Assembly: GCF_054482595.1 (NCBI RefSeq) | Contig: NZ_CM137008.1 | Reading direction: 5' to 3' (one strand) | Length of the DNA stretch: 64,000 nt | Shown: piece after piece, positions 1 to 64,000 of the stretch | How positions within the stretch are numbered: position 1 is the stretch's first letter | Layout of the letters: the number at the start of each line of letters is the position of its first letter | The notes under the pieces: generated by a model | What the model was told of the DNA's origin: nothing | The model's database searches: none | What the model saw: only the letters and a program-made list of their open reading frames with translations | Translations under genes and position numbers: made by a program

Positions 1-589
1 TGTGATTGACGCTGCCCAGCGTTCGCCTGTCTACAAAATGGCGATGGACTGGAAACTGGCGCTACCGTTGCACCCTGAATACCGCACCCTGCCGATGGTC
101 TGGTACGTTCCTCCGCTGTCACCGATTCAGTCTTACGCTGATGCGGGCGGTTTGCCGAAAAGCGAAGGCGTGCTCCCCGCCATCGAAAGCCTGCGTATTC
201 CGGTGCAATATCTCGCCAATATGTTGAGTGCCGGCGATACCGGTCCGGTACTGCGGGCGCTAAAACGGATGATGGCGATGCGCCACTATATGCGTTCACA
301 AACCGTGGAAGGCGTTACTGATACTCGTGCCATCGACGAAGTAGGCCTGAGCATCGCCCAGGTCGAAGAAATGTATCGCTATCTCGCCATTGCCAACTAT
401 GAAGATCGTTTTGTTATCCCGACCAGCCATCGGGAAATGGCGGGCGATGCCTTCGCTGAACGCAACGGCTGCGGTTTTACCTTTGGCGACGGTTGCCACG
501 GTTCGGACAGTAAATTCAACCTGTTCAACAGTAGCCGTATCGATGCCATCAACATCACCGAAGTGCGCGACAAAGCGGAGGGCGAATAA
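1..589 (+). CDS. narY: Respiratory nitrate reductase 2 beta subunit, C-terminal part only; the 5' end lies upstream of the window
   Basis: ORF 2..589 runs to the window edge; NarH/NarY-like C-terminal sequence; followed by narW and narV homologs with TAATG and ATGA overlaps. Confidence 0.85.
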   Translation, partial: VIDAAQRSPVYKMAMDWKLALPLHPEYRTLPMVWYVPPLSPIQSYADAGGLPKSEGVLPAIESLRIPVQYLANMLSAGDTGPVLRALKRMMAMRHYMRSQTVEGVTDTRAIDEVGLSIAQVEEMYRYLAIANYEDRFVIPTSHREMAGDAFAERNGCGFTFGDGCHGSDSKFNLFNSSRIDAINITEVRDKAEGE

Positions 590-1284
590 TGCAGATCCTC
601 AAAGTGATCGGCCTGTTGATGGAGTATCCGGACGAGCTGTTGTGGGAATGCAAGGAGGACGCGCTGGCGTTGATCCGCCGCGACGCGCCGATGCTTACGG
701 ATTTCACCCGCAACCTGCTTAACGCGCCGCTGCTGGATAAACAGGCCGAATGGTGCGAAGTGTTTGACCGCGGGCGCACCACGTCGCTGCTGCTGTTCGA
801 ACATGTTCATGCCGAGTCCCGCGATCGCGGCCAGGCAATGGTGGACCTGCTGGCGGAGTATGAAAAGGTCGGCCTGCAGCTGGATTGTCGGGAACTGCCC
901 GATTATCTACCGCTGTATCTGGAGTATTTAAGCGTACTGCCTGACGATCAGGCGAAAAAAGGATTGCTCAATGTTGCGCCGATCCTCGCCCTGCTTGGCG
1001 GTCGCTTAAAACAACGCGAGGCACCGTGGTACGCGTTGTTTGATGCTCTGCTGCAACTGGCGGGAAGTACACTTTCAAGTGACAGTGTCACAAAACAAGT
1101 AAACAGCGAAGAGCGCGATGACACCCGCCAGGCGCTTGATGCAGTGTGGGAAGAGGAACAGGTGAAGTTTATTGAAGATAACGCCACGGCGTGTGACAGC
1201 TCGCCGCTTAATCAATATCAGCGACGCTTTAGCCAGGATGTCGCGCCGCAGTATGTCGACATCAGTGCGGGAGGTGAGAAATGA
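589..1284 (+). CDS. narW: Nitrate reductase 2 assembly chaperone (NarJ family)
   Basis: 231-aa ORF; start overlaps narY stop; position between beta and gamma subunit genes. Confidence 0.85.
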
Positions 1285-1961
1285 TTCAGTATCTGAACGT
1301 CTTTTTTTACGATATCTACCCGTACATTTGTGCGACGGTGTTTTTCCTCGGCAGCTGGCTGCGCTACGACTACGGGCAGTACACCTGGCGCGCCTCCTCA
1401 AGTCAAATGCTCGATAAACGCGGGATGGTGATATGGTCGAATCTGTTCCATATTGGCATTTTGGGGATTTTCTTCGGGCACCTGTTCGGCATGTTAACGC
1501 CGCACTGGATGTACGCGTGGTTTTTGCCGGTGGCAGCGAAACAACTAATGGCGATGGTGCTCGGAGGCATTTGCGGTGTGTTGACGTTGATTGGTGGCGC
1601 AGGACTGCTGTGGCGCAGGCTGACAAATCAGCGCGTGCGTGCCACTTCCACTACGCCGGATATCATCATCATGAGCATTTTGCTGGTCCAGTGTCTGTTG
1701 GGGCTAAGCACCATACCGTTTTCAGCACAGTATCCTGATGGTAGCGAAATGATGAAGCTGGTGGGTTGGGCGCAAAGCATTGTCACTTTCCGTGGTGGAT
1801 CGTCAGAGATGCTTAACGGTGTAGCGTTCGTCTTCCGCCTGCATCTGGTGTTGGGAATGACCATCTTCCTGCTCTTCCCGTTCACTAGACTGGTGCATGT
1901 GTGGAGCGCGCCGTTTGAGTACTTTACTCGTCGGTATCAGATTGTGCGTTCGCGGCGATAA
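1281..1961 (+). CDS. narV: Respiratory nitrate reductase 2 gamma subunit (membrane cytochrome b)
   Basis: 226-aa hydrophobic ORF; ATGA overlap with narW; NarI-like. Confidence 0.85.
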
Positions 1962-2040
1962 TTTTCACCCTGGCCGGATAGCCCTTCGCTCTCCGGCCAC
2001 TTGCAGGCTATGATAGTTCTCCAGTCACAGGAGAACGTTA

Positions 2041-2934
2041 ATGAAACCGCAGATTTACCACGTCGATGCTTTTACCTCTCAACCATTTCGCGGCAATTCT
2101 GCCGGTGTTGTTTTCCCCGCCGATAATCTTAGCGAAGCGCAAATGCAGCTTATCGCCCGCGAATTAGGTCATTCGGAAACTGCTTTTCTGCTGCACAGCG
2201 ACGACAGCGATGTGCGCATCCGCTACTTTACGCCAACGGTTGAAGTTCCGATTTGTGGTCACGCGACAGTAGCTGCGCACTATGTACGTGCGAAGGTGTT
2301 AGGTTTAGGAAATTGCACGGTCTGGCAAACATCGCTGGCAGGAAAACATCGCGTGACTATCGAAAAGCACCACGATGATTATCGTATTTCGCTGGAACAA
2401 GGTACGCCGGGCTTTGAGCCACCGCTGGAAGATGAAACACGTGCGGCGATTATCAACGCGCTTCATCTCACTGAGGACGATATTCTGCCAGGCTTGCCAA
2501 TTCAGGTGGCAACAACAGGACACTCAAAAGTGATGATCCCGTTGAAACCAGAAGTGGATATCGACGCCCTTTCGCCTGATCTTGCTGCGCTGAGCGCTAT
2601 CAGCAAACAGATTGGCTGCAATGGTTTCTTCCCGTTCCAGATCCGCCCAGGCAAAAACGAAACCGATGGTCGCATGTTCTCGCCTGCGATTGGTATTGTG
2701 GAAGATCCGGTGACTGGCAATGCCAATGGCCCGATGGGTGCATGGTTGGTACATCACAACGTATTGCCCCACGATGGCAAGGTGCTGCGTGTTAAAGGCC
2801 ATCAGGGGCGCGCATTGGGGCGTGACGGCGTGATTGAAGTGACGGTGACAATTCGTGATAACCAACCGGAAAAAGTCACCATTTCTGGCGCGGCGGTGAT
2901 TTTGTTTCATGCCGAATGGGCAATTAAACTCTGA
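2041..2934 (+). CDS. yddE: PhzF-family isomerase-like protein
   Basis: 297-aa ORF; synteny downstream of narV. Confidence 0.8.
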   Translation: MKPQIYHVDAFTSQPFRGNSAGVVFPADNLSEAQMQLIARELGHSETAFLLHSDDSDVRIRYFTPTVEVPICGHATVAAHYVRAKVLGLGNCTVWQTSLAGKHRVTIEKHHDDYRISLEQGTPGFEPPLEDETRAAIINALHLTEDDILPGLPIQVATTGHSKVMIPLKPEVDIDALSPDLAALSAISKQIGCNGFFPFQIRPGKNETDGRMFSPAIGIVEDPVTGNANGPMGAWLVHHNVLPHDGKVLRVKGHQGRALGRDGVIEVTVTIRDNQPEKVTISGAAVILFHAEWAIKL

Positions 2935-2941
2935 AACCGTT

Positions 2942-3017
2942 GCCTGATGCGCTTCGCTTATCAGGTCTACAACCGAGCTAATGTATGCCGGATAAGGCGT
3001 TTACGCCGCATCCGGCA
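2942..3017. repeat. Two REP-type palindromic units (BIME-like) in the convergent yddE/nhoA gap
   Basis: gcctgatgcgcttcgcttatcaggtctac and gccggataaggcgtttacgccgcatccggca, typical enterobacterial REP palindromes; the overlapping + ORF 2947..3204 is spurious. Confidence 0.6.
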
Positions 3018-3029
3018 ACCTGACATAAA

Positions 3030-3875
3030 TTATTTTCCCGCCTCCGGGTGCGTATCAAACGCCGCCATCACCAGCGCTAACTCATCCACGGTTAAGCCAT
3101 GTTTCGCATCATCCACGCCCAGACCAAACTGTTCTTGCATCACAGCATATAATGACGCCACATCCGGTAGATTTCGCTGCTCCACCGCGTGCCCATTTTC
3201 ATAATGGGTAAAATGAAAATTGGTCAGTGTCAGCTTGCCGCCGTCCGGCAAATGGCGGCACATCAGCAAATGATGGCGAAAATGCGACTGCGGCCAGTGC
3301 GCCGACCAGAAATTGCCCATCACATAATCGCTTTGTTGCTGCTCGCAGAGATCAAAACGGTACATCGACTGCCAATGCTGATGATGATTAAACTGCAACA
3401 CCCAATCATCACCCTCCTGCAACAACCGATACTCTCCGTGTGGCGTGGTCTGCACGAGATCGGGAACTAAACGAATCGGCGCGGTTAGCGTCTGCCCACC
3501 GAAACCGACATCAGCAATCCATTTTTCCCCTTCCAGTTCCACCAACAGCAAACGATGGGTGCGCGGCGGTAATGCTGGCGGATTTGATAACACTACCCGC
3601 CCTAACAAGCTGCGAACGTTAAACCCCAGCTCGCGTAACACCCGCTCAAACACGCCATTCTGCTCAAAACAGTAACCGCCACGACGGGCTATCACCAGTT
3701 TCTCTTCCAGCGATTGATCATCAAGCTGTATTTCCCTCGGCAGCAAAACGTCGAGGTTTTCAAACGGAATGGTGCAATTGTGTTTCAGGTGCAATGCACG
3801 AAGCGTATCAATATTGACCGCAGCAGCTCCCGACCAGTTAATACGGGCAAAATAGTGATTCAGAATGGGCGTCAT
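3030..3875 (-). CDS. nhoA: Arylamine N-acetyltransferase (N-hydroxyarylamine O-acetyltransferase)
   Basis: 281-aa ORF; NAT-family sequence; synteny. Confidence 0.85.
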   Translation of the reverse strand: MTPILNHYFARINWSGAAAVNIDTLRALHLKHNCTIPFENLDVLLPREIQLDDQSLEEKLVIARRGGYCFEQNGVFERVLRELGFNVRSLLGRVVLSNPPALPPRTHRLLLVELEGEKWIADVGFGGQTLTAPIRLVPDLVQTTPHGEYRLLQEGDDWVLQFNHHQHWQSMYRFDLCEQQQSDYVMGNFWSAHWPQSHFRHHLLMCRHLPDGGKLTLTNFHFTHYENGHAVEQRNLPDVASLYAVMQEQFGLGVDDAKHGLTVDELALVMAAFDTHPEAGK

Positions 3876-4047
3876 CAGGCGTTTCCCTTAGTGGTTTTCT
3901 CAACTTATAACCTGGAATAGACGCCGCACCGGCTATTTTGTGCGATCGCGGACATGCATCACGTTCGCAAATCGCCAATCCCGTTAATTTCGTTACTTAT
4001 TGCGTTACGGACTACGCTTAAAAAAACCTTCTTCGCGAGGCGATACC

Positions 4048-4617
4048 ATGAGCCGATTCATCCCCATAGAATTACACCATGCCAGCCGTCTGTTAAATCA
4101 TGGCCCAACTGTCTTGATCACCAGTTTCGATGAGCAATCCCAGCGGCGTAACATTATGGCTGCAGCCTGGTCAATGCCGGTGGAGTTTGAACCTCCACGC
4201 GTGGCGATTGTGGTAGATAAATCGACATGGACCAGGGAGTTGATTGAACATAACGGTAAATTTGGCATCGTTATCCCGGGCGTTGCAGCAACTAACTGGA
4301 CGTGGGCAGTGGGAAGTGTATCTGGGCGTGAAGAAGATAAATTTAATTGCTACGGCATTCCGGTGGTGAAAGGTCCGGTGCTTGGTTTGCCACTTGTTGA
4401 AGAGAAATGCCTGGCGTGGATGGAGTGCCGCCTGCTACCTGCGACTTCTGCGCAACAAAAATACGACACGCTGTTTGGCGAGGTGGTATCAGCAGCGGCA
4501 GACGCACGGGTATTTGTCGAAGGCCGCTGGCAGTTTGATGATGATAAGCTCAATACGTTGCATCATTTAGGTGCTGGCACGTTTGTTACCAGCGGCAAGC
4601 GAGTTACGGCGGGTTAA
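4048..4617 (+). CDS. yddH: Flavin reductase-like protein
   Basis: ORF 4000..4617; start placed at the internal Met (MSRFIPIELHH) to give about 189 aa. Confidence 0.75.
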   Translation: MSRFIPIELHHASRLLNHGPTVLITSFDEQSQRRNIMAAAWSMPVEFEPPRVAIVVDKSTWTRELIEHNGKFGIVIPGVAATNWTWAVGSVSGREEDKFNCYGIPVVKGPVLGLPLVEEKCLAWMECRLLPATSAQQKYDTLFGEVVSAAADARVFVEGRWQFDDDKLNTLHHLGAGTFVTSGKRVTAG

Positions 4618-4620
4618 GCA

Positions 4621-4848
4621 TTACATGCTGTAACCGGGTTTCTTTATCAAAGCCTCCATTTGGGGCGCGATTTCGGCATCCCAGATAGCTTGCCATGATT
4701 CTGGTTGAATCTGCTGTAGAGAAATGCTTATCGAGCTATCTTTACTGTTCAGATGGCGAATAATAACGTCGGTAATATCTGCAGCAAGTGCTGCTTTTTG
4801 TTGTTCGTCCAGTTCACGCGGAAAACATTTAATGTCGATGTGCGGCAT
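4621..4848 (-). CDS. pptA: 4-oxalocrotonate tautomerase-family protein
   Basis: Start placed at MPHIDIK within ORF 4621..4962; N-terminal Pro1 after Met is typical of the tautomerase superfamily. Confidence 0.75.
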
Positions 4849-5283
4849 GATTACGCTCCTTTTGAAAGATGTCAGTAAAATTAACACACATTGTGAATGT
4901 CGTATGTCCGGTGATGCGTTTTTACGACAATAATGCCTGCTTGAAATTGTAGATATTTGCACTACACCCTTTTAAATAAAGCACCAACAAATCGTCAACT
5001 TGCAGAACATATTCTTCTGCCTACATACCATTAAGAAAACATCAAGTTCCCGACTTGCCAATTTATTAACGCCCATTATAGACGCTGAAACAAGCTACGG
5101 ACAAAGGAGATGCCAAAATTACCGGCAATGCAGAAAAACTCAACGAACCATGGCTCTTTACCACAGCAGCCGGGGTTGTTTGGGACCGACTTCCGACAGC
5201 AGATCCCGGTGGGCCTGCCACCATCTCTTCACAAGTTTATGCTTATTACATGCAAAACGTCCCGTTTTGCATCTTTGTGCCTA

Positions 5284-5400
5284 CGGCACACCGTGATCTT
5301 TCCCTGGTCCCTGTCCCGGATTGTAGTACCGGTGCCAGTTGTAGTGCAGTTCGGATTCGTCGTCATACTGCTAGCCCGGATGGCGGAGCAGTTGCTCTAG
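5284..5400 (-). pseudogene. Decayed fragment of an Rhs core end (orphan rhs remnant), interrupted by stops
   Basis: Minus-strand translation gives ...QYDDESELHYNWHRYYNPGQG..., resembling the Rhs core terminus [12 protein letters not shown]; stop codons on both sides; no intact downstream ORF. Confidence 0.5.
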
Positions 5401-5442
5401 TCACTCAGAATATTGTAATAGTGATAGAGTGCAGTGCCGGTT

Positions 5443-5856
5443 TCAATATCCTAACGCTGGTCTTTTGCCTGTATTAACTGATTTAGCTGGTTTGCTACAT
5501 ATTAATGCCTTCAGATTTTCCCTTTCCTTGTCTGTGATACTGTCACAAACCCTACTAGCCCATTCTACTTCACTCTTCTCCAGGCATTCTATTTTCTTAT
5601 TGCTCATTGTTCTAATGTTTGGTGTTGCATCTCCATTTAATAACATCCATGTTTCATTTTTCTTCATAAAACATCTTCCATTATGTTCAAAGATATTAGG
5701 TGTGAATATATTATCAGAATCCCATGTTACGACTTGCTCGAGGGCTATATTATCTTGATAGTCCATGCCAGCATTATAATAATCACAAGATATAATTATC
5801 ATGGAAATAATTATCATGGAAATAATTATCACTAATATCTTCCCAAGCATTTCCAT
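5443..5856 (-). CDS. Putative Rhs immunity protein, predicted lipoprotein
   Basis: 137-aa ORF whose ATG directly abuts the rhs stop codon; AT-rich; N-terminal hydrophobic segment ending in a lipobox-like IISC with Asp at +2. Confidence 0.55.
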   Translation of the reverse strand: MEMLGKILVIIISMIIISMIIISCDYYNAGMDYQDNIALEQVVTWDSDNIFTPNIFEHNGRCFMKKNETWMLLNGDATPNIRTMSNKKIECLEKSEVEWASRVCDSITDKERENLKALICSKPAKSVNTGKRPALGY

Positions 5857-8800
5857 TTACTTTACCTCTTGAAATTCAAATGGGAATCCAGTGAAAGGAC
5901 CTTTAGGCATAATATATCTTTGATATCCATAAAGCTCACCGAGCACTTGTAGGCTTATAGGCGCATTTGTATTCATAGAGGGGTTGTTAAACCCGCACGC
6001 CTCAAAAATCATGTTCGTTCGGCTAAAACAATTATTTAAAACAGGAAGAGGCCCGAGGTTAATAGTTTTTAGTTTTTTATTAAGGTCTATTGCCTTATTC
6101 ATCATACATTGTTCTTCTTCATCTGTTGTATCTATTATCCAAATCCAGGTATCTCTGCGGGATTGTATCTTTTTAAAATAATCAGAGACAGAGGCTCCCA
6201 TCTCATCCCCAGTTCCCGAACTCATTAATCCATATCGATTTGCCGCCGCAGCATGCCCAAAAGGATTATCAGGAACGGGGCCGTTACCTATTATCATAGT
6301 ACTAAGCCCTAATGGATCAACGTGTTGCACTGGATTCAGCGGATATTGGTACAGATTCCATCCCCCCTTCAGCCCTATCGGGTCCTGAGTGATATACCGC
6401 CCCTGCAACGGATCGTAGTACCGGTTCCGGTTGTAGTACAGCCCCGACTCCTTATCATACTGCTGCCCCGGCAGCCGGTACGGCTGGTGCAGGTGATGCG
6501 GGTTCTCCTCATTAAGCTGGTTGCCCCATTCATCATACTCCGCGCTCCACGCCGTATTGCCGTCTTCACTGATAAGCGCCAGCGGCAGGCCCCGGTGGTC
6601 GCAGTGGTAAAGATGAACTTTTCTCGCCGGTGTGTATTCCGGCTCCATCTGTCTGGCCAGTTGCTCCACCGTCAGCCCGCACTGCGCAAGCCACGCCCGG
6701 CTTTCACTGCTCACGCGGTCTGCCCGGATTTCTTCCTCCAGTCTGTCCAGCAGCCGCACCAGTTCAGCCGGAAATACCACGCCGTGCCCGTCCTCGCTCC
6801 CTTCCTGCTGCATCTTCTCCGCCAGGCTGCGGCGCTGCGCTTTCTCCCGCTCGCCGTTCTCTGTCTCGCCCCGGATGAGCGGCGTGAAGCTTCCCGGCTC
6901 GTATACCGTCTGGATACGTGTGGTGTCAGTCTGCACCGTCGTCAGCCTGTCGCCGTCCCACCCGTACCATGTCTCCTCCGGTTTACGCGACAGCGACATC
7001 CATCCCGTCAGGTCACGCCCGCGACGCCACACCCGTTTCGCCATTCGCCGTCCCAGCGGGTCGTAGAGGTAGCAGCTCTCGACCAGTGGCTCGCCATGCT
7101 GTATCCGCGTGTAGAACACCAGGCGGTGCTGGCTGTCGTAGTGATAGTGGTGGGTGCGCTCGTCGTGCATCCGGATAACCCCTTCCGGGATACGGTCCGT
7201 CTTCTCCGCCAGCCTGCCGTATTCATCGTAGCGGTAGACATAGTGCGCATCTTCCGCGATGCGGTTATCCGGCCACGCCGTGAAGGTGCTGTCCGGGTGC
7301 AGTTCCGGGTCCGGCAGCCGGTTTCCTGCCGGGTCCGTCGCATACGGGATATCGATATCCAGGTTCGCTGCCGTGGTGTGGACGCCCGTCAGCCTTCCCG
7401 TGCCGCTGTAACGGTACTCCCGGCTCTCCTGCGGGCCGCTGATGCGGATTAGCTGTCCGTTGTCGTTCCAGTCGTAGTCATGGTCAAGCTGCGGAAGGTT
7501 CAGGTGCCTGCTCCGGAGCTGGCCGCTGGTATTCCAGGCGGTGGCAAGTTCATATGCCTCCCCGCCGAAGCTGCGGGCCGTCTCACGGTGCAGCCGGTCC
7601 CGCGTGTACTCGACCAGCGGCGTTCCGCCCAGCTTCATCCCCGCAAGATAACCGCTGCCATACGTCAGCCACTCCACCCGCGGCAGGCTGTCCGGCGTGA
7701 CGCGGTTTGCCAGACCCTGTTCGTTGTATGCGTGCTCTGTCTCATGCTGCCACAGCAGTTCCCCCGTCTCCGGGTTATGCACCGTCTGGCGTTCGCCGGC
7801 CAGGCGACCCTTATCATCATAACCGTAATGCACCGCCACCTGATGGCCTTCGCTCAGGTGGCTGATGTCTGTCAGCCAGCCGTGGCCGTCATACTGCCAC
7901 TGCTCTGCCGGTTCACCGTTCACCGTGCGGTGAGTGATACGGTCCGATTCGTCGTAGTGCCAGAGGGTGACAAGTCCCTCATCCTCACTCTGTGTGAGTT
8001 TTCCGGTCAGGTCATAATGATAACGCTGCGTCCGCCCGTCAAAGCCGCCCTGCTGTACCAGGCGGTCCAGCGCATCGTAGCTGAAGTCGCTGTGACTGCC
8101 GTTCTCGTTGGTCAGGCTGATGACACGTCCGGCAGCATCGTACTCCATACTGCGCGTCAGCCCGCCCTGCGTGGTGCTGACCGCCTTTCCCCACGCATCG
8201 TACTGTGTCTCGCTCCGGTTGCCGTCCGGGGTGATAACGGCAGTCAGGTCGCCTGCGGCGTTGTATTCATACCGCGTTTCACGGCCCTGTGCGTCTTTCA
8301 CCGAGGTTAACCGGCCACGGTTGTCATAGCGGCGGTAAAGGCTGATGCCTTCCTCGCGGTGGACCGCCGTCATCTGGCCGAAGCGGTCGTATTCATAGCG
8401 GGTCTGGTAGCCCGAGCAGTCGGTGAACGCCAGCAACTGACCGTAGCGGCTCCACGTCATCTGCCGGGTGCTGCCCGTCGCATCTGTTGTCGTGGCCGGT
8501 AATTCACTGTGCGCATCATCATAGCGGTAGCGTACTGTCTCCCCGCTGCGCGATGTCTCCGTTACCAGCCTGTCCAGTTCATCATATGCCCGGCGGCTCT
8601 CCAGCCCGTCCGGGGACACCACCGCCGTCAGCTGGTTCCCGTCGTTATAGTAAAATTTCGTCTCCCGCCCGTCCGGTGTGGTGATGTCCGTGATATCGCC
8701 GGACACCACATTCAGACCGTACTCTGTCCGCCGTCCCGCCGCGTCCGTCTGCGCCGTGAGCCTTCCTGCCGCGTCATACCCGCTGTGCGTGACGCTGCCA

Positions 8801-10062
8801 TCCGCCAGTTCTTTTTTCACCACCCGTTTCAGCCCGCCTTCACCTTCTGTATGCAGCACCTCACGCCGGTTCAGGCTGTCGGTGACGGTGATGCGGTCCT
8901 GCTCATACTGGTAGCGGTAACTCAGGCCTGCCGGGTTAAGCTGCTCCACCACCCGCCCGGTATCGTCGTAGCGGTAGCGCATCTCCGGCCTTCCCGCATA
9001 ACGGTGCCCCACCATCCGGCCCGGGTGCTGCGCGTCATACGTGAAAGCGCGCACCTGTGTCCCGCTGCGGTCATATACCGCCAGCAGTTCACCGGCTTCC
9101 GTATACGTGTACCGCGCCAGTGGCGCTCCGGGCAGGCTCTCCGGGTATGCCGGGTCGTGCATCAGCCACACCGCCAAAAGGCGGATACCCCTGTCGGGGC
9201 CGTATTCGGTACCGGGCAGTGTGTCGGGGAACGCTGAGGCTGAGAGAGGGCGGGAACGGTCAGAAGAAGATAGCGAAGAGGTGCGGGCCTCTTCCGCACG
9301 CTGCGCCTGCGTGGTCAGCACCAGACGGAACTCCCGCCCGGCACCGTCCGTCACGCCGGTGATTTCCCCGGCCAGGTCACCGGCGGCCTCACGCCGGTAC
9401 GTCAGCGTCCGCCCGAAGCGGTCCGCCATCCCGGTAAGCACCCGGTACGGCGGCAGCGGCGCTGGCAGTACGTCCTCAGCACCCGGCACCCGCTCAGACC
9501 ACCCCAGTATCCACCACGGCCCCTGTGCGCTGTTGGTCGCCAGGTAAAGATGCGGGCTTAACCGGATATCCGGCGGCAGCGACGCCCACAGCCGTGCCAG
9601 CGTATGGCCGTCCGGCTGCGTTGCCTTACCGCCACGCACCAGCCACAGGGACTCGCTGCGGCTGTACACCGCCTCACCCGGCAGCAGCGGCTCAAAGTGA
9701 ATGCTCCGTCCGCCGTTGTCGTTGAGTACCAGTGCATCATCGCGTAGCTGTAAGCGGATATCAGAAGGCGCTTTCCAGCCGGGGCCAAAAATCCCCACCG
9801 GTGCAGGCGTCTTCGTCCGGTAGCTGCTGTAGGTGCGGGAGAGAATGAACGGCAGCGGGCCGGGCAGCGCAAGGTCCGTCTCGCCGGGCAGCACCTTCGC
9901 CCCCAGTAGCGGGTTTACCGGGTTAGAATAGGTGATACCGCCCGGACACACCGAGCACGCCACACCGGTCGGCGCGCCTATCAGTACCCCCGCTGACCCC
10001 TGGACTATCGGACCGCCGTACTGGGTCATATCTCCCTGGCGTGCCGCTGGTTTTCCGCTCAT
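5857..10062 (-). CDS. rhs: Rhs-family polymorphic toxin with N-terminal PAAR-like domain, YD-repeat core and variable C-terminal toxin tip
   Basis: 1401-aa ORF; N-terminus [11 protein letters not shown]...; many YD repeats; core terminus PxxxxDPLGL near 6305 followed by a roughly 148-aa AT-rich tip. Confidence 0.9.
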
Positions 10063-10129
10063 GATTCAAATTCCTTCTTCTGTTTATTTTTAATGCTGGT
10101 TTGTTACTGAATACCGAACAGGTACGGGA

Positions 10130-12238
10130 TCAGTACTCTCTCATATCCGGCGTATCCTGCTTTTCATCAGGTGTCTTCGGTGGGGATTTCGAGGCTGCAC
10201 AGTTCAAGTTAATCAACAGTGAGTCACCATTAACCTGCTCCTTACCCTGCAAATGAATTTTTGTGCCGTTGAGAAAAATTTGTCCGTCCTTCGTCAGCAC
10301 CAGCCTTGCCTTACCACAGCAGAGCTCCAGATGCTCCCCGGCAGAGTAAATCGCTGTCTGTCCGGTATCATCCTTCTTCGTTTTACCCACGGTGAAGGTG
10401 ACGTTATTTCCGACTTTAACGTCATATCCTTTCCCCACAAGCAGCGATTTATTTACCCCCACCTGCGAGGACTGCATCAGCGCCACCGAGGTGTTCATAA
10501 TGCCACCTACCGTCGTCTGATACGCCACGCCCACGGTCAGCGCACGAACAAGTCCAATCGTTTCCACCTGAACAGAACCCACTTTAATTATCTGGTTACT
10601 GCCCACCGTCTCTATCTGGTTAACACCCACCGTCTGTATCTGATTGTTGGTAACCGCAATCATCTGATTGTTGCCAATGGTTTCAGCATGGTTGTTTATC
10701 ACATCCGTGGTGCGGTTATTCAGCACCTCGGTGTTCATGTTCTTCTGCGCGTGGATGTAGACCTGTTCTTTCCCTGTCGCATCGTCAAACTTCAGTTCAT
10801 TAAACCCGCTGCCCTTATAGGTTTTCGAACGAATGGTCATCTGCGTCTTCGTCCCCGGCAGGCTGCCGGGGGTGCGGTTTTCCTGGTGGTAGGTACGCCC
10901 CATAATAATCGGCTGGTCCGGATCGCCGTTGAGGAAGTCCACAATCACCTCCTGACCCACACGCGGTATCGCCAGGTTGCCAAAGCCGGTGCCTGCCCAC
11001 GCCTGTGCCACACGGATCCAGCATGAACTGTCCTGGTTTGACGGGTTATAGCGGTCCCAGTTAAATTTCACCCGCACGCGGCCATGTTCATCACAGAAGA
11101 TTTCCTCGCCTGCCGGTCCCGTCACGACGGCGCTCTGCGGGCCGTCCACCATCGGTTTCAGCAACGGCTGTGGCCGCCATGTCCGGTCTGCCGGGATTAC
11201 CGCAAAGTGGTTATTCAGCGTGGTACCTGAACCACTGCGTCCCGGCACCGCCTGCGGCTGCTCGCCGTGCAGTTCACTTGCCACCACCTGCCATTCCCGG
11301 TTCAGGTTCGCCTGCGGATGCCCCGTCAGCGCAATTCGCCGTCCCGGCCATATCTCCGGAGAACGGCTTGTTCCGCGCGCCACTTCTGCGTTGTTTCGCC
11401 AGCCATCCATCTGCCAGCGGGCAAAGTTCTGCCCGTGGGCACCCTTGAAACGTCCGGGGTAGTCATACACTTCATACTGTGTGCGCTGGTAATCCTGGTA
11501 CTGGCCTTCCTGATCAAAACGCCCTGCCCAGCCGGGTCGTTTAAAGGTGTAGTCTTTGGTCACCACGGAAGAAGGGCGGATTTGTGCGCTGTAGCGAAAC
11601 TGGCTGATGCATAGGGTGCTCACCTCGGTACGGGTGTTCGGGTTCCAGGGGATCTCAAAGGACTCCGGCAGATAACGCACGGTGTCGCACAGGACCAGGC
11701 TCTGGTCGATACTTTTTTGCGCGTGCTCCTCATAAAAGAAGATGCCTTCCTCCGCCGCCATCCGGCACAGGAAATCGTAATCGGTTTCGCCGTACTGGAC
11801 ACAAAACTCACGGGAAGGATGTGGCTCGCTGAACAGCGGGCTCCACTCGGTAACCCCGTTTTCCTGCAATATCGTGCCGAGGATGCTTTCGATGTCCTCA
11901 TTCTGGAAGATACGGAAGTTCTGGCGCAGCCCTGTGCGCCACAGCGGTGGGCACACCTTCATGCTGTACAGCATCTGGTTTTTGTCGTTCTCCCCCAGTT
12001 CAAACCAGGTCACCATACCTTTCACCCGGCGCTGTACGTCATCGCCCTGCCATACCGTCAGGTAGGCCATTTTGTCCAGCACCTGCGCAAATTCAAGGGA
12101 AAGAAACTGCTGACTGACCAGAGAAAGGTCGAGGGAAAAAAGTGAAGAGAGTGACTGGGAGAGGTGAAAGGAAACCACCGCAAAAGCATCCGGTGGCAGG
12201 CCGTCCACTTCAAGTGTGAAACGTAATCCGGTTGACAT
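10130..12238 (-). CDS. vgrG: Type VI secretion spike protein VgrG
   Basis: ORF 10130..12274; start placed at MSTGLRFTLEVDGLPPDAF with a ggagg SD just upstream; gp27/gp5-like sequence with C-terminal Val/Gly-rich repeats. Confidence 0.85.
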   Translation of the reverse strand: MSTGLRFTLEVDGLPPDAFAVVSFHLSQSLSSLFSLDLSLVSQQFLSLEFAQVLDKMAYLTVWQGDDVQRRVKGMVTWFELGENDKNQMLYSMKVCPPLWRTGLRQNFRIFQNEDIESILGTILQENGVTEWSPLFSEPHPSREFCVQYGETDYDFLCRMAAEEGIFFYEEHAQKSIDQSLVLCDTVRYLPESFEIPWNPNTRTEVSTLCISQFRYSAQIRPSSVVTKDYTFKRPGWAGRFDQEGQYQDYQRTQYEVYDYPGRFKGAHGQNFARWQMDGWRNNAEVARGTSRSPEIWPGRRIALTGHPQANLNREWQVVASELHGEQPQAVPGRSGSGTTLNNHFAVIPADRTWRPQPLLKPMVDGPQSAVVTGPAGEEIFCDEHGRVRVKFNWDRYNPSNQDSSCWIRVAQAWAGTGFGNLAIPRVGQEVIVDFLNGDPDQPIIMGRTYHQENRTPGSLPGTKTQMTIRSKTYKGSGFNELKFDDATGKEQVYIHAQKNMNTEVLNNRTTDVINNHAETIGNNQMIAVTNNQIQTVGVNQIETVGSNQIIKVGSVQVETIGLVRALTVGVAYQTTVGGIMNTSVALMQSSQVGVNKSLLVGKGYDVKVGNNVTFTVGKTKKDDTGQTAIYSAGEHLELCCGKARLVLTKDGQIFLNGTKIHLQGKEQVNGDSLLINLNCAASKSPPKTPDEKQDTPDMREY

Positions 12239-13346
12239 AGCAACCTCCGTGAAAATGAATAATAATCCGCACATATTGCATGTACAACATGTCGGGCGGA
12301 TGAGATAAGCGAGTCGACATCTGGCGTTACCGGGGAATATCAGAAAAATGTCATGGTTATGTGATGATTTAGTCTGGGATTTTACTTCAGAGAAACGGGT
12401 GTCTGTTTAGTCAACAAAATAATCACAAACGCAACGGATGGGTTCTCGACGTTATTCACGACAGGCTCGTACATTACAGCGAGTAATAAAAAACCCGATA
12501 TGCAAAGTCAAACCAATATTCATAATGTCTTTTTATTCACAACAATAAATAATTTAATAACAATCATTGAAATGAATGATGATTTGTATAAGGAATATAC
12601 GCTACCGCCCCACCCTGATAACATGATCTGCACATTGCCATCTTAACGTCGTTAAACACTGGCTTAATAGTGGATATTTCAAATTAGGAATTTATTAAAT
12701 TCACCTGATGAATATCATAAGCAAATAGCATAGAAAATAATGACAACTCCCCCGAGGGGACCATTTCCAAAGCACTGCACCACCACCTGGTGCCCGGATG
12801 ATCTTGCTTCAGTGGTAAGAGTACCTGATTCATTGTTCCCAAAATGGTGTTTTCCCCTGCCCCTCCAATAATGTGCAGCTCTCACGTGATAATCTATTGA
12901 TTAGGTTATATTAAGAATCAATATTTAAAATACATCCATTTTCTTGAATAAATCAACATGTTTATTAATCAATTGCTGTTTTAGCTCTGACTCATCAAGC
13001 TCTCCATATTTGTCCTACAGATAATTGCGAATAAATACAGAGAACGCCATTTATCCTTTTAGCATACCTGCCGGATATTTTTATTTGTATTAATATTAAT
13101 TGCATCTCCAACTCCGAGCATATCCATCATTAAAAAAATTTTGAGATTATAGAATACCTGTGATAACAAGTGAAACATCTGCACAATGTGAATAGTTAGT
13201 TTCTTTTCAGAGGAAATGAAATAGACACGCTGAATGAAAGGGAGAGTGATATAAATTAAAAAACATAACGTGAATTTAATTAATTACGCCCATCATTGTG
13301 GATAAAGTTACTGAATAATAAATAACATAATCTTCTGGTATCCCAC

Positions 13347-13964
13347 TCAAATAATTTCATTCCTTTTTAGTATTTCTTGTAACGTTGGTAACTGACATAC
13401 AGCATCAGCAATCGCACTGATATTCGTGGCATTATCCTGAAACCATTCATGCCCAGGCCCCCATGTGCGCATAGTGCAAAGATAACAGTCCACCAGCGTT
13501 AGTTGCTCACCAAACGCATAAGGTTCAGCGGTCAATTGTGAATTCAGCCAGATATAAAGCGATTTACGATATTCAATAACATTCTTCTTTAACTGTTCGG
13601 GTGCGTCAGGAGCCCAACGCTCAGGGTAATCGGCGAAAGTGAATGTTGGATAGACATTAGCAACCAGCCAGACCAATAGCCGTTGAAACTGCTGACGTTC
13701 GGCGCGCCCAACCGGTGGCGCAAGGTCCGGGCGACGATCGAGAACCATCAATGCAATCGCCGCTGTCTCCGTCATAATCTCGTCATTTTCCAATGCCAGT
13801 GTCGGAACCTGACACAACGGGTTCAGGGTTTTCAATAACTCGCGTGAAGCTCCCTCGTGGTCAAAACCACTGACATCAACGAACTGATAAGGAATATCAG
13901 CCAGTGTTAGCATCAGCTCACTGATTGTAGAGCCCCATCCGGGTACGCCATACACCTTAATCAT
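13347..13964 (-). CDS. yncG: Glutathione S-transferase homolog
   Basis: 205-aa ORF; GST-like N-terminal thioredoxin fold; synteny next to ansP. Confidence 0.8.
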   Translation of the reverse strand: MIKVYGVPGWGSTISELMLTLADIPYQFVDVSGFDHEGASRELLKTLNPLCQVPTLALENDEIMTETAAIALMVLDRRPDLAPPVGRAERQQFQRLLVWLVANVYPTFTFADYPERWAPDAPEQLKKNVIEYRKSLYIWLNSQLTAEPYAFGEQLTLVDCYLCTMRTWGPGHEWFQDNATNISAIADAVCQLPTLQEILKRNEII

Positions 13965-14230
13965 ATGCCCCTCACAATCTTTTAAAGATTAAGTGTAGGA
14001 CAGTACACAGGTTAACCAGCAAAAGGATTTGTCATTTTTTCGTCAGTTGTATTAATCCCCTTCAGGATTGTAAGGGGATGTTTTGCATCGTTTATCGATA
14101 ACGGGTAGGATGCTGCGCCGATAGTTTTATACCCATAAAGAATAATGGTGATAACTATCATCGCCAGGATGAATAAACATTGTTCATGGCAACTTATATG
14201 ACTTTTTCATTAAAGCAATCAGGGAGAGCA

Positions 14231-15730
14231 ATGAGTAAACACGACACCGACACTTCAGATCAACACGCCGCGAAACGCCGCTGGCTTAATGCCCACGAAG
14301 AGGGGTATCACAAAGCGATGGGCAATCGCCAGGTACAGATGATCGCCATTGGCGGCGCGATTGGCACCGGCTTGTTTTTAGGTGCAGGAGCCCGACTGCA
14401 AATGGCGGGTCCAGCACTGGCACTGGTTTATTTAATTTGTGGCTTGTTTTCGTTTTTTATTCTGCGTGCATTGGGTGAGCTGGTGCTACACCGCCCTTCC
14501 AGTGGCAGTTTTGTCTCTTATGCCCGTGAGTTTTTGGGTGAGAAAGCCGCTTATGTTGCTGGCTGGATGTACTTCATCAACTGGGCGATGACGGGGATTG
14601 TTGATATTACCGCCGTCGCTCTGTATATGCATTACTGGGGTGCGTTTGGCGGCGTGCCGCAGTGGGTCTTTGCGCTCGCTGCACTTACCATCGTTGGCAC
14701 CATGAATATGATCGGTGTGAAATGGTTTGCGGAGATGGAGTTCTGGTTTGCGCTTATTAAAGTGCTCGCCATTGTGACCTTTTTGGTCGTGGGTACAGTG
14801 TTCCTCGGTAGTGGTCAGCCGCTGGATGGCAACACCACTGGCTTTCATTTAATCACCGATAATGGCGGCTTCTTCCCCCACGGTTTGCTGCCTGCGCTGG
14901 TGTTGATTCAGGGCGTAGTGTTTGCTTTTGCCTCCATTGAAATGGTGGGTACAGCTGCCGGAGAATGTAAAGATCCGCAGACCATGGTGCCTAAAGCGAT
15001 TAACAGTGTGATTTGGCGTATTGGCCTGTTTTACGTCGGCTCCGTGGTGTTGCTGGTTATGTTATTGCCGTGGAGCGCGTATCAGGCGGGGCAAAGTCCG
15101 TTCGTGACGTTTTTCTCTAAACTGGGTGTGCCATATATCGGCAGCATTATGAACATTGTGGTGCTGACCGCTGCCCTCTCCAGCCTGAATTCAGGTCTGT
15201 ACTGCACCGGACGTATTCTGCGCTCAATGGCGATGGGCGGTTCCGCACCGAGTTTTATGGCGAAAATGAGTCGTCAGCATGTACCGTATGCCGGGATTCT
15301 GGCGACACTGGTTGTGTATGTCGTCGGCGTATTCCTCAACTATCTGGTGCCGTCGCGCGTATTTGAGATTGTGTTGAACTTCGCGTCGCTGGGAATCATC
15401 GCTTCATGGGCGTTTATCATCGTGTGCCAGATGCGCCTGCGTAAAGCGATTAAAGAAGGCAAAGCAGCGGATGTCAGTTTTAAACTGCCTGGCGCGCCCT
15501 TCACTTCCTGGCTGACATTACTGTTTTTACTGAGTGTCCTTGTGCTGATGGCGTTCGATTACCCGAACGGGACTTATACTATCGCGGCGCTGCCGATTAT
15601 CGGTATTCTGCTGGTTATAGGCTGGTTTGGTGTGCGCAAACGCGTTGCCGAAATTCACAGCACTGCGCCAGTCGTCGAGGAAGATGAAGAAAAACAGGAA
15701 ATTGTGTTTAAGCCTGAAACGGCGAGTTAA
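14231..15730 (+). CDS. ansP: L-asparagine permease (APC-family amino acid transporter)
   Basis: ORF 14180..15730; start placed at MSKHDTDTSDQ to give 499 aa; multi-pass membrane protein. Confidence 0.85.
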   Translation: MSKHDTDTSDQHAAKRRWLNAHEEGYHKAMGNRQVQMIAIGGAIGTGLFLGAGARLQMAGPALALVYLICGLFSFFILRALGELVLHRPSSGSFVSYAREFLGEKAAYVAGWMYFINWAMTGIVDITAVALYMHYWGAFGGVPQWVFALAALTIVGTMNMIGVKWFAEMEFWFALIKVLAIVTFLVVGTVFLGSGQPLDGNTTGFHLITDNGGFFPHGLLPALVLIQGVVFAFASIEMVGTAAGECKDPQTMVPKAINSVIWRIGLFYVGSVVLLVMLLPWSAYQAGQSPFVTFFSKLGVPYIGSIMNIVVLTAALSSLNSGLYCTGRILRSMAMGGSAPSFMAKMSRQHVPYAGILATLVVYVVGVFLNYLVPSRVFEIVLNFASLGIIASWAFIIVCQMRLRKAIKEGKAADVSFKLPGAPFTSWLTLLFLLSVLVLMAFDYPNGTYTIAALPIIGILLVIGWFGVRKRVAEIHSTAPVVEEDEEKQEIVFKPETAS

Positions 15731-15735
15731 TTGCA

Positions 15736-15764
15736 AAGTTGCCCGGCTACGTGCCGGGCAACTT
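15736..15764. terminator. Hairpin in the convergent ansP/yncE gap, probable bidirectional terminator
   Basis: aagttgcccggc-tacgt-gccgggcaactt, a perfect 12-bp stem. Confidence 0.5.
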
Positions 15765-15842
15765 CAAATTACTGACGAAGGTGCCGGATACGGCGTGATC
15801 AAAGTCAGGCAAGTCTCTCCGTTATCACCCTCGCCATGTCTA

Positions 15843-16904
15843 TTACAGCGCAATACGAATCACATCGTCTGGCTGGGTAGCTTCCTGCTGTTTAGTGGAT
15901 TTTTGTTTCACACTGACATACAGCGTTTTGCCATCGGCAGACAGCGCCAGGCTGTTTGGATGAGTCGGCGTATCGAACGTTTTCACCACTTTATAGCTTT
16001 TCGCGTCAATCACACTGACTTTACCTGCCTGACGATGCGTTACGTAGGCTTCATTACGCGCTGAGTTAAACAGTACAGCCAGTGATTCCGGTGCCGCAAC
16101 CTTCGCCAGAATATTGCCATTACGGGTATCGACCACTAACACTTCTGCGGCTTTAGAATCGGTGATAAATGCACGCTGCCTGGCGGTATCAAGGCTAATG
16201 TTGATAAAGAAGTGCTCTTTGCCGTCATCCAGCAGCTTTTTACGGCTGAGGATTTTATTGTCGGCGGTGTCGATGGTAATCAATTCGCCGTCAGCGTTAG
16301 TGGTGTAAAGACGTTTGCCTTTGCTATCCAGCGCCAGACCGGTACTCATTTTACCGGTGTTCTGGATGGCGGTTTTCAGTTTGATATTCTCGCCATCAAC
16401 GACCCAAATCACGCTCTCTTTACCAATACCACTGATGTAAACGGTGTTCGTGGCATCATCAGCTACCAGCTCACGCGGTTGCAGCGGGCGCACCTCTTCC
16501 GTGCGCTTACGATCATCCAGCACCAGACGGCCTTTCACTTCGCCCGTTTTGGCATCTATCGCCGTGACCGCGCTGTTTACGGTGTTACCAAACCACAACG
16601 TCTGAGTCGTGTTATTGATGGTGGCACCAAACGGCTTGAGATCGTTATGGATCGCCTGCGTCACTTCCAGAGTGACCGGATCAAGACGATAAACCACGCC
16701 ACCTTTATCCAGTTTGCGGCTTTGCGAAGTGGCGAGCCACAGCGCGTTTTCTTGCTGGCTATAAGCCATTTCGTAGGCACCTTTACCTACCGCTTTACGC
16801 AGCATTTCTTCTGCGGCCTGCGTACTGAATGATGAAGCAACAAGCAATGAACCTAACAGTAATGAACCACGCAGGCGCAATGAAAACAGATGACGTAAAT
16901 GCAT
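15843..16904 (-). CDS. yncE: Secreted beta-propeller protein YncE
   Basis: 353-aa ORF with signal peptide; synteny. Confidence 0.85.
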   Translation of the reverse strand: MHLRHLFSLRLRGSLLLGSLLVASSFSTQAAEEMLRKAVGKGAYEMAYSQQENALWLATSQSRKLDKGGVVYRLDPVTLEVTQAIHNDLKPFGATINNTTQTLWFGNTVNSAVTAIDAKTGEVKGRLVLDDRKRTEEVRPLQPRELVADDATNTVYISGIGKESVIWVVDGENIKLKTAIQNTGKMSTGLALDSKGKRLYTTNADGELITIDTADNKILSRKKLLDDGKEHFFINISLDTARQRAFITDSKAAEVLVVDTRNGNILAKVAAPESLAVLFNSARNEAYVTHRQAGKVSVIDAKSYKVVKTFDTPTHPNSLALSADGKTLYVSVKQKSTKQQEATQPDDVIRIAL

Positions 16905-16990
16905 GACGACTCCCTTTGATGAACCGATATTTTTGCTGCTTCACAATGCTTCGCTAAGCGTAATCATCGTTACGCTCTTGTTATAAATGG

Positions 16991-17009
16991 GAATGGTAAT
17001 CATTATTTT
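16991..17009. promoter_or_regulatory. Candidate Fur box in the divergent yncE/yncD promoter region
   Basis: gaatggtaatcattatttt resembles the Fur consensus gataatgataatcattatc; lies between an iron-receptor gene and yncE. Confidence 0.4.
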
Positions 17010-17145
17010 CTCAAATGTGGAGCATTTCTTGCCGTTACGACTACAATTTTCTCAATTACTTAACGTATTGTGCCGTTTCATTTTCCATAAATTTACAATT
17101 TCATTACCATGACGGCGTTTTCCCATTCTTAACCTGGCTTTTTTC

Positions 17146-19248
17146 ATGAAGATTTTTTCCGTCCGACAGACCGTTTTGCCCGCACTGCTTGTCCTTTCCC
17201 CCGTTGTTTTTGCCGCTGATGAACAGACCATGATTGTCAGTGCCGCGCCGCAGGTGGTTTCAGAACTGGATACCCCTGCAGCAGTAAGCGTGGTGGATGG
17301 CGAGGAGATGCGCCTGGCAACACCGCGCATTAACTTGTCCGAATCACTGACCGGCGTGCCTGGTTTGCAGGTACAAAACCGGCAGAACTATGCGCAAGAT
17401 TTACAGCTGTCGATTCGCGGATTTGGCTCCCGTTCCACTTACGGAATTCGCGGTATTCGCCTGTATGTGGACGGTATTCCCGCCACCATGCCCGACGGGC
17501 AAGGGCAAACATCCAACATCGATTTAAGCAGTGTGCAAAATGTGGAAGTGCTGCGTGGCCCCTTCTCTGCCCTGTATGGCAACGCGTCTGGCGGTGTAAT
17601 GAATGTCACCACCCAGACCGGACAACAGCCACCAACCATTGAAGCCAGTAGTTACTACGGCAGTTTTGGCAGCTGGCGCTATGGGCTGAAAGCAACGGGC
17701 GCAACGGGAGACGGCACACAGCCCGGCGATGTCGATTACACCGTCTCAACCACGCGTTTTACGACCCACGGCTATCGTGACCATAGTGGCGCACAGAAAA
17801 ATTTAGCCAATGCCAAACTGGGCGTACGCATTGATGAAGCCAGCAAATTAAGCCTGATTTTCAATAGTGTGGATATCAAAGCAGATGACCCTGGTGGGCT
17901 AACCAAAGCAGAATGGAAGGCGAATCCACAACAAGCGCCTCGTGCAGAACAGTACGACACGCGAAAAACCATCAAGCAAACTCAGGCTGGGTTGCGCTAT
18001 GAACGTAGCCTGAGTTCGCGGGATGATATGAGTGTGATGATGTATGCCGGAGAGCGAGAAACGACCCAGTATCAGTCAATACCCATGGCACCACAACTTA
18101 ACCCGTCACATGCGGGCGGCGTGATTACCCTGCAACGCCATTACCAGGGAATAGACAGCCGCTGGACACACCGTGGTGAACTGGGCGTTCCGGTCACGTT
18201 CACTACCGGCCTGAACTACGAAAACATGAGTGAAAACCGCAAGGGCTACAATAACTTCCGCCTGAATAGCGGCATGCCGGAGTACGGGCAAAAAGGTGAG
18301 TTGCGTCGCGACGAACGCAATCTGATGTGGAACATCGATCCCTATTTACAGACGCAGTGGCAGCTGAGCGAAAAACTGTCGCTGGATGCTGGCGTGCGCT
18401 ACAGCTCCGTGTGGTTTGATTCCAACGACCATTACGTTACTCCGGGTAACGGCGATGACAGCGGTGATGCCAGTTATCACAAATGGCTACCTGCCGGATC
18501 GCTAAAATATGCAATGACCGATGCCTGGAATATCTATCTGGCAGCCGGGCGTGGTTTTGAAACGCCGACGGTTAATGAGCTGTCTTATCGTGCTGATGGG
18601 CAAAGCGGTATGAACTTTGGTTTAAAACCATCCACCAACGATACAATTGAGATCGGCAGTAAAACGCGTATTGGTGATGGGCTGCTTAGTCTCGCATTGT
18701 TCCAGACCGACACCGATGATGAAATTGTTGTCGATAGCAGTAGCGGTGGGCGTACGACTTACAAAAATGCCGGAAAGACCCGTCGTCAAGGCGTTGAACT
18801 GGCATGGGATCAACGTTTCGCGGGAGATTTTCGCGTAAACGCGTCCTGGACCTGGCTTGATGCGACCTATCGCAGCAATGTTTGCAACGAACAGGATTGT
18901 AACGGTAATCGGATGCCAGGGATCGCCCGTAATATGGGCTTTGCGTCGATAGGTTATGTACCGGAAGATGGTTGGTATGCAGGCACGGAAGCGCGTTATA
19001 TGGGCGATATTATGGCAGATGATGAAAATACGGCAAAAGCGCCGTCTTATACTCTCGTCGGCTTATTCACCGGGTATAAATACAATTACCACAATTTAAC
19101 TGTGGATTTATTTGGTCGTGTCGATAATTTATTCGATAAAGAATACGTTGGTTCTGTCATTGTCAATGAGTCAAACGGGCGATATTACGAACCTGCGCCC
19201 GGACGAAATTATGGTGTCGGCGTGAATATTGCGTTGAGATTTGAGTAA
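17146..19248 (+). CDS. yncD: TonB-dependent outer-membrane receptor
   Basis: 700-aa ORF; signal peptide, plug and beta-barrel; C-terminal aromatic residue (ALRFE-stop). Confidence 0.85.
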   Translation: MKIFSVRQTVLPALLVLSPVVFAADEQTMIVSAAPQVVSELDTPAAVSVVDGEEMRLATPRINLSESLTGVPGLQVQNRQNYAQDLQLSIRGFGSRSTYGIRGIRLYVDGIPATMPDGQGQTSNIDLSSVQNVEVLRGPFSALYGNASGGVMNVTTQTGQQPPTIEASSYYGSFGSWRYGLKATGATGDGTQPGDVDYTVSTTRFTTHGYRDHSGAQKNLANAKLGVRIDEASKLSLIFNSVDIKADDPGGLTKAEWKANPQQAPRAEQYDTRKTIKQTQAGLRYERSLSSRDDMSVMMYAGERETTQYQSIPMAPQLNPSHAGGVITLQRHYQGIDSRWTHRGELGVPVTFTTGLNYENMSENRKGYNNFRLNSGMPEYGQKGELRRDERNLMWNIDPYLQTQWQLSEKLSLDAGVRYSSVWFDSNDHYVTPGNGDDSGDASYHKWLPAGSLKYAMTDAWNIYLAAGRGFETPTVNELSYRADGQSGMNFGLKPSTNDTIEIGSKTRIGDGLLSLALFQTDTDDEIVVDSSSGGRTTYKNAGKTRRQGVELAWDQRFAGDFRVNASWTWLDATYRSNVCNEQDCNGNRMPGIARNMGFASIGYVPEDGWYAGTEARYMGDIMADDENTAKAPSYTLVGLFTGYKYNYHNLTVDLFGRVDNLFDKEYVGSVIVNESNGRYYEPAPGRNYGVGVNIALRFE

Positions 19249-19256
19249 TTACCTTG

Positions 19257-19278
19257 ATGCCCGGTATTTTCCGGGCAT
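19257..19278. terminator. Hairpin in the convergent yncD/mcbR gap
   Basis: atgcccgg-tatttt-ccgggcat, an 8-bp stem followed by T-rich sequence. Confidence 0.5.
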
Positions 19279-19283
19279 TTACT

Positions 19284-19949
19284 TTAACGATTGTATTGCT
19301 GGTATAAAATAGCAATATTTTGTTGCATAATTTCAGCAAGACAATGTTTGCATCCCTCTTTGTCTTTTGCTTTTAACGCGGCGAGTAATAGACGATAGTT
19401 TTCTATACGCTCCCGTAATTCCGCTGGATTAATCTCTTCATAGAGATAATGTAAACCAGGTCCCATCCTGACCCACAGTTGTTCAATCATCTCACACAGG
19501 ATGGGCATATTTGAGCGATGATAAATCGCTAAGCGAAATAGCCTGTTTACATTAATGATTTGTTCCATGTCGCCCTTTTCTTGCGCCTGCTGTAATTTCT
19601 CGAGCAATTCCTGGAGTTCCGCCAGGTCTTGGGGGGTGAGGTGTTCAACAGCCAGAGCAACTGCCATTAATTCCAGTTCGTAGCGGATCCGATTGATTTC
19701 GTCTAATTGACGTTTCCCCACTTCCGGAACTGTAAATGCTTGCGCTGGTGCGACAGAAAGCGCATTCACCGAAACCAGACGTAATAATGCTTCACGCACA
19801 GGTGTAATACTCATACCTAATTGCTCCGCCAGATTTTTAGTAATCAGGCGTGCGCCAGGTTTTAGTGCGCCAATACTAAGCTGATGTTTCAGGTCGTTCT
19901 CAACCTGCAGAGTCAAACTGACATGTTTCATTTTTCCCGTTCCAGGCAT
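19284..19949 (-). CDS. mcbR: GntR-family transcriptional regulator (colanic acid/biofilm regulator)
   Basis: ORF 19284..20006; start placed at MPGTGKMKHV for about 221 aa; N-terminal winged HTH. Confidence 0.8.
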   Translation of the reverse strand: MPGTGKMKHVSLTLQVENDLKHQLSIGALKPGARLITKNLAEQLGMSITPVREALLRLVSVNALSVAPAQAFTVPEVGKRQLDEINRIRYELELMAVALAVEHLTPQDLAELQELLEKLQQAQEKGDMEQIINVNRLFRLAIYHRSNMPILCEMIEQLWVRMGPGLHYLYEEINPAELRERIENYRLLLAALKAKDKEGCKHCLAEIMQQNIAILYQQYNR

Positions 19950-20146
19950 TTTAATTCCTTCGCGTGTTTTCTGTCCAACCCTGCCTGCATGGCAGAAGGA
20001 GTTCACCTAGTGTATTAAAGTGAATAATCATAAACCACTCACCTTTGTTGTTATTAGCAGCAGAACAATGATGTGGTTAGTTAATTAAAGCTGAAAATAA
20101 GCTTTTTGCCTGGATTTTTATGGCGGCTTACGCCGCCGTTGAAACT

Positions 20147-21184
20147 TTAATCATCACCCGCCACGCGGATCACCACTTTGCCGAAGTTTTTACCCTTCAG
20201 CAGGCCGATAAACGTCTGTGGCGCATTCTCTAAACCGTCAGTAATTTCTTCGCGGTAGTGGATTTTATCCTCTTTCACCCATTGCCCCATCTCCCTCTGA
20301 AACTCATGGATGCGGTGACTATAATCCTGAGCGATAATAAAACCTTGCAAGCGAATACGTTTTTTCAGCACTGTAGCCATCAACAGAGGTAAACGATCCG
20401 GACCGGGTGGTAGCTCTGTAGCGTTATAGCTGCTCACTAATCCGCAGACGGGAATGCGCGCAGATGTATTAAGTAACGGTAGCACCGCATCGAATACCTT
20501 ACCGCCCACGTTTTCATAATAGATATCAATACCTTTTGGGCACGCTTTCGCCAGTTGTTCGGCAAAATCATCCGCGTGGTGATCAAGACAAACATCGAAG
20601 CCTAACACCTCGGTAGCATGGCGGCATTTTTCCGCGCCACCGGCTACCCCCACCACTCTGCAACCTTTAAGTTTGCCGATTTGCCCCACCGTCGCCCCCA
20701 CTGGTCCTGTCGCCGCAGCTACCACCAACGTTTCGCCCTCTTTAGGCTGACCGATATCCAGTAGGCCCATATAAGCGGTAAAGCCTGGCATCCCTAGCAC
20801 ACCCAGCGACCACGATGGATTTTGCGGATGATCGCCAAGTTTCACCAGATCATCACCACTGGATATGTCATAGTCTTGCCATCCACTGTAGCCCAGCACC
20901 CAGTCGCCAGACTGATAATCAGGATGATTCGACTCCACGACACGGCTCACCGTACCGCCGACCATCACGCCGCCAATATCAACCGGCGGTGAATAAGATG
21001 GCTCATCGCTCATACGTCCACGCATATACGGGTCCAGGGACAAATAAACTGTGCGCAGTAACACCTGTCCTTCACCCGGTGTGGCGACATCATCTTCTTC
21101 AAGACGGAAATTCTCCGGAACCGGTACGCCATGTGGACGCGAGGCCAGAACCCAACGTCGATTACGCTGCTTTTGTTGCCCCAT
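20147..21184 (-). CDS. curA: NADPH-dependent curcumin/dihydrocurcumin reductase (MDR superfamily)
   Basis: ORF 20147..21277; start placed at MGQQKQRNRRW for 345 aa. Confidence 0.8.
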   Translation of the reverse strand: MGQQKQRNRRWVLASRPHGVPVPENFRLEEDDVATPGEGQVLLRTVYLSLDPYMRGRMSDEPSYSPPVDIGGVMVGGTVSRVVESNHPDYQSGDWVLGYSGWQDYDISSGDDLVKLGDHPQNPSWSLGVLGMPGFTAYMGLLDIGQPKEGETLVVAAATGPVGATVGQIGKLKGCRVVGVAGGAEKCRHATEVLGFDVCLDHHADDFAEQLAKACPKGIDIYYENVGGKVFDAVLPLLNTSARIPVCGLVSSYNATELPPGPDRLPLLMATVLKKRIRLQGFIIAQDYSHRIHEFQREMGQWVKEDKIHYREEITDGLENAPQTFIGLLKGKNFGKVVIRVAGDD

Positions 21185-21364
21185 AATGCTCTCCTGTGCT
21201 TTTGGCATGAATCCATCAATAGTAGCAGGCTCGCAGGATTGGTTTTGTTTGCAGCCGTCACACCCCCTCTGCAACACGCAATAATTTCATCGAGGAATCC
21301 GTTGCTTCGGGCTGTTTTCGATAGTATTGATAACATCATCATCATTATTTTATTGAGGCCAGAC

Positions 21365-21883
21365 ATGTCCATCCGTTTTGCCCGCAAAGCCGACTGTGCT
21401 GCCATTGCGGAAATTTATAACCACGCCGTGTTGTATACGGCGGCTATCTGGAATGACCAAACGGTGGATGCAGATAACCGCATTGCCTGGTTTGAAGCGC
21501 GGACCATAGCAGGTTATCCGGTGCTGGTAAGTGAAGAAGATGGCGTAGTGACGGGATATGCCTCATTTGGCGACTGGCGTAGTTTCGATGGTTTTCGCCA
21601 TACCGTGGAACATTCGGTTTATGTCCATCCCGATCATCAGGGCAAAGGTCTGGGGCGTAAATTGTTAAGCCGATTGATTGATGAAGCGCGAGATTGCGGG
21701 AAGCATGTCATGGTCGCCGGGATCGAATCGCAAAATCAGGCCTCGCTGCATCTGCACCAGTCGCTGGGATTTGTCGTCACCGCACAAATGCCGCAGGTGG
21801 GCACTAAATTTGGGCGCTGGCTGGATCTGACATTTATGCAGTTGCAACTCGACGAACGCACTGAACCGGACGCGATTGGATGA
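21365..21883 (+). CDS. mnaT: GNAT-family L-amino acid N-acyltransferase
   Basis: Start placed at MSIRFARKADC within ORF 21131..21883; 172 aa; GNAT motifs. Confidence 0.8.
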   Translation: MSIRFARKADCAAIAEIYNHAVLYTAAIWNDQTVDADNRIAWFEARTIAGYPVLVSEEDGVVTGYASFGDWRSFDGFRHTVEHSVYVHPDHQGKGLGRKLLSRLIDEARDCGKHVMVAGIESQNQASLHLHQSLGFVVTAQMPQVGTKFGRWLDLTFMQLQLDERTEPDAIG

Positions 21884-22329
21884 ATCAGTCGCTCACCCTT
21901 GCCTTTTTGATTGCCGCCGGAATTGGTCTGGTAGTCCAGAACACGCTGATGGTGCGCATCACCCAGACCTCCTCTACCATTCTCATCGCCATGTTGCTGA
22001 ACTCACTGGTGGGGATTGTGCTCTTTGTTTCTATTTTATGGTTTAAACAAGGTATGGCGGGGTTTGGCGAACTGGTGTCCAGCGTGCGCTGGTGGACACT
22101 TATACCCGGCTTGCTGGGATCGTTTTTTGTCTTTGCCAGTATCAGCGGATATCAGAATGTGGGAGCGGCGACAACTATTGCAGTACTGGTCGCCAGCCAG
22201 CTGATTGGCGGTCTGGTGCTGGATATCTTCCGCAGTCATGGCGTACCACTACGGACATTGTTCGGCCCAATTTGTGGCGCAATTTTACTTGTGGTTGGCG
22301 CCTGGTTGGTAGCCAGACGCTCATTTTAA
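21880..22329 (+). CDS. ydcZ: Inner-membrane protein (DMT-like)
   Basis: 149-aa hydrophobic ORF; ATGA overlap with mnaT. Confidence 0.8.
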   Translation: MNQSLTLAFLIAAGIGLVVQNTLMVRITQTSSTILIAMLLNSLVGIVLFVSILWFKQGMAGFGELVSSVRWWTLIPGLLGSFFVFASISGYQNVGAATTIAVLVASQLIGGLVLDIFRSHGVPLRTLFGPICGAILLVVGAWLVARRSF

Positions 22330-22563
22330 TCACAGGATGGTGCCGCCTTTGGTTAACTGTTCATGGCGCGCTTCCATATCTTCTTTATGCTTGCGACCGT
22401 GATGAGCAATAGCGGTGCGCAAACGCTGCTGCTGGGTGTAGCGATCTTCCCGACTTAACTCCGCGTCATCGCTCAGAGCGATTAATAATTCGTTCATATG
22501 GGCAATGACGCTCTCTTCAATCGCGGCATCCACGCGCGCGATGACTTCATCCAGATGCGACAT
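22330..22563 (-). CDS. ydcY: Small uncharacterised protein
   Basis: 77-aa ORF; synteny. Confidence 0.65.
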   Translation of the reverse strand: MSHLDEVIARVDAAIEESVIAHMNELLIALSDDAELSREDRYTQQQRLRTAIAHHGRKHKEDMEARHEQLTKGGTIL

Positions 22564-22648
22564 ACTTTCTCCTTAGCCACTTGTGAAATTTATCGATTCA
22601 TCCAAATGATATAAGTCTGCGTGGTGCCGTCAAGCCAGTGAGTAAGAT

Positions 22649-22822
22649 TTAAAACAGTGAAAACAACAGCGCCACCGGGAAACTCATCGGCCATGTTGCC
22701 CCCACCAGAAAGGCGCTTAAGAAACGGATGCGTTTCTTATCGTGAGAAAGAAACCAGGTGATAAGAAATGCGATTGCTGCCATAACCGCATAAAAAACAA
22801 GCATGTGTTGATAGAGAGACAT
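22649..22822 (-). CDS. ortT: Orphan membrane toxin OrtT (GhoT-like)
   Basis: Start placed at MSLYQHMLVFYAV within ORF 22649..22897; 57 aa, two hydrophobic helices. Confidence 0.7.
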   Translation of the reverse strand: MSLYQHMLVFYAVMAAIAFLITWFLSHDKKRIRFLSAFLVGATWPMSFPVALLFSLF

Positions 22823-23006
22823 GTACGGGCGTCCAGCCAGATGAATAAAACGCGCGCAAATATGCGTCATTTTTTGATGTGCATCAAGTTTTTTCACCAG
22901 TTAGAGAAAAAATCATCAAACAGCAACTTGCCCTTATCCATCTTCAGAATGAGTATTATTGCGGATTTTCTTAACCCGTACTATACACATAGGGGCAATG
23001 ATAAAA

Positions 23007-23102
23007 GGTGGCAAAAATGAATGTTTCCAGTAGAACTGTAGTACTGATAAATGTCTTTGCTGCTGTTGGTTTGTTTACTCTTATCTCTATGAGATTTGGC
23101 TG
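23007..23102 (+). CDS. yncL: Small membrane protein YncL (31 aa)
   Basis: atg at 23007 with SD aaaggtgg upstream; encodes MNVSSRTVVLINVFAAVGLFTLISMRFGWFI; too short for the ORF track. Confidence 0.6.
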
Positions 23103-23208
23103 GTTTATTTGATGTAGTGATTTTGCACGCAGCACGTACTGTCAGAGAAATCAGTGCTCTGACAGTACGCAAGATCATCTCATACTCTTACGATCTGCAA
23201 TATTATCC

Positions 23209-24633
23209 TTAATGTTTAACCATGACGTGGCGGACGACGGTGTAATCCTCCAGCCCATAAAGTGACATATCCTTGCCGTAACCAGAAAGTTTCTGCCCAC
23301 CGTGCGGCATTTCACTTACCAGCATGAAATGGGTATTGACCCAGGTACAACCATATTGCAGCCGTGCGCTGACGCGATGCGCCCTGCCCACATCTTTCGT
23401 CCATACCGAAGATGCAAGTCCGTACTGGCTGTCATTCGCCCAGTTCACCACCTGTTCTTCGTTGTCGAAGGGCGTAACACTCACTACTGGACCAAATACC
23501 TCTTTTTGCACGATGGCATCGTCCTGTAATGCGCCAGCCAGCAGCGTCGGCGCATAGTAATAGCCATTACCCTTGCGCTTTTCACCGCCAGTGATCACTT
23601 TGATGTGCCCTGTCGCTTTCGCCTCTTCTACTGCCTTGCTGACGCGTTCGAGATGCGCCAGCGAGCTTAAAGGTCCAAGCTCCGTAGACTCGTCATCCGG
23701 CGCACCAGATTTTAACGTTGCCACCGCAGCACCCAGTTTTTCCACCAGCGTATCGTAAATGCCTTTTTGCGCGTAGATCCGACAAGCCGCAGTACAATCC
23801 TGTCCAGCATTGTAATAGCCAAATGTACGTACACCTTCGACCACTGCTTCAATATCCGCATCATCAAAAACAATCACTGGCGCTTTGCCACCAAGTTCCA
23901 TATGAGTACGCTTAATGGACGACGCGGTATGGCTGATGATGTGCTCGCCGGTGGCGATAGAGCCCGTCAGCGACACCATCCGCACTTTGGGATGACCGGT
24001 CAGCGGATCACCCACCGTTTTGCCTCTGCCAAACAGTACGTTAATCACGCCTGCCGGGAAGATATCTTTCGCCAGCTCTGCCAACTTCAACGCGGTCAGC
24101 GGGGTAATTTCTGATGGTTTAAGCACTACGCAGTTCCCTGCCGCCAGCGCCGGAGCCAGTTTCCACGCTGCCATCATCAGCGGATAATTCCACGGTGCGA
24201 TAGAAGCCACGACCCCCAACGGATCGCGACGGATCATCGAAGTATGACCTTCAAGATATTCACCTGCCGCCAGACCATTCAGACAGCGCGCCGCACCCGC
24301 GAAAAAGCGAAAAACATCGACAATCGCCGGGATTTCATCATTGAACGCACTATGCAGCGGTTTGCCACAATTACGGGACTCCAGTTCGGCAAAAACCTGA
24401 CCATTTTCTTCGATAACATCAGCCAGTTTCAGCAGACATTCCGCACGCACTTTCGGCGTGGTTTGCCCCCATTCGGCAAATGCTGCATCTGCCGCGCGCA
24501 CAGCAGCATCGACCTGCTCTGCGGATGCCTCGGCAATCTCCAGTAAAACGTCCCCCGTTGCCGGATTATAGACAGGCTGTTTTTCCCCTTCGCCGCTAAC
24601 CAGTTCTCCGTTAATCAGTAACTTATGTTGCAT
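23209..24633 (-). CDS. patD: Gamma-aminobutyraldehyde dehydrogenase
   Basis: 474-aa aldehyde dehydrogenase ORF; synteny with ydcSTUV. Confidence 0.9.
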
Positions 24634-24654
24634 AGCATATTCCTGTATCAGTGG

Positions 24655-25449
24655 TTATTGACCATTGTCGCCTTCGCGGGTTAGCCACCAAGCCCCCAGG
24701 ATCGGCAAGGTTGTTACCAACATAACCAGCAGTGCCACCACGTTAGTTACCGGTACATCACGCGGTCGCCCAAGCTGATTGAGCAACCACAACGGTAACG
24801 TTCGTTCATGACCTGCCGTAAAAGTCGTAACGATGATTTCATCGAACGACAAGGCAAACGCCAGCATTCCTCCTGCCAGTAGCGCCGAACTGAGATTCGG
24901 CAACACTACGTAGCGGAAGGTTTGCCAGCCATTGGCCCCAAGATCCATTGACGCCTCAACCAGACTCCACGAGGTGCGGCGAAAACGGGCGATGACATTG
25001 TTAAACACCACCACTACGCAAAAAGTCGCATGACCGACCACGATGGTGAAAAATCCCGGCTCCAGATTGATGGTTTTAAAAGCGGTTAATAGCGCCAGAC
25101 CAGTGACAATGCCCGGCAGCGCAATGGGCAGCAGCAGTAACAGCGAAATGGCGTTTTTGCCGAAAAAGTCTCGTCGCCACAGCGCGGCAGCTGCCAGCGT
25201 CCCTAACACCAGCGCAATTAATGTCGCCAGCGCCGCCACTTTAAGTGACAGTGTCACGGCATCAAGAATATCACTACGCCGTGCTGCCACGCTAAACCAG
25301 TGCAGCGTCAGGCCCTGCGGTGGAAAACTAAACGCCGCATCTTCAGTGTTAAACGCATAGGCGGCGATTATCAGGATGGGAAAATGTAGGAAAACAACGC
25401 CGCCCCAGGCCGCCAGTTTGAGGAAAAACGGTGCGCGTTCAGAGTGCAT
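24655..25449 (-). CDS. ydcV: ABC transporter permease
   Basis: 264-aa membrane ORF with permease signature region. Confidence 0.85.
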
Positions 25450-26380
25450 CGAACGCTCCCAGACGTTTCACGAACGCCAGGTACAGTGCGATGAGAACAA
25501 TCGGCACCAGGGTGAATGCCGCCGCCATCGGCATATTGCCAATCGCCCCCTGCTGGGAATAAACCATATTGCCGATAAAATATCCTGGAGGACCAACCAG
25601 CTGCGGGACGATAAAATCGCCCAGTGTGAGTGAGAAGGTAAAGATAGAGCCAGCGGCAATACCCGGGATTGCCAGCGGCAGCACCACATAGCGAAAGGTT
25701 TGTCGTGGACGTGCGCCGAGATCAGCCGACGCCTGCAACAATGACGGCGGCAAACGCTCAAGCGCCGCCTGAACGGGCAGGATCATGAACGGCAACCAGA
25801 TATAGAGAAACACCAGAAAGCGCCCCAGCCCGGAAGTTGACAGCGTATTTCCGCCCACCGCAGGTAATGTAAGGAACGCAGTCAGCAGTGGTTCCAGCCC
25901 AAGATGTTGTAAAAACCACTGAGCCACGCCATCTTTTGCCAGCAATAACGTCCAGGCATAGGCTTTAACAATGTAGCTCGCCCACATCGGCAACATTACC
26001 GCAATATAAAAAAAAGCTTTCATTTTCCCGCTGGTATAGCGCGCCATATACCACGCCATTGGAAAAGCCAGAATGGCGCTGGCGATAGTGACTGCCACAG
26101 CCATAGTCAGCGTGCGGAGAATGATGTCGTAATTCGCCGGATTAAACAGCGCACGGATATTCGCCAGCGTCAGTTCCGGCGTTACCGACATGGTGAAATC
26201 GTCAAAAGTATAAAATCCCTGCCATAACAGTGTCAGCAGCGAGCCGAAATAGACAATGCCAAACCACATTAGCGGGCCAAGCAGCAGTAAAAACAGCCCC
26301 AGCCCCGGATTACGCCAGAAGAAACCGGACACCTTACCCAGACCTGGACGTGAAGGTGATTGCAATACATTCATCGCCAT
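25439..26380 (-). CDS. ydcU: ABC transporter permease
   Basis: 313-aa membrane ORF; overlaps ydcV start. Confidence 0.85.
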
Positions 26381-27394
26381 TCACCTCTCCTCAACCAGCG
26401 GCACCATCACATCACGCGACCAGGAAACCATCACCTGTTGTCCGGGCGTGAGCGTGGCAGGCAGTTCTTCGCCTGTCATATTGGCCTGACTCACAAGCAG
26501 TTTTTCACCGCCGTTCAATTTCAGTTCAAAACGAGTTGCCGCGCCCTGATATTGCACCGCCTGGATCGTGCCATTGGCCTGCAGTTCACCAGGGGTGTTG
26601 AGGCGGATATGTTCCGGTCGCAGGGCGAAGCTTCCCGTCATGCCACAAAGTTTCTCTGCCATCAGTCCATCAAAAACGTTGGATGTCCCGACGAATCCGG
26701 CAACAAACGGCGTGCGCGGGCGCATATAGAGATCGCGCGGGGAATCGACCTGCTCAATGCGTCCATTATTGAAAACCGCCACACGATCGGACATCGATAA
26801 CGCTTCGCCCTGATCGTGGGTAACGAAGATAAAAGTGATACCGAGAGACTGTTGCAGTTTTTTCAGTTCCAGCTGCATCTGCTCACGCAATTTGAGATCC
26901 AGTGCGCCGAGCGGTTCATCCAACAGCAATACGCGCGGTTCATTCACCAATGCTCTGGCGATAGCAACCCGCTGGCGCTGACCACCAGAAAGTTGTGACG
27001 GTTTACGTTGCTGTACAAACCCCAACGCCACTTTCTCCAGCGCCTCTTGCGCCATTGCGTGCCGCTGCTTTTTATTCACGCCTTTGACCATCAGCCCATA
27101 GGCGACATTGTCAAGAATCGACATATGCGGAAATAGCGCGTAGTCCTGAAAGACAGTATTCACGTCCCGCTCCCACGGTGGCAGATTGCTGGCGGGTTTA
27201 CCAAAGATAGAGATAGCCCCGCCGGAAAGCTGTTCGAAGCCAGCAATCAGGCGCAGGCAGGTGGTTTTGCCGGAGCCGGACGGCCCCAGCATAGAGAAGA
27301 ACTCACCATCTTTTATCGCAATACTGACGCCATCTACTGCGCGCACGTCACCGTACAACCGCGAGACGTTGTCAAACTCCACTGCGTACGTCAT
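26381..27394 (-). CDS. ydcT: ABC transporter ATP-binding protein
   Basis: 337-aa ORF with Walker A GPSGSGKTT and LSGGQRQR signature. Confidence 0.9.
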   Translation of the reverse strand: MTYAVEFDNVSRLYGDVRAVDGVSIAIKDGEFFSMLGPSGSGKTTCLRLIAGFEQLSGGAISIFGKPASNLPPWERDVNTVFQDYALFPHMSILDNVAYGLMVKGVNKKQRHAMAQEALEKVALGFVQQRKPSQLSGGQRQRVAIARALVNEPRVLLLDEPLGALDLKLREQMQLELKKLQQSLGITFIFVTHDQGEALSMSDRVAVFNNGRIEQVDSPRDLYMRPRTPFVAGFVGTSNVFDGLMAEKLCGMTGSFALRPEHIRLNTPGELQANGTIQAVQYQGAATRFELKLNGGEKLLVSQANMTGEELPATLTPGQQVMVSWSRDVMVPLVEER

Positions 27395-27411
27395 AAAGCA
27401 CCCCAGCGAAG

Positions 27412-28557
27412 TTAGCGACCGCCCATAATGGCAATGTAATCCTGCGTCCAGCGACTGTAGGGAACAAACTTGCCCCCTTCTGCTATAGGCGTTTTCCAGA
27501 AGGCGATTTTGTCGAAATAGTTAAAACCGTTGGTTTCACAACCTTTTTCGCCTAATAACGGACTGGCTTTACACCCTTCCGGCACTACCGGTAACGAGCC
27601 AAACCAGGCCGCCACATCGCCCTGCACTTTTGGCGTTAATGACCAGTTCATCCATTTGTAGGCGCAAACCGGATGTTTCGCTTCGCTATGCAGCATGGTG
27701 GTATCAGCCCAACCGGTAACACCCTCCTTCGGGAAAACGGTAGCAACAGGCTGGCCTTCGGCTTTCAGGGCGTTGGCCTGATAGGGCCAGGCACTGGAAG
27801 CAACCACACCCTCGTTTTTGAAATCGCTCATTTGCACGGTAGTGTCATGCCAGTAGCGATGGATCAAACTGTGTTGAGCGCGCAGCACTTTCAGCACCGC
27901 CTGGTACTGTTCTTCGGTTAGTTGATACGGATCGCTGATGCCCAACTGCGGCTGAGTGGCTTTAACGAACAACGCAGCGTCCGCAATGTAGATAGGGCCA
28001 TCATAAGCCTGAACGCGGCCTTTATTGCTCTTGCCGTCCGGCAGATTTTGCTCAACAAAAACCACTTGCCAGTTATCCGGCGGCGTCGGGAAGGTTTTAG
28101 TGTTGTACATCAGCAGGTTCGGCCCCCATTGGTAAGGTGTGCCGTAAACTTTGCCGCCAACATTAAACCAGTCGCCTTTAACCACGCGCGGATCGAGCGT
28201 TTTCCAGTTGGGAATCAAGGCGGTATTAATCGGCTGCACGCGTTTGCCCATAATCAAACGCAGCGAGGCATCGCCGGATGCCGTAACCAGATCGTAACCC
28301 CCTTTGGTCATCAGACTGACCATTTCATCGGAAGTCGCGGCGGTTTTCACATTCACCGCGCAGCCTGTCTCTTTTTCAAATTGCGTTACCCAGTCGTATT
28401 GTTTATCAGTTTGTCCGCGTTCGATGTATCCCGGCCAGGCGATAATATCCAGTCGCCCTTCCGGTTTATCTAAATTGGTAGGTGGTTCGGCGGCGTGAGC
28501 GGTCATTATTGTCATGGTGAGCGCACACAGGCTGCTGCGGGCAAATGTCTTGCTCAT
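27412..28557 (-). CDS. ydcS: Periplasmic substrate-binding protein (polyamine-type)
   Basis: 381-aa ORF with signal peptide; first gene of the ydcSTUV-patD cluster. Confidence 0.85.
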   Translation of the reverse strand: MSKTFARSSLCALTMTIMTAHAAEPPTNLDKPEGRLDIIAWPGYIERGQTDKQYDWVTQFEKETGCAVNVKTAATSDEMVSLMTKGGYDLVTASGDASLRLIMGKRVQPINTALIPNWKTLDPRVVKGDWFNVGGKVYGTPYQWGPNLLMYNTKTFPTPPDNWQVVFVEQNLPDGKSNKGRVQAYDGPIYIADAALFVKATQPQLGISDPYQLTEEQYQAVLKVLRAQHSLIHRYWHDTTVQMSDFKNEGVVASSAWPYQANALKAEGQPVATVFPKEGVTGWADTTMLHSEAKHPVCAYKWMNWSLTPKVQGDVAAWFGSLPVVPEGCKASPLLGEKGCETNGFNYFDKIAFWKTPIAEGGKFVPYSRWTQDYIAIMGGR

Positions 28558-28801
28558 AAGGTCTTACTCCTGTCGTAATTAATTGTTCAGCCGCCGTGCC
28601 GTAAAAATATCTCCTTGTTTAACCATAGACGGCGGCTTGCAGGCACACCTTCGCCCCTGAGAAAATTTAATCAGGTTGTGAGCTACCGCGCATTATGCCG
28701 TCTGTAAGGTTATCTTCTGGAGTATAGACAAGGGGTTAGGAAATATGACTGCTATTCGAAATTCATATTACCCAATCTAAGAGGAATTAAATTAAACGCT
28801 A

Positions 28802-30208
28802 TTACAGCCGTTCTTGAATAAGTTTGCCTAATTGTTTTACCGCCTGTTCTTCACGTTCTCCCCACTGCCACGCGGTATTAAAACGAAAAAAACGTGACCA
28901 GTTTTCACCGGTAGAAAACATTTTACCCGGCGCAATACTGATATGATGCGTCAGTGCCGCCAGGCTTAATTCGCCGGCATCTAACGGCTCGGGGAGCTCC
29001 AGCCAGAGAAAATAACCGCTGTCACTATGATGAATTTTAACTTCCGCAGGCAGATAACGCAGCAGTGCCTGCCAGGCACGTTGTTTACGTTCCGCAAGCT
29101 GGCGACGCAGGCGACGAAGATGGGCGTCGTATCGGCGCGTGGAAAGGTAATCCACCAGCGCAAGTTGCATCGGTGAGCTGGTGGAAAGCGTACTCATCAA
29201 CTGCAAGCGTTGAATTTTACGTGCATGTTTTCCGGCGGCGACCCAACCAATACGAAAACCAGGCACCAGACATTTCGAAAACGAAGAGCAATGCAAAACG
29301 CCATCGTGGCGATCCCACGCTTTCGCAGGCAGCGGTTTTTCCCGTCCAAAATAAAGTTCGCTGTAAACGTCATCTTCAATCAGCGTTACGTTGTACTGAT
29401 TGAGTAACGCCACCAGTTGTGCTTTATTTTGCGGCGTTAAGGTAAATCCGAGTGGGTTCTGGCTATTAGTCATCAGCCAGCACGCTTTCACCGGATAATC
29501 CTGCAACGCCAGTTCCAGCGCCTGAAGATCGATCCCTTCTTTAACATCCGTCGCCACCGATAACGCCTTCAGCCGTAGCCGCTCCAGCGCCTGCAACGCA
29601 CCGTAGAAACAAGGATTCTCTACTATCACCCAATCGCCCGGTTCAGTTACCGCTTGCAAACTGAGGTTTAATGCCTCTAACGCCCCGGCAGTAATGACAA
29701 TTTCATCAGGAGAAATGGTGATGCCCTGTAAGGCATAGCGACGAGCAATAGCCTGACGCAGTTCTGCGTTTCCTGGCGGTAAGTTTTCAATCACGCTCAT
29801 CGCCGTGGCGGTTTTGCTTACCTGCGCCAGCGAGCGGTTTAGTTGTTGGAGGGGGAAAAGTCGCGGGTCGGGAAAGGCCGAGGCAAACGGAACGACCGAC
29901 GGATCGCGACTGGCCTGCAACATATCAAAAATATAAGTGTTGATATCGACTGCTTCATCTCGAGTGACTGGAATGACTGGCGCTTTCGGCATTTTTATTG
30001 CCTGTGGCGCAACGTAATAACCCGACTGCGGTCGTGCGATAATATATCCCTGACTTTCGAGCAACTGATAGGCATGGCTGACAGTCATAAAGCTCATGCC
30101 TGAAAGCGCCACCTGGTCACGCAACGAAGGCAAACGATCGCCGGGTTGCCAGATACCCGACGCAATCTGCTCGCGTAATTGTTCTGCAAGCTGCTGGTAT
30201 TTTTTCAT
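28802..30208 (-). CDS. ydcR: MocR-family regulator (GntR HTH fused to aminotransferase-like domain)
   Basis: 468-aa ORF; N-terminal HTH, C-terminal PLP-fold domain. Confidence 0.85.
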   Translation of the reverse strand: MKKYQQLAEQLREQIASGIWQPGDRLPSLRDQVALSGMSFMTVSHAYQLLESQGYIIARPQSGYYVAPQAIKMPKAPVIPVTRDEAVDINTYIFDMLQASRDPSVVPFASAFPDPRLFPLQQLNRSLAQVSKTATAMSVIENLPPGNAELRQAIARRYALQGITISPDEIVITAGALEALNLSLQAVTEPGDWVIVENPCFYGALQALERLRLKALSVATDVKEGIDLQALELALQDYPVKACWLMTNSQNPLGFTLTPQNKAQLVALLNQYNVTLIEDDVYSELYFGREKPLPAKAWDRHDGVLHCSSFSKCLVPGFRIGWVAAGKHARKIQRLQLMSTLSTSSPMQLALVDYLSTRRYDAHLRRLRRQLAERKQRAWQALLRYLPAEVKIHHSDSGYFLWLELPEPLDAGELSLAALTHHISIAPGKMFSTGENWSRFFRFNTAWQWGEREEQAVKQLGKLIQERL

Positions 30209-30286
30209 TATCGAATCGTAATTATGTGCAGATGATTCGGCAGTCTATATCAGTTGTTAAAAATGACAACTTTTCGTTAACTGTAA

Positions 30287-30703
<417 letters not shown>

Positions 30704-30748
30704 AATTTCGACTGTCTCTCGCATGTCATTAACCTTTTTAATTGGCGA

Positions 30749-30903
30749 TTAACTCAAACCGAGTTGTTTCAGGATTGCTTTACGCAGGAGTGACGCGGCA
30801 TGACACTGCGCCTCCCATGAAACCTGAGTTTCAAATGGTTGCGGCCATTCGCTACATCGACGCCCTGAGATTCGAGCCAACGTCTGAACTCGCTTTGTTT
30901 CAC
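30749..30903 (-). pseudogene. hicA: hicA toxin gene, apparently frameshifted
   Basis: From GTG at 30903 the frame encodes MKQSEFRRWLESQGVDVANGRNHLKLRFHGRRSVMPRHSC then stops after 44 codons at 30769; the HicA-like C-terminus LRKAILKQLGLS is in another frame ending at 30749. Confidence 0.5.
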
Positions 30904-31124
30904 ATCGCCTCCCTGCCGCTGAGTATATCAACAAAGTAAACATTATTGTTTACCTCCGTGTGTAATTTGCTCGAAAATAGCACTAAATCGCCGCAACGGC
31001 AGAATGCCATGCAAAATCAGGAAGGAAGATTCCAGAATTTCTTTGCGCTAATTTGCAAAACTGAATAATAACCTCAAGAAACGATCGGCATCATAGCGGC
31101 AAAAGGTAAGAAAAAGGTGGCAGG

Positions 31125-31355
31125 ATGTTTACGAAGGCGTTATCGGTTGTCTTATTAACGTGTGCGCTGTTCTCAGGACAACTCATGGCAGGGCACAAAG
31201 GACATGAATTTGTGTGGGTAAAGAATGTGGATCATCAGCTGCGTCATGAAGCGGACAGCGATGAATTGCGTGCTGTGGCGGAAGAGTCGGCGGAAGGTTT
31301 GCGCGAGCATTTTTACTGGCAAAAATCGCGCAAACCAGAAGCGGGACAACGTTGA
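31125..31355 (+). CDS. yncJ: Small secreted protein
   Basis: 76-aa ORF with signal peptide. Confidence 0.75.
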   Translation: MFTKALSVVLLTCALFSGQLMAGHKGHEFVWVKNVDHQLRHEADSDELRAVAEESAEGLREHFYWQKSRKPEAGQR

Positions 31356-31446
31356 GTCATTTGTTGCCGGATGCGGCGAGACGCCTTACCCGGCAGGCAA
31401 TATCATGCAGATTCAATGAGTTGTGAGTAACCAGAAAACTGGCGTT

Positions 31447-33408
31447 TTACCCTTTTCGCTTAGGCAATGTTTTCAGCAGCTCATCCGGACTTACGGATGC
31501 CACTACGCTTCCCGGTAACGGCATTTTCAGTATGTGATTTTTGATTTTGCCAATGACGTGCATCTCGCATGGGCGGCAATCAAACTTTAGCGTTAATACT
31601 TCATCGCCGTTAACCAGTTGCATTGGCGTCGCCTTCCAGCTTTTGATATTGCCTTTCGCCTGTTTCGGGCACAGATTAAAGGCAAAGCGCAGACAATGCT
31701 TGGTGATCATCACCGGGACTTCGCCCTTCTCTTCATGTGCTTCATACGCCGCGTCAATCAGCTGCACACCATAGCGATGATAAAATTCACGCGCTTTCTG
31801 GTTGTATACGTTCGCGAGGAAACTCAGATGCGTTTGCGGATAAACCGGCGCAGGATCAGCAACCGGTTTACGGCTGCCGCGCTGGTAACTGGCAAGACGC
31901 GCAGCATCCAGCATGTCAGCAGCTTCACGGCGGAACTGGTTTAACAGACTGTTTGGTACAAACAGCGCCCCCGGCAAATTAATTTGCACATCGCGGGCGT
32001 AATAGAGGGTTTGCCCCAGTTTTGCCAGACCATCCTTCAGATTGTTCATTGCTTTTTCGGCGTTATTGGCTTCGTCGAACTGCCCGTCCAGCGTATGCGT
32101 GATGCTGACACCCTCTTCACTGGTGAGGGTCAGAATCAGTTGTTCCTGCCAGCCGCCCAGTTCAATGTCTACCGCCACCCGACGTTCGCTGGAGGTTTTT
32201 GTCAGTGCCTGCTGCCAGTTATGATCAAGATTACGGTTTAGTGGGTGATGTGGACGAATTTTGTGCAAATCTGCTGGCATTTCATTGGGCCAGACGCGGT
32301 ACTGATTTTCTCCGGTTTTCTCGACCGTATTGGCACGAAAACCGACGACTTCACGTTTAATCATCACGTTCAGGCCATCACCATTTGCCAGTGGCTCGGT
32401 GACGGCAACATCGAGATGATCTTTCGCCACTTTCAATACTTCGCCTACCGGCAGGCCGATAAATTTCGGCGAATCGAACGCGCCAATATCGCCTTTACGG
32501 GCATTCACAAAATAATCTGTGCTACCACGGTGGAAAGTCTTTTCCGTCGATGGAACAAAGAAATGTTCAGTACGACCTGATGAAGCGCGCGCCAGATCGC
32601 CACGTTCTTCAATAATGGCATCAAGCATCTGGCGATAATGGGCGGTGATATTCTTCACGTAGCTCATATCTTTGTAACGCCCTTCAATCTTGAAGGAGCG
32701 TACGCCAGCATCAATCAGCGCGCCGAGGTTGGCAGTCTGATCGTTATCTTTCATCGACAGCAGATGTTTTTCATAGGAAACCACCCGCCCCTGATCGTCT
32801 TTCAATGTGTATGGCAAACGGCACGCCTGCGAGCAATCACCACGGTTGGCGCTACGCCCTGTTTGCGCATGAGAAATGTAGCACTGACCCGAATAGGCCA
32901 CGCACAGTGCCCCATGAATAAAGAATTCAATGGTCGCGTCCGTGGCCTGGTGAATCGCGCGGATCTGCTCAAGATTCAGCTCTCGCGCCAGCACAATCTG
33001 CGTGAAGCCAACATCAGAGAGGAACTTCGCTTTTTCAACTGTACGAATGTCGCACTGCGTACTGGCGTGCAGTTCAATCGGCGGAATATCAAGTTCCAGA
33101 ATCCCCATATCCTGAACAATCAGCGCATCGACACCGGTCTGGTAGAGGTCAGTAATCAGCCGTTGCGCGGGTTCCAGCTCATCATCATGCAAAATGGTGT
33201 TAAGCGTGACGAAAATTTTTGCACCATAACGATGGGCAAACGGCACCAGCTCGGCAATATCTTTCAGGCTATTACTGGCATTATGACGGGCACCAAAACC
33301 AGGGCCGCCGATATAAACAGCATCGGCACCGTGCAAAATAGCTTCGCGGGCAATGGCGGCATCGCGTGCCGGGCTTAACAGTTCAAGTCGATGAGAAGAT
33401 ACGGTCAC
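31447..33408 (-). CDS. rlhA: Peptidase U32-family protein, 23S rRNA hydroxycytidine synthesis factor
   Basis: ORF 31447..33450; start placed at the GTG giving MTVSSHRLELLSPARDA and 653 aa. Confidence 0.8.
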   Translation of the reverse strand: MTVSSHRLELLSPARDAAIAREAILHGADAVYIGGPGFGARHNASNSLKDIAELVPFAHRYGAKIFVTLNTILHDDELEPAQRLITDLYQTGVDALIVQDMGILELDIPPIELHASTQCDIRTVEKAKFLSDVGFTQIVLARELNLEQIRAIHQATDATIEFFIHGALCVAYSGQCYISHAQTGRSANRGDCSQACRLPYTLKDDQGRVVSYEKHLLSMKDNDQTANLGALIDAGVRSFKIEGRYKDMSYVKNITAHYRQMLDAIIEERGDLARASSGRTEHFFVPSTEKTFHRGSTDYFVNARKGDIGAFDSPKFIGLPVGEVLKVAKDHLDVAVTEPLANGDGLNVMIKREVVGFRANTVEKTGENQYRVWPNEMPADLHKIRPHHPLNRNLDHNWQQALTKTSSERRVAVDIELGGWQEQLILTLTSEEGVSITHTLDGQFDEANNAEKAMNNLKDGLAKLGQTLYYARDVQINLPGALFVPNSLLNQFRREAADMLDAARLASYQRGSRKPVADPAPVYPQTHLSFLANVYNQKAREFYHRYGVQLIDAAYEAHEEKGEVPVMITKHCLRFAFNLCPKQAKGNIKSWKATPMQLVNGDEVLTLKFDCRPCEMHVIGKIKNHILKMPLPGSVVASVSPDELLKTLPKRKG

Positions 33409-33480
33409 ATTCTTATCCAGTAGCTGAAAAATGGCGGCTATTTTAGCCACAAGCGCGACGTTGCGAAATAGTTTTCCCGC

Positions 33481-34017
33481 TTAACTGCGCGGGTAATGGA
33501 TGAGGGAATGAAAATGTACGGTTTGCTCCCCACCATTACGATAGATATGCGTGACGTCTGCAGCAAATCGAACGCCTTCCCCACAATTAAGGGTCTGCCA
33601 TTCCCCATCAACGCACAGATCAAGTTGTCCATCAATGACGACGACATGTTCGATTACCCCCTTCTCATGGGGCGTCGATTCGCTTATTGCACCAGATGCC
33701 ATCTGAATCGAGAAGTGTTCGAAGCAGAGTTGTGGATCATAAGGAAACAGCGAAGTGATCACCATCGCCTGCTGTTGTGGATCATAAACTGAAGGCGTAG
33801 CGGACTGCGGCGGAGAAATAAATGTTGAAAATGGTACGTTCAACCCGGTGGCAATTTTCCATAATGTCGCGACCGTCGGACTGGACTCATTACGCTCAAT
33901 CTGCCCTAACATTGCTTTAGAAACGCCCGTCGCTTCTGCCAGTCGCGAAAGACTCCAGCCGCGCTGCTGGCGTAGTTGTTTAAGTGTGGTGGATAAAAAG
34001 CGAGCGAGATTTTCCAT
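33481..34017 (-). CDS. sutR: XRE-HTH/cupin transcriptional regulator
   Basis: 178-aa ORF; N-terminal HTH, C-terminal cupin. Confidence 0.8.
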   Translation of the reverse strand: MENLARFLSTTLKQLRQQRGWSLSRLAEATGVSKAMLGQIERNESSPTVATLWKIATGLNVPFSTFISPPQSATPSVYDPQQQAMVITSLFPYDPQLCFEHFSIQMASGAISESTPHEKGVIEHVVVIDGQLDLCVDGEWQTLNCGEGVRFAADVTHIYRNGGEQTVHFHSLIHYPRS

Positions 34018-34108
34018 GCGACTCCTCCGGCAAAACGGAAGTTTATCACTTGTGCGTTATAACGGACAAATGCTACGGTGCCTGTACGCTATAACGCACG
34101 AGGTGACT

Positions 34109-35284
34109 ATGCGTCTGTTTTCTATTCCTCCACCCACGCTACTGGCGGGGTTTCTGGCGGTATTAATTGGCTACGCCAGTTCAGCGGCAATAATCTGGCA
34201 AGCAGCGATTGTCGCCGGAGCCACCACTGCACAAATCTCTGGCTGGATGACGGCGCTGGGGCTGGCAATGGGCGTCAGTACGCTGACTCTGACATTATGG
34301 TATCGCGTACCTGTTCTCACCGCATGGTCAACGCCTGGCGCGGCTTTGTTGGTCACCGGATTGCAGGGACTAACACTTAACGAAGCCATCGGCGTTTTTA
34401 TTGTCACCAACGCGTTAATAGTCCTCTGCGGCATAACGGGACTCTTTGCTCGTCTGATGCGCATTATTCCGCACTCGCTTGCGGCGGCAATGCTTGCCGG
34501 GATTTTATTACGCTTTGGTTTACAGGCGTTTGCCAGTCTGGACGGTCAATTTACGTTGTGTGGAAGTATGTTGCTGGTATGGCTGGCAACCAAGGCCGTT
34601 GCGCCGCGCTATGCGGTAATTGCCGCGATGATTATTGGGATCGTGATCGTCATCGCGCAAGGTGACGTTGTCACAACTGATGTTGTCTTTAAACCCGTTC
34701 TCCCCACTTATATTACCCCTGATTTTTCGTTTGCTCACAGCCTGAGCGTTGCACTCCCCCTTTTTCTGGTGACGATGGCATCGCAAAACGCACCGGGTAT
34801 CGCAGCAATGAAAGCAGCTGGATATTCGGCTCCTGTTTCGCCATTAATTGTATTTACTGGATTGCTGGCACTGGTTTTTTCCCCTTTCGGCGTTTATTCC
34901 GTCGGTATTGCGGCAATCACCGCGGCTATTTGCCAAAGCCCGGAAGCGCATCCGGATAAAGATCAACGTTGGCTGGCAGCTGCCGTTGCAGGCATTTTCT
35001 ATTTGCTCGCAGGTCTGTTTGGTAGTGCCATTACCGGGATGATGGCTGCCCTGCCCGTAAGTTGGATCCAGATGCTGGCAGGTCTGGCGCTGTTGAGTAC
35101 CATTGGCGGCAGTTTGTATCAGGCGCTGCATAATGAGCGTGAGCGCGACGCGGCGGTGGTGGCATTTCTGGTAACGGCAAGTGGATTGACGCTGGTCGGG
35201 ATTGGTTCTGCGTTCTGGGGATTAATTGCCGGAGGCGTTTGTTACGTGGTGTTGAATTTAATCGCTGACAGAAACCGATATTGA
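34109..35284 (+). CDS. ydcO: BenE-family membrane transporter
   Basis: Start placed at MRLFSIPPPTLLAG within ORF 33848..35284; 391 aa. Confidence 0.8.
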   Translation: MRLFSIPPPTLLAGFLAVLIGYASSAAIIWQAAIVAGATTAQISGWMTALGLAMGVSTLTLTLWYRVPVLTAWSTPGAALLVTGLQGLTLNEAIGVFIVTNALIVLCGITGLFARLMRIIPHSLAAAMLAGILLRFGLQAFASLDGQFTLCGSMLLVWLATKAVAPRYAVIAAMIIGIVIVIAQGDVVTTDVVFKPVLPTYITPDFSFAHSLSVALPLFLVTMASQNAPGIAAMKAAGYSAPVSPLIVFTGLLALVFSPFGVYSVGIAAITAAICQSPEAHPDKDQRWLAAAVAGIFYLLAGLFGSAITGMMAALPVSWIQMLAGLALLSTIGGSLYQALHNERERDAAVVAFLVTASGLTLVGIGSAFWGLIAGGVCYVVLNLIADRNRY

Positions 35285-35323
35285 CATCCTCCACGCCCTG
35301 AAGGACGTGGATCCCTGCTACGT

Positions 35324-36532
35324 TCAGGCTGTCGCCTGAATCATTTCGGTGGGTTCCTGCTTCAACGGGCGGCCTGACTGCACCATCTCTCCACAGGCAA
35401 GAACGGCGTGCCCCGCCGCTAAAATGTTACGAGCGCCATTTACATCGGCGTTCGCTGTATATCCACATACCTGGCATCTGAATTTACTTTGTGACAGGCG
35501 GTTCTCTTTCGCTGTATGACCACAGTACGCGCAACGCTGGCTTGTATACGCTGGCGGAACAGCAAGCACCTGACCGCCACGCCAGAGCTGCTTGTACTCA
35601 AGCTGGCGGTGCATTTCATACCAGCCCTGATCCAGTATCGAACGGTTTAAACCTGATTTTGCCCGGACATTGCGCCCCGGCTGGCTGACCGTACCCGCTG
35701 CTGACTTTGACATGTTGCTGACCTTCAAATCCTCAATGACTATCATTGCGTGGTTTTTGCTGACGGCCGTTGTGACTTTGTGAAGGTAGTCCCTGCGGAT
35801 ATTTGCGATACAGGAATGCAGTCGCTGTATTTTGCGTTTCTGCTTCTGCCAGTTGTTGCTGAATTTGACCTTGCGGCTTAACTGTCGCTGAAGTCTCGCC
35901 AGCGTCTTCTGGTTTTTCTGAAAACTGTTTACAGGCTCAAAGACTGTGCCATCTGACAGCGTGGCGAGTTTAGCCACGCCAGCATCCAGCCCGACCATTG
36001 ATGCTGAAGGGTGAGCCGGAGTGGATACTTCACTTTCTGTCTGAATACTGATGTACCACTTACCGCAGGACTGGCTGACAGTGACATTTTTCACAACACC
36101 CGTGACCTGACGGCTGTTCCGGTAGCGCATCCAGCCCAGTTTCGGCAGAAAAATACGGCTGTTTTCCTGATCGAGCTTAACGCCCTGCGGGTAGCGGAAT
36201 GCATCATTCTGTCCCCGCTTTTTGAATCGGGGAAAAGCAGCCCGCTTCCGGAAGAAGTTTTTGTAAGCCCGCTCAAGGTCTTTCAGTGACTGTTGCAATG
36301 GCTGTGAGGGAGAATCTTTAAGCCATTGCGTTTCAGTGGCATTTTTCCACTCAACCAGCCAGGAAGCCATTTTCCCGTAAGGGATGTATTTATTACCGGC
36401 CTCATGATTCTCATTCTGACGTGCCAGAGCACGATTGAAAACGAAACGACATGCGCCTGCGAAGCGCCTCATTTCACACTCCTGTTGACCACCTGGTCTT
36501 AACTGGAATTTAAATGCCTGTAATCGTTTCAC
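35324..36532 (-). CDS. insQ: TnpB (OrfB) IS200/IS605 accessory protein, RuvC-like with C-terminal zinc finger
   Basis: 402-aa ORF; C-terminal CAYCGH...CQVCG zinc finger and RuvC-like region. Confidence 0.8.
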
Positions 36533-36539
36533 AGGTCAA

Positions 36540-37046
36540 ATGATACTTTGGTCTGTGAAAAAAGAAACCGATATCCGGCGTGGAAGGCATTGTGTTTTCC
36601 TGATGCATGTTCACCTGGTCTTTGTCACCAGATACCGACGCCAGATTTTTGACCATGACGCGACAGAAAAACTACGCACTTACTTTTCAAATGTATGTGC
36701 TTATTTTGAAGCTGAACTGGTTGAAATGGATGGCGAACCAGATCACGTCCATTTGTTAATTAACTAACCTCCCAAACTGGCGATATCCAGTCTGGTAAAC
36801 AGCCTCAAAGGCGTATCGGGTAGGTTACTGCGACGAGATCGACCAGATATTGCAGTCAGGTATTACTACAAAGGCGTTTTGTGGAGTCCTGGCTATTTTG
36901 CCAGTAGCTGCGGAGGTGCGCCAATATCCGTCATCCGCCAATACATTGAACAACAGCAAACACCTGGTCAGGTGGAAAACCGCGCCTTATATCCCCGCCC
37001 TGAAGGATGGGGTTTTACGGCGCACCGGATAAAAAGCGCCATCTAA
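36540..37046 (+). pseudogene. IS200-type TnpA (Y1 transposase) interrupted by an in-frame TAA
   Basis: HVHLLIN-stop-PPKLAISSLVNSLKG...YYYKGVLWSPGYF: HuH motif and catalytic-Tyr region in one frame, split by TAA at 36765..36767. Confidence 0.65.
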
Positions 37047-37063
37047 CGATGGCGCGTCTGGAA

Positions 37064-37732
37064 CTACTTTTTGTTAACGTCAAACATGGTGGCATCGGTC
37101 GCCATGTCATCAATAACTTGTTTAATATTTTCGAAAGCCATTGGCGTACTTTCGTTATTCAGGTCTTTACCTTCGCCCTGACGAACGACTTTGATAACCG
37201 GTTTATTAGTCGCTGCATCAATCAGCTCACCTTCAAAATAGAGGCGAGTATCCATGGTACGGTGGCCTGTAGCCATTTGCGTCCCCGCAACCACTAATGC
37301 AACAGGAACCACTTCATAGAATTGCAGCCCTTCTTTGCTGGTATCTACACCGGTAATGGCCCCACGGAAAATCAGACTACGCGGCCCAGCGGTGGTAACC
37401 ACTGGTTTACGCTGCGCTATCGCTTCTTTCATTTCGGTGTTGGTATAGTTCAAAATTTTATCCAGAACTTTCTGCCCTACCTGGGTAGAAGGTTTTGGTA
37501 CCGGATAATAAGTGATTGGGTTCCAGACGATGCTGTCATATTTGCTTTGATCAAAACTCGGGTCTACCCAACGTAAAACAGGTTTACCTGTTGCTGAGGT
37601 TGTTTCTTTTAAATCAGAGTAATTGTTTAAAAAACCAGAATATTTATCTGGCTGGGTGATTTTAGAGGCACAACCAGACAGAGCCAACAAGCCGCATAAA
37701 GCTGCAACTTTCGCAAATGATGTGGTACGCAT
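37064..37732 (-). CDS. ydcL: Lipoprotein (DUF3313-like)
   Basis: 222-aa ORF; signal peptide with lipobox LSGC. Confidence 0.8.
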   Translation of the reverse strand: MRTTSFAKVAALCGLLALSGCASKITQPDKYSGFLNNYSDLKETTSATGKPVLRWVDPSFDQSKYDSIVWNPITYYPVPKPSTQVGQKVLDKILNYTNTEMKEAIAQRKPVVTTAGPRSLIFRGAITGVDTSKEGLQFYEVVPVALVVAGTQMATGHRTMDTRLYFEGELIDAATNKPVIKVVRQGEGKDLNNESTPMAFENIKQVIDDMATDATMFDVNKK

Positions 37733-38035
37733 GAATAGTTTCCTGAGATGATTATATTACTTTTTAAGTTATAGCAAAAAGCGCCGCTTCGTGTTGTGGC
37801 AAAAAAAGTGTTGGTGAAAATAAATTTTTTTAGCCCCTTTTCAGACGACATAGTCAATGCCGCAAAAGGGGCTAAGTCAATCATCAGTAGTTAAATTTCA
37901 GTAAGTTAAGCTGCTAAAAAACTTCGACTACTGTGATTAATTTCACATCCCTTCGATAAAAAATATGCTTACCGAAAAGAAGAACAGTAAATCATCTCAG
38001 CGTGGGGAATTTTCACGCGCCTTATTCTTAGCGGG

Positions 38036-38629
38036 TCATTTTTTACGTGCCAGCATCGTGGCGAAACGCAGTTTAATACGATTACCGTTGGCGTCGGTGC
38101 GGTGCAGCTCGCCGACGTCTTCATTGTATTTCACCCTCTCCCAGCCTTCGTAATATCGACGTAATTCTCCCTCTTTGAAGGCAAACGGGAAGCCGACGGT
38201 ACATGGATAATCAGCGGTATCCATCGCCGCCACAATCAGGTTGTAACCACCAGGTTTAGTGCAACGTTGCATATTGGCAATCAACCCGGGGATGGTTTTA
38301 GCCTCAAGGAACATCAGCACCACAGTCGAAAGAATAAAATCGTACTGTCCATCAAATGTGAGGTTATTCAGATCAACGACCCGGGTGTGTAAATTATCCA
38401 GATTTTCAATGGATTTAATGCGCTCGACGTTGGCGATACTCATGGCATTTTTATCCCATGCGTCAACATCATAACCATTGGCTGCCAGGTAAAGACTGTT
38501 ACGACCATTGCCACAGCCCAGATCCAGCGTTTTACCCGGTTTAACCACTTTCACCGCTTCCAGTACTTCAGAGTGTGTGCGGGTTAATTCATATTTATCA
38601 GTAAAATAGTTTTCGTCACGAATGATCAT
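38036..38629 (-). CDS. tehB: Tellurite-resistance SAM-dependent methyltransferase
   Basis: 197-aa ORF with SAM-binding motif [10 protein letters not shown]; ATGA overlap with tehA. Confidence 0.9.
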
Positions 38630-39618
38630 TCTTTGTCCTCTGCTTTCATTAAAACGGCGCGCTCGGTTCTGACTAACAATTTTCCCTGCATCAGAAGCGC
38701 GAAAGTACGGATGAGCAGTATTGCAATAATAAAATTGGTAAAGATAAACAGCGGTACCGCCAGCGTATGGAAAAATCCATTTTCGCTGCCACTCCCCAGA
38801 TGCAAACCGGTGGTTGCCAGTGCAGATACGCCGAACGAGAAACTCCAGAATGAAGCATTAAATGGCTGGGAGAGATACCATGGCATCAGACGTAGCATAA
38901 ACAGCAGTTGCAGCAGTCCATAACCAAAAAGCATTTTCGCCAGCGTATCACCCTCGCCGCCGTTGACGCTCAACCAAGCACTACAGGCCACCAGCGCAGG
39001 AGCGAGCTGAATGCCGAGTGATGTCCGCAGTGCCGTGGGTAATTCTCCCGAACTGCGCAGACGCTGCAAGATCACAGGTTCAAGGCTTAGCCATGAGAAA
39101 ACGCCTGCGCCTAAAAACACCAGACCGGCGTCGGTGTAGCCCAACGCACCACAGGCCATTGCGCTGATAAAGTTGTTGGCAACTGTCGGCAGATACAGTC
39201 CAGGCGTGGTAGCTTCTTCAGGGTGAGATCCGCGCCATAATCCCGCAGTTTGCCAGGCGGCATAAGCCAACTGAACCACGACACCAAAACTGAACAGGCA
39301 CACCGCCAGTGGGCGAAACCACGGAACAAAACCAATCGCCACCAGCATCGTCGTTGCCGGAAACAAACTCACAAAACTGCTCATCACTGGATGGCGCACT
39401 TCTGCCAGCACGCTATGCGGAAAGCGTATGAGTCGGGTAATAAATGCGCTAGTTAACAATCCCCAGATGATCATCGCCAGAATCACCAGCCCATCCCCTA
39501 ACCAGTGGCTGACCTGCCAAACCTGGCTGGCATAGCGCCAGGCAAATCCCATCCCTATCGTCCCCAACACAATACCAAAGTAGCCTGCCGGCAAATTGAG
39601 CACTTTATCGCTCTGCAT
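38626..39618 (-). CDS. tehA: Tellurite-resistance/dicarboxylate-transporter-family membrane protein
   Basis: ORF 38626..39726; start placed at [15 protein letters not shown] for 330 aa. Confidence 0.85.
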
Positions 39619-39741
39619 CTTCTTACTCATTTTGTTTAATTTATAAAGTATATTTGAAATGCATTTTATGGAATTTTCTCGAGCATAGCCAGAGCCGCAG
39701 AATTTGCTACGGTTATAGTAAGTCACCTGTGGGAAAACGCT

Positions 39742-40722
39742 ATGCGCAAATATCGTCTAAGTGAAGAACAGCGAGCCTTTAGTTATCAGGAAGATGGCAC
39801 TAAAAAAAATGTGTTATTACGGCAGATTATCGCCATTAGCGATTTTAACGATGTGATAGCAGGAACCGCTGGCGGCTGGATCGATCGCGAAACGGTGTTA
39901 GCACAGGAAGGAAATTGCTGGATTTACGACCAGAACGCTATTGCGTTCGGCGGAGCGGTGATTTCCGGTAATACGCGCATCACCGGCACCAGCGTGCTGT
40001 GGGGAGAGGTTTACGCAACGGATAATGTCTGGATCGATAATAGTGAAATCAGCCAGGGTGCATATATAAGTGACAGCGTCACCATTCATGACTCACTGGT
40101 TTGCGGGCAATGTAGAATATTTGGTCACGCCTTAATTAATCAACATTCTATGATCGTCGCAGCACAAGGCTTAACGCCTGACCATCAACTCCTGCTACAA
40201 ATTTATGATCGCGCAAGGGTTAGCGCCTCGCGTATTGTCCACCAGGCACAAATTTATGGCGATGCCGTCATCCGGTATGCTTTTATTGAACATCGTGCCG
40301 AAGTTTTTGATTTTGCCAGTATTGAAGGTAATGAAGAGAACAACGTCTGGCTATGCGATTGCGCTAAAGTCTACGGTCACGCGCAGGTGAAAGCTGGCAT
40401 AGAAGAAGATGCCATTCCAACGATTCATTACAGTTCGCAGGTGGCGGAATATGCCATTGTGGAAGGTAATTGTGTGTTAAAACATCATGTCTTGATTGGC
40501 GGAAATGCCGTGGTACGTGGTGGACCGATTCTGCTCGACGAGCACGTTGTAATACAAGGTGAGAGCCGTATTACAGGTGCGGTGATAATTGAAAACCATG
40601 TGGAGTTAACCGACCACGCCGTCGTTGAAGCCTTTGATGGCGACACGGTTCATGTCCGTGGTCCAAAAGTCATTAACGGCGAGGAGCGCATTACGCGAAC
40701 GCCGCTGGCAGGGTTATTATGA
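39742..40722 (+). CDS. ydcK: Uncharacterised protein YdcK (hexapeptide-repeat/beta-helix-like)
   Basis: 326-aa ORF; repetitive beta-helix-like sequence. Confidence 0.8.
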
Positions 40723-41253
40723 ATCGATAATACGCGCGTATAAGTTCACATCATCATAGGCATCATTCAGGAACTCAGCCTGTTTCAGGCAACCTTCAAG
40801 GATAAAACCATTGCGCAAAGCGACCTGGTTGCTTTGCGGATTGTCCACCCGACATTTGATCACGAAGCGTCTAAGTTCACCAGACTGGGCGTAATGATGA
40901 ATCAATGCCTGCAGCGCCTGAGAAATGATCCCCTGCCCCTGATGAGATTCGTCCAGCCAGTAGCCTATTTCAGCGGTTTTATTCAGTGGTTCAATACGAT
41001 TAAACGAGATAACGCCGATAAGTTCATCTTCTTTGAAAATCATGAACATTTTGGCATAGCCGCGTTGATGCAACATCACATTACCCTGCACCGTTTTTCG
41101 CGTGTCCTCTTCACTCTGAACGAACTGCGGCCAGTTTAGCGACTGCTGTAACCAGGTTTTATTTTTACAGATTAACTGATAAAGAGGAGTGACGTGATTT
41201 TCTGCAACAGCATGTAATTCAAGTGATTCGCTTACTTTTATCGTTTCAGTCAT
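40717..41253 (-). CDS. rimL: Ribosomal protein L7/L12 N-acetyltransferase (GNAT)
   Basis: ORF 40717..41268; start placed at [16 protein letters not shown]. Confidence 0.85.
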
Positions 41254-41315
41254 CTTATCTCCAGTCAATCCATGCTGTTGTTAAAAAAGCCGCCTGGCTG
41301 GCGGCTTAGGAAAGT

Positions 41316-41540
41316 TTACACCTCTTTGACGCTCTCCTGCTGCAGGATTTTGAGCATCTCATCTTTTAACTGTAGCTTTTGTTTTTTCATGCGGACCACT
41401 TCCGCATTGTACCCTCGACCGTCGGAACCTTCCTTTCTGGCAATTTCATGATCAAGTTTATTGTGTTTATCGAACAAGGACATAAAGCGAGGATTTTCGT
41501 TTTTCAGACGGGATATTAAATCTCGGTATTCTGGAAACAT
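41316..41540 (-). CDS. ydcH: Small DUF465-family protein
   Basis: About 74-aa ORF; synteny. Confidence 0.7.
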   Translation of the reverse strand: MFPEYRDLISRLKNENPRFMSLFDKHNKLDHEIARKEGSDGRGYNAEVVRMKKQKLQLKDEMLKILQQESVKEV

Positions 41541-41679
41541 ACGCACTCCCTGTTAGTGGCTGACAAGGTGTATCTGAAATACACACCATCAGATTACTCA
41601 TTTAACTTAGGGAAAAATGCGAGCGGGATCGTGTTTAACCAGACGGCACCTCCCGAAGAAGGTGCCGAAGAAAAAACGA

Positions 41680-43335
41680 TTAACTCATCACGCGGTCGTC
41701 AACATACTGACGTTTATCCGGCGCTGGCGGGAAATACTGATACAGCCATGTTTCACTGATAGCGTCCCCCTGACAACGTAGATACATCCGCATATCGACC
41801 GGATCAGTGGAGTCCGAAGTCGGATACCAGTCAAACTGAATACGATAACCATCGATGGGTTCAATATAGAGAATTTCGATTTGCTTCGCTTCCCCACTGG
41901 AAAGCGTAATCACCGGCTCAATGCCTTTTGGCGCGGCAGCTTTCAGATCACCACCAACGAAATCAACGGCAAAACGACGCGCCCATTTTTCGGGATAGTG
42001 TTCACCTGGCGCCCAACCTTCCGGGAAACCGCCCATGCCGGTACGCGTCGCCATAACGCGCGCTAATGGGCAATGAACAGGCGGTTGCGCACTCCAGTAC
42101 AGACGATACTGGAATGCAAACTCATCACCTGCTTTTACAGCTTTTTCTGGCTGCCAGAAGCAGACAATGTTATCCAGCGTTTCGCCCGTTGTTGGGATTT
42201 CCATCAGGCCGATGGTGCCCTTACCCCACTTGTTACGCGGTTCCACCCACAGACTTGGGCGTTTGTTATACCAGCCCATAATGTCCTGATAATGGGAGAA
42301 GTCACGATCCAGTTGCAATAAACCAAACCCTTTCGGGTTGTTGTCGGTGTAAGCATTGAATTGCAATTTTTGCGGATTATTCAGCGGACGGCAAATCCAC
42401 TCGCCGTTGCCCCGCCACATGGACAGACGATCAGAGTCATGAATTTGCGGATGAATTGTATCGCACATCCGACGTTCATTAGTACCGCAGCTGAACATAC
42501 TGGTCATCGGCGCAATGCCCAGCTGTTTAATGTCTTTGCGCGCATACAGGTGATTTTCCACATCCATAATCACCTGACTTTTCTCACAATGGATAGTGAA
42601 CTTATAGGCACCAGTAATGCTGGCGCTATCGAGCAACGCATAAACGGTAAAGGTAGTTGCCCCCGGTTTTACCGTATCAAACCAGAAGGCGGTAAAGTCG
42701 GGGAACTCTTCTTTACTGTCGGTGTAAGTGTCGATCGCCAGGCCGCGGGCCGACAAACCGTATTGATATGTATCATCAACGGCGCGGAAATAACTCGCGC
42801 CGAGAAATGATACTACATCACGGCGCGCCAGTTCGGGGGCTTTAAACACGCGAAAACCGGCAAAGCCGAGATCGCTTTGCCCTTCTAATTGTTTTGTATC
42901 AACACCTGCATCGTTGTATTTGAACAACTCCGGGCGAAAGTGAATTTCACGCGCCAGATGTGTTGCTGGATCTACAGAAAACATACGAACGCGGCGACGG
43001 AATCCCATTCCCATATGGAAGAACTGAGCGTCCAGTTGACGGTTCTCAACGTTATGCCAGAGCGATTTTTCGGCGTCGTATTGAATACTGTTATAAGCCT
43101 GCGGCGTCATTGTCGCCAGCGTGTCAGGTAACGGACGAGGCGCACCACGCCACGCTGTTTGCGCTAAGTCGTGCGCCATTGACTGTAGAATGGAGAAGTC
43201 AAAACGCTGGGTTTGCCCGTCGGCAATATCAGAATCTGCCGCGAATGCCGCCTGAGAAAAAAGAGAAGCAATGCCGCTGGTACCGCACACGGCGGCCATA
43301 GCCATTGAACCTTTAATAAATCGTCTACGATCCAT
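41680..43335 (-). CDS. opgD: Periplasmic glucan biosynthesis protein D, Tat-exported
   Basis: 551-aa ORF; twin-arginine signal [10 protein letters not shown]. Confidence 0.9.
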
Positions 43336-43559
43336 ACCTGAAAGTGAGTCCTTCTGGTGTTGTGAATGGTCCCGCGCTGGTCGTTTTCAGCGGCAAGAAA
43401 GTGCTTATTTATGACCGCTCACTCTAGACAATATTTATTAATAATCCAATTGTTGAACTGAGAGAATATGCATAAATCGGCATTTTTTTTATGTCGATGG
43501 GATGAGCCTGATTCGTTTGTAAAATCAGGCAAATTTTTGCAAAGGCGGATGGTCAGAAT

Positions 43560-44903
43560 TTAAAGCAAACCACAGCGACGTTTACTGCGTTCTTCCGCTT
43601 CCTGGTAAAGCTGGAACTCATCCAAAACCGGACAACCCAACGCCTGCTCAAATGCTTCGCGACTGGCATTACCGTGACTGCGTGTCTGCGTTTCATTACC
43701 CAGATTTGACTGGAAGATCCCCGCCGCGCTAACGGGCAAGAAATCTTCATAGGTGATGGGTTGCGCCACTACCCAACCACGTTCAATTAAGGGCTGTGGA
43801 TCGTCTCCAGGATGAATCGCCTGACGATGCGCCTCACCCGAAGGCGTCAGACGGTACCGGAACCATGCCAACCCTTGCTGACGCATTAAAAACTCACTGT
43901 CAGGAAAAGTGCGGAAGGTTTCCTGTAAATGCATTTGGTGAGTGAGATTATCCTGCCCGGTTCCAGCGTTACGCAGAAGATCATCATACAGTTGTCGCCC
44001 TTTCGGCGTTAATGCCACACCACGCTGCTCTATTTCACCAAAGCGCGCAGTATGCGTGCCCTGTTTCTGCCCCGCAAACAACACCGTCTCTTCCAGTGCT
44101 TTAAAGCTGGTCTGGCGTAGTAAAATCGGTACCTCGCGGCGCGGCGGCCCTTCGATCAGAATTTTTGGTTCAATTCCGCATTCAGGCATCATCGACTGCA
44201 CCCGGTCAATATCCAGCGTACGTGGCGTCAGGTGGTTGATATGGCATCCAGGAAAACAGACCACATCAGCAATCAACCGATGTTCGTTGTGCAAGGCGCG
44301 ATAGGTTTCTTCATCTACCGTTGCTGACTGGTGCCAGCGAAACGTTTCCAGGGCTTCCTGCACAAACTCCTGTGCCTGTGTTTCGTTAAAACCGCCCTGC
44401 TGCTCATATTCCTCTAACAGTTGTCGACAACGTGGGGTGAAGATATCGCGCTGACGCAGAATCTCCGCCGCTTTCTGGCGCAAAATTTCGTTCTCGATAA
44501 GCTCAAGGCGGAGTAAGGAGGTAAAAACGCGGAAGGGATTACGCGCCAGAGAAGCATCATCAATGGGCCGAAATGCTGTCGAATGTACCGGCACCCCTGC
44601 CTGCGAGAGATCGTAATAGCTCACCGGGTACATCCCCATAATGGCAAACATCCGCCGAAGAGTAGCAAGCTCTTGTGCAGTCCCAACGCGAATCGCCCCA
44701 TGACGTTCAACATTCAGTCGCGCCAGCTCGTCTGCATTTACCATTTTTTCGTGCAGTTGAGGATTGTTTTCCAGCACAGCCAGATTCACATCAGCTACCA
44801 GTTCCAGCAGCGTGCCATATTGCGGAACTTCTTGCTGGTACATGGCTGACATTGCCTGCGAAAACTGTTCCCGAATCTCATCCGCCGTGATGCTGTTCGC
44901 CAT
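43560..44903 (-). CDS. ydcJ: DUF1338-family protein (putative 2-oxoacid dioxygenase/decarboxylase-like)
   Basis: 447-aa ORF; synteny. Confidence 0.8.
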   Translation of the reverse strand: MANSITADEIREQFSQAMSAMYQQEVPQYGTLLELVADVNLAVLENNPQLHEKMVNADELARLNVERHGAIRVGTAQELATLRRMFAIMGMYPVSYYDLSQAGVPVHSTAFRPIDDASLARNPFRVFTSLLRLELIENEILRQKAAEILRQRDIFTPRCRQLLEEYEQQGGFNETQAQEFVQEALETFRWHQSATVDEETYRALHNEHRLIADVVCFPGCHINHLTPRTLDIDRVQSMMPECGIEPKILIEGPPRREVPILLRQTSFKALEETVLFAGQKQGTHTARFGEIEQRGVALTPKGRQLYDDLLRNAGTGQDNLTHQMHLQETFRTFPDSEFLMRQQGLAWFRYRLTPSGEAHRQAIHPGDDPQPLIERGWVVAQPITYEDFLPVSAAGIFQSNLGNETQTRSHGNASREAFEQALGCPVLDEFQLYQEAEERSKRRCGLL

Positions 44904-45119
44904 AGTGTCTGCCTCCAGTGGTCAGTAATCTGGAGTGTAGGTAACCGCATTCACTCTGGCGGGAAGAATTTACAAACTGTGATCTCGCCGCGAAAACATC
45001 AATATTATCCATTTTGCTGTAACACAATTGCTTTAATTGTTAATAATATTTTGCAATCAAGTTATCATAATCAAACAACTTCACTTGTCAGCGACACCGC
45101 TTCGTTTTTAACATCGCTT

Positions 45120-46043
45120 ATGGAAAAAAATAGTCTGTTTAGTCAGCGCATCCGTTTGCGCCACCTTCATACATTCGTAGCTGTCGCACAACAAGGAACT
45201 TTGGGGCGCGCGGCTGAAACCCTTAATTTGAGTCAACCTGCGCTCTCTAAGACATTGAATGAACTGGAGCAGCTGACTGGCGCTCGCTTGTTTGAGCGTG
45301 GTCGTCAGGGGGCGCAACTTACCTTACCCGGCGAACAATTTTTAACGCATGCAGTCAGAGTTCTTGACGCCATCAACACTGCCGGACAGTCGCTTCATCG
45401 TAAAGAAGGTCTTAATAATGATGTCGTCAGGGTTGGTGCACTACCTACTGCGGCACTGGGGATATTACCTTCGGTTATAGGTCAGTTTCATCAGCAACAA
45501 AAAGAGACGACCTTGCAAGTTGCGACAATGAGTAACCCTATGATTCTGGCGGGTTTAAAAACCGGGGAAATCGATATCGGCATTGGTCGGATGTCAGATC
45601 CTGAACTGATGACCGGGCTTAATTACGAACTGCTGTTTCTTGAATCGTTGAAGCTGGTTGTCCGCCCTAATCACCCGCTACTTCAGGAGAACGTAACGCT
45701 AAGCCGGGTGCTGGAATGGCCGGTCGTTGTATCACCAGAAGGCACTGCGCCACGCCAGCATTCAGATGCATTAGTGCAGAGCCAGGGCTGTAAAATTCCT
45801 TCGGGTTGTATCGAAACGCTGTCTGCTTCGCTATCTCGTCAACTTACGGTTGAATACGATTACGTGTGGTTTGTCCCTTCTGGCGCTGTAAAAGACGACC
45901 TGCGTCATGCCACGCTGGTGGCCCTGCCTGTTCCGGGACATGGTGCAGGCGAACCGATTGGAATACTGACCCGCGTAGATGCGACGTTCTCTTCTGGTTG
46001 CCAGTTGATGATTAACGCTATTCGAAAATCAATGCCGTTCTGA
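45120..46043 (+). CDS. ydcI: LysR-type transcriptional regulator
   Basis: ORF 44979..46043; start placed at MEKNSLFSQRIRLRHLHTF for 307 aa; LysR HTH. Confidence 0.8.
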   Translation: MEKNSLFSQRIRLRHLHTFVAVAQQGTLGRAAETLNLSQPALSKTLNELEQLTGARLFERGRQGAQLTLPGEQFLTHAVRVLDAINTAGQSLHRKEGLNNDVVRVGALPTAALGILPSVIGQFHQQQKETTLQVATMSNPMILAGLKTGEIDIGIGRMSDPELMTGLNYELLFLESLKLVVRPNHPLLQENVTLSRVLEWPVVVSPEGTAPRQHSDALVQSQGCKIPSGCIETLSASLSRQLTVEYDYVWFVPSGAVKDDLRHATLVALPVPGHGAGEPIGILTRVDATFSSGCQLMINAIRKSMPF

Positions 46044-46080
46044 AAGGTGAAGGGATCTGTCGATCCCTCCTTGAACATTT

Positions 46081-47721
46081 TCACACCGTAGCGAAACTAA
46101 CTGGTTCACCCGCTCCGCGAGGTTCTGCCGACACAGAATGTTTGTGCAGACGGAATACATCCACCGCCTCAGTTAATCGTGCCGCCTGTTCTTCAAGGGA
46201 CACCGCCGCCGCTGAGGCCTCTTCTACCAGAGAAGCATTCTGTTGCGTCACCTTATCCATTTCAGAAATCGCCTGGCTAACCTGCGTTATGCCCCTACTT
46301 TGCTCATCCGAGGCGGCGGCAATTTCCTGCATGATATGTGTGACACTCGCGACGGCATCAACAATAGTGCTCATGGTTTTCCCGGCCGTTGCCACCTCAT
46401 CCGATCCCAGGTCAATTAACCTGACTGATTCACTGATCAAGCCTTCAATTTCTTTTGCCGCCTGGGCGCTGCGGCTTGCGAGTGTCCGTACTTCGCTGGC
46501 GACAACGGCAAATCCACGCCCTTGCTCACCCGCTCGCGCAGCTTCAACGGCAGCATTCAGTGCCAGAATATTCGTCTGGAAAGCAATACTGTTGATGACG
46601 GCGGTGATCTCAGAAATTTTCTTCGAACTCGTGGAGATAGCGCCCATCGTTTTTACTACACCGGAAACCGTCTGCCCGCCATCGCTGGCTTTAATAGAAG
46701 CCTCTTGCGCCAGTTTACTGGCATAATGCGCATTATCCGCATTCTGTTTCACCGTCGCAGTGAGTTGCTCCATGCTGGCGGCAGTTTGTTCAATTGCCGC
46801 CGCTTGTTCTTCGGTGCGAGATGAAAGGTCCGCATTGCCAGCGGAAATTTCGCTGGTGCCACGATAAATCTCTTCCGCGCCCTGTCGAACAGTCCCTACT
46901 GTCATCCCCAGTGAATGCTGCATTTGCTGTAAATGACGACTTAAGCGACCGATTTCATTACGACCCGCCGGTTCATCATTCATCGTCAGATCGCCACTGG
47001 CGATTTTTTCAATCCGTTGTGCGGCATGTTGCAGTGGACGAATGACGATCCGACGTAGCACCATAAATGTTATCAGCGTCATGACCAGGGCAAGCACAAA
47101 CGCGCCAATCATAAACATCCCACCCAGGCTGGTGCGCTGATGGGCCAGTTCCGCCAGTTGGTTGGCTCTGGTGCTACGTATCTTAACGGCTTTGTTCAAA
47201 ATATCGGTATAAGCATTATCCAGCGTTCGGATCTGCTCACTTTCATGATTGATAATCGCTTCAAACATGCCATTTTTGGCATATTTCATCATAGGTTGCA
47301 TACCCGTGATATAAGCCTGGAAGCGTTGATTTAATTCAGTGTCTAGGGCTTCATCAGCAGGTGTTTTCACCGGCCGATTCTGATAAGCACGATAACCTTG
47401 CTGCGACTGTTTAATCTCCGATTCGGCTTGCGTAATATTTCGCTTCATTGCTTCCATTTCCGCAATACGACTCGCAGCCCCGGCCTGAATCATATTGATC
47501 CGGGCTGAACGCAAAAAATCTGAACTGTTCGCTAACCCGGTCCGAATCTCAATCTCCGCAGTAACATCACGCTGATCGCGATCGGCCTGCCAGAGGAAAT
47601 AGCCAGCCAGGGCTGAACTTAATGCGAATAGAACTAAGATACCGCCTAGAATGCAGGCAAATAACGGAACCAACCTGATGTGATGCAAAAAACCTAATCG
47701 CTGTGAGGGAGTTGTATTCAT
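46081..47721 (-). CDS. trg: Methyl-accepting chemotaxis protein III (ribose/galactose sensor)
   Basis: 546-aa ORF; two transmembrane segments, HAMP and highly conserved MCP signalling domain. Confidence 0.9.
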
Positions 47722-48061
47722 TACCGTTGTCTCTCGTCCAGGTTTACTCCTGATAGAAAGTCATCGGCATTTGACGGTAATTACTTACGACTAAAAGCCT
47801 CTTTGCGTCACATTTTTACAACAATTATTGCAGAGAAGATTAATGCCATTGGAATGAAGAGAGTAACGAATGGTTAAACTGGCTAACCCGAATGACGAAA
47901 AATTCTGGAAAACAGCACGCAATTTCGTCAGGTGATTATTTTCGTCCCTAAGGAAACCACATAGGATGCTCACGGGTGCCTGAGACTTTCTGTTTTCAGG
48001 CTAACCGGGAATCAGAAAGACGAAGGCCCCGACCGATATTTCTATCAACCGAGGCCAACGA

Positions 48062-48269
<208 letters not shown>

Positions 48270-48340
48270 GGGCAAGCGCGGGGATTTTCCCCGCGCATCT
48301 GACTAGCAGATTCATTTTCTCATGGCACCCCTTTTACACT

Positions 48341-48514
48341 TCAGTTAGTGCATGTTTTTTTCGATGCACTAATAGAACCATCATTACAGACAAATTTGCC
48401 GCCTGCCGTACAGTGTGAGATCCCCCCTTTCGAACCAGAACAGGGTTTGCGCCCGGCATCGGCATAAAAGGAAACAAGCGTTCCCATAAACAAAATAAGT
48501 GCCAGTTTTTTCAT
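48341..48514 (-). CDS. ydcA: Small secreted protein YdcA (57 aa)
   Basis: Encodes MKKLALILFMGTLVSFYADA... with signal peptide; too short for the ORF track. Confidence 0.6.
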   Translation of the reverse strand: MKKLALILFMGTLVSFYADAGRKPCSGSKGGISHCTAGGKFVCNDGSISASKKTCTN

Positions 48515-48675
48515 ATAACCTCCATGGTTTATCGAATCTTATGTTCGATTTGAACGTTATACGCTGGTTTATTTTGATACCGTTGATGAGATCAAAGATC
48601 GGGTGAATTGATTAAAAATAAGGCAGATGGACGTATGGGCAAGGATTATGGTTTTATTTGTCATACAAATAAATA

Positions 48676-48739
48676 TAATAGGCGCTTCCGATGTAGACCC
48701 GTATTCTTCGCCTGTACCACGGGTCGGTTTTAGTACAGG
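48676..48739 (+). ncRNA. rydC: RydC small regulatory RNA
   Basis: tataat -10 at 48664..48669; transcript begins cttccgatgtagaccc...; terminator stem cgcctgtac/gtacaggcg followed by ttttcttt; convergent with cybB. Confidence 0.55.
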
Positions 48740-48758
48740 CGTTTTCTTTAAATATCCT

Positions 48759-49289
48759 TCAGGAACGTTTACGCGGCATCATGCGTAGAAGTGTGTTGTC
48801 CTTCCAGAAATAGTGGTGTGCCAGTGCAGCCGCAGCGTGCAACCCGATGAGAAAATATCCCAGATTCGCCAGCGTCTCATGCCACGACTTTAAGCTATCA
48901 ACCCGTTCGAAATTGGCCTCTGAAGCGTAAGGCATCGTCAAACCAAACACAAACCACGGGTTGCCCCGGTTATACATCATCACCAAACCAATCACTGGCA
49001 GCGCAATAAACAGGAGATAAATCACCAAATGTCCCAAATGCGCCAGTCCCGTCATCATCGGTTTCGGCTTAGGTATAATCGGCGGGGTTGGGTATTTCAG
49101 TCTTAACAAAAGACGAACCACCATCAGCACGAGAATTGAGATGCCACAGGAAACATGAATCATGTTGATGAGCGGCCGATCGCTACGTGGGAAGAAACCC
49201 CGAAACTCCATTGCGCAATACGCTGCGATAACCAGCAAAAAGACCAGCCAGTGAATGCTGATTTGTAACCTTGAGTATTTATTTTCCAT
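48759..49289 (-). CDS. cybB: Cytochrome b561
   Basis: ORF 48759..49325; start placed at MENKYSRLQISIHWLVF for 176 aa; haem-ligand histidines in membrane helices. Confidence 0.85.
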   Translation of the reverse strand: MENKYSRLQISIHWLVFLLVIAAYCAMEFRGFFPRSDRPLINMIHVSCGISILVLMVVRLLLRLKYPTPPIIPKPKPMMTGLAHLGHLVIYLLFIALPVIGLVMMYNRGNPWFVFGLTMPYASEANFERVDSLKSWHETLANLGYFLIGLHAAAALAHHYFWKDNTLLRMMPRKRS

Positions 49290-49477
49290 AACATTTCCTG
49301 CTTTAACATAATTTTCCGTTAACATAACGGGCTTTTCTCAAAATTTCATTAAATATTGTTCACCCGTTTTCAGTACGTTACGTTTCACTGTAAGAATGGA
49401 GATTGCCCATCCCACAATCCTGGGCTAAGCCTGGAAAGGATCAATTTTCATCCGAACGTTCCTGACAGGAGAAAACC

Positions 49478-50479
49478 ATGAGTAAAGTTGGTATTAACGG
49501 TTTTGGTCGTATCGGTCGACTGGTGTTGCGTCGATTACTTGAAGTCAAAAGCAACATAGACGTTGTCGCTATTAATGATCTTACTTCCCCAAAAATTCTC
49601 GCCTATCTGCTGAAACATGATTCAAACTATGGTCCGTTCCCCTGGAGCGTTGATTTTACGGAAGATTCACTTATCGTTGATGGGAAAAGTATCTCGGTTT
49701 ACGCCGAAAAAGAGGCTAAAAATATTCCGTGGAAAGCGAAAGGTGCAGAAATCATTGTCGAATGTACTGGCTTTTATACCTCCGCCGATAAATCGCAGGC
49801 GCATCTTGATGCTGGTGCGAAGAAGGTGTTGATTTCCGCTCCTGCCGGTGAAATGAAAACCATCGTTTATAACGTTAATGACGACACTCTGGATGGCAAC
49901 GATACCATTGTTTCCGTGGCGTCATGCACCACTAACTGCCTTGCGCCGATGGCCAAAGCCTTGCATGACAGTTTCGGGATAGAAGTCGGCACGATGACGA
50001 CCATTCATGCCTATACTGGCACCCAGTCACTGGTGGATGGCCCGCATGGTAAAGATTTACGTGCTTCACGCGCCGCGGCAGAAAATATCATTCCCCACAC
50101 TACGGGCGCGGCAAAAGCCATTGGTCTGGTGATCCCGGAACTGAGCGGCAAACTGAAAGGTCATGCGCAACGCGTGCCGGTGAAAACAGGTTCGGTCACT
50201 GAACTGGTATCGATTCTCGGAAAAAAAGTGACTGCCGAAGAGGTGAATAACGCACTTAAACAAGCAACCACCAATAACGAGTCATTTGGTTATACCGATG
50301 AAGAAATAGTCTCTTCCGATATCATTGGCAGCCATTTCGGTTCGGTGTTTGATGCCACGCAAACGGAAATTACCGCCGTGGGCGATTTACAACTGGTGAA
50401 AACGGTCGCCTGGTACGATAACGAATATGGCTTCGTCACGCAGCTTATTCGCACCCTCGAAAAATTCGCTAAACTCTGA
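49478..50479 (+). CDS. gapC: Glyceraldehyde-3-phosphate dehydrogenase C, uninterrupted
   Basis: Continuous 333-aa ORF with NAD-binding GFGRIGR and active-site SCTTNC. Confidence 0.85.
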
Positions 50480-50520
50480 CGCGCACAGGCGGAGGAAAAA
50501 ACCTCCGCCTCTTTCACTCA

Positions 50521-51960
50521 TCAAGACTGTAAATAAACCACCTGGGTCTGCAGATATTCATGCAGGCCATGTTTACCATCTGCGCCGCCAATACCGGATT
50601 TACGCCATCCGGCGTGGAAGCCTTGCATAGCTTCGAAGTTTTCACGGTTGATGTAAGTTTCACCAAACTTCAGCCCTTTAATGGCTTTCATCGCGACGTT
50701 CAGATTTTGGGTATAGATTGATGAGGTCAGGCCGTAATCACTGTCATTAGCCATTGAGATAGCATCTTCCAGCGTGTCAAATGCGACTACCGGCAGAACC
50801 GGGCCAAAGGTTTCCTCATGCATAATCGACATTTCCTGGCGAACATCCAGCAGCAATGTCGGCGGATAATAATATCCTTTCCCCTCTACCGCTTTGCCAC
50901 CCAACGCCACTCTCGCCCCTTCTTCTACTGCGCGCGCCACTTTTTGCTCGACCCTTTCCAGCGCCGCGGCGTTAATCAACGGCCCCATCGCAATGTCGTT
51001 GCGTTCAGCGGGGTTACCAAATTGAACCGCCTGCATCGCTTCACCCAGCCGATTGACGAACTGATCATAAATGCCTTTCTGTACATAAACACGTTCTGCA
51101 CAGTTACACACTTGCCCACTATTAATGACACGTGAATCAACGATGGCTTTGACTGCCAGTTCAAGATCGGCATCGTCCATTACGATAGCTGGTGCTTTAC
51201 CCCCCAGTTCCAGGCACACTTTGGTGATGTTTTTCGCCGCAGTCGCCATGATCTTCTCACCTGCAGAGACGCTGCCTGTCATACTGACCATTGCGACCTT
51301 TGGGTTACCCGCCAGTTCTTGCCCAACGGTTTCACCACGCCCCAGAACAAGGTTAAACACGCCGCGCGGAAGGCCTATTTCATCGACGATTTTGGCGAAT
51401 GCAATCGCATTGTTTGGCGTAAATTCACTGGGTTTAATGACAATGGTATTACCAGTCAAAAGAGCGGGAGCCATTTTGCGGGCAATGAGGAAGAACGGGA
51501 AGTTCCACGGCAGAATGCCGGTAGTCACACCAAGCGCACGTTTAAACAGAAGAATATTTTCTCCTGGACGATCGCTTTGAATAATCTCGCCCTCGTAACG
51601 CCGTGCCCACTCCGCCATGTAATCGATATAGTCGGCAGTAAAAGCCACTTCGACTTCAGCCAGCTGCTGGATCTTGCCCCCTTCTTCAACAATCAGCGCA
51701 CTGATTTCACTGGCGCGTTCGCGGATCCCGGCGGAGATTTTGCGCAACCAACTGGCGCGTTCAATTGCAGGCAACGCTTCCCATTCTGGTTGTGCACGTT
51801 CTGCTGCATCGATTGCCTTACGGGCATCCTCGGCCTGACCATCGGGAATGCGGGAAATGACAGCCTCTGTAGCAGGGTTTACCACATCAATCCATGCGTC
51901 TCCACGCCAGGTAACAAACTGTCCATCAATATACATAGGATGTTGAACGGGTACTGACAT
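50521..51960 (-). CDS. aldA: Lactaldehyde dehydrogenase
   Basis: 479-aa aldehyde dehydrogenase ORF; synteny. Confidence 0.9.
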   Translation of the reverse strand: MSVPVQHPMYIDGQFVTWRGDAWIDVVNPATEAVISRIPDGQAEDARKAIDAAERAQPEWEALPAIERASWLRKISAGIRERASEISALIVEEGGKIQQLAEVEVAFTADYIDYMAEWARRYEGEIIQSDRPGENILLFKRALGVTTGILPWNFPFFLIARKMAPALLTGNTIVIKPSEFTPNNAIAFAKIVDEIGLPRGVFNLVLGRGETVGQELAGNPKVAMVSMTGSVSAGEKIMATAAKNITKVCLELGGKAPAIVMDDADLELAVKAIVDSRVINSGQVCNCAERVYVQKGIYDQFVNRLGEAMQAVQFGNPAERNDIAMGPLINAAALERVEQKVARAVEEGARVALGGKAVEGKGYYYPPTLLLDVRQEMSIMHEETFGPVLPVVAFDTLEDAISMANDSDYGLTSSIYTQNLNVAMKAIKGLKFGETYINRENFEAMQGFHAGWRKSGIGGADGKHGLHEYLQTQVVYLQS

Positions 51961-52156
51961 GGGCGACTCCTGTGATTTATATGTTTGTTTTTGGTGAATA
52001 CATTGTTAATTAACATCAATCATCAGAGAGACGGCATCGCGAAAGGACAATTCTGTGAAGGGCTTCATAAAAACAAGTGTAAAAGGAATAAAAGGCAGAA
52101 ATAAAAGTCAGGAGTCATGCCCGTTTGCAAACAAGTGGTTCACAAACGGGCAATTT

Positions 52157-52957
52157 TTAACGTAACGAGCGACTTTCCATCGCCTCGATGAGCACCGCAT
52201 CGTGTTTCAGCGTTTGCCATGCATGGATGACTTCTGCCGGAAAATCAACGTGAACGATAAAATCTCGCCCGCGGGGACCGTAGCCATCGCTATCATCGCG
52301 TAAACGCGGCAGCTCGCCAGTGAGTAGTGAGAGATAACGCTCAACCGGCCATAATCCTTGTAACTGATTAATAAAGATTACACTGTCTGCGTTATTTCCT
52401 AACTGAGGAACGAATCCGGGATAACTCAACCAGCGGGGTGCATCGGGATTGTCCCCGGTCATACGGCGGAACGTTGCCATCGTGCGCCGCTGCATGGTGG
52501 GGTCCTGTACAACGATAGCCGTATGAACTCGTTCTACGGCCTGATTCAATAGCGCGATGCTAAAGCGTGCGTTTTCACCGCAGTTTGTTGACTGGTCTTC
52601 AATCCAGATTTTTTCATGCGGAATATGCCAGAACTGATGAGCGATATCCGCCAGGATGGTCGCTTCTGCTCTGCCAGTGGTGCGGATAGTGTTGTAGTGC
52701 GGATGCTGTGCGATGGCGCTATACAAAAAAGTGGTCGAGTGACCGATACCACCACTAATCAGTAAAGGAATTTGCTGATCGCGAGCAATCTTACATGCCG
52801 CATCGATAGTCGGCATAACCGCATTTCCTGCAAGTATGACGCAATCAGCCTGATACGGCACCTCACCGGAGAAATCATCCTGCGCCAGCCACTGTCCGAT
52901 AACATTTATGGCATCTATAGTTGCCGTCGAAAGCGTCGGAAACGGGGTAATGTTCAT
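52157..52957 (-). CDS. ydcF: DUF218-family protein
   Basis: 266-aa ORF; synteny. Confidence 0.8.
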
Positions 52958-53170
52958 GGTTCCTCCTTATCGTTCCCTTAAGAATACTGCGTGAGATAAT
53001 AGTGAGAAGCGGAGCACTCTGAAAGGAGGATGTCGTATTTCCTTAACCGCCACTCCGCAAGCCTGACATATCTTTTAAGGAAATGCTGTAGATAAACATT
53101 ATTCATCTTGCAGCAGAGAATTGTATTTTTCTGAATTCCTGAATTTTTGCCCTTACCGTTTTAGAATTAA

Positions 53171-53202
53171 TAAAAAACCCGGCGCTAAATGCTTACCGGG
53201 TT
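53171..53202 (-). terminator. Rho-independent terminator downstream of hrpA
   Basis: On the minus strand, stem aacccgg/ccgggtt with 13-nt loop followed by a U-rich tract. Confidence 0.45.
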
Positions 53203-53228
53203 TTATATTTATCAGGCAAATAGCCGCG

Positions 53229-56200
53229 TTAACCGCTAATCTGCTCCATCGCCTGCAAAATACGCTTATCTGAAATCGGATAAGGTGTACCGAGTTGTTG
53301 GGCAAAATAGCTGACGCGCAGCTCTTCTATCATCCAACGGATCTCTTTCACGTCTTCATCCTCACGACGTGCAGGCGGCAGTTTGTTGATCCATTGCTGC
53401 CACGCCTGCTGGACGTTTTCGACTTTCAGCATCTGAGCACGGTCGCGATGTGGGTCAACCCCCAGTTTTTCCAGTCGTTTTTCAATCGCCTGCAAATAAC
53501 GCAGCGTGTCGCCCAGCCGTTTGAAGCCGTTACCAGTCACAAAACCGCGATACACCAACCCGCCCATCTGCGCTTTAATGTCAGAAAGCCCCAGCGCCAT
53601 GGTCATATCCACCCGCCCTTTCAGGCGTTTGTTGATATTGAACACTGCCGTAAGGATTTGCTCGACCTGCTTCGCAATATCCACCACCGTGTCGTTCAGT
53701 TCAGCGCGAACTTTTTCATGCAGCGCAGCAAAGCCTTCTTCCGTCCAGACCGGGCCACCATTGGCGTCGATCAGTTGATCCACACCGCAGGAGATACAGT
53801 CGTCGATCAGCTCCAGCACTTTGCCATACGGGTTAAAGTACAGCCCCAGCTTGGCTTTGTTTGGTAACTTCTCATGTAAATACTTGATTGGTGAGGGAAT
53901 ATTCAGCAGCAGTAGACGGCGAAGACCGTTCCACATTGCCTGTTTTTGCTCCAGCGGGTTATCAAACAGTTTGATCGCCACACTGTCGCGCTCATCCACC
54001 AGCGCCGGCCACGCCTTCACTTTGTAGTTACCACGCTTCTGTTCGTAGCTTTCCGGCAACTGACCAAAACTCCAGATATGTAAGCCGCTCTGCTCGATAC
54101 CGTCATCCGCCACCGCAGATAGCGTTTCCTGCACTTTGCCTTTCAGCGCATCTTTCAGATCTTGTAGCGAGCGCCCTTCTTTTAGCTTCTTGTTTTTGTC
54201 ATCCACCACGCGGAAGGTGATTTTCAGGTGATCGGGCACCTGATCCCAGTGCCAGTCTTCGCGGTCAACGGTAACGCCGGTCATCCGCCGTAACTCGCGC
54301 TCAAGGCTGTCGAGCAACGGTAACTCCAGCGGTGTGACGCGGCCTAAAAACGCTTCGGCATAGTTTGGCGCAGGTACAAAATTACGGCGTACCGGTTTCG
54401 GCAACGATTTAATCAGAGCAATCACCAGTTCGCGGCGCAGACCAGGGATCTGCCATTCAAACCCGCTTTCCTCAACCTGGTTAAGTAACGGCAGCGGAAT
54501 ATGTACGGTCACACCGTCAGCATCCGCGCCGGGCTCAAACTGATAGCTCAAACGCAGCTTGAGATTGCCCTGATGCCAGAAGTTCGGGTAATCCAGCTTG
54601 CTGATCTTTTCCGCCCCTTCTTTGATCAACATGCTCTTTTCAAAGTTGAGCAAATCAGGCGTTTCGCGGCTGACTTTTTTCCACCAGCTGTCGAAGTGAC
54701 GAGCGGAGATTACATCGTGGCTGATGCGCTGGTCGTAGAACTCAAACAGCGTTTCGTCATCAACCAGAATATCGCGGCGACGTGATTTGTGTTCAAGCTC
54801 TTCCACTTCGGCCCGCAGTTTCAGGTTTTCACGGAAGAATGCGTGACGCGTCTGCCAGTCACCTTCCACCAGCGCGTGGCGAATAAAGAGTTCACGACAT
54901 AACGCCGGATCGATCTGGCTGTAGTTGACCTTGCGCGCGGCAACAATCGGCAAACCATAAACAGTGACTTTTTCCGTTGCCATCACCGCGCCCTGCGCCC
55001 GTTCCCAGTGCGGTTCGCTGTAGGTACGTTTAATCAAATGCTGAGCGACAGGCTCCACCCATTCCGGGTCGATACGCGCAGCAATGCGCCCCCACAGGCG
55101 GCTGGTTTCTACCAGTTCCGCCACCATTACCCATTTCGGCGGTTTTTTGAATAAACCAGAACCGGGGAAGATGGAGAAACGCGCGTTACGTGCGCCGGTA
55201 TATTCTTGTTTATCGGCATCTTTCATGCCGATATGGGAAAGCAAACCCGTCAGCAACGCAATGTGAATTTCGCGATATTCCGCCGGTTCGCTGTTCACCG
55301 GAATGCCGAGTTCTTTCACCACCTGGCGCAACTGGGTGTAGATATCCTGCCATTCGCGCACGCGCAGATAGTTGAGATAATCGGTACGACACAGGCGACG
55401 GAAGGCGTTGGAAGAAAGCGCCTTTTGCTGCTCGCCAAGATAATTCCACAGATTCACAAACGCGAGGAAGTCAGACTCTTTGTCGTGGAAGCGACGATGT
55501 TTTTCGTCCGATGCCTGCTGTTTGTCCATCGGACGTTCGCGCGGATCCTGAATGGAGAGCGCGGACGTGATAATCATCGCCTCACGCACGCAGCCATGTT
55601 TTTGCGCTTCCAGCACCATACGCGCCAGACGTGGGTCGACAGGCAACTGCGAGAGCTGGCGACCGAGCGGCGTCAATTTATAGGCGCTGGCCTGTTCATC
55701 AGTGGTGATCGCGCCCAGCTCTTCGAGCAGACGCACGCCATCCTGGATATTGCGTTTATCCGGTGCTTCGACAAACGGGAACGCAGCGATATCGCCCAGC
55801 CCCAGCGCGGTCATCTGCAAAATAACCGAGGCCAGGTTGGTACGCAGAATTTCCGGGTCGGTAAACTCCGGGCGCGAGAGGAAATCGTCTTCGGAATAGA
55901 GACGAATACAGATCCCTTCGGACACACGACCACAGCGGCCTTTACGCTGATTGGCAGACGCCTGCGAAATGGGCTCAATCGGCAAACGCTGCACTTTGGT
56001 GCGATAGCTGTAGCGGCTGATACGCGCCGTACCGGGGTCGATAACGTATTTAATCCCCGGTACAGTCAGCGAGGTTTCCGCGACGTTGGTCGCCAGCACA
56101 ATGCGTCGCCCGCTGTGCGACTGGAACACGCGGTTCTGTTCGCTATTCGAAAGCCGCGCATAAAGCGGCAAGATTTCGGTATGGCGTAAGTTCAGCTTGT

Positions 56201-57131
56201 TCAGCGCATCGGCGGTATCGCGAATTTCCCGCTCGCCGCTCATAAAGATCAGAATGTCGCCGGGGCTTTCCTGGCTTAGTTCGTCTACGGCGTCAAAAAT
56301 CGCCTGCAACTGATCGCGCTCGGTGTCATCGGCTTCTTCAACAATCGGGCGATAGCGCACTTCCACCGGATAGGTCCGACCGGAGACTTCAATAATCGGC
56401 GCATTATTAAAGTGGCGCGAAAAGCGTTCCGGGTCGATAGTCGCGGAAGTGATAATGATTTTTAGGTCAGGACGCCGCGGCAGCAACTCTTTCAAATAGC
56501 CGAGCAGAAAATCGATATTCAGGCTGCGTTCGTGCGCTTCGTCAATAATGATGGTGTCGTACTGCATCAGCAGGCGGTCTTGCTGGATCTCCGCCAGCAG
56601 GATACCGTCGGTCATCAGCTTGACCATCGTGTTATCACTTACGTGATCGCTGAAACGCACTTTGTAACCGATGCAACCGCCCGGCTCCGTTTTCAGCTCT
56701 TCCGCAATACGGTTCGCCACCGTTCTTGCCGCCAGGCGACGCGGCTGGGTATGGCCGATCAGCCCTTTAATCCCGCGCCCCAGCTCCATACAGATTTTCG
56801 GTAACTGAGTCGTTTTACCAGAACCCGTTTCCCCGGCGACGATCACCACCTGGTGATCACGAATCGCTTCGAGAATGTCCTGCTTTTTCTGACTAACCGG
56901 TAAATTGTCAGGATAAGTAATTTCCGGTCGTGCCGCTTCACGCAGCAGGACTTTCCCTGCCGCCTGGTCAATCTCTTTCGCCATCTCCTGGAAAATGGCC
57001 TGTTGTGCATCAGGATTTTTAACCTTCTTCACGCCGTGCAGACGGCGAGAAAAACGCAGTCTGTCACGCAGCATCAGCGAATCCAGCCGCTGCTGCAAGG
57101 CCGTAAAGGTCAATTTTTGTTGTTCTGTCAT
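53229..57131 (-). CDS. hrpA: ATP-dependent RNA helicase HrpA (DEAH-box)
   Basis: 1300-aa ORF; Walker A GETGSGKTTQ, DEAH motif, helicase C-terminal domains. Confidence 0.9.
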   Translation of the reverse strand: MTEQQKLTFTALQQRLDSLMLRDRLRFSRRLHGVKKVKNPDAQQAIFQEMAKEIDQAAGKVLLREAARPEITYPDNLPVSQKKQDILEAIRDHQVVIVAGETGSGKTTQLPKICMELGRGIKGLIGHTQPRRLAARTVANRIAEELKTEPGGCIGYKVRFSDHVSDNTMVKLMTDGILLAEIQQDRLLMQYDTIIIDEAHERSLNIDFLLGYLKELLPRRPDLKIIITSATIDPERFSRHFNNAPIIEVSGRTYPVEVRYRPIVEEADDTERDQLQAIFDAVDELSQESPGDILIFMSGEREIRDTADALNKLNLRHTEILPLYARLSNSEQNRVFQSHSGRRIVLATNVAETSLTVPGIKYVIDPGTARISRYSYRTKVQRLPIEPISQASANQRKGRCGRVSEGICIRLYSEDDFLSRPEFTDPEILRTNLASVILQMTALGLGDIAAFPFVEAPDKRNIQDGVRLLEELGAITTDEQASAYKLTPLGRQLSQLPVDPRLARMVLEAQKHGCVREAMIITSALSIQDPRERPMDKQQASDEKHRRFHDKESDFLAFVNLWNYLGEQQKALSSNAFRRLCRTDYLNYLRVREWQDIYTQLRQVVKELGIPVNSEPAEYREIHIALLTGLLSHIGMKDADKQEYTGARNARFSIFPGSGLFKKPPKWVMVAELVETSRLWGRIAARIDPEWVEPVAQHLIKRTYSEPHWERAQGAVMATEKVTVYGLPIVAARKVNYSQIDPALCRELFIRHALVEGDWQTRHAFFRENLKLRAEVEELEHKSRRRDILVDDETLFEFYDQRISHDVISARHFDSWWKKVSRETPDLLNFEKSMLIKEGAEKISKLDYPNFWHQGNLKLRLSYQFEPGADADGVTVHIPLPLLNQVEESGFEWQIPGLRRELVIALIKSLPKPVRRNFVPAPNYAEAFLGRVTPLELPLLDSLERELRRMTGVTVDREDWHWDQVPDHLKITFRVVDDKNKKLKEGRSLQDLKDALKGKVQETLSAVADDGIEQSGLHIWSFGQLPESYEQKRGNYKVKAWPALVDERDSVAIKLFDNPLEQKQAMWNGLRRLLLLNIPSPIKYLHEKLPNKAKLGLYFNPYGKVLELIDDCISCGVDQLIDANGGPVWTEEGFAALHEKVRAELNDTVVDIAKQVEQILTAVFNINKRLKGRVDMTMALGLSDIKAQMGGLVYRGFVTGNGFKRLGDTLRYLQAIEKRLEKLGVDPHRDRAQMLKVENVQQAWQQWINKLPPARREDEDVKEIRWMIEELRVSYFAQQLGTPYPISDKRILQAMEQISG

Positions 57132-57322
57132 AACGTTAGTGGGCAGTAGTCTGCCTGATTAATTTTCTTTGAAATGATAGATATAGAGTACCACATCGCG
57201 GCTTTCTATGCGTTGTTCAATAAATTCGAACATAGGCTTCGATTTATTGCGCTATCTCTGTGGCAGGATTGTGAATAAAGTGTCAACAAGCAACGGGGCA
57301 TCGCCCATTCAAATATCCATAA

Positions 57323-57937
<615 letters not shown>

Positions 57938-57990
57938 CCGGACACGGTCTTGATGTGGACTGTAGATATTCAGTCCACATCTCAATCCAC

Positions 57991-61054
<3,064 letters not shown>

Positions 61055-61069
61055 TTTCTCTATTTTCCT

Positions 61070-61966
61070 TCAGTAACAGCAGTAGCGAATAAAATAAAAA
61101 AATACCGGAGCGGTGAAAATTAATGAGTCAATCCTGTCAAGGAGTCCGCCATGTCCTGGTAATAGTTTTCCGCTATCTTTAACACTAATATCTCGTTTGA
61201 TGGCTGACATCACTACATCGCCGCAAAAACCACTAATACCAATTAACAAACCCGCTAATAATGCCTGTAATGTATTTAGCGGTGTCAGCAACGGTCCAAT
61301 AATAAGTGACGCAATCATGGTGGTGATTACGCCCCCCACCAGACCTTCCAGCGTTTTTCCCGGGCTGACTTTGGGGACCACTTTTCTTCTGCCGCAGGAT
61401 TTCCCCCATAAATACTGTGCAATATCGTTTGACTCTGTTGTCGCCAAAAGAAATAACACCAGTAACGCCCCGCCCTGGGTATTTGTGGTTGGCAACATTA
61501 ATAACCAGGCGGCATGACTCAAGGCGAAAACGGTCATTATCCAGCCCCAAAAAATGGCGCTCACGGTATGCAGAAAACCGGAGGTATCACCTACTAAAAC
61601 TCGCCAGGTGGTTAATATCAGAAACCCAGCCAAAGGTATAAATAACAGAAACAGCTCAAAGCAATTAAAACCGATAAGCAAATAGTTAAGAGGAATAACC
61701 CAATATAACCAACGCGGAAAATGTACGGATATAAGCGTACAATATTCTTTCAATGCCAGAAAACTTATCAGCGCAAAAAACGTCAACGTCATCCAGCGTG
61801 GACCTGAAATCACCAGTGAAAAACAAATGACGATACCCCACCAGGTACGAATACGTAATGTAACTTCATCCTCTTTTCTCTCCGGTAACCGCCATACCCG
61901 AAAACGGTTTATCAGCGTTGCTAAAATTAACAACGCGAAAAGTGTTGCCAGAGATTTTTCCAGCAT
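61070..61966 (-). CDS. ynbB: CDP-diglyceride synthase (CdsA)-like membrane protein
   Basis: 298-aa hydrophobic ORF; CdsA-like C-terminal region. Confidence 0.8.
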   Translation of the reverse strand: MLEKSLATLFALLILATLINRFRVWRLPERKEDEVTLRIRTWWGIVICFSLVISGPRWMTLTFFALISFLALKEYCTLISVHFPRWLYWVIPLNYLLIGFNCFELFLLFIPLAGFLILTTWRVLVGDTSGFLHTVSAIFWGWIMTVFALSHAAWLLMLPTTNTQGGALLVLFLLATTESNDIAQYLWGKSCGRRKVVPKVSPGKTLEGLVGGVITTMIASLIIGPLLTPLNTLQALLAGLLIGISGFCGDVVMSAIKRDISVKDSGKLLPGHGGLLDRIDSLIFTAPVFFYFIRYCCY

Positions 61967-62577
61967 TATCTTTCAGCACTCATCAGGAGCACACTCCGAC
62001 AACGATTAATCGCAGTCCAGATAAGCAGAATTGAAGCAATGCCCCATAAAAGATTATTCCATTGCATCCACTGTGGATAAATGGCAACGGCCAGCCCCCA
62101 CAACCCAAATATTAACGCACGATCGCTTTTGCCGAATGGACCGGCATAACTGCGAATACCGTTAATCGTCTGCGCGAGTAAACCGCAAAACTCAGTCAAT
62201 ATGGTGAAAAATAACATGAGTATTACGAGTGATGCGTTACTTTCTGGTAAAAATAAAAACGGTAAATAGAGCGCAATATCGGAAATAACATCGCCAGTTT
62301 CATTCAAAATCGCCCCCAGACGTGTTTGCAGATTGCACTCACGCGCCAACATGCCATCCAGCGCATTGAGTGCCATACGGATAAAAAGCACGATGGGCAA
62401 TAGCAAAAAGAGGATGGGTTGTGCGACCAACATCAACAGCAATCCGGTAATAAGAGAAAGCGCCAGTGCAGCAAGAGTGATGTGATTCGCTGTAACATGG
62501 TGCTTATAAAGCCAAAACATCGTCGGCCTTAACAGCGACTGAAAGAGCGGTTTTATCTGGTAGAGCGTCATTATCAA
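61966..62577 (-). CDS. ynbA: CDP-alcohol phosphatidyltransferase-family membrane protein
   Basis: 203-aa ORF; D-G-x2-A-R...G-x3-D-x3-D-like motif; 1-nt overlap with ynbB. Confidence 0.8.
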   Translation of the reverse strand: MIMTLYQIKPLFQSLLRPTMFWLYKHHVTANHITLAALALSLITGLLLMLVAQPILFLLLPIVLFIRMALNALDGMLARECNLQTRLGAILNETGDVISDIALYLPFLFLPESNASLVILMLFFTILTEFCGLLAQTINGIRSYAGPFGKSDRALIFGLWGLAVAIYPQWMQWNNLLWGIASILLIWTAINRCRSVLLMSAER

Positions 62578-62740
62578 TCCTTGATAATTCGGTTTGCGCT
62601 ATGGTGCATCAATTCCCCTGACGGAGATATCGCAACACGACGCTTCATTAAAAATTCAGAATATATCAAGGTATTGGGGACTCACTGTCAGGAATGATTA
62701 TCCCAATAAATCAAGTGGTTAAAAATTATTACGCTGTTAT

Positions 62741-64000
62741 TCAATACAACTCATCAAGTTTTCTCATCGCTTGTTCCCGTATTGCGCGCGTCTTACCGTT
62801 AAGCGCCAGCTGGCGAACTAAATCCAGTTCAGGGTTAACAAGCTCTAACGCCAGCAAAGGATCACGTTTCAGCCTCGCCTTTAATACATCAACTGGAAAA
62901 CGGGGATTATTCATCGCCACAATCCACCACTCGGGATCAATTTCTGCCGCCAGTACTGCAGGCGGTGTGTGGCGGTTGTTAAGTGCGCCGAACTTGAAAA
63001 ATGTGAGATTGCTTTTCGCCAGTGTACTCCACCATATACGATCCGGTTGTTTTGCCAGTACATCCAGTTGTGCTAACGCATCGGGGTCTAGTGCATAATA
63101 AACACGTAACGCTTCGTTAACCTGCGCACGGGAACTGTTTTCCTGCCTCAGAAAAAACTTCGCCCAAATATCATTGCGTGGCGTGTTTTGCTGTAATTCC
63201 TTGAGAACAACAGCGGGTAAATTATCCCAACTAATTAATGCTCTCTCTAAAAAGTCCCAGTCGTCCGAACGTATCAGAGAGGTGGCATTTAATAGCATCT
63301 GGTCATCAACTTCACCGTAGCTGATAAGCTCAGACAAAATCATATCAGCGCTGGTTTCATATGCATCTGAATCTGCTTTGGGATTATTTTTCCGATGCGA
63401 TAAAGCACGTTGCCAAATTTTTTGTTTCATCGACGTGCTCAGATACTGATTTTTCGCCAGATTACTCCACCCCTCAGGATCGTTGAAACGTGTCAATAAC
63501 CGTTGTAAAGCAGCGTCAGAGTGAATTATCTGCATATCCCGACAGCAAAAGTAGGCAGGGGATTTTTTCTCCATCCTTTTAACAAAATTAAACTGTAAGT
63601 TATCTGGCAACGCTAAAAATAACGCACCTATTAGATCATCGTCATTCTCGAATTTTTGGTATAAATATACTGCTATTTTGTCACTCTCTTGTGGCGTCAT
63701 CCGCAACAATTGACCATGGTGTTTCATCTCTGCCAGCTTTAACGCTAAGCTTGTGACAACATCGTTTGATGAATCGTTCGCCAACTGCATTGCCTGATTG
63801 TAGGTGAGTTGTCCTCCAGCACCGACCTGACGAATAGAGGAATCATCACTGCGGATATAGCCATCAATAATGGATTCGGGCAATAACCACGCATCTTTAT
63901 AAAGCTCCTGAATGATCATATCCCAATCTCTTTTCGCCAGAGTCATGACGATATCCAGAGGGAGATTTTCACGTAGCGCAAGATTCAACGGACCGACACC
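62741..64000 (-). CDS. ydbD: Uncharacterised protein, C-terminal part only; the 5' end lies beyond the window
   Basis: ORF 62741..63988 runs to the window edge; assignment is by synteny upstream of ynbA only. Confidence 0.5.
   Translation of the reverse strand, partial: GVGPLNLALRENLPLDIVMTLAKRDWDMIIQELYKDAWLLPESIIDGYIRSDDSSIRQVGAGGQLTYNQAMQLANDSSNDVVTSLALKLAEMKHHGQLLRMTPQESDKIAVYLYQKFENDDDLIGALFLALPDNLQFNFVKRMEKKSPAYFCCRDMQIIHSDAALQRLLTRFNDPEGWSNLAKNQYLSTSMKQKIWQRALSHRKNNPKADSDAYETSADMILSELISYGEVDDQMLLNATSLIRSDDWDFLERALISWDNLPAVVLKELQQNTPRNDIWAKFFLRQENSSRAQVNEALRVYYALDPDALAQLDVLAKQPDRIWWSTLAKSNLTFFKFGALNNRHTPPAVLAAEIDPEWWIVAMNNPRFPVDVLKARLKRDPLLALELVNPELDLVRQLALNGKTRAIREQAMRKLDELY

Follow-up and report, generated by a model that had tools for sequence, protein, structure and literature searches.

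What occupies the DNA between a complete rhs gene and pptA on this Escherichia coli chromosome, and by which events it came to be there, is the question raised by the window, i.e. the whole stretch of 64,000 nucleotides (assembly GCF_054482595.1, contig NZ_CM137008.1) that was analyzed. A preliminary description, made from the letters only, had read the interval 4963..5442 as a single decayed orphan end of an rhs gene, the scar of a displaced toxin/immunity cassette. The gene order in the window is narZ(Y)WV-yddE-nhoA-yddH-pptA, followed by an Rhs locus on the minus strand, and the interval under study is 100% identical to that of strain XH990 (NZ_CP019359.1). The record of that strain annotates pptA, a 137-aa hypothetical protein, an 'RHS element core protein' and VgrG, and its RefSeq annotation places nothing within the 592 bp separating pptA from the small open reading frame (ORF). 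The neighbors framing the interval are the following.

4621..4848, minus strand: pptA (tautomerase), from the XH990 annotation (L001 5771..5998)
5443..5856, minus strand: small ORF of 137 aa directly after rhs (ORF list; WP_021556798.1, hypothetical protein)
5857..10062, minus strand: rhs, full-length core protein of 1401 aa, downstream of vgrG (ORF and XH990 annotation, 100% identical)

From its position, the product of 5443..5856 is a putative cognate immunity protein of rhs; the minus-strand end of its ORF reads ...PALGY*. Inside this ORF a 15-bp unit, ATAATTATCATGGAA, is repeated ~2.7 times at 5792..5832 and encodes ...IIISMIIISMIIIS..., which belongs to the N-terminal hydrophobic part of the 137-aa protein. 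The repeat number looks polymorphic, because related strains carry a 132-aa version (WP_000425544.1, 399 nt) as against the 137 aa of the window. In the main Rhs protein, the C-terminal tip (5857..~6320) comprises roughly 150 aa after DPLGL and has a partner ORF. In K-12, ydcD and the H-repeat gene ydcC, together with yncI, lie between rhsE and pptA, in agreement with the preliminary description; the window has none of the three. At the same locus K-12 MG1655 has an rhsE pseudogene only, while NZ_CM135829.1 (L002, 4.83 Mb), labelled 'DH5alpha', has an intact RhsE-type core protein with VgrG; this strain label may be wrong. Elsewhere in the window, gathering-level Rfam matches were obtained for the sok antitoxin RNA (47974..48125, plus strand, 109.7 bits) and the RydC sRNA (48685..48748, plus strand, 92.5 bits).

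When 5426 complete E. coli genomes were searched with the interval as query, the matches fell on separate blocks of the query and not on the whole, with a coverage of at least 80% in only 18 of them. The whole arrangement is present in these proportions (18/5426), and the junction of Rhs, H-rpt and intron sequence in 42 of the 5426 genomes. Local alignments set the limits of the blocks as follows.

4601..5081: pptA and upstream intergenic DNA
5080..5148: tail of a sulfatase gene
5147..5306: end of an H-rpt element and intron piece; 1–4 sites per genome in thousands of genomes, never annotated
5307 onward: Rhs remnant

Judged from its sequence, the interval is dead DNA consisting of four stacked remnants of known elements, of which 94 nt of an Rhs core, 15 nt of H-rpt, ~145 nt of a group II intron and a 69-nt sulfatase tail survive. 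The layers are identified and bounded, an undeleted precursor occupies the same locus in another strain, and a microhomology lies at the joint that separates the two states. It is very probable that the interval represents a multi-layer scar of successive mobile-DNA events at an RhsE-type locus, and one that no longer functions, the latter being a judgement from its truncation and mosaic structure.

The layer next to the immunity-position gene is of Rhs origin.

5401..5442, minus strand: spacer of 42 nt, immunity stop codon to orphan core fragment (strain alignments)
5307..5400, minus strand: orphan Rhs core-end remnant, 94 nt, LEQLLRHPG*QYDDESELHYNWHRYYNPGQG (translation and core-end matches)

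The minus-strand translation of 5460..4850 includes LEQLLRHPG*QYDDESELHYNWHRYYNPGQGPGKDHGVP*, with an in-frame TAG in the remnant at 5373..5371. The remnant peptide agrees at 20/31 residues (E=2e-10) with the core end of the Rhs protein that the window encodes in full, nucleotide BLAST aligned 5309..5379 with 6401..6471 at 77.5% over 71 nt, and the best ungapped alignment of the remnant, to 6399..6492, gives 67/94 identities with a longest exact run of 11. The preliminary description had assigned an Rhs core terminus to 5284..5400 and had named a lack of nucleotide similarity to Rhs core ends as the finding that would overturn this; the similarity having been found, the claim stands for 5307..5400, whereas 5284..5306 proved to be the H-rpt terminus and the start of the intron. 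Strain EC21Z-078 holds a longer form of the module. Over an orphan Rhs pseudogene and its neighbors, 5307..6100 is 96.6% identical to this strain, and the counterpart of the remnant is the start of the pseudogene L003 4519..5094 ('RHS repeat-associated core domain-containing protein'), which has the internal stop of the remnant as well, runs on into a ~150-aa C-terminal (presumed toxin) region, and is followed by a frameshifted small ORF. The spacer 5401..5442 likewise occurs in strains with a longer orphan module, being part of the 96.6% match to EC21Z-078 and of the 98% match to EC1515 and 2013C-4282.

In the window, Rhs homology ends sharply at 5306/5307, after the GQG codons (...NPGQG), where the left end of H-rpt takes over; the remnant is truncated before both the DPxGL motif and the toxin domain and contains neither. 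The ORF list has no minus-strand ORF of at least 60 aa within 4963..5442, which bears out what had been reported earlier. An immunity ORF for the orphan tip is likewise missing from 4849..5306, which holds no minus-strand ORF of at least 60 aa and no annotation in XH990, and no part of 4963..5306 matched an Rhs tip or immunity gene. Plus-strand ORFs of 75–98 aa in the mechanical ORF list run across the interval and span several of its unrelated junctions. The notion of a displaced-cassette scar survives insofar as an orphan core-end fragment does lie downstream of the rhs-immunity pair; it fails as a picture of decay filling 4963..5442, as only 94 nt are left, and these are cut cleanly by H-rpt. 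RecA requires homology of ~25 nt or more, and the remnant, with 71% identity and no exact run above 11 nt against the resident core, falls below this requirement and therefore cannot act as a recombination substrate for tip switching.

The second layer is the extreme end of an insertion sequence.

5292..5306, minus strand: left terminal 15 nt of H-rpt (ISEc1/ISAs1-family), CAGGGAAAGATCACG, the 5' exon of the intron (exact match)

The final bases of block 5147..5306, TGATCTTTCCCTG, are the left terminus of H-rpt. In all loci examined, K-12 ydcC included, the 12-mer GATCTTTCCCTG lies 133–144 nt upstream of the start of the ISAs1 transposase, and CAGGGCAAGATTAC, at the opposite end of the element, is its inverted repeat. 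The whole 160-nt block 5147..5306 was considered as H-rpt and rejected, since only its last 15 nt match the left end and the remainder is intron. An ISAs1-type transposase gene, present in EC1515 and 2013C-4282, is missing from the interval in the window, and so is the right end of H-rpt, save for CA inside the deletion joint described below. The earlier statement that both ydcD and the H-repeat are absent is correct for the genes, but the terminal 15 nt of the H-repeat remain.

The remainder of the block is the third layer, a fragment of the group II intron E.c.I9.

5147..5291, minus strand: 5' fragment of E.c.I9, nt 1 to 141–145, class D (RmInt1-like), part of domain I only (Rfam and alignments)

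It begins with GUGUGCC (GTGTGCC at 5291), which conforms to the consensus 5' end GUGYG, right after nt 15 of H-rpt, as in full-length copies. The Rfam model RF01999, for domain I of group II introns, matched on the minus strand with 49.2 bits against a gathering score of 36, in an alignment that is good only to model position ~77 of this truncated fragment; in genomes with a longer block the same model scores 82–93 bits. Other Rfam families produced only sub-threshold noise in 4600..6000 at a permissive threshold (Ysr206, 17 bits; RAGATH-28, 13 bits). The 160-nt block is identical at 159/160 positions to the sequence of the intact intron of 2013C-4282, and 5306..5147 is 98.8% identical to REL606 242494..242654, where intron nt 1 falls on the published start of E.c.I9-tr2 at 242510 (fragment 242510-242668). 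Leclercq and Cordaux (2012, PLoS One, PMC3522654) catalogued E.c.I9 as a class D intron that targets the 'Rhs IS', with a full copy in ATCC 8739, 193-bp fragments (E.c.I9-1/tr1) in O157:H7, IAI1, SE11 and E24377A, and a 159-bp fragment (E.c.I9-tr2) in BL21/REL606. The Sakai coordinates in the supplement of that paper refer to an earlier version of the record, and no exact match was made to them.

Full-length copies give the measure of what has been lost. The intron of R32_14_1F has 1886 nt, a domain V/VI (RF00029, 62.8 bits) and an ltrA gene, and in full-length copies it is precisely nt 15 and nt 16 of the H-rpt left end that the intron separates. In 2013C-4282 ltrA is intact, and the intron-encoded protein is 57% identical to the ORF product of a multi-copy intron on pSymA of S. 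meliloti, which itself gives Rfam matches to domain I and domain V/VI and with which the window fragment aligns from the first base. We take this pSymA intron to be RmInt1, from its copy number and its host and not from annotation. Neither domain V/VI nor ltrA was found in the window by the Rfam scan and the ORF list; the window copy is a dead fragment, devoid of domains II–VI and of the intron-encoded protein.

Intact composites of H-rpt and intron are also found at other loci, and 5' heads of E.c.I9 of 145–193 nt occur in 2563 of 5426 genomes, mostly at 95–100% identity. In many genomes an E.c.I9 head of ~100, 159 or 193 nt, always accompanied by the 15-nt H-rpt exon, runs straight into a second, complete H-rpt, which starts at its nt 1 and is oriented the same way (examples are L002 4959..5165, L007 3987..4161, L008, and L009 3957..4112). 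On this evidence, H-rpt copies seem to have inserted repeatedly into the intron carried by another H-rpt, whereupon recombination between the IS bodies removed the 3' part of the intron. A match on the E. coli plasmid pC27A-2 (83.7%), considered as a possible full-length intron, was uninformative, with no ORFs above 100 aa and no Rfam match. Group II introns in E. coli Rhs/H-rpt DNA were reportedly first described in 1994, by Knoop and Brennicke and by Ferat et al.

A perfect hairpin at 5251..5271 had been pointed out before. It is indeed there, with a full stem one base pair longer, and it belongs to the intron.

5250..5272, minus strand: hairpin with a 10-bp stem and a 3-nt loop, intron nt 20–42 (sequence and fold)

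Its 9-bp core at 5251..5271 is TGCAAAACG-TCC-CGTTTTGCA. The stem is present in both the minimum-free-energy and the centroid folds of the full 5' region of the intron, the intron region folds with z = -3.95, and RmInt1 has a hairpin of other sequence, AGTTCA-ACA-TGAACT, at the aligned position. The hairpin is a domain I stem-loop of E.c.I9 and not an Rhs feature. As such, perfect 9-bp hairpins are not rare in the window, with ~9 distinct ones as compared with ~1.8 in shuffles. A role as Rho-independent terminator was considered and dropped; the terminator scan did not call it, and the minus-strand tail, ATGTAATAAG, has no U-run.

Beyond the intron piece, towards pptA, lies DNA that also occurs in genomes without an Rhs element at this place.

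4849..5081, no strand assigned: ancestral pptA-sulfatase intergenic DNA, also in genomes without an Rhs element here
5080..5148, plus strand: 3'-terminal remnant of an alkyl/aryl-sulfatase gene, in frame TLKQATDKGDAKITGNAEKLNE (match to strain 2016C-3878)

Strain 2016C-3878 has no Rhs element at the locus, but an alkyl/aryl-sulfatase gene and a GGDEF gene instead. Window 4603..5081 is 92.9% identical to its DNA at L006 4749..5227, and the sulfatase tail is 89.6% identical to L006 7154..7220, within the coding sequence 5299..7275. Strain DCE7 (L005) matches window 4601..5148 at 97.3% and keeps a slightly longer sulfatase tail. The position 5146/5147 was therefore rejected as a fixed island boundary common to both strains: the tail in DCE7 simply extends further. 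An older deletion joint is apparent at 5080/5081, where ~1.9 kb (L006 5228..7153) have gone, comprising ~70 nt at the end of the intergenic region and the greater part of the sulfatase gene; DCE7 shares this deletion. In DCE7, a gene for a SymE-family type I toxin (L005 5518..5718) is placed between the sulfatase tail and degraded Rhs fragments, and in L012 (3080..3313) a SymE gene likewise comes after an Rhs immunity gene.

How the intron piece came to adjoin the sulfatase tail is seen from strain EC1515, which has at the same locus rhs, the immunity gene, the Rhs remnant, IRL15, the full intron, the H-rpt body (ydcC), IRR, the sulfatase tail and pptA, with 98% identity to the window on both sides. 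Its ltrA is a pseudogene. The composite element measures 3155 bp in EC1515 and 3179 bp in 2013C-4282, the latter being the sum of a 1293-bp H-rpt and an 1886-nt intron. The window has the EC1515 arrangement minus ~3.0 kb.

5147..5150, no strand assigned: deletion joint with the 4-nt microhomology ACCA (EC1515 L014 895-935 and 3890-3930 compared with window 5130-5170)

ACCA is present in both parental sequences, ...CAACGAAC/CAGGGC... at the IRR terminus and ...CACTACCATGGC... in the intron, and in a single copy in the window; it spans the right terminus of H-rpt (GAAC/CAGGGC...) and nt 142–145 of the intron. The joint is a microhomology deletion with an endpoint within 2 nt of the IS terminus. 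Transposase cleavage at the H-rpt end may have started the deletion, and the location of the joint at the exact H-rpt terminus could point to a transposase-driven event instead of plain microhomology slippage. No target duplication flanks the composite, and the Rhs core and the sulfatase tail that border it have no relation to each other; H-rpt therefore marks a joint made by deletion or recombination, as opposed to a simple insertion.

A history in four steps would account for this arrangement. To begin with, the present tip and its immunity gene would have recombined into the rhs core, displacing the older tip and its immunity gene downstream as an orphan module with a short fragment of core end at its start; displacement as the source of orphan tips that carry core fragments is the model of Jackson et al. 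(2009, PMC2935791). Next, an H-rpt (ISEc1-family) would have come to lie with its left end against this fragment right after the GQG codons, with loss of the orphan DPxGL motif, toxin domain and immunity gene, as the comparison with EC21Z-078 indicates, and with the right end of H-rpt coming to adjoin the tail of a sulfatase gene that had been truncated before. This may have happened by an adjacent deletion that the IS mediated, or else two H-rpt copies may have recombined. In a third step, E.c.I9 would have inserted by retrohoming at the site that it is known to target, nt 15/16 of the left end of H-rpt; the joining of H-rpt probably came before the homing of the intron. Finally, in the lineage of the window, a deletion of ~3.0 kb would have removed the intron from nt ~146 to its end together with the entire H-rpt body.

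Three other readings have to be weighed against this history. If the whole interval were a single orphan cassette of rhs toxin and immunity gene that point mutations had eroded where it stands, with a hairpin that has nothing to do with it, the real homology to the Rhs core end would be explained, and the in-frame stop, which the longer orphan of EC21Z-078 also has, would fit. Instead of fading, however, the similarity to the longer orphan breaks off at 5306/5307, the 160 nt that follow are 98–99% identical to the H-rpt end and E.c.I9, sulfatase-gene sequence follows the intron piece, and 4963..5306 is without any Rhs tip or immunity match. The sharp junctions refute a decayed cassette as a complete account, and we regard it as highly improbable. 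The opposite polarity of events, in which the window arrangement would be the older one and the EC1515-type locus derived from it by insertion, exists as a formal possibility only. An intron head of 145 nt and an IS end of 15 nt cannot precede a complete intron in a complete IS; moreover, the block that is missing has at its borders a 4-nt microhomology such as deletions typically show, and the same composite of H-rpt and intron is intact at other loci, so that the chance of this order of events is practically negligible.

A functional interpretation has in its favor that 5' pieces of E.c.I9 persist in about half of the E. coli genomes (2563/5426), that the piece folds stably (z = -3.95), and that the rhs-immunity operon, encoded on the same strand, ends just upstream of it. 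The intron piece with its hairpin might have been co-opted as a cis-acting RNA element that, for instance, stabilizes or terminates the rhs-immunity transcript at its 3' end or acts as a small RNA. Against this, the hairpin lacks a U-tract on the minus strand and was not called by the terminator scan, the cuts differ among loci (~100, 145, 159 and 193 nt) in a manner that fits accidents rather than a selected unit, high identity is expected from recent common descent, and Leclercq and Cordaux treat such pieces as inactivated copies (PMC3522654). Co-option at this locus has a very slim chance of being right, and an equally slim one attaches to the broader proposal that E.c.I9 heads, i.e. the H-rpt end with the domain I hairpin, are retained as an RNA element that stabilizes or ends the rhs-immunity transcript or serves as a decoy for the intron and H-rpt machinery. 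Were the RNA-element reading true, the copy in the window would have to be regarded as an exaptation with a function instead of a scar.

With the scar of successive mobile-DNA events as the preferred reading, the use of the analysis lies in correction and as an aid to annotation: what appeared to be a single decayed rhs cassette resolves into four superimposed known remnants. The locus records the usual sequence of events at Rhs loci, namely tip displacement, IS capture, homing of an intron into the IS, and deletion, and it opens no new biological question. Every component has been described already, and each layer fails features of a working member of its class. The third truncation state of E.c.I9, found in 18/5426 complete genomes, could serve as a lineage marker.

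A comparison with the known systems makes this clear layer by layer. Like the orphan Rhs-CT/immunity modules (PMC2935791; Poole et al. 2011, PMC3150448), the Rhs remnant lies directly downstream of a full-length rhs and an immunity-position gene on the same strand, and it starts with a short conserved copy of the core end (...PGQQYDxESxLxYNxxRYYxPxxG); it differs in that only 94 nt are left, with an in-frame stop and without the DPxGL motif, toxin domain and immunity gene. With H-rpt, one of the Rhs-associated ISAs1-family elements ISEc1-ISEc5 (ydcC in K-12), the window shares the exact 15-nt left terminus, at the very position where related strains keep the whole element beside pptA, but what it retains is a terminal scar without transposase gene or right end. 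The intron piece resembles RmInt1 of Sinorhizobium meliloti, a class D intron that homes into ISRm2011-2, in its ~77% identity over D1, in the GUGUGC start, in a hairpin at the same place and in having an insertion sequence as target, whereas the intron species, the host and the target IS are different, and here a dead 5' fragment only is present. With the catalogued fragments of E.c.I9 the piece has in common 98–99% identity, the 5' exon formed by H-rpt nt 1–15, the location in an Rhs region and a truncation that retains the 5' end. It differs from them by being cut at nt 141–145 and by adjoining sulfatase-gene DNA and not a second H-rpt, and this third truncation point, joined to chromosomal DNA, is the one new detail that the locus contributes.

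Follow-up and report, generated by a model that had tools for sequence, protein, structure and literature searches.

The vgrG-rhs-immunity module described here is already known as such, since E. coli often carries intact vgrE-rhsE islands. Of 5426 complete E. coli genomes, 2195 (~40%) have a module of intact length at the rhsE site, the annotation of O157 Sakai calls the spike gene 'vgrE', the NCBIfam model TIGR01646 carries the name vgr_GE, and EHEC papers describe vgrE/rhsE as an orphan vgrG island (PMC7216683, PMC12981562). The Sakai island shares with ours its site (yncH ... pptA), the gene order, the Rhs core family, the N-terminus and a downstream remnant (see also PMC7216683, PMC12981562). 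Its tip, however, is glycine-rich and its immunity protein is another lipoprotein; that the O157 RhsE tip is the same toxin is thus ruled out. K-12 differs in having a RhsE-CT/YdcD pair behind a 5' deletion.

Two further groups of described systems are relevant. The Rhs effectors RhsA (7Q97), Tse5 (8CP6) and Tre23 (7PQ5) share with our Rhs the YD-repeat cocoon, the DUF6531 cap and the C-terminal DPxGL autoproteolysis motif. Their PAAR domain is complete and often accompanied by prePAAR, TM helices and an EagR chaperone. In our Rhs, by contrast, there is a single PAAR repeat, aa 1-330 contain no TM segment, and the 67-nt vgrG-rhs gap has no eagR gene. On the toxin side there are Tox-Act1/Imm-Act1, a Salmonella SPI-6 T6SS effector pair (PLoS Biol 2026, PMC12994826), and TseH/TsiH of Vibrio cholerae (PDB 6V98). 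Our cassette is ordinary apart from an unannotated cysteine-hydrolase tip and a stop codon in the firing machinery of the clone. What is new here is the immunity protein as a predicted lipoprotein, the location of the T6SS with its tssH/clpV lesion, and the single-repeat PAAR. We think it quite likely that the intact RhsE element is an auxiliary ('orphan') T6SS effector island with a phospholipase-like tip and a lipoprotein immunity, whose delivery is impaired. The data show that the genes are intact, that VgrG and Rhs belong to their families, what K-12 has deleted, where the T6SS lies and how it is damaged, and the tip's fold with its conserved residues; its substrate and compartment, the immunity role and the loss of delivery are inferred.

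The cassette lies in a window, i.e. the whole analysed stretch of DNA, of 64,000 nucleotides. Its features are as follows.

12239-13059, minus strand: AT-rich intergenic region (~35% GC) upstream of vgrG, presumed from its composition to be the promoter/regulatory region
10130-12238, minus strand: vgrG (historical name vgrE), 702-aa T6SS spike protein, orphan copy
5857-10062, minus strand: rhs (rhsE allele), 1401-aa Rhs effector, intact
9976-10059, minus strand: single PAAR repeat, Rhs aa 2-29, presumed VgrG-docking element
6304-10062, minus strand: GC-rich Rhs core, aa 1-1253; its last residues are PxxxxDPLGL, the conserved autocleavage motif that demarcates core from tip
5860-6303, minus strand: Rhs C-terminal toxin tip, aa 1254-1401 (148 aa), predicted permuted NlpC/P60 Cys-His hydrolase
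6253-6255, 6220-6222 and 6028-6030, minus strand: candidate catalytic residues His1270, Ser1281 and Cys1345 of the tip
5443-5856, minus strand: putative immunity gene, 137-aa predicted lipoprotein
5792-5831, minus strand: perfect 15-bp tandem repeat, 2.7 copies (TRF), within the immunity signal peptide
5308-5391, minus strand: decayed Rhs core-end remnant (…QYDDESELHYNWHRYYNPGQG…), 3' of the immunity gene, from three-frame translation

A sequence-only reading of this DNA had described a complete cassette of three co-directional minus-strand genes, encoding VgrG (702 aa), Rhs (1401 aa) and a 137-aa protein, with the ATG of the last abutting the rhs stop. The ORF listing with its translations bears this out for 5443-12238, and the junction reads TAAATG, which suggests that the immunity gene is translationally coupled to rhs. 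Both large proteins are full length, because the family models are covered end to end: VgrG matches TIGR03361 with 628.7 bits (cut-off 186) over model positions 1-512 of 513, and Rhs matches RHS_core, NF041261, with 2710.7 bits (cut-off 2000) over positions 1-1261 of 1261. These family assignments lie far above chance. For vgrG a longer ORF of 714 aa (10130-12274) was considered and rejected. The 702-aa start at 12238 is preferred because it has GGAGG 5 nt upstream, gives the N-terminus MSTGLRF as in the paralogue and agrees with the RefSeq annotation. The rhs ATG is preceded by AAGGA. Promoter and terminator scans gave consensus-level matches only, with promoter-like sites at 12621-12594 and 12286-12259.

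The site is the E. coli rhsE locus between pptA and yncH. Positions 1-4937 and 12306-20000 of the window are collinear with K-12 at 98-99% identity. Positions 6332-7851 match the K-12 rhsE pseudogene at 88%, and 7852-12305, comprising the entire vgrG and rhs codons 1 to ~737, are missing from K-12. The statement that K-12 has no vgrG and only a truncated rhsE here therefore proved right: K-12 has a 5'-deleted rhsE, with vgrG missing at the site. Downstream, 29 nt of the remnant match the region around the core end of the intact rhs (90%, E=3e-5). O157 Sakai has the same remnant at its rhsE locus, and it appears to be what is left of an rhs fragment, either displaced or orphan.

The spike protein carries the Pfam domains Phage_GPD, Phage_base_V and Gp5_trimer_C, which make it a member of VgrG/TssI. 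It scores 444 bits against TIGR01646, and VgrG homologues in the PDB match it at E=1e-101 (VgrG1 at E=1e-97). The PAARxGD motif was not found in it. VgrE is 90% identical to the VgrG of the main T6SS cluster, with most differences in the last ~170 aa; it is a paralogue of this aspV-island (T6SS-2) spike protein. Presumably it is the divergent C-terminal end of VgrE that recruits the cognate Rhs, whose short PAAR-type N-terminus would make the contact.

It had been suggested that the module depends on a secretion apparatus encoded elsewhere, as the window was seen to hold no hcp or T6SS core genes. Both points hold: the XH990 record, which is 100% identical to the window, has no such gene annotated there, and the cognate T6SS cluster, a complete one, is found in the aspV island of XH990, at 3.866-3.888 Mb, ~1.35 Mb from the cassette in that genome. 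This Rhs-bearing cluster is the T6SS-2 of the E. coli literature. In it, tssH/clpV is cut short by an amber nonsense codon (TAG for GAG) at residue 273, ahead of its two AAA+ modules, and the gene for VasL carries a frameshift; both lesions are common to the whole clone. Strain D8, a relative with the same tip, has an intact tssH. Single-assembly errors were considered as their cause and rejected: the same DNA is present in 12-14 independent assemblies, and the lesions are flagged in THO-010 too. Therefore an intact cassette is not the same as a deliverable toxin. Of the intact effector module proposed from the sequence, the integrity of the genes stands, whereas deliverability is doubtful. 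Delivery of the toxin is probably crippled or absent in this clone; the cassette is intact but its product is probably delivered poorly or not at all, and what it would still offer is immunity.

One may ask whether the cassette is still an active weapon, through ClpV-independent firing at a reduced rate, amber readthrough, a second T6SS or another export route. Some systems keep a residual activity without ClpV (PMC12981562). The remaining T6SS core genes, the two hcp genes and the two vgrG-rhs pairs are intact, and the three ORFs of the cassette are undamaged. However, the stop in tssH precedes both AAA+ modules, VasL adds a second lesion in the same cluster, and clpV2 mutants served as T6SS2-null strains in E. 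coli Rhs-CT work. The metV island, the only site scanned for a second T6SS, is empty. We regard continued firing as a tentative and rather unlikely alternative to impaired delivery.

The Rhs protein is 76% identical to the Rhs of the main cluster and homologous to the solved T6SS Rhs effectors Tse5, RhsA and Tse15. Pfam finds DUF6531 (from aa 47), at least 12 RHS repeats and PF03527, and TIGR03696 (Rhs_assc_core) spans aa 1176-1253, ending with DPLGL (aa 1249-1253, nt 6304-6318). GC content is 63.4% in the core, 39.4% in the tip and 50.4% in the window. The protein thus has the full YD-repeat core, the PxxxxDPxGL motif and the variable tip of lower G+C that define an RHS element core protein. 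The YD-repeat shell would enclose the 148-aa polymorphic tip, which would be freed after DPLGL. The N-terminus had been called PAAR-like. This is correct as far as one PAAR repeat (aa 2-29) is concerned, but a full PAAR domain (PF05488) has three repeats in one chain (at least 85 aa) and is not present here: Pfam PAAR_motif matches aa 3-28 with E=0.17 only, the phmmer alignment of aa 2-29 to 9rce_c, a PAAR protein of 99 aa, covers only its third repeat (aa 71-98), and the Rhs contains just one PAARxGD motif. We know of no structural explanation so far for the single-repeat 'PAAR' of E. coli Rhs cores. In the literature such an Rhs start is labelled an 'N-terminal PAAR motif' (PMC6730261).

The tip is invisible to profile searches of Pfam and NCBIfam. 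Its family profile, run against PDB sequences, retrieved only spurious protein A repeat matches, and Foldseek of the tip model against the PDB gave no significant match. The family itself has 357 cluster representatives at E<=1e-3, nearly all C-terminal in Rhs/YD proteins. From its model the tip is predicted to have a circularly permuted NlpC/P60 (papain-like) fold with a His1270...Cys1345 dyad, which places it in the group of TseH, Tox-Act1, YiiX, LRAT and Lnb/DUF4105: the fold is papain-like, and the His lies on a beta-strand before the Cys, which is at a helix N-terminus. The best matches are YiiX, 3kw0, RID, DUF4105/Lnb and PLAAT4. Tox-Act1 likewise is a permuted NlpC/P60 protein with His...Cys, kin to DUF4105 and TseH. 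Both it and our tip are missed by standard HMMs, both sit on polymorphic-toxin delivery modules (E. coli Rhs included), and both have a membrane-associated immunity, implying periplasmic action. They differ in His-Cys spacing (75 aa in the tip, 108 in Tox-Act1, compared by description rather than sequence alignment) and in immunity, a lipoprotein here and a multi-TM protein for Tox-Act1. The E. coli example of the Tox-Act1 clade, QMP79959.1, has a Pfam DUF4105 match, unlike our tip. The tip may itself belong to that clade, to which DUF4105-annotated Foldseek matches and an Lnb_N match in 1 of 28 family members point indirectly. TseH is 6% identical to the tip in sequence and is a stand-alone cargo effector (Pfam DUF6695 per PMC12994826), not an Rhs tip. 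Acting from the periplasm, the tip would attack the acyl-ester bonds of phospholipids in the membrane, and a phospholipase A-like activity of this kind would produce lysolipids and membrane damage.

The 137-aa protein has no family in Pfam or NCBIfam. It has the lipobox IISC, with Cys24 at 5785-5787 and Asp at +2, and its KD19 maximum (2.88) is at the N-terminus, so we regard it as a predicted inner-membrane lipoprotein. The lipobox [ITV]-S-C-D does not vary among homologues. Every full-length one also keeps four more cysteines (aa 62, 91, 104, 120), three of which are missing from the C-terminally divergent P0209. The AF2 model (pLDDT 57) was too poor for a fold search. As expected of a T6SS immunity gene, it lies immediately downstream of the tip and is co-inherited with it, being invariably 3' of this tip, Salmonella included (83-84% identity for the pair). 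Kept in the inner membrane by Asp+2, the lipoprotein would neutralise the toxin in sibling cells. When tip and immunity gene were queried as one 858-bp unit, 544 of the 5426 genomes (~10%) had 80% or more of it together at one location. The majority match over 843 bp, as the window allele has one extra repeat copy (IISMI) relative to the common 132-aa allele.

Two more adventurous readings can be mentioned. The tip may found a distinct, database-invisible clade of permuted NlpC/P60 toxins with inner-membrane lipoprotein immunity and a substrate unlike that of Tox-Act1, e.g. lipoprotein acyl chains or a specific phospholipid. Also, the one-repeat PAAR of K-12-type E. coli Rhs may mount on VgrG in a non-canonical way, with three Rhs N-termini per spike or with completion by the divergent VgrG C-terminus. 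Taken jointly, we consider these readings unlikely.

The tip might instead be a cell-wall hydrolase that cuts peptidoglycan peptide stems in the prey periplasm, where the lipoprotein would block it. Canonical NlpC/P60 amidases provide the model, and this was also the first proposal for TseH. But the order His before Cys and all the best matches listed above are those of the permuted branch, in which the members characterised so far have acyl or lipid substrates, and TseH itself displayed phospholipase activity (PMC12994826). We find a cell-wall target quite improbable.

A related suggestion is a Lnb-like acyltransferase or deacylase whose target is the lipid at the N-terminus of envelope lipoproteins. 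In Bacteroides, Lnb is the N-acyltransferase of lipoproteins, Foldseek matches the tip (E=1e-8 to 1e-4) to proteins labelled DUF4105/'Lnb N-terminal periplasmic domain', one of 28 tip family members matches Pfam Lnb_N, and lipoproteins were suggested as possible targets of Tox-Act1 (PMC12994826). However, the tip of the window has no Lnb_N match even at E<=10, and the one toxin of the clade that has been characterised hydrolyses PG and PE, which makes this suggestion very unlikely. Least credible of all is a role chiefly within the producing cell, akin to that of a toxin-antitoxin or addiction element and independent of T6SS delivery: such a role would fit an intact cassette kept beside a damaged T6SS, and PMC7043789 reports Salmonella Rhs elements as type II TA modules, but the toxin fold and the exported lipoprotein immunity indicate a periplasmic site of action, which a tip made in the cytoplasm would not reach without secretion, and the clone is too uniform to reveal selection.

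The tip/immunity pair of ~10% of complete E. coli genomes, until now annotated merely as 'RHS element core protein / hypothetical protein', can be assigned, as a prediction, to the lipid-targeting permuted NlpC/P60 group, and the assignment supplies a testable activity and the predicted catalytic residues His1270 and Cys1345. The T6SS lesions of the clone parallel the T6SS degeneration reported in O157:H7. The clone illustrates an intact-looking arsenal with a broken launcher, and calls for caution when T6SS weaponry is inferred solely from effector genes.

The window is from E. coli, and the three minus-strand ORFs that the sequence-only reading had placed in it were recovered by ORF listing and translation with exactly the same positions and lengths. 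A fragment lies beyond the last of them:
10130-12238, minus strand, vgrG ORF, 702 aa (a longer ORF reaches 12274)
5857-10062, minus strand, rhs ORF, 1401 aa
5443-5856, minus strand, putative immunity ORF, 137 aa
5308-5391, downstream of the immunity gene, decayed Rhs core-end fragment (QYDDESELHYNWHRYYNPGQG, in-frame stops)

The 702-aa start of vgrG is preferred because GGAGG lies 5 nt upstream, its N-terminus, MSTGLRF, is shared with its paralogue, and the RefSeq annotation uses it. From the vgrG stop it is 67 nt to the rhs ATG, ahead of which lies AAGGA. The ATG of the 137-aa ORF does abut the rhs stop; the junction reads TAAATG, which suggests that these two genes are translationally coupled. 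The gaps between the genes are too small to hold an adaptor gene of the eagR/DUF1795 or DUF4123 type. On the other side of vgrG, the interval to yncG (12239-13300) is markedly AT-rich (~35% G+C) and contains the small yncH gene; judging from its composition, this stretch may serve the island as a regulatory region or be silenced.

Profile matches identify the 702-aa product as a VgrG of full length: it scores 628.7 bits against TIGR03361 (512 of 513 positions), also matches TIGR01646 'vgr_GE', carries the Pfam domains Phage_GPD, Phage_base_V and Gp5_trimer_C, and is matched by VgrGs in the PDB at E=1e-101. The same kind of evidence makes the 1401-aa product an E. coli Rhs, likewise of full length: it scores 2710.7 bits against NF041261 RHS_core (cut-off 2000 bits; model positions 1-1261 of 1261), has RHS repeats, PF03527 and a DUF6531 cap, and is homologous to T6SS Rhs effectors of solved structure, namely Tse5, RhsA, Tse15 and Tre23. 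The core ends in DPLGL (aa 1249-1253). Its G+C is 63%, against 39% for the tip and 34% for the gene that follows, which is the classic Rhs core/tip architecture.

The Rhs N-terminus had been described as PAAR-like. This stands for one PAAR repeat and not for a full domain. The likeness is limited to aa 2-29 (window 9976-10059), Pfam PAAR gives only E=0.17, and in a phmmer alignment they pair with the final repeat of the three in a 99-aa PAAR protein. There is one PAARxGD motif in Rhs, and none was found in VgrG. The repeat is followed by CSVC, and the DUF6531 cap starts at aa 47. Since the canonical PAAR cone requires three repeats and at least 85 aa (PMC8651086), the Rhs N-terminus, with a single repeat, falls short of a PAAR domain. 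In the literature the single PAAR motif of Rhs is treated as a VgrG-docking element (PMC6730261). The same N-terminus is present in other E. coli Rhs cores, and the single repeat holds for all K-12-type Rhs cores.

The module occupies the K-12 rhsE site. It is flanked by pptA and yncH, with narZ-narI (narZYWV in K-12) and yddE-nhoA-yddH upstream, and in a BLAST comparison of the window with K-12 these flanks are collinear at 98-99% identity. No K-12 counterpart was found in that comparison for 7852-12305 (the whole of vgrG and rhs codons 1 to ~737), while the rest of the rhs core is 88% identical to the K-12 rhsE pseudogene. The alignment thus bears out the earlier statement that K-12 has no vgrG and only a truncated rhsE here. 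In place of window 4938-6331, the tip and immunity region, K-12 has RhsE-CT, ydcD, yncI and ydcC (ISAs1). The remnant at 5308-5391 is also present in O157 Sakai; it was probably left behind when a tip was displaced earlier, or by an orphan rhs fragment. The 9-kb module region is 100% identical in several complete genomes (XH990, THO-010, SM107, W619, GF66.1 and others). Elsewhere in the window, by the XH990 annotation, a frameshifted hicA toxin gene (mRNA interferase) adjoins an intact hicB antitoxin gene at ~30287-30903 (L003:16287-16903), and in an IS200/IS605 element at ~35324-37046 (L003:21324-23046) the insQ/tnpB (RNA-guided endonuclease family) is intact and the neighbouring tnpA is interrupted by a stop.

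No T6SS core genes or hcp are annotated within the 64 kb, as had been noticed, and the apparatus expected elsewhere was located in XH990, in the aspV (tRNA-Asp) island ~1.35 Mb from the module:
aspV island, full T6SS cluster: hcp x2, tssB, tssC, tssE, tssF, tssG, tagH, tssJ, tssK, tssL, tssH, vasI, tssA, tssM and the VasL gene
XH990 NZ_CP019359 3877592-3880330 (L005:27592-30330), tssH/clpV with a stop codon
L005:36041-37451, frameshifted VasL gene

This system is the T6SS-2 of the E. coli literature (PMC6730261, PMC12981562), and a vgrG-rhs-TPR immunity set belongs to it. The VgrG of that set shares 90% identity with the window VgrG, and most of the substitutions fall within the final ~170 residues. 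Between the two Rhs cores identity is 76%, and their N-terminus is the same. The module is therefore probably an auxiliary spike-effector pair of the aspV-island T6SS. The metV island site, examined for a second T6SS, is empty in XH990. A complete lateral flagella (Flag-2) cluster, of which K-12 retains mere remnants, lies beside the T6SS/aspV region (XH990 3808000-3849400).

The tssH nonsense mutation falls at codon 273 (GASVKG*FEKRF), ahead of both AAA+ modules. Throughout the clone with a 100% match to the window, both this stop and the VasL frameshift are present; tssH is intact in near relatives. Assembly errors can be dismissed, as the 12-14 genomes matching the window at 99.3-100% identity all have one and the same tssH DNA sequence (100% identity), and THO-010 was independently flagged for both lesions. 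In E. coli, clpV2 mutants serve as T6SS2-null controls for Rhs-CT delivery (PMC6730261); in some systems residual activity persists without ClpV (PMC12981562). On this basis, the ability of this clone to deliver its effectors is probably strongly impaired.

What does the tip do? Its 148 residues (aa 1254-1401) match nothing in Pfam or NCBIfam even at E<=10. Rhs tips from E. coli, Salmonella and Hafnia are closely related to it, and a tip profile gives 357 matches at E<=1e-3 among 1.84 billion cluster representatives. Among 170 tip-domain matches in the retrieved relatives (query included), 160 finish at most 70 aa from the protein C-terminus, and a DPxGL-type motif comes before 132 of the 170; the tip is therefore a widespread polymorphic-toxin tip. 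An alignment of 28 sequences (26-60% identity) has the motifs NPFGH and DNCxxRT and invariant N13, G16, H17, G25, S28, G30, R50 and C92. By analogy with LRAT-type enzymes, the role of third polar residue may fall to Ser28, at +11 relative to the His. Foldseek against AFDB50 finds Rhs tips from numerous Proteobacteria and also, at E=1e-8 to 1e-4, proteins annotated 'DUF4105 / Lnb N-terminal periplasmic domain'. Pfam Lnb_N touches one of the 28 family members. Against the PDB there is no significant Foldseek match, which we count as a weakness.

The literature offers a parallel in Tox-Act1, a Salmonella T6SS effector with the same permuted core as the tip; standard HMMs miss it too, and it is a sister group of DUF4105/Lnb with a relationship to TseH (PMC12994826). 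It is a phospholipase acting on PG and PE whose toxicity is confined to the periplasm and requires its His and Cys; a Rhs-fused homologue has been shown in E. coli (PMC12994826). Because of this shared core, we predict that the tip is a periplasm-acting, lipid-directed Cys-His hydrolase.

The 137-aa product has no annotated relatives; its gene occurs with the tip in 566 of 5426 genomes, and also in Salmonella. The N-terminus is strongly hydrophobic (KD19 2.88) and, in the product and its homologues, leads to a lipobox, [I/T/V]-S-C, that is invariant and has Asp in the +2 position, which by the established +2 rule predicts a lipoprotein kept in the inner membrane. Four more cysteines (aa 62, 91, 104 and 120), conserved in all full-length homologues (a C-terminally divergent one, P0209, is without three of them), are typical of an oxidised periplasmic protein. 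Inside the signal peptide, 5792-5831 is a perfect 15-bp tandem repeat of 2.7 copies; this allele has one more repeat (IISMI) than the common one, 137 against 132 aa. Where the tip homologue is distant, the gene downstream likewise specifies a small TM or signal-anchored protein, which agrees with an envelope site of toxin action.

The module is a textbook and frequent E. coli accessory T6SS island, and the earlier finding was real and correctly read. Only three things are new here: an unannotated tip and its immunity partner are placed in the permuted NlpC/P60 toxin group, the PAAR of Rhs is a single repeat, and the T6SS launcher of this clone has inactivating mutations.

What the first reader, a model, noticed from the sequence alone, without database searches (positions are those of the whole stretch)
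5443..5856. Putative immunity protein looks like an inner-membrane lipoprotein and carries a 15-bp tandem duplication
The N-terminus MEMLGKILVIIISMIIISMIIISC-D has a basic residue, a hydrophobic core and a lipobox-like IISC followed by Asp at +2, the classical inner-membrane retention signal. A periplasm-facing immunity protein suggests that the toxin acts on the envelope rather than in the cytoplasm. The coding DNA contains an exact tandem repeat of atggaaataattatc (5791..5820), which duplicates SMIII in the signal peptide.
Basis: partly seen in the sequence, partly recalled or inferred. Interest (0 to 1): 0.6.

Follow-up and report, generated by a model that had tools for sequence, protein, structure and literature searches.

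The report
Lipoprotein immunity gene for Rhs toxin
This small E. coli gene very probably encodes a membrane-anchored lipoprotein that protects the cell from its own Rhs toxin, a lipid- or envelope-attacking enzyme, and the 15-base duplication in it is a harmless-looking variant found in one strain lineage.

Summary
ORF 5443-5856 (-), 137 aa, starts right after the stop codon of a 1401-aa Rhs gene in the E. coli vgrG-rhsE island. It contains a perfect 15-bp tandem repeat of 2.7 copies at 5792-5831.

The lipoprotein reading is supported in silico. Across 17 homologues down to 35% identity, in Escherichia, Salmonella, Citrobacter and Obesumbacterium, the signal peptides diverge freely. The lipobox Cys, the Asp at +2 and four further cysteines stay invariant.

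The envelope-target idea is supported independently. The 148-aa Rhs tip models with high confidence as a permuted NlpC/P60 His-Cys hydrolase. Its closest structures are YiiX and TseH, a V. cholerae T6SS effector toxic only when expressed in the periplasm. It also resembles the recently described Tox-Act1 phospholipase family. Genes downstream of distant relatives encode small membrane proteins.

The duplication is a minority polymorphism. Of 562 E. coli genomes, 546 have 1.7 copies, 15 have 2.7 and one has 3.7. All expanded alleles sit in one locus haplotype, and the change probably arose by slippage between 10-nt direct repeats.

Verdict: a new, uncharacterised immunity family within a known kind of system. 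No experiment yet shows processing, localisation or protection. Moderate-to-low interest.

The parts
5443..5856 (-). Immunity gene (137 aa plus stop), a predicted lipoprotein. The mature domain is residues 24-137 and carries four conserved cysteines (62, 91, 104, 120).
   Evidence: ORF list and translation. RefSeq annotates it as hypothetical protein WP_021556798.1. Homologue alignment. Synteny and co-divergence with the toxin.
5785..5856 (-). Signal peptide, codons 1-24. The n-region is MEMLGK, the h-region is ILVIIISMIIISMI and the lipobox is I-I-S-C, with Cys24 at 5785-5787. Asp25 (+2) is at 5782-5784.
   Evidence: Pattern match and hydropathy. C24 and D25 are invariant in 17 homologues.
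5792..5831 (.). Perfect 15-bp tandem repeat, 2.7 copies. It is polymorphic among E. coli genomes (1.7, 2.7 or 3.7 copies).
   Evidence: TRF, exact-unit positions, shuffles, population counts, alignments.
5865..5870 (-). AAGAGG Shine-Dalgarno for the immunity gene. It lies inside the last codons of the Rhs gene, 8 nt before the ATG.
   Evidence: Read directly from the sequence.
5860..6303 (-). Rhs C-terminal tip, 148 aa (Rhs residues 1254-1401). It is a permuted NlpC/P60 His-Cys hydrolase toxin. The putative catalytic residues are His17 and Cys92 of the tip (Rhs His1270 and Cys1345).
5857..10062 (-). Full Rhs effector gene, 1401 aa. The core is GC-rich (63.5% GC) and the tip AT-rich (39% GC).
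10130..12274 (-). VgrG, the T6SS spike protein, immediately upstream of the Rhs gene.
   Evidence: ORF. RefSeq annotation 'type VI secretion system tip protein VgrG' for the identical locus.
5284..5370 (-). Relic of an Rhs core 3' end (QYDDESELHYNWHRYYNPGQG...), downstream of the immunity gene. It is probably the trace of an earlier tip displacement.
   Evidence: Three-frame translation.

Best explanation
ORF 5443-5856 (-) is the cognate immunity gene of the Rhs effector encoded directly upstream, within a vgrG-rhs-immunity T6SS module at the E. coli rhsE locus.

The proposed mechanism is as follows. The product is exported through Sec. It is lipid-modified at Cys24 and cleaved by signal peptidase II. 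Because Asp follows the lipid-modified Cys, it probably stays on the periplasmic face of the inner membrane. Its roughly 113-residue mature domain probably carries two disulfides. There it binds and blocks the 148-residue Rhs tip. The tip is a permuted NlpC/P60 His-Cys hydrolase that acts from the periplasm on an envelope substrate, most likely the acyl esters of membrane phospholipids, as Tox-Act1 does.

The extra 15 bp is a replication-slippage duplication between 10-nt direct repeats. It lengthens the uncharged stretch of the signal peptide between Lys6 and Cys24 from 12 to 17 residues, and it is most likely neutral.

Shown here: the gene order, the conserved motifs, the toxin fold and the polymorphism. 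Inferred: processing, localisation, neutralisation and the toxin's substrate.
For: Module. VgrG, Rhs and the ORF are contiguous on one strand, the Rhs TAA stop abuts the ORF's ATG, and an SD sequence precedes it.

Cognate pair. In Salmonella, Obesumbacterium, Citrobacter and one further NCBI assembly (organism not shown), the homologous ORF always sits directly after or overlapping a homologous Rhs tip. The two diverge together: toxin identity 83/72/60/61% against immunity identity 82/55/43/41%.

Lipoprotein.
- A lipoprotein pattern matches all three alleles.
- C24 and D25 are invariant across 17 homologues although their signal peptides differ.
- No other hydrophobic segment is present.
- Four further invariant cysteines fit an oxidising compartment.
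- UniProt labels two relatives 'Lipoprotein'.
- Asp+2 is the Lol-avoidance signal of enterobacteria (PMC6469965).

Toxin.
- It has 152 distant relatives, mostly the C-terminal ends of Rhs proteins.
- N13, G16, H17, G25, G30, R50 and C92 are invariant.
- The AF2 model has pLDDT 91.6.
- TseH and Tox-Act1 are toxic only when expressed in the periplasm, and Tox-Act1 is a phospholipase.
- The only recurrent non-Rhs Pfam hit among relatives is Lnb_N/DUF4105, which the Tox-Act1 paper describes as the sister clade of Tox-Act1.
- C66 and C103 co-occur perfectly, 7 sequences with both and 26 with neither, which suggests a disulfide.
- Downstream genes of five distant relatives encode 2-TM or N-terminally anchored small proteins.

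Duplication.
- Of 562 genomes, 546 carry 1.7 copies, 15 carry 2.7 and one carries 3.7.
- The carriers identified by name are the 14 closest genomes over 11 kb, at 98.3% identity or more against 96.4% for the next.
- The 1.7-copy allele retains a 10-nt direct repeat at spacing 15.
Against: - No experiment of any kind supports processing, localisation or protection.
- No SignalP or LipoP run was possible.
- The +3 residue is Tyr rather than the Asp, Glu or Gln usual in E. coli inner-membrane lipoproteins, so the strength of retention is unknown.
- The immunity domain has no Pfam, PDB or fold relative outside its own small family, so its mode of inhibition is unknown.
- The tip itself matches no Pfam family.
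- I could not obtain a Tox-Act1 sequence to test clade membership.
- Characterised Tox-Act1 uses a 2-TM immunity protein, not a lipoprotein.
- The Tox-Act1 paper notes that Rhs fusions usually carry cytoplasm-acting toxins.
- TseH was first interpreted as a cell-wall hydrolase, so the substrate class is open.
Confidence: 0.65

Rival explanations
1. The N-terminus is not cleaved and serves as a single transmembrane signal-anchor. The immunity protein is then a bitopic inner-membrane protein rather than a lipoprotein. This would apply most to the duplicated alleles, whose uncharged stretch reaches 17-22 residues.
For: The hydrophobic stretch is very strong: mean Kyte-Doolittle hydropathy is about 2.9 over 19 residues. 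Downstream proteins of distant toxin relatives use uncleaved TM anchors or two TM helices. AF2 draws residues 2-48 as one continuous helix.
Against: The [ST/A]-C-D motif is invariant across homologues with unrelated signal peptides. That is unexpected for a plain TM anchor. The common allele has only 12 uncharged residues before the Cys, too few to span a membrane. UniProt's own annotation names two relatives 'Lipoprotein'.
Confidence: 0.1
2. The pairing is as described, but the toxin is a peptidoglycan amidase or endopeptidase, as originally proposed for TseH, rather than a lipid-targeting enzyme. The immunity protein would still work in the periplasm.
Against: The catalytic order is His before Cys, that is, permuted. 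Permuted members (YiiX-like, LRAT/PLAAT, RID, Lnb, Tox-Act1) act on acyl groups. TseH itself showed phospholipase activity in a later assay. The best structural matches are all permuted members. Membrane-embedded immunity proteins in distant relatives fit a membrane target.
Confidence: 0.2
3. The lipoprotein is sent to the outer membrane despite Asp+2, because Tyr at +3 weakens Lol avoidance. [quoted passage not shown]
For: Strong E. coli retention signals usually have Asp, Glu or Gln at +3. The rule is not absolute.
Against: Asp+2 is invariant in all 17 homologues, all from Enterobacterales, where the rule applies. No basic residue is adjacent.
Confidence: 0.15
4. The 15-bp copy-number change is adaptive. 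It would tune targeting (Sec versus SRP), processing rate or the amount of immunity protein, acting as a contingency locus.
For: Three copy-number states exist. A further expansion, to 3.7 copies, occurred within the same haplotype. More hydrophobic signal peptides are known to favour SRP (general knowledge).
Against: Expanded alleles are 16 of 562 genomes and sit in a single haplotype. The unit is a multiple of 3, so there is no on/off switching. No other family member carries a repeat. The one 3.7-copy strain has an IS-disrupted Rhs, where selection on immunity is probably relaxed.
Confidence: 0.1
5. The ORF is not an immunity gene, or the toxin acts in the cytoplasm and the lipobox is coincidental.
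For: Most characterised Rhs tips are cytoplasm-acting nucleases or ADP-ribosyltransferases. No functional data exist.
Against: Adjacency and co-divergence are conserved in four genera. The toxin fold belongs to periplasm-acting relatives. The export signal is invariant.
Confidence: 0.03

Closest known systems
Tox-Act1 / Imm-Act1 (Salmonella SPI-6 T6SS effector-immunity pair; PMC12994826)
   Same: Both are permuted NlpC/P60 toxins with catalytic His before Cys and a weak relationship to DUF4105/Lnb_N. The family is often fused to Rhs ends, including one E. coli Rhs listed by the authors. Immunity is membrane-associated. Distant relatives of the window's toxin are followed by 2-TM proteins like Imm-Act1.
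   Different: The window's immunity protein is a lipoprotein with a soluble, cysteine-rich domain, not a 2-TM protein. The His-to-Cys spacing is 75 residues, against 108 in Tox-Act1 (H43/C151). Clade membership could not be tested because no Tox-Act1 sequence was available. The accessions of the window toxin's named relatives are not in the paper's homologue tables.
TseH / TsiH (Vibrio cholerae T6SS; PDB 6v98; PMC4453574)
   Different: Sequence identity in the structural alignment is 7%. TseH is a free-standing 223-aa protein, not an Rhs tip. No sequence-level match was found.
YiiX-like permuted papain-fold proteins (PDB 2if6, 3kw0)
   Different: These are housekeeping or unknown-function proteins, not toxins. 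Identity is 9-13%, and they are not part of a polymorphic-toxin module.
Tle phospholipases with Tli lipoprotein immunity proteins (T6SS)
   Same: The logic is the same: a periplasm-acting, membrane-lipid-targeting effector is neutralised by a periplasmic, often lipid-anchored, immunity protein (general knowledge; compare the Tle-Tli preprint listed).
   Different: The enzyme folds are unrelated: Tle proteins are alpha/beta-hydrolase or PLD enzymes. No sequence or fold similarity of the immunity protein to any known family was found.
E. coli K-12 rhsE-ydcD locus
   Same: The chromosomal position is the same, next to pptA, yddH, nhoA, yddE and narV. The architecture is the same: an Rhs core, a variable tip and a small downstream gene.
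   Different: In K-12 rhsE is a pseudogene with a different tip and downstream gene (my own knowledge, not tested here). In the window the module is intact with its vgrG.

Membership tests
Bacterial lipoprotein (signal peptidase II substrate; PROSITE PS51257-type rule) | A positively charged residue within the first 7 residues | tested here: met
   Lys6.
Bacterial lipoprotein (signal peptidase II substrate; PROSITE PS51257-type rule) | An uncharged hydrophobic core followed by a lipobox [LVI][ASTVI][GAS]-C, with the Cys at position 15-35 | tested here: met
   The lipobox is I-I-S-C with Cys24. The pattern matches all three alleles, with Cys at 19, 24 or 29. The lipobox Cys is invariant in 17 homologues with diverged signal peptides.
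Bacterial lipoprotein (signal peptidase II substrate; PROSITE PS51257-type rule) | Actual diacylglyceryl modification and LspA cleavage | not testable with these tools
   Needs globomycin sensitivity or palmitate labelling.
Enterobacterial inner-membrane-retained lipoprotein (Lol avoidance) | Asp at +2 of the mature protein | tested here: met
   Asp25 is invariant in 17 homologues. The rule is as described in PMC6469965.
Enterobacterial inner-membrane-retained lipoprotein (Lol avoidance) | +3 usually Asp, Glu or Gln, with no adjacent basic residue | tested here: inconclusive
   +3 is Tyr, conserved in all but one homologue (P0001 has Cys), and +4 is an invariant Tyr; neither is basic. The effect of Tyr at +3 is unknown to me.
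Enterobacterial inner-membrane-retained lipoprotein (Lol avoidance) | Fractionates with the inner membrane | not testable with these tools
   Needs an experiment.
T6SS VgrG-Rhs effector / immunity module | vgrG next to an rhs gene that has a YD-repeat core ending in a DPxGL motif followed by a variable tip | tested here: met
   VgrG at 10130-12274. NCBIfam RHS_core and Rhs_assc_core match. DPLGL at Rhs residue 1249. RefSeq annotation.
T6SS VgrG-Rhs effector / immunity module | A small gene directly downstream that co-varies with the tip | tested here: met
   Adjacent or overlapping in five loci. Toxin and immunity identities fall together.
T6SS VgrG-Rhs effector / immunity module | The downstream gene neutralises the tip, and delivery depends on the T6SS | not testable with these tools
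   Needs an experiment.
Permuted NlpC/P60 superfamily (YiiX / LRAT / TseH / Tox-Act1 / DUF4105 clades) | Papain-like fold with circular permutation: the catalytic His lies N-terminal to the catalytic Cys | tested here: met
Tox-Act1 clade specifically | Sequence-level membership: profile or phylogenetic placement with Tox-Act1 (STox_15) | tested here: inconclusive
   No Tox-Act1 sequence could be obtained. The E. coli example QMP79959.1 is absent from the collection. Named relatives are not in the paper's tables. The only link is a weak Lnb_N/DUF4105 signal: 1 of 80 relatives at E <= 0.001 and 6 of 80 at E <= 0.1. The window tip itself has no Pfam hit.
Tox-Act1 clade specifically | Cognate immunity protein with two transmembrane helices (Imm-Act1) | tested here: not met
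   The window's immunity protein has one N-terminal hydrophobic segment and a lipobox. Two-TM proteins do follow distant relatives at L006, L008 and L009.
Phase-variable contingency locus (tandem-repeat switching) | A change in repeat copy number switches expression on and off by frameshift | tested here: not met
   The unit is 15 bp and in frame. All three alleles keep the full ORF.

The most novel reading that the evidence does not exclude
The enterobacterial branch of a lipid-targeting, permuted NlpC/P60 Rhs toxin family has replaced the ancestral 2-TM immunity protein with a new inner-membrane lipoprotein. The first residues after the lipid anchor (C-D-Y-Y-x-A) are the most conserved block of that protein. 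The lipidated N-terminus may itself take part in inhibition, for example by occupying the toxin's acyl-binding groove as a substrate mimic. The toxin family's nearest Pfam relative is a lipoprotein N-acyltransferase (Lnb). If so, this would also be a clear case of an Rhs cage delivering a toxin that acts in the periplasm rather than the cytoplasm.
Probability: 0.1. Interest if true: 0.65.

Novelty: new member of a known kind. Interest (0 to 1): 0.3.

Why it matters
It adds an uncharacterised immunity family, with no Pfam entry and no known fold, found here only in Enterobacterales, to the set of T6SS effector-immunity pairs. About 10% of complete E. coli genomes carry it. It also gives an E. 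coli example of an Rhs effector whose tip most likely works in the periplasm on membrane lipids. Most characterised Rhs tips are cytoplasm-acting, so the pair is a convenient system for asking how Rhs-encapsulated toxins are released on the periplasmic side. The three natural signal-peptide lengths (19, 24 and 29 residues) form a ready-made allelic series for testing how h-region length affects lipoprotein targeting. Nothing here overturns current understanding.

Tried and rejected
- Pfam, NCBIfam and PDB sequence searches with the immunity protein, and Pfam and PDB searches with its family profile, gave only noise (NANM and YjhT kelch-like hits at E of about 0.01-0.09).
- Pfam and PDB sequence searches with the toxin tip and its profile gave nothing real. 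The protein A and 17beta-HSD hits are low-complexity or short matches.
- I tried to fetch the E. coli Tox-Act1 homologue cited in PMC12994826 (CP057959.1), but it is not in the collection.
- I searched the paper's supplements for the accessions of the toxin's named relatives and found none.
- A literature search for the RefSeq accessions of the pair gave no papers.
- A cluster look-up of ten short toxin relatives, made in the hope of finding a free-standing Salmonella Tox-Act1, returned mostly metagenomic Rhs fragments.
- I considered a promoter role for the repeat, because sigma-70-like hexamers overlap it. I dismissed this because such matches are expected in 34% GC DNA and the repeat lies inside the coding sequence.
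- I considered a sequencing or assembly artefact. I rejected it because the same allele is present in at least 12 independent complete genomes from different hosts and countries.

Full report
**Where the window comes from.** The window is Escherichia coli. An 11-kb stretch around the finding is 100% identical to strains XH990, THO-010, SM107, W619 and GF66.1. The finding lies in the rhsE region, next to narW, narV (annotated narI), yddE, nhoA, yddH and pptA. On the minus strand the order is:
- VgrG, 10130-12274;
- a 1401-aa Rhs protein, 5857-10062;
- the ORF in question, 5443-5856;
- a short relic of another Rhs core end, about 5284-5370.

**The observation.** Its ATG directly follows the Rhs TAA stop, and an AAGAGG Shine-Dalgarno lies 8 nt upstream, inside the end of the Rhs gene.

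Tandem Repeats Finder gives a perfect period-15 array of 2.7 copies at 5792-5831.

The repeat is not chance. A run of 25 self-matches at offset 15 compares with a maximum of 13 in 1000 mononucleotide shuffles and 12 in 1000 codon shuffles of the ORF.

**The duplication is a polymorphism.**
- A 140-nt query around the repeat found the locus in 562 of 5426 complete E. coli genomes. Of these, 15 match at 99% or more (2.7 copies), one at 90-95% (3.7 copies; strain 2824) and 546 at 80-90% (125 nt; 1.7 copies).
- Alignments show clean insertions or deletions of one 15-nt unit, giving proteins of 132, 137 and 142 aa that are otherwise identical.
- The 14 genomes closest to the window over 11 kb (98.3% or more) include every expanded-allele carrier identified by name. 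The next best genome is 96.4% identical and has 1.7 copies. The expansion therefore arose once, in one locus haplotype.
- Strain 2824 shares flanking protein accessions with XH990, so it belongs to that haplotype and then gained another unit.
- The common allele still carries a 10-nt direct repeat at spacing 15. That is a plausible substrate for replication slippage.
- No other homologue in any genus carries a repeat here.
- The unit is in frame, so it cannot act as an on/off switch.
- The uncharged stretch between Lys6 and the lipobox Cys grows from 12 to 17 to 22 residues, and the Cys moves from position 19 to 24 to 29. All three alleles still satisfy a PROSITE-style lipoprotein pattern.
- I see no evidence that the change is anything but neutral. 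In the 3.7-copy strain the Rhs gene is interrupted by ISEc1.

**Is it a lipoprotein?** No signal-peptide predictor was available, so I relied on conservation.
- The first protein search found a narrow family. A profile search extended it to 17 full-length members at 35-99% identity. The named members are from E. coli, Salmonella enterica, Citrobacter freundii and Obesumbacterium proteus; the rest are unnamed metagenomic sequences.
- The signal peptides differ completely between branches, for example MEMLGKILVIIISMIIISC against MRxxKRLILLLTIFLVAC. The Cys and the following Asp are nevertheless invariant, the next Tyr is nearly invariant (Cys in one homologue) and the Tyr after it is invariant.
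- Four further cysteines (62, 91, 104, 120) are also invariant. That fits two disulfides in an oxidising compartment.
- No other hydrophobic segment exists.
- UniProt labels two family members 'Lipoprotein'.
- Asp at +2 is the accepted Lol-avoidance (inner-membrane retention) signal in enterobacteria. It is usually followed by Asp, Glu or Gln and has no adjacent basic residue (PMC6469965). Here +3 is Tyr, so retention is likely but its strength is untested.

**Is it the immunity gene?** In a Salmonella assembly, two contigs carrying the Citrobacter-type protein, an Obesumbacterium assembly and one further NCBI assembly, the homologue always lies directly after or overlapping an Rhs tip homologous to the window's tip. 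The two proteins diverge together: toxin identity 83, 72, 60 and 61% against immunity identity 82, 55, 43 and 41%. That is the expected signature of a cognate effector-immunity pair.

**What does the toxin do?**
- The tip is the 148 residues after DPLGL at Rhs 1249-1253. It has no Pfam, NCBIfam or PDB sequence match.
- An exhaustive phmmer search found 152 relatives at E <= 0.001, mostly at the C-termini of long Rhs/YD proteins.
- In a 33-sequence alignment, N13, G16, H17, G25, G30, R50 and C92 are invariant.
- The AlphaFold2 model is confident: pLDDT 91.6, pTM 0.86.
- These are all permuted papain/NlpC-P60 enzymes in which His precedes Cys, as in the tip.

[quoted passage not shown] A 2026 paper describes Tox-Act1, a permuted NlpC/P60 T6SS toxin of Salmonella (PMC12994826):
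- it is toxic only in the periplasm;
- it releases lysophospholipids;
- its immunity protein has two TM helices;
- its clade is sister to DUF4105/Lnb;
- its homologues include many Rhs fusions, among them one E. coli Rhs.

Three further observations link the window's toxin to that picture.
- The only non-Rhs Pfam family hit repeatedly by the toxin's relatives is Lnb_N/DUF4105, and the signal is weak: 1 of 80 at E <= 0.001 and 6 of 80 at E <= 0.1.
- The genes after five distant relatives encode small proteins with two TM helices (L006, L008, L009) or an N-terminal anchor (L004, L007).
- C66 and C103 of the tip co-occur perfectly, with 7 sequences carrying both and 26 carrying neither. That suggests a disulfide and hence an extracytoplasmic site of action.

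I could not obtain a Tox-Act1 sequence, so placement in that clade remains inferred.

**Conclusion.** The ORF is most likely a lipoprotein immunity protein on the periplasmic face of the inner membrane. It is paired with an Rhs-borne, permuted NlpC/P60 hydrolase that attacks the envelope from the periplasm, most plausibly membrane phospholipids.

The system belongs to a known kind: a periplasm-acting T6SS effector with a periplasmic, lipid-anchored immunity protein. The immunity family itself is undescribed, and it differs from the 2-TM immunity protein of characterised Tox-Act1.

The 15-bp duplication is real but is a rare, single-lineage slippage product with no sign of function. No step of processing, localisation, neutralisation or enzymology has been shown experimentally.

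Noticed in passing
window 5284-5370 (-): A relic of an Rhs core 3' end (QYDDESELHYNWHRYYNPGQGPGK...) lies between the immunity gene and pptA. It has no tip or immunity gene of its own and looks like the trace of an earlier C-terminal displacement event.
   Followed up: partly
window 5860-6303 (-); alignment A4: Cys66 and Cys103 of the toxin tip co-occur perfectly across the family: 7 sequences have both and 26 have neither. The pattern suggests a lineage-specific disulfide and possible DsbA dependence in the target cell.
   Followed up: partly
window 5713-5787 (-), residues 24-48 of the ORF: The first residues of the mature lipoprotein (C-D-Y-Y-x-A...Y..D...L) are among the most conserved in the family, whereas, from general knowledge, the tether after a lipoprotein's lipid-modified Cys is usually variable. 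AF2 models them as a helix continuous with the signal peptide.
   Followed up: no
L001 439-3444 (strain 2824); also hits H113-H130: The Rhs gene at this locus is often damaged. In strain 2824 ISEc1 (ydcC) truncates it, in Res13-Sevr-PER07-33 it has an internal stop, and many genomes carry a group II intron (ltrA), ISAs1, IS66 or IS1 in the locus. The immunity gene stays intact.
   Followed up: partly
L008, about 7620-7840 (+): An ORF not among the called genes for the contig (MNKTIVTTAVLWALGTLAYAFVYIS...RLPWLFLGLVVLIVAERIF), with two hydrophobic segments, lies directly after a 2374-aa Rhs that carries a distant relative of the toxin. It is probably an Imm-Act1-like immunity gene missed by gene calling.
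   Followed up: partly
L010 1035-3628, L011 6345-6722, L013 4675-5004: In Salmonella, Citrobacter and Obesumbacterium the toxin-immunity pair sits in arrays of orphan Rhs fragments with further small genes, one of which matches Imm58. These look like typical orphan toxin-immunity stacks.
   Followed up: no
window 5443-10062: There is a sharp composition break inside one operon. The Rhs core is 63.5% GC, the tip 39.1% and the immunity gene 33.6%, against 50.4% for the whole window.
   Followed up: yes
hit H100 (NZ_CP182142.1), and the one plasmid-borne place: One genome matches only 71% of the 140-nt repeat-region query, in two pieces. One of the 562 matches is on a plasmid rather than a chromosome. 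I examined neither.
   Followed up: no

Follow-up and report, generated by a model that had tools for sequence, protein, structure and literature searches.

A predicted permuted NlpC/P60 enzyme at the tip of an Rhs protein, with a lipoprotein as candidate immunity partner

What kind of toxin forms the C-terminal tip of the E. coli Rhs protein encoded in the stretch of DNA analysed here, and where in the target cell might it act? The stretch (the window) spans 64,000 nucleotides of contig NZ_CM137008.1, assembly GCF_054482595.1. A preliminary description had placed about 148 residues of tip after the end of the Rhs core and assigned them to an unrecognised toxin family. The tip is indeed an uncharacterised protein, but it is a member of a toxin kind that is already known. 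The argument starts from the following features of the locus.

10130 to 12274, minus strand: vgrG, the gene of a T6SS spike protein (ORF of 714 aa), just upstream of the Rhs gene
5857 to 10062, minus strand: the Rhs ORF, 1401 aa, as called
6304 to 10062, minus strand: the Rhs core (residues 1-1253), with a DUF6531/PAAR-like N-terminal region and a YD-repeat shell, ending in ...DPLGL
5860 to 6303, minus strand: the toxin tip, 148 aa, modelled as a compact domain of permuted NlpC/P60 fold
5857 to 5859, minus strand: the stop codon (TAA) of the Rhs protein and its tip
5443 to 5856, minus strand: the immunity candidate, a predicted lipoprotein precursor of 137 aa, whose ATG lies one base past the TAA of the toxin

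The protein carries the marks of an Rhs/YD-repeat effector. Its residues 1-1253 match the NCBIfam equivalog RHS_core with 2710 bits (cut-off 2000), residues 1176-1253 match Rhs_assc_core from the same library, and the YD shell closes with the junction PxxxxDPxGL, immediately followed by STM. At the other end, residues 47-123 match the Pfam family DUF6531 (E 5.8e-18), and the N-terminus has a weak match to PAAR_motif (E 0.049). Such a DUF6531/PAAR-like N-terminus next to an adjoining vgrG is what one expects of a spike-binding protein. No T6SS core cluster lies within the 64-kb window. We regard the Rhs protein as a VgrG-linked and presumably T6SS-dependent effector.

The limit of RHS_core at residue 1253 confirms the extent of the tip that had been proposed, and the translation reads as quoted. 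Of the span first given, 5860-6304, the start is right and the end is one base too far, since position 6304 still belongs to the core, whose final Leu codon it completes. The sharp rise in AT content also held: the tip has a GC of 0.391 and a GC3 of 0.33, the core 0.634 and 0.76, and a GC profile in 300-nt windows drops from values of about 0.60-0.66 to 0.35-0.39 where core and tip meet, far beyond the local noise. The last 148 residues are a genuine swapped-in toxin tip.

Sequence libraries have little to say about it. Pfam-A, whose profiles the preliminary description proposed to search, returned no family even at E<=10; NCBIfam and PADLOC returned none either, and profiles of 7 and 45 sequences found nothing meaningful among the sequences of the PDB. 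Among the E. coli tips described in the literature (Rhs-CT1 to CT10, Ma et al., in PMC6730261), none matched. To this extent, the statement that the tip lacks any recognisable motif is accurate. One might then conclude that the tip belongs to a truly unrecognised family of obscure chemistry, possibly acting in the cytoplasm, as do most Rhs tips, which are usually nucleases or ADP-ribosyltransferases (PMC12994826). We consider this very improbable, as it is contradicted by the structural model of the tip, by the matches of this model and by the lipoprotein features of the immunity candidate.

The AF2 model of the tip has a pLDDT of 91.2. Searched with Foldseek against AFDB50, a check that the preliminary description had itself suggested, it retrieved Rhs tips and proteins annotated as DUF4105/Lnb_N, with E between 1e-12 and 1e-5. 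No library family claims the tip, but its predicted fold is of the permuted NlpC/P60 kind, and the label "unrecognised" has to be given up at this level. The model resembles solved members with a papain-like alpha+beta fold, and the order of the putative catalytic residues is permuted, an invariant His preceding an invariant Cys, which is the circular permutation of the YaeF/YiiX-like group. The residues concerned are encoded as follows.

6253 to 6255, minus strand: CAT, His17 of the tip (His1270 of the Rhs protein), predicted catalytic base
6106 to 6108, minus strand: Cys66 of the tip, probable disulfide partner of Cys103
6028 to 6030, minus strand: TGT, Cys92 of the tip (Cys1345 of the Rhs protein), predicted catalytic nucleophile, in the motif L-N-N-C-F-S-R-T-N
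5995 to 5997, minus strand: Cys103 of the tip, probable disulfide partner of Cys66

In papain-like enzymes the catalytic His stands at the start of a beta-strand and the catalytic Cys at the start of a helix. In the model, DSSP assigns H17 to the first position of a strand (residues 17-22) and C92 to the first position of a helix (residues 92-102). H17 is invariant in an alignment of 45 sequences and conserved in 99% of 152 sequences; C92 is conserved in 100% of both sets. H17 is the sole His of the tip, and C66, C92 and C103 are its only Cys; these four residues had been singled out as catalytic candidates. This suggestion survives for H17 and C92 but not for C66 and C103, which are not conserved across the family. 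The last two tend to come and go together (both present in 17 of the 152 sequences, one in 3, neither in 132) and probably form a structural disulfide. For the third place of a triad, the conserved polar candidates of the tip are N13, S28 and D33; in TseH and Lnb, position His+17 is occupied by Glu or Asn. The fold and the invariant pair thus directly support, at the level of the model, a compact permuted NlpC/P60 (papain-like) cysteine enzyme with His17 and Cys92 as predicted catalytic residues.

The relatives of the tip form a large family of Rhs/YD polymorphic-toxin tips for which neither Pfam nor NCBIfam has a separate model. An exhaustive HMM search found 336 cluster representatives at E<=1e-3, nearly all of them C-terminal tips of Rhs/YD proteins; among 151 domains, 135 stand at the C-terminus and at least 102 directly follow the Rhs DPxG junction. 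Only N13, G16, H17, G25, G30, R50 and C92 are invariant in the 45-sequence alignment. The nearest Pfam family by sequence is DUF4105/Lnb_N (PF13387), weakly matched by 7 of the 45 members at E<=0.1 and by 2 of the 45 at E<=1e-3 (best 1.8e-6); the other weak Pfam matches of family members are to Peptidase_C97 and RTE1. The tip itself does not match PF13387 even at E<=10, whereas several enterobacterial Rhs tips retrieved by its profile with E from 1e-36 to 1e-38 carry the DUF4105/Lnb_N annotation. We place the family in the branch of the superfamily that comprises YiiX, TseH, DUF4105 (Lnb) and Tox-Act1, whose members act on fatty-acyl linkages.

Within this branch, the closest characterised toxin is Tox-Act1 (STox_15), which forms a pair with Imm-Act1 in the SPI-6 T6SS of Salmonella (Nicastro et al., PLoS Biol 2026; PMC12994826). 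Tox-Act1 is a phospholipase that converts PG and PE into lysolipids; it is toxic only in the periplasm and is inactivated by either of the mutations H43A and C151A (PMC12994826). Like Tox-Act1, the tip is an antibacterial toxin associated with a T6SS. In both, a permuted NlpC/P60 core has the catalytic His before the Cys, predicted in the case of the tip, the motifs are similar, ..G-H.. and ..N-N-C-[TF]-[TS].., and a membrane-associated immunity protein is encoded directly downstream. An hhalign comparison of the tip family with a profile of 7 Tox-Act1 sequences is colinear and pairs H17 with H43 and C92 with C151, at a level that is not significant (probability 8.7%, P 0.001). A one-sequence HMM search also paired C92 with C151 and likewise gave no significant similarity to Tox-Act1 (E 0.009-0.07). 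The architectures differ as well. Tox-Act1 is stand-alone or fused to PAAR, with about 270-385 aa, whereas the tip is a domain of 148 aa inside an Rhs cage, and the His and Cys lie 108 residues apart in Tox-Act1 against 75 in the tip. Imm-Act1 is described as small, with two TM helices (PMC12994826), and those ORFs downstream of Tox-Act1 homologues that were translated encode 63-97 aa without a lipobox and with two hydrophobic stretches by eye. The partner of the tip is not of this type, being a lipoprotein with a single cleavable signal and four extra Cys. The published list of the "Tox-Act1 clade" matches the tip family in composition, with Rhs-CT, PAAR, Fil_haemagg and VgrG-adjacent members that have weak DUF4105/Peptidase_C97 matches or none in Pfam. 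Compared by accession and organism, the matches of the tip family have no accession in common with the S3A and S3D lists of that supplement, whose "DUF4105b" sheet includes an E. coli Rhs protein with a detectable DUF4105 tip, QMP79959.1 (CP057959.1; PMC12994826).

TseH (VCA0285, PDB 6v98, Pfam DUF6695), a T6SS effector of Vibrio cholerae, is 6% identical to the tip in sequence, stands alone instead of forming an Rhs tip, and has a His-Cys spacing of 108. YiiX/YaeF (Peptidase_C92; PDB 2if6 and 3kw0) are 9-13% identical and come from a family whose proteins have housekeeping or unknown functions and are not polymorphic toxins. The tip has no Pfam match to DUF6695 or to Peptidase_C92. Lnb, the lipoprotein N-acyltransferase of Bacteroides, has a triad predicted as Asn-His-Cys, of which only the Cys was tested by mutation (PMC11573676). 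This housekeeping enzyme spans the membrane with five TM helices and uses its Cys nucleophile to N-acylate diacyl-lipoproteins (PMC11573676). Action on the periplasmic side by means of a nucleophilic Cys would, by analogy, be common to Lnb and the tip. The tip is, however, a soluble C-terminal Rhs domain of 148 aa with an immunity partner and not the periplasmic DUF4105 domain of a polytopic protein, and its spacing of 75 compares with 99 in Lnb. With 75 residues against 99-108 in its relatives, the tip could have a different substrate pocket.

The immunity candidate offers a clue to the compartment. Its export and lipidation signals are as follows.

5785 to 5787, minus strand: TGT, Cys24 of the lipobox (the predicted lipidated Cys at +1), followed by GAT, Asp at +2

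The lipobox reads I-I-S-C and the predicted mature N-terminus C-D-Y-Y. A lipobox, the invariant C-D-Y-Y and four further invariant Cys recur in each of the six cognate immunity homologues, which are 39-82% identical outside the first four mature residues. These conserved lipoprotein features would place the immunity protein, and hence the target of the toxin, on the periplasmic side of the inner membrane. An Asp at position +2 of a lipoprotein leads to inner-membrane retention. A downstream ORF with an N-terminal hydrophobic anchor is also found in three of three distant members of the tip family that were examined; compared with the lipoprotein family, these ORFs show no significant homology (HMM E>=0.059; 0.6% probability in hhalign). 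The co-occurrence of C66 and C103 in the tip likewise speaks for action in the periplasm. Pfam found nothing meaningful for the immunity protein. NanM/YjhT gave weak matches to it at E 0.01-0.06, which is chance level, and we do not regard them as relatives.

A periplasmic immunity protein would suit another kind of enzyme equally well. Peptidoglycan amidases are also found among NlpC/P60 enzymes, and the tip might be a periplasmic amidase or endopeptidase similar to the Tae families, the canonical T6SS effectors of NlpC/P60 type, one that cuts stem peptides or cross-links and causes lysis unless the lipoprotein blocks it in the periplasm. We give this reading a small but real chance of being correct.

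One might also speculate that the tip acts on lipoproteins instead of bulk phospholipid. By a chemistry like that of Lnb at the acylated N-terminal Cys, either de-N-acylation or aberrant acyl transfer, it would derail Lol trafficking and envelope integrity, and the immunity protein would protect by mimicking the substrate. The proximity of the family to DUF4105/Lnb_N and the acylation of diacyl-lipoproteins by Lnb fit this idea, and Nicastro et al. name lipoproteins as possible targets of the branch (PMC12994826). The invariant C-D-Y-Y fits it too, such constancy being unusual in a lipoprotein tether, which normally varies. Yet the argument is inferential throughout. Inner-membrane retention is a sufficient reason for the invariant Asp, and residues 3-25 of the immunity protein form a helix in its model, so that the conservation may be structural. 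Moreover, Tox-Act1, the sole lipid-targeting toxin of the branch with a biochemical characterisation, degrades PE and PG. We think this reading unlikely, and its most specific version, in which an N-acyl chain is removed or misplaced, Lol sorting is poisoned and the immunity protein is a non-productive substrate mimic through its C-D-Y-Y, unlikelier still. If true, the tip would be without precedent among known toxins in targeting lipoprotein maturation.

In our preferred reading, membrane lipids are the most likely target of the tip, which would reach them from the periplasm; compartment and substrate are what we infer. Carried on the VgrG spike, the Rhs cage would enter a Gram-negative neighbour, in whose periplasm the tip would be freed. 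By analogy with Tox-Act1 and TseH, Cys92 would attack the acyl ester of membrane glycerophospholipids (PE or PG), giving an acyl-thioester that would be resolved by hydrolysis or by transfer. The lysophospholipids and free fatty acids so produced might, on the same analogy, lead to membrane failure. The producer would be shielded by the co-transcribed lipoprotein, presumably exported, lipidated, kept at the inner membrane because of its Asp at +2, and binding the toxin at the periplasmic face. Taken as a whole, this account of a T6SS Rhs effector with a phospholipid-attacking, permuted NlpC/P60 tip and a lipoprotein immunity seems to us reasonably probable.

In that case, the permuted NlpC/P60 toxins that target lipids, a group recognised only recently, gain a subfamily that is compact, enclosed in an Rhs cage and paired with a lipoprotein as immunity partner, and the tip exemplifies an Rhs toxin whose target is apparently periplasmic, not cytoplasmic. 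Being a small and well-modelled enzyme, the tip might be used to ask whether this branch works by phospholipid hydrolysis, by acyl transfer or on lipoproteins, and also how immunity operates at the surface of a membrane. If the more mundane reading is true, the gain lies mainly in better annotation, with one family model that would cover at least 336 sequence clusters and a second one for the immunity family. Such annotation would concern many genomes. The tip and its immunity gene occur together in 541 of 5,426 complete E. coli genomes (about 10%), relatives of the tip are found in Salmonella and Hafnia, and what appears to be a common weapon of gut Enterobacteriaceae is today annotated just as "RHS element core protein" and "hypothetical protein".

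The tip and its putative immunity gene are found in the rhsE locus of the E. coli chromosome, where genes follow the order narZYWV-yddE-nhoA-yddH-pptA, immunity ORF, Rhs, vgrG, yncH onwards. Strain XH990 carries this locus at 100% identity. Genome records label the Rhs gene 'RHS element core protein' and the immunity ORF 'hypothetical protein'. The features are:

5443..5856, minus strand: immunity ORF, 137 aa, starting one base past the toxin stop codon
5857..10062, minus strand: Rhs protein ORF, 1401 aa
Rhs residues 1-1253, ending in DPLGL: RHS_core (NCBIfam equivalog, 2710 bits)
Rhs N-terminus: DUF6531 (E 5.8e-18)
Rhs N-terminus: PAAR motif, weak
5860..6303, minus strand: tip, the 148 residues past DPLGL

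The preliminary description had placed the tip correctly, save for an upper end off by one base (6303, not 6304). It was also right that the tip is much more AT-rich than the Rhs core (GC 0.39 against 0.63, GC3 0.33 against 0.76, with a sharp shift at the junction; the immunity ORF has a GC of 0.34), that it holds one His and three Cys (H17, C66, C92, C103), and that it shows no recognisable motif: searches of PDB sequences, PADLOC, NCBIfam and Pfam, the last taken up to E<=10, were all empty.

A word-indexed search returned close relatives only, 52-97% identical, in E. coli, Salmonella and metagenomes. A profile made from seven close relatives and scored against 1.84 billion cluster representatives revealed a family of 336 proteins at E<=1e-3, 134 of them at E<=1e-10. 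Among the 151 matches spanning both conserved regions, the domain lies at the C-terminal end in 135 and directly follows a strict Rhs-type DPxG junction in at least 102, most others having a variant junction. Only N13, G16, H17, G25, G30, R50 and C92 are invariant in a 45-sequence alignment, whose consensus motifs are NP[FI]GHxA[IV]A..GxGVxSxG, R[RD], TTPEQ and DNCxxR[TS]N. C66 and C103 are not conserved, yet they go together: both are present in 17 sequences, only one in 3 and neither in 132, counts that are not independent because many of the 17 are close relatives. Since the pair also recurs in several distant lineages, we read it as a putative structural disulfide.

The AlphaFold2 model built on the 45-sequence alignment has a mean pLDDT of 91.2 and a pTM of 0.86. 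In this model the two invariant catalytic candidates stand on the right structural elements, H17 opening a beta-strand and C92 a helix.

Fold comparison of the tip model (structure, score)
YiiX: 2if6, 10.5
V. cholerae T6SS effector TseH: 6v98, 10.0
B. cereus YiiX-like cysteine peptidase: 3kw0, 9.1
MARTX Rho-inactivation domain (fatty-acyltransferase): 5xn7, 7.5
PPPDE: 2wp7, 5.0
PLAAT4: 7zot, 4.4
Canonical NlpC/P60 peptidoglycan hydrolases: various, about 4-4.6

The top Foldseek matches in AFDB50 are Rhs proteins of E. coli and Hafnia that carry this tip; next, at E 1e-12 to 1e-5, come proteins that are Rhs-associated or annotated 'DUF4105 / Lnb N-terminal periplasmic domain'. A Pfam scan of the 45 aligned relatives gave weak matches to Lnb_N/DUF4105 in 7 (best 1.8e-6), RTE1 in 2 and Peptidase_C97/PPPDE in 2; unlike some of these relatives, the query tip had no match in that scan. 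The model, the Foldseek matches and the weak Pfam matches of relatives make it almost certain that the tip belongs, as a compact member, to the NlpC/P60 enzymes with circular permutation (His before Cys). Hence, the earlier label of 'unrecognised family' has to be abandoned, model and Foldseek together providing the structural match that was named as its refutation. The rival reading of the tip as a peptidoglycan amidase or endopeptidase is unlikely.

We compared five loci with tips 53-83% identical (Salmonella enterica, one more NCBI assembly, and three metagenome or sequencing-run contigs from JGI, ENA and Logan), and in all five the next gene is a homologue of the immunity ORF. In all six homologues the signal peptide terminates in a lipobox (IISC, IVSC, LVAC, ITGC, LVSC), the mature N-terminus C-D-Y-Y is invariant, and so are four further Cys. 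In Enterobacteria, Lol sorting keeps lipoproteins with Asp at +2 in the inner membrane, and periplasmic proteins typically have paired conserved cysteines. The immunity protein would thus be held at the inner membrane by its Asp +2, and its conserved Cys fit the periplasm. Since it appears exported and membrane-tethered, the toxin very probably acts on the periplasmic side, which is unusual for Rhs tips but not unprecedented. Set beside this immunity protein and the fold matches, a truly novel or a cytoplasmic toxin is highly improbable.

At 5800-5829 (minus strand), the hydrophobic core of the immunity signal peptide contains two tandem copies of the 15-bp unit ATAATTATTTCCATG (I-I-I-S-M). 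E. coli TUM13936 has one copy and strain 2824 has three, so that signal peptide length changes in 5-residue steps. Three distant relatives within the toxin family are followed by an ORF with a single N-terminal hydrophobic anchor and a C-terminal Cys pair. These ORFs (L020 3372-3857, L021 2061-2474, L022 3237-3635) are alike and share a P-Y-[AI]-W-[IL] motif; their similarity to the lipoprotein is not significant, and they have the look of a second immunity family for this kind of toxin, anchored in the membrane.

The closest characterised toxin is Tox-Act1, an effector of the Salmonella SPI-6 T6SS whose core is a permuted NlpC/P60 domain. Its toxicity is confined to the periplasm and is lost with either H43A or C151A; it degrades PG and PE, yielding lysolipids, a two-TM-helix protein neutralises it, and the published tree makes it sister to DUF4105 (Nicastro et al., PLoS Biol 2026, PMC12994826). 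In Bacteroides, the lipoprotein N-acyltransferase Lnb has DUF4105 as its catalytic domain, with a putative triad Asn66-His49-Cys148; the TseH triad is Glu81-His64-Cys172 (PMC11573676). The proteins on the supplementary 'Tox-Act1' list include Rhs-CT, PAAR-fused, haemagglutinin-repeat and VgrG-adjacent ones, and their DUF4105/Peptidase_C97 Pfam matches are weak or absent; QMP79959.1, an E. coli Rhs whose tip is a DUF4105 domain, is a Tox-Act1 homologue in the text and 'DUF4105b' in the supplementary sheet (PMC12994826). Our tip family has the same make-up as this list and may belong to the broad 'Tox-Act1' or 'DUF4105b' clade that these authors delimited by PSI-BLAST.

We recovered the Tox-Act1 sequence (265 aa, H43 and C151 at the published positions) via the wild-type form of the published C151A primer, which led to a 5.4-kb Salmonella record in PLSDB, and six homologues at 34-60% identity, taken from plasmids of Klebsiella, Aeromonas, Providencia and Vibrio, completed a 7-sequence profile. 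Tip-family HMMs score Tox-Act1 at E 0.009-0.07 (one-sequence search). The hhalign probability is 0.3% against the single sequence and 8.7% (P 0.001) against the profile, the latter alignment being colinear over 126 columns and pairing H17 with H43 and C92 with C151. These results place the tip in the same structural and catalytic branch as Tox-Act1, and we rejected its membership in the Tox-Act1 sequence family. The two differ in His-Cys spacing (75 residues in the tip, 108 in Tox-Act1), carrier (Rhs cage versus stand-alone or PAAR-fused) and immunity (lipoprotein versus two-TM-helix protein).

The best-supported mechanism, and on balance a probable one, is that of a periplasmic Cys-His acyl hydrolase or transferase acting on phospholipids, with lipoprotein immunity. 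A VgrG-borne Rhs effector would free the enzyme in the target periplasm, where Cys92 would attack membrane phospholipids at their fatty-acyl esters; the membrane would be disrupted by the lysolipids and free fatty acids so formed, the producer being protected by its inner-membrane lipoprotein. The analysis establishes the Rhs and VgrG context (vgrG is directly upstream of the Rhs gene), the fold, the placement of the invariant His and Cys, the family, and the signals for export and lipidation in the immunity protein, while the substrate, the compartment of action and T6SS dependence are inferred. Delivery would depend on a T6SS; gene content by XH990 collinearity includes no T6SS core cluster in the window, and the machinery to fire VgrG-Rhs would therefore lie elsewhere in the genome. 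The Lnb-type matches and the lipoprotein nature of the partner also bear on the idea of an Lnb-like activity against lipoproteins, in which the immunity protein would mimic the substrate, an idea that beside the phospholipid substrates of Tox-Act1 is quite doubtful.

Our literature search found no description of the E. coli tip or of its lipoprotein partner. The kind of toxin is already published, as a T6SS-delivered, Rhs-fusable permuted NlpC/P60 domain of the DUF4105/Tox-Act1/TseH branch, of which the tip is an uncharacterised member. The tip is common, present in 541 of 5,426 complete E. coli genomes, and would be a convenient system to settle the true substrates of the branch.

E. coli strains 2824 (L018) and TUM13936 (L019) carry the same two genes behind an Rhs annotated as partial or with an internal stop; there the pair is an orphan module, not part of an intact effector. 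Between the immunity gene and pptA (5308-5370, minus strand) lies a degenerate Rhs core-end remnant, QYDDESELHYNWHRYYNPGQG, flanked by stop codons; decayed and orphaned, this Rhs fragment is typical of past tip exchange at rhsE. Salmonella and metagenome contigs (L003 1035-3628, L004 4355-5872, L005 1-4856) have more Rhs fragments before or after the pair, each with a small downstream ORF and one with a Tox-WTIP tip; in these regions, orphan modules of Rhs tip and immunity gene form arrays. The remainder of the window, from about 12300 to 64000, is common E. coli core chromosome that runs from ansP to ydbD, including hicAB, hokB, ortT and an IS200/IS605 tnpA/insQ copy, as judged by a collinearity with XH990 taken from one matched segment; hicA is frameshifted in XH990.

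The PLSDB record with tox-act1 (L011, OX345044.1, Salmonella enterica SV10194 'plasmid: 127') is linear, lacks replicon typing and leaves the gene unannotated. Since tox-act1 is an SPI-6 chromosomal gene in the literature, this suggests a chromosomal contig mislabelled as plasmid. Homologues of Tox-Act1 sensu stricto (34-60% identical, some PAAR-fused) occur on Aeromonas, Providencia, Proteus, Moellerella and Vibrio plasmids (L012-L017; 76 PLSDB records), 49 of the 76 records being typed as conjugative, and this lipid-targeting toxin thus appears plasmid-mobile. In four of the six such loci viewed, an annotated ORF of 63-97 aa, hydrophobic by eye, lies directly downstream.

Follow-up and report, generated by a model that had tools for sequence, protein, structure and literature searches.

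The AT-rich yncH-vgrG junction of Escherichia coli as a probable composite of island-head DNA, a non-coding spacer and the orphan gene yncH

Introduction

The promoter of the sci1 T6SS of enteroaggregative Escherichia coli is under the control of Fur and Dam. Orphan vgrG islands (vgrG-Rhs/PAAR) are cargo islands in which vgrG is followed by the gene for an Rhs toxin and by a small putative immunity gene, and the DNA upstream of vgrG is AT-rich and repressed by H-NS. In EHEC, rhsE was placed downstream of its own vgrG (PMC7216683), and work on EHEC stated that it is unknown which regulators act on the orphan vgrG islands of E. coli (PMC13141884).

The closest described counterpart of the region analyzed here is the yncH-rhsE intergenic region of K-12 (b1455-b1456), where the genes are arranged in the order ansP, yncG, yncH, and Rhs element. 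The RpoD holoenzyme was found to bind the K-12 yncH>rhsE spacer in vitro (gSELEX), the spacer carries an HNS flag, and a promoter, TTGACT-17-TATTAC, was predicted for it (PMC3946193). The K-12 DNA orthologous to our region is also bound by H-NS around position 1527862 of NC_000913.3, and a weak PhoB ChIP-seq site, TATCAGAAAAATGTCATG, lies in this H-NS-bound region (PMC10294691 Table 1).

Here, we analyzed the DNA between vgrG and yncG in a window of 64,000 nucleotides, the window being the whole stretch of DNA under analysis, with attention to positions 12275-13346. A preliminary description had taken this region for horizontally acquired, H-NS-silenced DNA and for the likely vgrG-rhs promoter region, and had pointed to a GC-richer pocket within it that could be a small protein gene, an sRNA, or a gene remnant. 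Our preferred reading, to which we assign a probability of about 0.8, is that three parts make up the region: the head module of the vgrG island, a spacer pocket, and yncH.

Results

The region 12275-13346 was 100% identical to the corresponding DNA of E. coli XH990 and 96.7-99% identical to that of ~3550 of the 5426 complete E. coli genomes. In the RefSeq annotation of XH990, a small hypothetical gene, the gene for the RHS core protein, the VgrG gene, yncH, and yncG follow each other, all on the minus strand of the window, and ansP comes after yncG on the plus strand (Table 1). The locus is the RhsE locus, and the region is the already known and annotated yncG-yncH-(vgrG)-rhsE junction of E. 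coli, an ordinary one. As in the orphan vgrG cargo islands, vgrG is followed here by an Rhs gene and a small gene, and AT-rich DNA is found upstream. The gene order is also that of K-12, in which the orthologous DNA is 98% identical to window positions 12306-13346. However, a deletion with its junction at ~12306 has removed vgrG and the 5' part of rhsE from K-12, while in the window the vgrG-rhs unit is intact. The left boundary of the region, 12275, had been set by the longest ORF of vgrG, starting at 12274. The annotated start is 12238 instead, a position on which RefSeq, the gene call in Escherichia sp. E4742, and the presence of a GGAGG 8 nt upstream all agree.

Table 1. Coordinates of the features at the vgrG-yncG junction, in window positions
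Feature	Coordinates	Strand	Basis
Small hypothetical gene	5443-5856	-	RefSeq XH990
RHS core protein	5857-10062	-	RefSeq XH990
vgrG, encoding the T6SS tip protein, in the orphan vgrG-rhs island (RhsE-type)	10130-12238	-	RefSeq XH990, 100% identical; N-terminus MSTGLRFTLEVDGL
Proximal leader with the vgrG Shine-Dalgarno	12239-12305	-	67/67 identical to E4742; deleted in K-12
Island-head module, upstream/leader DNA travelling with vgrG islands	12306-12745	-	~80% identity to the cusS-adjacent island
Weak PhoB ChIP-seq site of K-12, TATCAGAAAAATGTCATG	12336-12353		PMC10294691 Table 1; sequence read in window
gSELEX-predicted sigma-70 promoter TTGACT-17-TATTAC	12483-12511	-	PMC3946193; exact match in window
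Conserved 56-nt block, ACGCTACCGCCCCACCCTGATAACATGATCTGCAC...	12592-12647		Identity to E4742; kept across island types
43-codon open frame, best explained as a chance ORF	12740-12871	+	Frameshift allele, W36stop, ATG>ATA, no Shine-Dalgarno, no homologues
GC-richer pocket, single-copy, Escherichia-specific, unannotated	12746-12871		51.5% GC; outside head module
CCC/CC length polymorphism, shifts every frame across the pocket	12793-12795		Strain comparison
AT-rich spacer, pocket to yncH stop codon	12872-13058		93.0% identity to E4742, similar to adjacent DNA
yncH, YncH/DUF5445 family, Escherichia-restricted orphan	13059-13280	-	RefSeq XH990; family match; synteny
yncG, glutathione S-transferase family, conserved right-hand neighbour	13347-13964	-	RefSeq XH990

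What had been observed about the composition of the region was confirmed. With its 1072 nt, it is the largest gap of the window without an ORF of at least 60 aa started by ATG, GTG, or TTG, followed by a gap of 902 nt, which lies where the window ends, and by one of 483 nt; this is true for canonical starts, but on the minus strand 73 codons homologous to yncH can be read without interruption. Its GC content was 35.4%, compared with 50.4% for the whole window, which makes it the kilobase poorest in GC, and the eight segments of 1072 nt with the lowest GC all start within 12201-12551. A/T runs of at least 5 were only modestly enriched (6 in 1072 nt vs. 3.9 per kb overall). The stretch 12740-12871 was indeed GC-richer (51.5% vs. 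33.1% in the remainder of the gap), and the 43-aa ORF was present on its plus strand as quoted.

The proposal of horizontal acquisition agrees with the distribution of the DNA, since yncH, the pocket, and vgrG are missing 3' of yncG in one divergent Escherichia genome as well as in Citrobacter, Klebsiella, and Enterobacter. In these genomes, and in Leclercia too, the genes that come after yncG are unrelated ones. Both AT-richness and a patchy phylogenetic distribution, as expected for acquired DNA, were thus found. Elsewhere in E. coli, the ansP/yncG site holds either a DcrB-type island, in which case yncG and yncH are both missing, or a PAAR-Vgr-DUF4123 island immediately after yncG. The DcrB-type and PAAR-type islands share with the window only the distal ~120-145 nt of the head module, and the pocket together with yncH (~12732-13322) forms an indel of ~590 nt relative to the PAAR-type island. 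Because unrelated genes follow yncG in the relatives and alternative islands occupy the site, the whole gap can be regarded as accessory, Escherichia-specific DNA.

The extent of the head module was apparent from comparison with a vgrG island adjacent to cusS in another strain (L004), to which window positions 10707-12743 aligned at 88% identity. For the part of this alignment that lies in the gap (12300-12743) and corresponds to the upstream DNA of that island, identity was ~80%, and in a three-way alignment the similarity ended at ~12743-12745, a few bases into the 43-aa ORF. Judging by these alignments, the left ~470 nt of the gap belong to the vgrG island.

Regarding the regulatory signals of the head module, the H-NS reading of the preliminary description is consistent with the binding reported for the orthologous DNA of K-12, from which silencing would be expected by analogy in this strain. 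The reading as the vgrG-rhs promoter region is likewise in line with the in vitro binding of the RNA polymerase holoenzyme in K-12, but the promoter there is a predicted one and its geometry is not conserved. As a conserved vgrG promoter, TTGACT-17-TATTAC was rejected: its spacing is 3 nt longer in E4742, and in the cusS-island paralogue it is 8 nt shorter, with TTAACT. On the vgrG strand, the -35/-10 pairs with a spacing of 16-18 nt were TTATCA-16-TATATT (12621-12594), TGTACA-16-TATTAT (12286-12259), and TTGACT-17-TATTAC (12511-12483), and the number of sigma-70-like hexamer pairs on this strand was at the level expected by chance. The sequence of the PhoB site was not conserved in the cusS-adjacent island. 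An RpoN gSELEX peak named "yncH>ydcD 1527534" was discarded, as on U00096.2 coordinates it falls inside rhsE and outside the gap; the coordinates were assigned to U00096.2 because the pspF/pspA peak of the same paper fits that version alone. No GG-N10-GC match for sigma-54 was seen by eye in the pocket. Between the pocket and yncH, by coordinate conversion, a K-12 FlhDC gSELEX peak maps near 12872-13058.

One element of the head module stood out by its conservation. The 56-nt block was identical to E4742 at 56 of 56 positions, compared with 93-94% in its flanks (~6% diverged), and 52-54 nt of it recur ahead of three further types of vgrG island. The block accompanies RhsE-type, cusS-adjacent, PAAR-Vgr-DUF4123, and DcrB-type islands, and it was present in 4714 of the 5426 genomes, with up to 3 copies in each. 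It holds the promoter-like TTATCA-16-TATATT on the minus strand and a GATC site. This promoter-like site, matching the consensus at 9 of 12 positions, is fully conserved in the window, in E4742, and in the cusS island, but conservation of its -10 does not extend to the more distant island types. The GATC beside a GATAAC/ATGATC motif recalls the overlapping Fur boxes and Dam sites of the sci1 promoter. A Fur box was, however, rejected for the block: no 19-mer started within it matched the Fur consensus at 11 or more of 19 positions, and many other AT-rich sites of the window scored higher. On the strength of these comparisons, the block is the only constrained element of the region and the best candidate for the promoter or regulator-binding site of the island. 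In the literature on this island type, we found no mapped promoter, transcription start site, or regulator, and the block was not described.

The pocket begins exactly where the head module ends. In K-12, by conversion from the PhoB site, it corresponds to about 1,527,34x-1,527,47x of NC_000913.3, within a junction at roughly 1.5269-1.5279 Mb. It was found in 3571 of the 5426 genomes, at a median of 1 place per genome, and was never annotated. Its identity to E4742 was 94.4%, compared with 93.0-93.9% for the neighboring non-coding DNA, and in the strain PSS-12 positions 12661-12964 had been lost through an IS5-associated deletion. No relative of the pocket was found in plasmids or phages, the lone "plasmid" match being a mislabelled chromosome of 4.8 Mb, and a repeat of the IS, MITE, or REP type was rejected since the pocket is single-copy and matched no IS, plasmid, or phage. 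Because its rate of divergence matches that of the flanks and no relative could be identified, the pocket is best read as a neutrally evolving, non-coding spacer just outside the head module. This reading gives no account of the higher GC of the pocket. The spacer may nevertheless be transcribed, for example if transcripts of yncH extended into it or if it lay within a long leader of vgrG.

Among the alternatives for the pocket, the one that survives best, although improbable, is that of a degraded gene fragment, either a remnant of the vgrG N-terminus or the original gene after yncG, left between AT-rich acquisitions. A GC content near the genome average amid DNA of 33% GC and a position exactly at the island boundary speak for such a fragment, and at this locus other island types do have vgrG-fragment pseudogenes ahead of vgrG. 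In addition, tblastn weakly matched a minus frame to the VgrG of L005 (residues 89-108), with E = 0.024 for a very small search space. This was, however, the best match obtained against three VgrGs in following up a vgrG remnant, an idea prompted by a metagenome ORF (P0018), and it had no HMM support; the vgrG remnant was rejected as unsupported. Genes 3' of yncG in ten related loci were also considered as the source, but tblastn showed no similarity of the pocket to them beyond noise. No pocket frame had a match in Pfam or NCBIfam, even at E <= 10. Two pocket frames were compared with a word-indexed set of 5.8 billion protein clusters and the fused minus-strand ORF of K-12 with a HMMER set of 1.8 billion representatives, and the same Escherichia locus was the only credible match, the rest being repeat-derived and spurious. 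The gene remnant of the preliminary description thus had no identifiable source gene in protein, Pfam, NCBIfam, or neighbor-locus searches.

Somewhat less probable still is that the pocket is a small regulatory RNA, or part of one, or a functional minus-strand 3' UTR or terminator region of yncH. The pocket is downstream of yncH and co-oriented with it, and it contains a 5-bp GC hairpin with a T-rich tail, weakly terminator-like (minus strand, 12760-12748), as well as a 6-bp hairpin, GCACCA..TGGTGC. However, no family in Rfam 15 matched positions 12000-14300 at E <= 1, a tRNA/tmRNA scan of the pocket found none, and folding of the pocket was no better than that of shuffled sequences on either strand (z of +0.53 and -0.05). 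Promoter-like and terminator-like sites occurred in the pocket at or below chance frequency. Also against a functional RNA are a conservation that does not exceed that of the flanks, the indel polymorphism in the middle of the pocket, and the IS5 deletion in PSS-12, which was without obvious consequence. With no Rfam family, no fold signal, and sites at chance, the sRNA suggested earlier was not upheld.

The same indel polymorphism bears on the 43-aa ORF, for which a small protein had been considered. When the alleles were counted in the complete genomes with allele-specific 40/41-mers, the frameshift allele (CC, a 1-bp deletion) was found in 1821 genomes and the intact one (CCC) in 706; K-12 carries CC, whereas the window carries CCC. 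Among 8 sampled strains, 9 of the 132 positions were variable and nearly all substitutions were non-synonymous, and two of the strains, 127 and O103 FWSEC0007, carried W36stop. In E4742, the ATG of the ORF is ATA and both minus-strand ORFs of the pocket contain stops. No Shine-Dalgarno was present upstream of the 43-aa ORF, the exact products of the pocket ORFs were absent from a collection of 15 billion proteins, and the only relative found for the 43-aa ORF was P0018, a chimeric metagenome ORF of 40 aa. At ~50% GC, a 43-codon frame is estimated to be open with a probability of (61/64)^43, ~0.13 per frame, and three of the six frames are open across the pocket. Because the reading frame is broken in most strains, the 43-codon ORF is not a gene, and chance is the best explanation for this open frame and for the two on the minus strand. 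Although the ATG is present and the ORF intact in 706 genomes, O157:H7 included, so that the allele is fixed in a sizeable lineage, and although CC fuses two minus frames into a GTG-started ORF of 66 codons co-oriented with yncH and vgrG, a lineage-specific small protein, be it this Cys-containing one or a minus-strand product of 52-66 aa, is hardly credible given the frameshift, the stops, the lost start, and the lack of credible homologues beyond the locus.

Three further observations on the pocket were set aside. A "divergent pocket" (P0021/L018) was rejected, as its indels were attributed to errors in a noisy contig assembly with 167 gap positions in 3.6 kb. An inverted repeat matching at 12 of 14 positions (CCGGATG...TTGC) links vgrG codons 15-19 with the pocket, and the corresponding inversion was seen in two metagenome contigs. 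It was dismissed as a switch between vgrG and the pocket, and because its junction was found in 0 of the 5426 complete genomes, the inversion was regarded as a rare variant or an assembly chimera. Finally, the inverted repeat 12689-12710/13264-13285 around the pocket and yncH, considered as the ends of a mobile unit, matched at 19 of 22 positions, which was equalled by 15 of 500 shuffles.

A counterpart of K-12 yncH, which the preliminary description did not recognize, is present and annotated by RefSeq to the right of the pocket. Read from 13280 to 13059, the frame translates without a stop, and its product is 93% identical to K-12 YncH. It matched PF17520 (DUF5445) with 135.6 bits (cut-off 25, E = 5.1e-40) over positions 1-52 of the 52 of the model, and its location downstream of yncG is as in K-12 (RefSeq annotations of XH990 and C600). 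Despite this full-length match, the frame has no canonical start at the position usual for the family. The ATG of K-12 (window 13271-13269) is ACG here, a change seen in the window alone among the 8 sampled E. coli. The first canonical start is a GTG at 13184 that would leave 41 aa; RefSeq starts the gene at ATT 13280, and this 73-aa product is recorded from 698 contigs. No long ORF was seen at yncH because the ATG had mutated to ACG in this lineage. In FDAARGOS_1280 and 1281 the start is disrupted otherwise, by a 1-bp deletion, and it was thus disrupted in two separate ways in the strains sampled.

The YncH family was found only in Escherichia, and of its 160 clusters none of the 120 listed fell below 83% identity to the query. 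Codon differences between the yncH of the window and that of E4742 comprised 8 non-synonymous and 2 synonymous changes, and the nucleotide identity, 93.7%, was at the level of the adjacent non-coding DNA. Because of this 8:2 ratio and an identity like that of its non-coding neighbors, yncH looks like a weakly constrained, Escherichia-only orphan gene.

Discussion

In the composite reading that we prefer, which draws on the observed anatomy, distribution, polymorphism, and conservation pattern of the region, positions 12239-12745 would be the leader or regulatory DNA of an orphan T6SS vgrG-rhs effector island of the RhsE type. This head module was probably acquired horizontally and is AT-rich, and by extension from K-12 it is likely to be bound and silenced by H-NS. 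It carries the vgrG Shine-Dalgarno and, in the constrained block 12592-12647, a candidate promoter or regulator-binding site, the promoter activity of the block being presumed. Outside the module, the pocket (12746-12871) would be a non-coding spacer that evolves at the neutral rate and contains chance ORFs, and 13059-13280 is yncH, an Escherichia-only orphan with its canonical start mutated to ACG in this lineage.

The finding from which the analysis set out matters little, since the junction was known before and the small ORF turned out not to be a gene. For annotation, yncH illustrates that ORF scans limited to canonical starts miss annotated genes with a mutated start codon.

More tentatively, the 56-nt block could be a shared, so far undescribed cis element that heads otherwise unrelated orphan vgrG islands in Escherichia, a possibility that we consider clearly less likely than its opposite. 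Even so, the pocket would remain a spacer. If the element were real, it could be a common promoter or regulator site placing these islands under one signal or, alternatively, a recombination anchor for swaps of cargo islands at the ansP/yncG and cusS sites. The block is the sole item of the region that deserves follow-up, and it offers a concrete place in which to look for the regulators of the orphan vgrG islands.

Conservation and length variation ahead of vgrG

A 56-nt block in the DNA ahead of vgrG showed no differences when E. coli was compared with Escherichia sp. E4742, and was near-identical ahead of four vgrG island types, at the ansP/yncG and cusS sites. It was found in 4714 of 5426 genomes (at most three copies per genome) and contains a GATC site and, on the vgrG strand, the promoter-like sequence TTATCA-16-TATATT. 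Strains FDAARGOS_1280 and 1281 carry a 10-bp deletion in the vgrG leader, and the spacer of the gSELEX-predicted promoter has differing indels in E4742 and in the cusS-island paralogue. This stretch of the leader thus tolerates length changes. In strain PSS-12 (L003), an IS5 insertion and its associated deletion took out the pocket, the GC-richer stretch between vgrG and yncH, together with part of the island-head module upstream of vgrG; vgrG is truncated in this strain too.

Coordinates of features in the window
Feature	Position	Remark
Unannotated gap	4849–5442	~590 nt
Inverted segment	12180–12808	L032, L033
12/14 repeat, arm 1	12180–12193	vgrG codons 15–19
12/14 repeat, arm 2	12794–12807	pocket
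Leader deletion	12469–12478	FDAARGOS_1280/1281
Predicted promoter spacer	12489–12505
Conserved block	12592–12647	56 nt
IS5-associated deletion (equivalent)	12661–12964	PSS-12
22-nt repeat, arm 1	12689–12710
22-nt repeat, arm 2	13264–13285
yncH canonical ATG	13269–13271

Inverted sequences around the pocket

On two ENA metagenome contigs (L032 and L033), the segment reaching from vgrG into the pocket lies in inverted orientation. The joint falls at an inverted repeat that matches at 12 of 14 positions (CCGGATG[C/A]T[T/C]TTGC), with one arm in vgrG codons 15–19 and the other in the pocket, and the inversion produced the chimeric 40-aa ORF P0018. Its junction was present in none of the 5426 complete genomes, and the inversion is therefore either an infrequent variant or an artefact of chimeric assembly. 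A second inverted repeat, matching at 19 of 22 positions, flanks the pocket and yncH and is statistically weak, with 15 of 500 shuffles scoring as well. A 75-nt stretch was also seen to resemble, at 68% and in inverted orientation, the end of the module in locus L026.

Constraint on yncH

Among the sampled strains, the canonical start of yncH was lost by two distinct routes, through an ATG>ACG change in the window and through loss of a single base in FDAARGOS_1280/1281 (L022/L024), and RefSeq assigns ATT starts to both disrupted versions. The gene diverges from E4742 at the rate of non-coding DNA, with eight non-synonymous and two synonymous codon changes. This suggests that constraint on yncH is weak or absent.

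Alternative islands at the ansP/yncG site

At the opposite end of the vgrG-rhs island, an unannotated gap of about 590 nt separates pptA from the putative Rhs immunity gene. In DcrB-type island loci, only faint remnants of yncG were seen. As compared across the loci of other strains (L005, L026, L027, and L015), the ansP/yncG site is a hotspot where three or more kinds of T6SS cargo island alternate: the RhsE type, the DcrB/DUF6531 type without yncGH, and PAAR-Vgr-DUF4123.

Follow-up and report, generated by a model that had tools for sequence, protein, structure and literature searches.

A conserved, Fur-occupied box in the divergent yncE–pqqU spacer of Escherichia coli very probably acts as the operator of yncE

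The short intergenic region that separates yncE from the divergently transcribed TonB-dependent receptor gene pqqU contains a 19-bp sequence, at 16989..17007, that is very probably the Fur operator of the yncE promoter, repressing yncE when iron is plentiful. The sequence matches the Fur consensus, is occupied by Fur in vivo, precedes a gene whose expression depends on Fur and on iron, and is conserved across enterobacterial genera. It is best read as an operator of yncE, with a control of pqqU that is at most weak, conditional, or indirect. The receptor is an importer of pyrroloquinoline quinone (PQQ) and not of iron, and the adjoining Fur box should not be taken as a sign of iron regulation of pqqU. 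The yncE Fur box is already known, the same locus with the identical sequence being present in E. coli K-12, and the discovery value is correspondingly small: earlier publications and a number of genome-wide data sets already document that Fur represses yncE via this box. What is new here is confined to small annotations, namely a covarying leader hairpin, a block complementary to RyhB, and a pqqU-proximal block with a marbox-like sequence. Positions throughout refer to the window, the whole 64,000-nucleotide stretch of DNA that was analyzed.

The open reading frames and the sequence define a spacer of 241 bp, 16905..17145, between the divergent yncE and yncD/pqqU (Table 1). It is AT-rich, with a G+C content of 37%. 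RefSeq annotates the yncE product as a periplasmic seven-bladed beta-propeller protein; the product of pqqU, formerly yncD, is the TonB-dependent receptor PqqU, which by annotation and published function imports PQQ. A 901-bp query spanning the spacer found matches in 5,411 of the 5,426 complete E. coli genomes, and over this query the yncE–pqqU region is 100% identical to that of the O145 strain RM9872. The spacer itself is identical to those of MG1655 and W3110, base for base (100% identity), and thus the K-12 data discussed below transfer directly to the window. The small open reading frames 16987..17112 and 17015..17149 were rejected as coding, as the indels in the alignment columns that they span are not multiples of three. 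An Rfam scan of 16600-17500 matched no family. Between RM9872 (NZ_CP028379.1) and the window, the coordinate offset shifts by ~1.7 kb from the yncE region to hrpA (53229..57131), which means that the window either departs from full collinearity with that strain or derives from another E. coli strain.

Table 1. Features of the yncE–pqqU region, in window positions
Feature	Position	Strand	Basis and remarks
yncE coding sequence	15843..16904	minus	353 aa; open reading frame and RefSeq annotation of identical DNA
yncE Shine-Dalgarno region AAAGGGAG	16910..16917	minus	nearly invariant in 60 species
Leader element GAAGCATTGTGAAGCAGC	16935..16952	minus	conserved; complementary to the RyhB core UCACAUUGCUUCC
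Stem-loop AGCGTAA-CGATGA-TTACGCT	16957..16976	minus	inverted repeat; start of the yncE leader
Weaker overlapping Fur box ATAAATGGGAATGGTAATC	16983..17001	.	14.6 bits; offset from the primary box by 6 bp
Primary Fur box GGGAATGGTAATCATTATT (yncE-sense AATAATGATTACCATTCCC)	16989..17007	.	15/19 consensus; 18.0 bits
Predicted yncE -10 TACCAT	16993..16998	minus	inferred; inside the Fur box; conserved as TAC[CT]AT
Predicted yncE -35 TCCACA	17016..17021	minus	inferred; conserved columns CTCCACATT
pqqU-proximal conserved block	17057..17110	plus	60-species alignment; absent in Citrobacter loci without pqqU
yncD (pqqU) coding sequence	17146..19248	plus	700 aa; open reading frame, RefSeq annotation, and published function

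The original prediction named a Fur-box-like string, gaatggtaatcattatttt, between yncE and a TonB-dependent receptor gene. The string is found exactly at 16991..17009, and both the open reading frames and the annotation confirm its placement; the best register against the 19-bp Fur consensus GATAATGATAATCATTATC lies 2 nt to the left, at the primary box, within which the stretch 16997-17005 reads TAATCATTA. This box is the sole match of at least 15/19 in the 64-kb window, where sites with three or fewer mismatches are absent and the yncE box has four. In Markov-1 resamples, matches of at least 15/19 arise 0.17 times per 64 kb and with a probability of 0.0024 in the AT-rich 241-bp spacer. The likeness to the consensus was also measured by matrix scoring, a check that the original prediction had proposed. 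An independent matrix was derived from 17 canonical K-12 Fur-regulated promoters (fhuA, fepA-fes, fepD-entS, fepB-entC, fiu, fhuE, tonB, sufA, cirA, exbB, feoA, sodA, fhuF-yjjZ, nrdH, yddA, mntH, and ryhB), with yncE left out, by taking one site per region and refining iteratively. When each canonical site was left out in turn and scored, the values spanned 3.4 to 22.5 bits with a median of about 17; the yncE box scores 18.0 bits, a level expected 0.05 times per 64 kb and with a probability of 0.0015 in the spacer. The Fur-box match is well beyond chance, and the resemblance originally proposed stands. A weaker box overlaps the primary one, and at several Enterobacter and Lelliottia loci the better match is a box shifted 6 bp toward yncE, GATTACTATTCTCATTATC; such 6-bp-shifted boxes fit the hexamer-array binding typical of Fur.

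Elsewhere in the window, a score equal to that of the yncE box, 18.0 bits, is reached by GGAAGTGATAATGATTTTT at 56445..56463, within the hrpA open reading frame (1300 aa, minus strand); in the protein this stretch corresponds to KIIITS, a helicase motif. The published peak lists contain no Fur ChIP-exo peak near hrpA, and the match is probably a coincidence of coding sequence. An equal score at a site without a reported peak means that a matrix score alone is no proof of function. Fur-like matches also occur at 14141..14159 (AATAATGGTGATAACTATC, 13.5 bits), upstream of ansP in the yncG-ansP spacer, and at 13314..13332 (14.9 bits). The ansP transcript changes by log2 -1.39 in the Δfur derivative of MG1655 and is unchanged in that of W3110 (Gao et al. 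2023 supplement, PMC10164565).

Occupancy in vivo, for which the original prediction had suggested Fur ChIP, is documented by published ChIP-exo data. In iron-replete W3110, a Fur peak lies at 1524928-1524940 (Gao et al. 2023, PMC10164565, Dataset 2); mapped through the yncE start at 1525021, it corresponds to 16985..16997 of the window and overlaps the box by 9 bp. The peak is 13 bp wide and off-center relative to the box. For MG1655, the same study lists a Fur peak at 1521238-1521250 (numbered as in NC_000913.2); after correction for the 1,976 bp by which the genome versions are offset, its relative position agrees with that of the W3110 peak. Fur binding upstream of yncE was likewise reported by Beauchene et al. 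(2015), and yncE was assigned to the direct Fur regulon of strain CFT073 by Banerjee et al. (2020). In the MG1655 sheet of Dataset 2 of Gao et al. (2023), gene labels stand one row out of place for peaks around P37-P46 and the tonB label is missing, which makes the printed peak-to-gene assignments there unreliable.

The expression of yncE follows Fur and iron. In iron-replete medium, loss of fur raises the yncE transcript by log2 3.10 in MG1655 (8.6-fold) and by log2 8.14 in W3110 (about 280-fold), with values of log2 3.6-5.5 in six further Δfur strains; yncE belongs to the Fur regulon in eight of the nine strains (Gao et al. 2023, PMC10164565). The YncE protein is overproduced in a fur mutant (Moriel et al. 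2016), yncE is a published member of the Fur-1 and Fur-2 iModulons, iron limitation has been reported to raise its transcript 16-fold, and three further papers trace the control of yncE by Fur to McHugh et al. (2003). With a ChIP-exo peak on the box and strong derepression in Δfur strains, the iron- and Fur-dependent control of yncE that was originally suggested is borne out.

A scan of a genome collection with YncE retrieved 80 loci from about 25 enterobacterial genera, 78 of them with usable upstream sequence. At all 78, the best match to the Fur consensus is the orthologous box or its hexamer-shifted neighbor. The orthologous box follows the pattern A[AT]TAATGATTA[CT][CT]ATTC[CTG]C and ends 74-88 bp upstream of the yncE ATG at 75 of the 78 loci, the other three having shorter leaders in which this distance is 33-43 bp (L031, L039, and L041); among 60 complete spacers it scores 11.3-23.7 bits, with a median of 16.6. 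The alignment of 60 distinct spacers resolves a conserved module in which GAAATGCTCCACATT is followed directly by the Fur box (17024..16987), together with a leader block, the Shine-Dalgarno region, and a pqqU-side block at about 17057..17110. Between the box and the latter block the sequence varies, and indels are frequent.

At nine loci, pqqU is missing from the region upstream of yncE. Eight of these carry the name Citrobacter (L010, L011, L013, L014, L018, L020, L022, and L026), and the ninth is named Leclercia (L025), its short contig giving just 241 bp of sequence upstream of yncE. The Fur box is kept in all nine. The eight Citrobacter loci, when aligned, remain homologous from the yncE ATG up to about -150, a stretch that includes the box and CTCCAC; beyond it homology ends, and the pqqU-proximal block is gone. 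Since the box is retained where pqqU is missing, it travels with yncE. Fragments of pqqU are all that is present in Escherichia albertii (L006), one C. amalonaticus strain (L023), and Trabulsiella (L049). The gene has been lost repeatedly, with yncE and its Fur-controlled promoter retained.

The arrangement of conserved columns allows a core promoter of yncE to be proposed. The candidate -35 falls within CTCCACATT, whose columns rank with the best conserved in the spacer alignment of 60 species, and the candidate -10, which lies inside the Fur box, reads TACTAT in most other genera. The distance from the start of CTCCAC to AATGATT is exactly 18 bp at all 55 of 55 loci, which places a fixed 17-bp spacer between the two predicted elements. 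The pair agrees with the consensus at only 8 of 12 positions, and the promoter scan did not pick it up; the assignment is a prediction with which the invariant spacing and the conservation fit. An alternative -10, TATAAC at 16980-16985, was set aside, as it is not kept in Citrobacter. Transcription of yncE would start near 16986, just upstream of the leader hairpin, a placement that follows from the covariation of the latter.

These elements suggest how the operator may work, through an occlusion mechanism that we infer from their positions. When iron is plentiful, Fe2+-Fur dimers would bind 16983..17007, the two overlapping boxes in hexamer phase suggesting more than one dimer. As the Fur box covers the spacer and the -10 of the predicted core promoter, RNA polymerase would be kept off. 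When iron is scarce, Fur would leave and yncE would be transcribed from the start near 16986, giving an mRNA that presumably begins with the 5′ stem-loop and continues with the RyhB-complementary element. RyhB, itself repressed by Fur, could then raise yncE further, which would constitute a coherent feed-forward loop. On this model, transcription of pqqU would depend on another conserved block, which lies about 60-100 bp from the box, and the box itself would have no appreciable hold on pqqU under most conditions.

The leader hairpin, with a 7-bp stem and a 6-nt loop, lies just downstream of the Fur box and is present in nearly all lineages of the Enterobacteriaceae, although the stem sequences differ. 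Compensatory changes occur in all seven of its base pairs; 90.7% of the alignment cells are paired versus 68.5% in shuffles, and covariation scores 0.76 versus about 0.15 in slid controls. It is probably a 5′-terminal structure of the yncE mRNA, and no description of it was found in the literature examined. A scan had called 16957-16976 terminator-like on the plus strand; covariation and position indicate a yncE leader stem-loop instead. The loop contains an ATG that could open a small upstream reading frame, 8 codons long in Escherichia and part of Citrobacter; this candidate was also dismissed, as other genera do not conserve the frame.

Downstream of the hairpin, the leader element GAAGCATTGTGAAGCAGC reads GGAAGCAATGT in most genera, with the conserved pattern GAAGCA(A/T)TGT. 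When pairing was limited to the seed region of RyhB, as the full-length duplex is uninformative, the predicted duplex with the yncE leader reached -23.1 kcal/mol, and 3.3% of shuffles were as good (p about 0.03). Activation of yncE by RyhB has been published, as has a CopraRNA rank of 834 for the RyhB–yncE interaction. The element is a plausible RyhB pairing site, with an energy that improves only modestly on that of shuffles.

As for the other side of the box, PqqU carries PQQ rather than iron (Hantke & Friz 2022; Grinter & Lithgow 2020), and YncD/PqqU has been described as neither Fur-regulated nor iron-induced (Grinter & Lithgow 2020; Hantke & Friz 2022, citing McHugh 2003 and Seo 2014). 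In the Δfur derivative of MG1655, the yncD transcript changes by log2 0.12 (p = 0.39); yncD is in the Fur regulon of two of nine strains, W3110 (log2 2.95, p = 3e-51) and 042 (log2 2.02) (Gao et al. 2023, PMC10164565). By these literature data for yncD, the two divergent units are not both responsive to Fur and iron. Between the pqqU ATG and the start of the box lie 139 bp. Depending on the genus, 82 to 160 bp (sd 16) separate the box from the TGTAAA motif of the pqqU-proximal block, so that the spacing on the side of the presumed second promoter is unconstrained whereas the distance to the predicted yncE -35 is invariant. The pqqU-proximal block presumably holds the pqqU promoter or regulator sites, as its conservation and its absence from pqqU-less Citrobacter loci would suggest; it contains a conserved TTTACA(A/T). 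Besides the yncE boxes, the only Fur-like site in the spacer is a weak one of 9.1 bits at 17090..17108, which overlaps the conserved TTTACAAT near pqqU. Across the 60 species, the pqqU-proximal spacer has no conserved Fur-like site, the median best score being 5.6 bits.

A sigma-70 scan returned one plus-strand match, TTCACA-16-AATCAT at 16940-16967, as a possible pqqU promoter. It was rejected: the -35 of this match is the conserved element complementary to RyhB read in reverse, the -10 falls into the loop of the hairpin and is AGTCAT-like in other genera, and about 0.7 such matches are expected by chance. In MG1655, an additional ChIP-exo peak at 1520944-1520980 (NC_000913.2) corresponds to about 17255..17291, some 110-145 nt into the pqqU coding sequence; no Fur-like sequence lies under this intragenic peak, the best nearby score being 4.8 bits.

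Several readings other than that of a yncE operator can be weighed against these data. That the box is a chance AT-rich resemblance without function has a vanishingly small probability: such a reading could draw on the equally scoring match at 56445 inside the hrpA coding sequence, with no ChIP-exo peak reported, yet it is already refuted by the in vivo occupancy and strong Δfur phenotype of yncE and by the conservation of the box, which is kept at all 78 loci at a fixed distance from the promoter elements, and in the spacer a match of this quality would arise by chance with a probability near 0.002. A second reading takes the one box for a shared bidirectional operator through which iron would control yncE and the receptor gene alike, in the manner of fepA-fes or fepB-entC, and shared iron-responsive control is what the original prediction had proposed. 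The yncE half of that proposal holds; the receptor half does not hold in MG1655, where yncD is unchanged upon loss of fur, and extends to two strains among nine. The genes do share a single divergent spacer, the W3110 peak was assigned to both transcription units (Gao et al. 2023), yncD is derepressed in Δfur W3110 and 042, and the 9.1-bit site overlapping TTTACAAT lies near pqqU. Wild-type expression adds a further point in favor, as yncE stands at about 300 in MG1655 versus 18 in W3110, a sign of weak repression in MG1655, and yncD in MG1655 stands at about 30, already at the level of derepressed W3110; with repression this weak and yncD this high, a weak Fur dependence could be masked. Against these points stand the placement of yncD outside the Fur regulon in seven of the nine strains, the published statements that YncD is neither Fur-regulated nor iron-induced, the long and variable distances to the pqqU ATG and the pqqU-proximal block, the lack of conserved Fur-like sites near pqqU, the persistence of the box where pqqU is gone, and a substrate that is PQQ and not iron. 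The Δfur transcriptome of W3110 is moreover broadly shifted, with thrABC up about 3-fold, and some of its changes are probably indirect. Overall, the data argue weakly for control of the receptor gene by the box, and a shared operator of this kind appears distinctly unlikely.

The response of pqqU in some Δfur strains may instead be real and yet indirect, with no action of Fur on the pqqU promoter; possible routes are transcription-coupled negative supercoiling from the very strongly derepressed divergent yncE promoter and global changes in the physiology of Δfur cells. The pqqU effect is seen where the derepression of yncE is largest, in W3110, many unrelated genes shift in the same data, and pqqU has no conserved Fur site, all of which an indirect response would accommodate. 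The same K-12 spacer shows no effect in MG1655, which counts against it, though yncE rises only 8.6-fold there, and we consider an indirect response rather improbable. About as doubtful is a conditional or strain-dependent spillover of Fur onto pqqU, at which the W3110 and 042 Δfur data hint: where Fe2+-Fur occupancy is high, the strong yncE operator, possibly with the help of the weak Escherichia-specific site at 17090..17108, would dampen pqqU as well. If such spillover were true, iron starvation would raise PQQ scavenging, in contradiction to the statement that PqqU is not Fur-regulated.

The reading of the box as a yncE operator can be set beside systems already described. Work by McHugh and colleagues in 2003 and by Seo and colleagues in 2014 is reported to have covered the K-12 yncE Fur box and the Fur-repressed promoter at this gene. 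The closest likeness is the K-12 yncE box itself (Beauchene 2015; Gao 2023), which shares the locus, the box, the ChIP-exo position, and the regulation; nothing substantive differs, and only the E. coli strain is another. The enterobactin regions fepA-fes, fepD-entS, and fepB-entC resemble the yncE–pqqU spacer in having divergent genes, an AT-rich spacer, and Fur boxes built as hexamer arrays, and their boxes score 17-20 bits in leave-one-out analysis, compared with 18.0 for the yncE box. There, however, both units are Fur-repressed, whereas here only yncE responds consistently and its partner does so in two of nine strains; both enterobactin promoters, furthermore, have constrained Fur sites, and pqqU is without a conserved one.

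Parallels can also be drawn for each gene separately. Like cirA and shiA, which are under the control of Fur and/or RyhB, yncE is Fur-repressed, up-regulated by RyhB, and preceded by a conserved RyhB-complementary leader element; the difference is that for yncE both the pairing site and the mode of activation are putative, with a poor CopraRNA rank and a p of about 0.03. PqqU resembles BtuB, a TonB-dependent importer of a non-iron cofactor that lies outside the Fur regulon: PqqU, too, imports a scarce cofactor, PQQ, and is reported to be neither Fur-regulated nor induced by iron. The difference from btuB is that pqqU adjoins a promoter under Fur control and that its expression changes with Fur in two of the strains.

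The spacer also contains marbox-like sequences. RegulonDB lists a MarA site at -41.5 of yncEp, and Reg-Seq reports no MarA footprint at yncEp. Measured against the MarA/SoxS/Rob marbox consensus, the 20-mer at 17057-17076, at the yncE-proximal edge of the pqqU-side block and read on the minus strand, matches at 13 of 14 positions, and a second sequence at 17016-17035 matches that consensus at 11 of 14.
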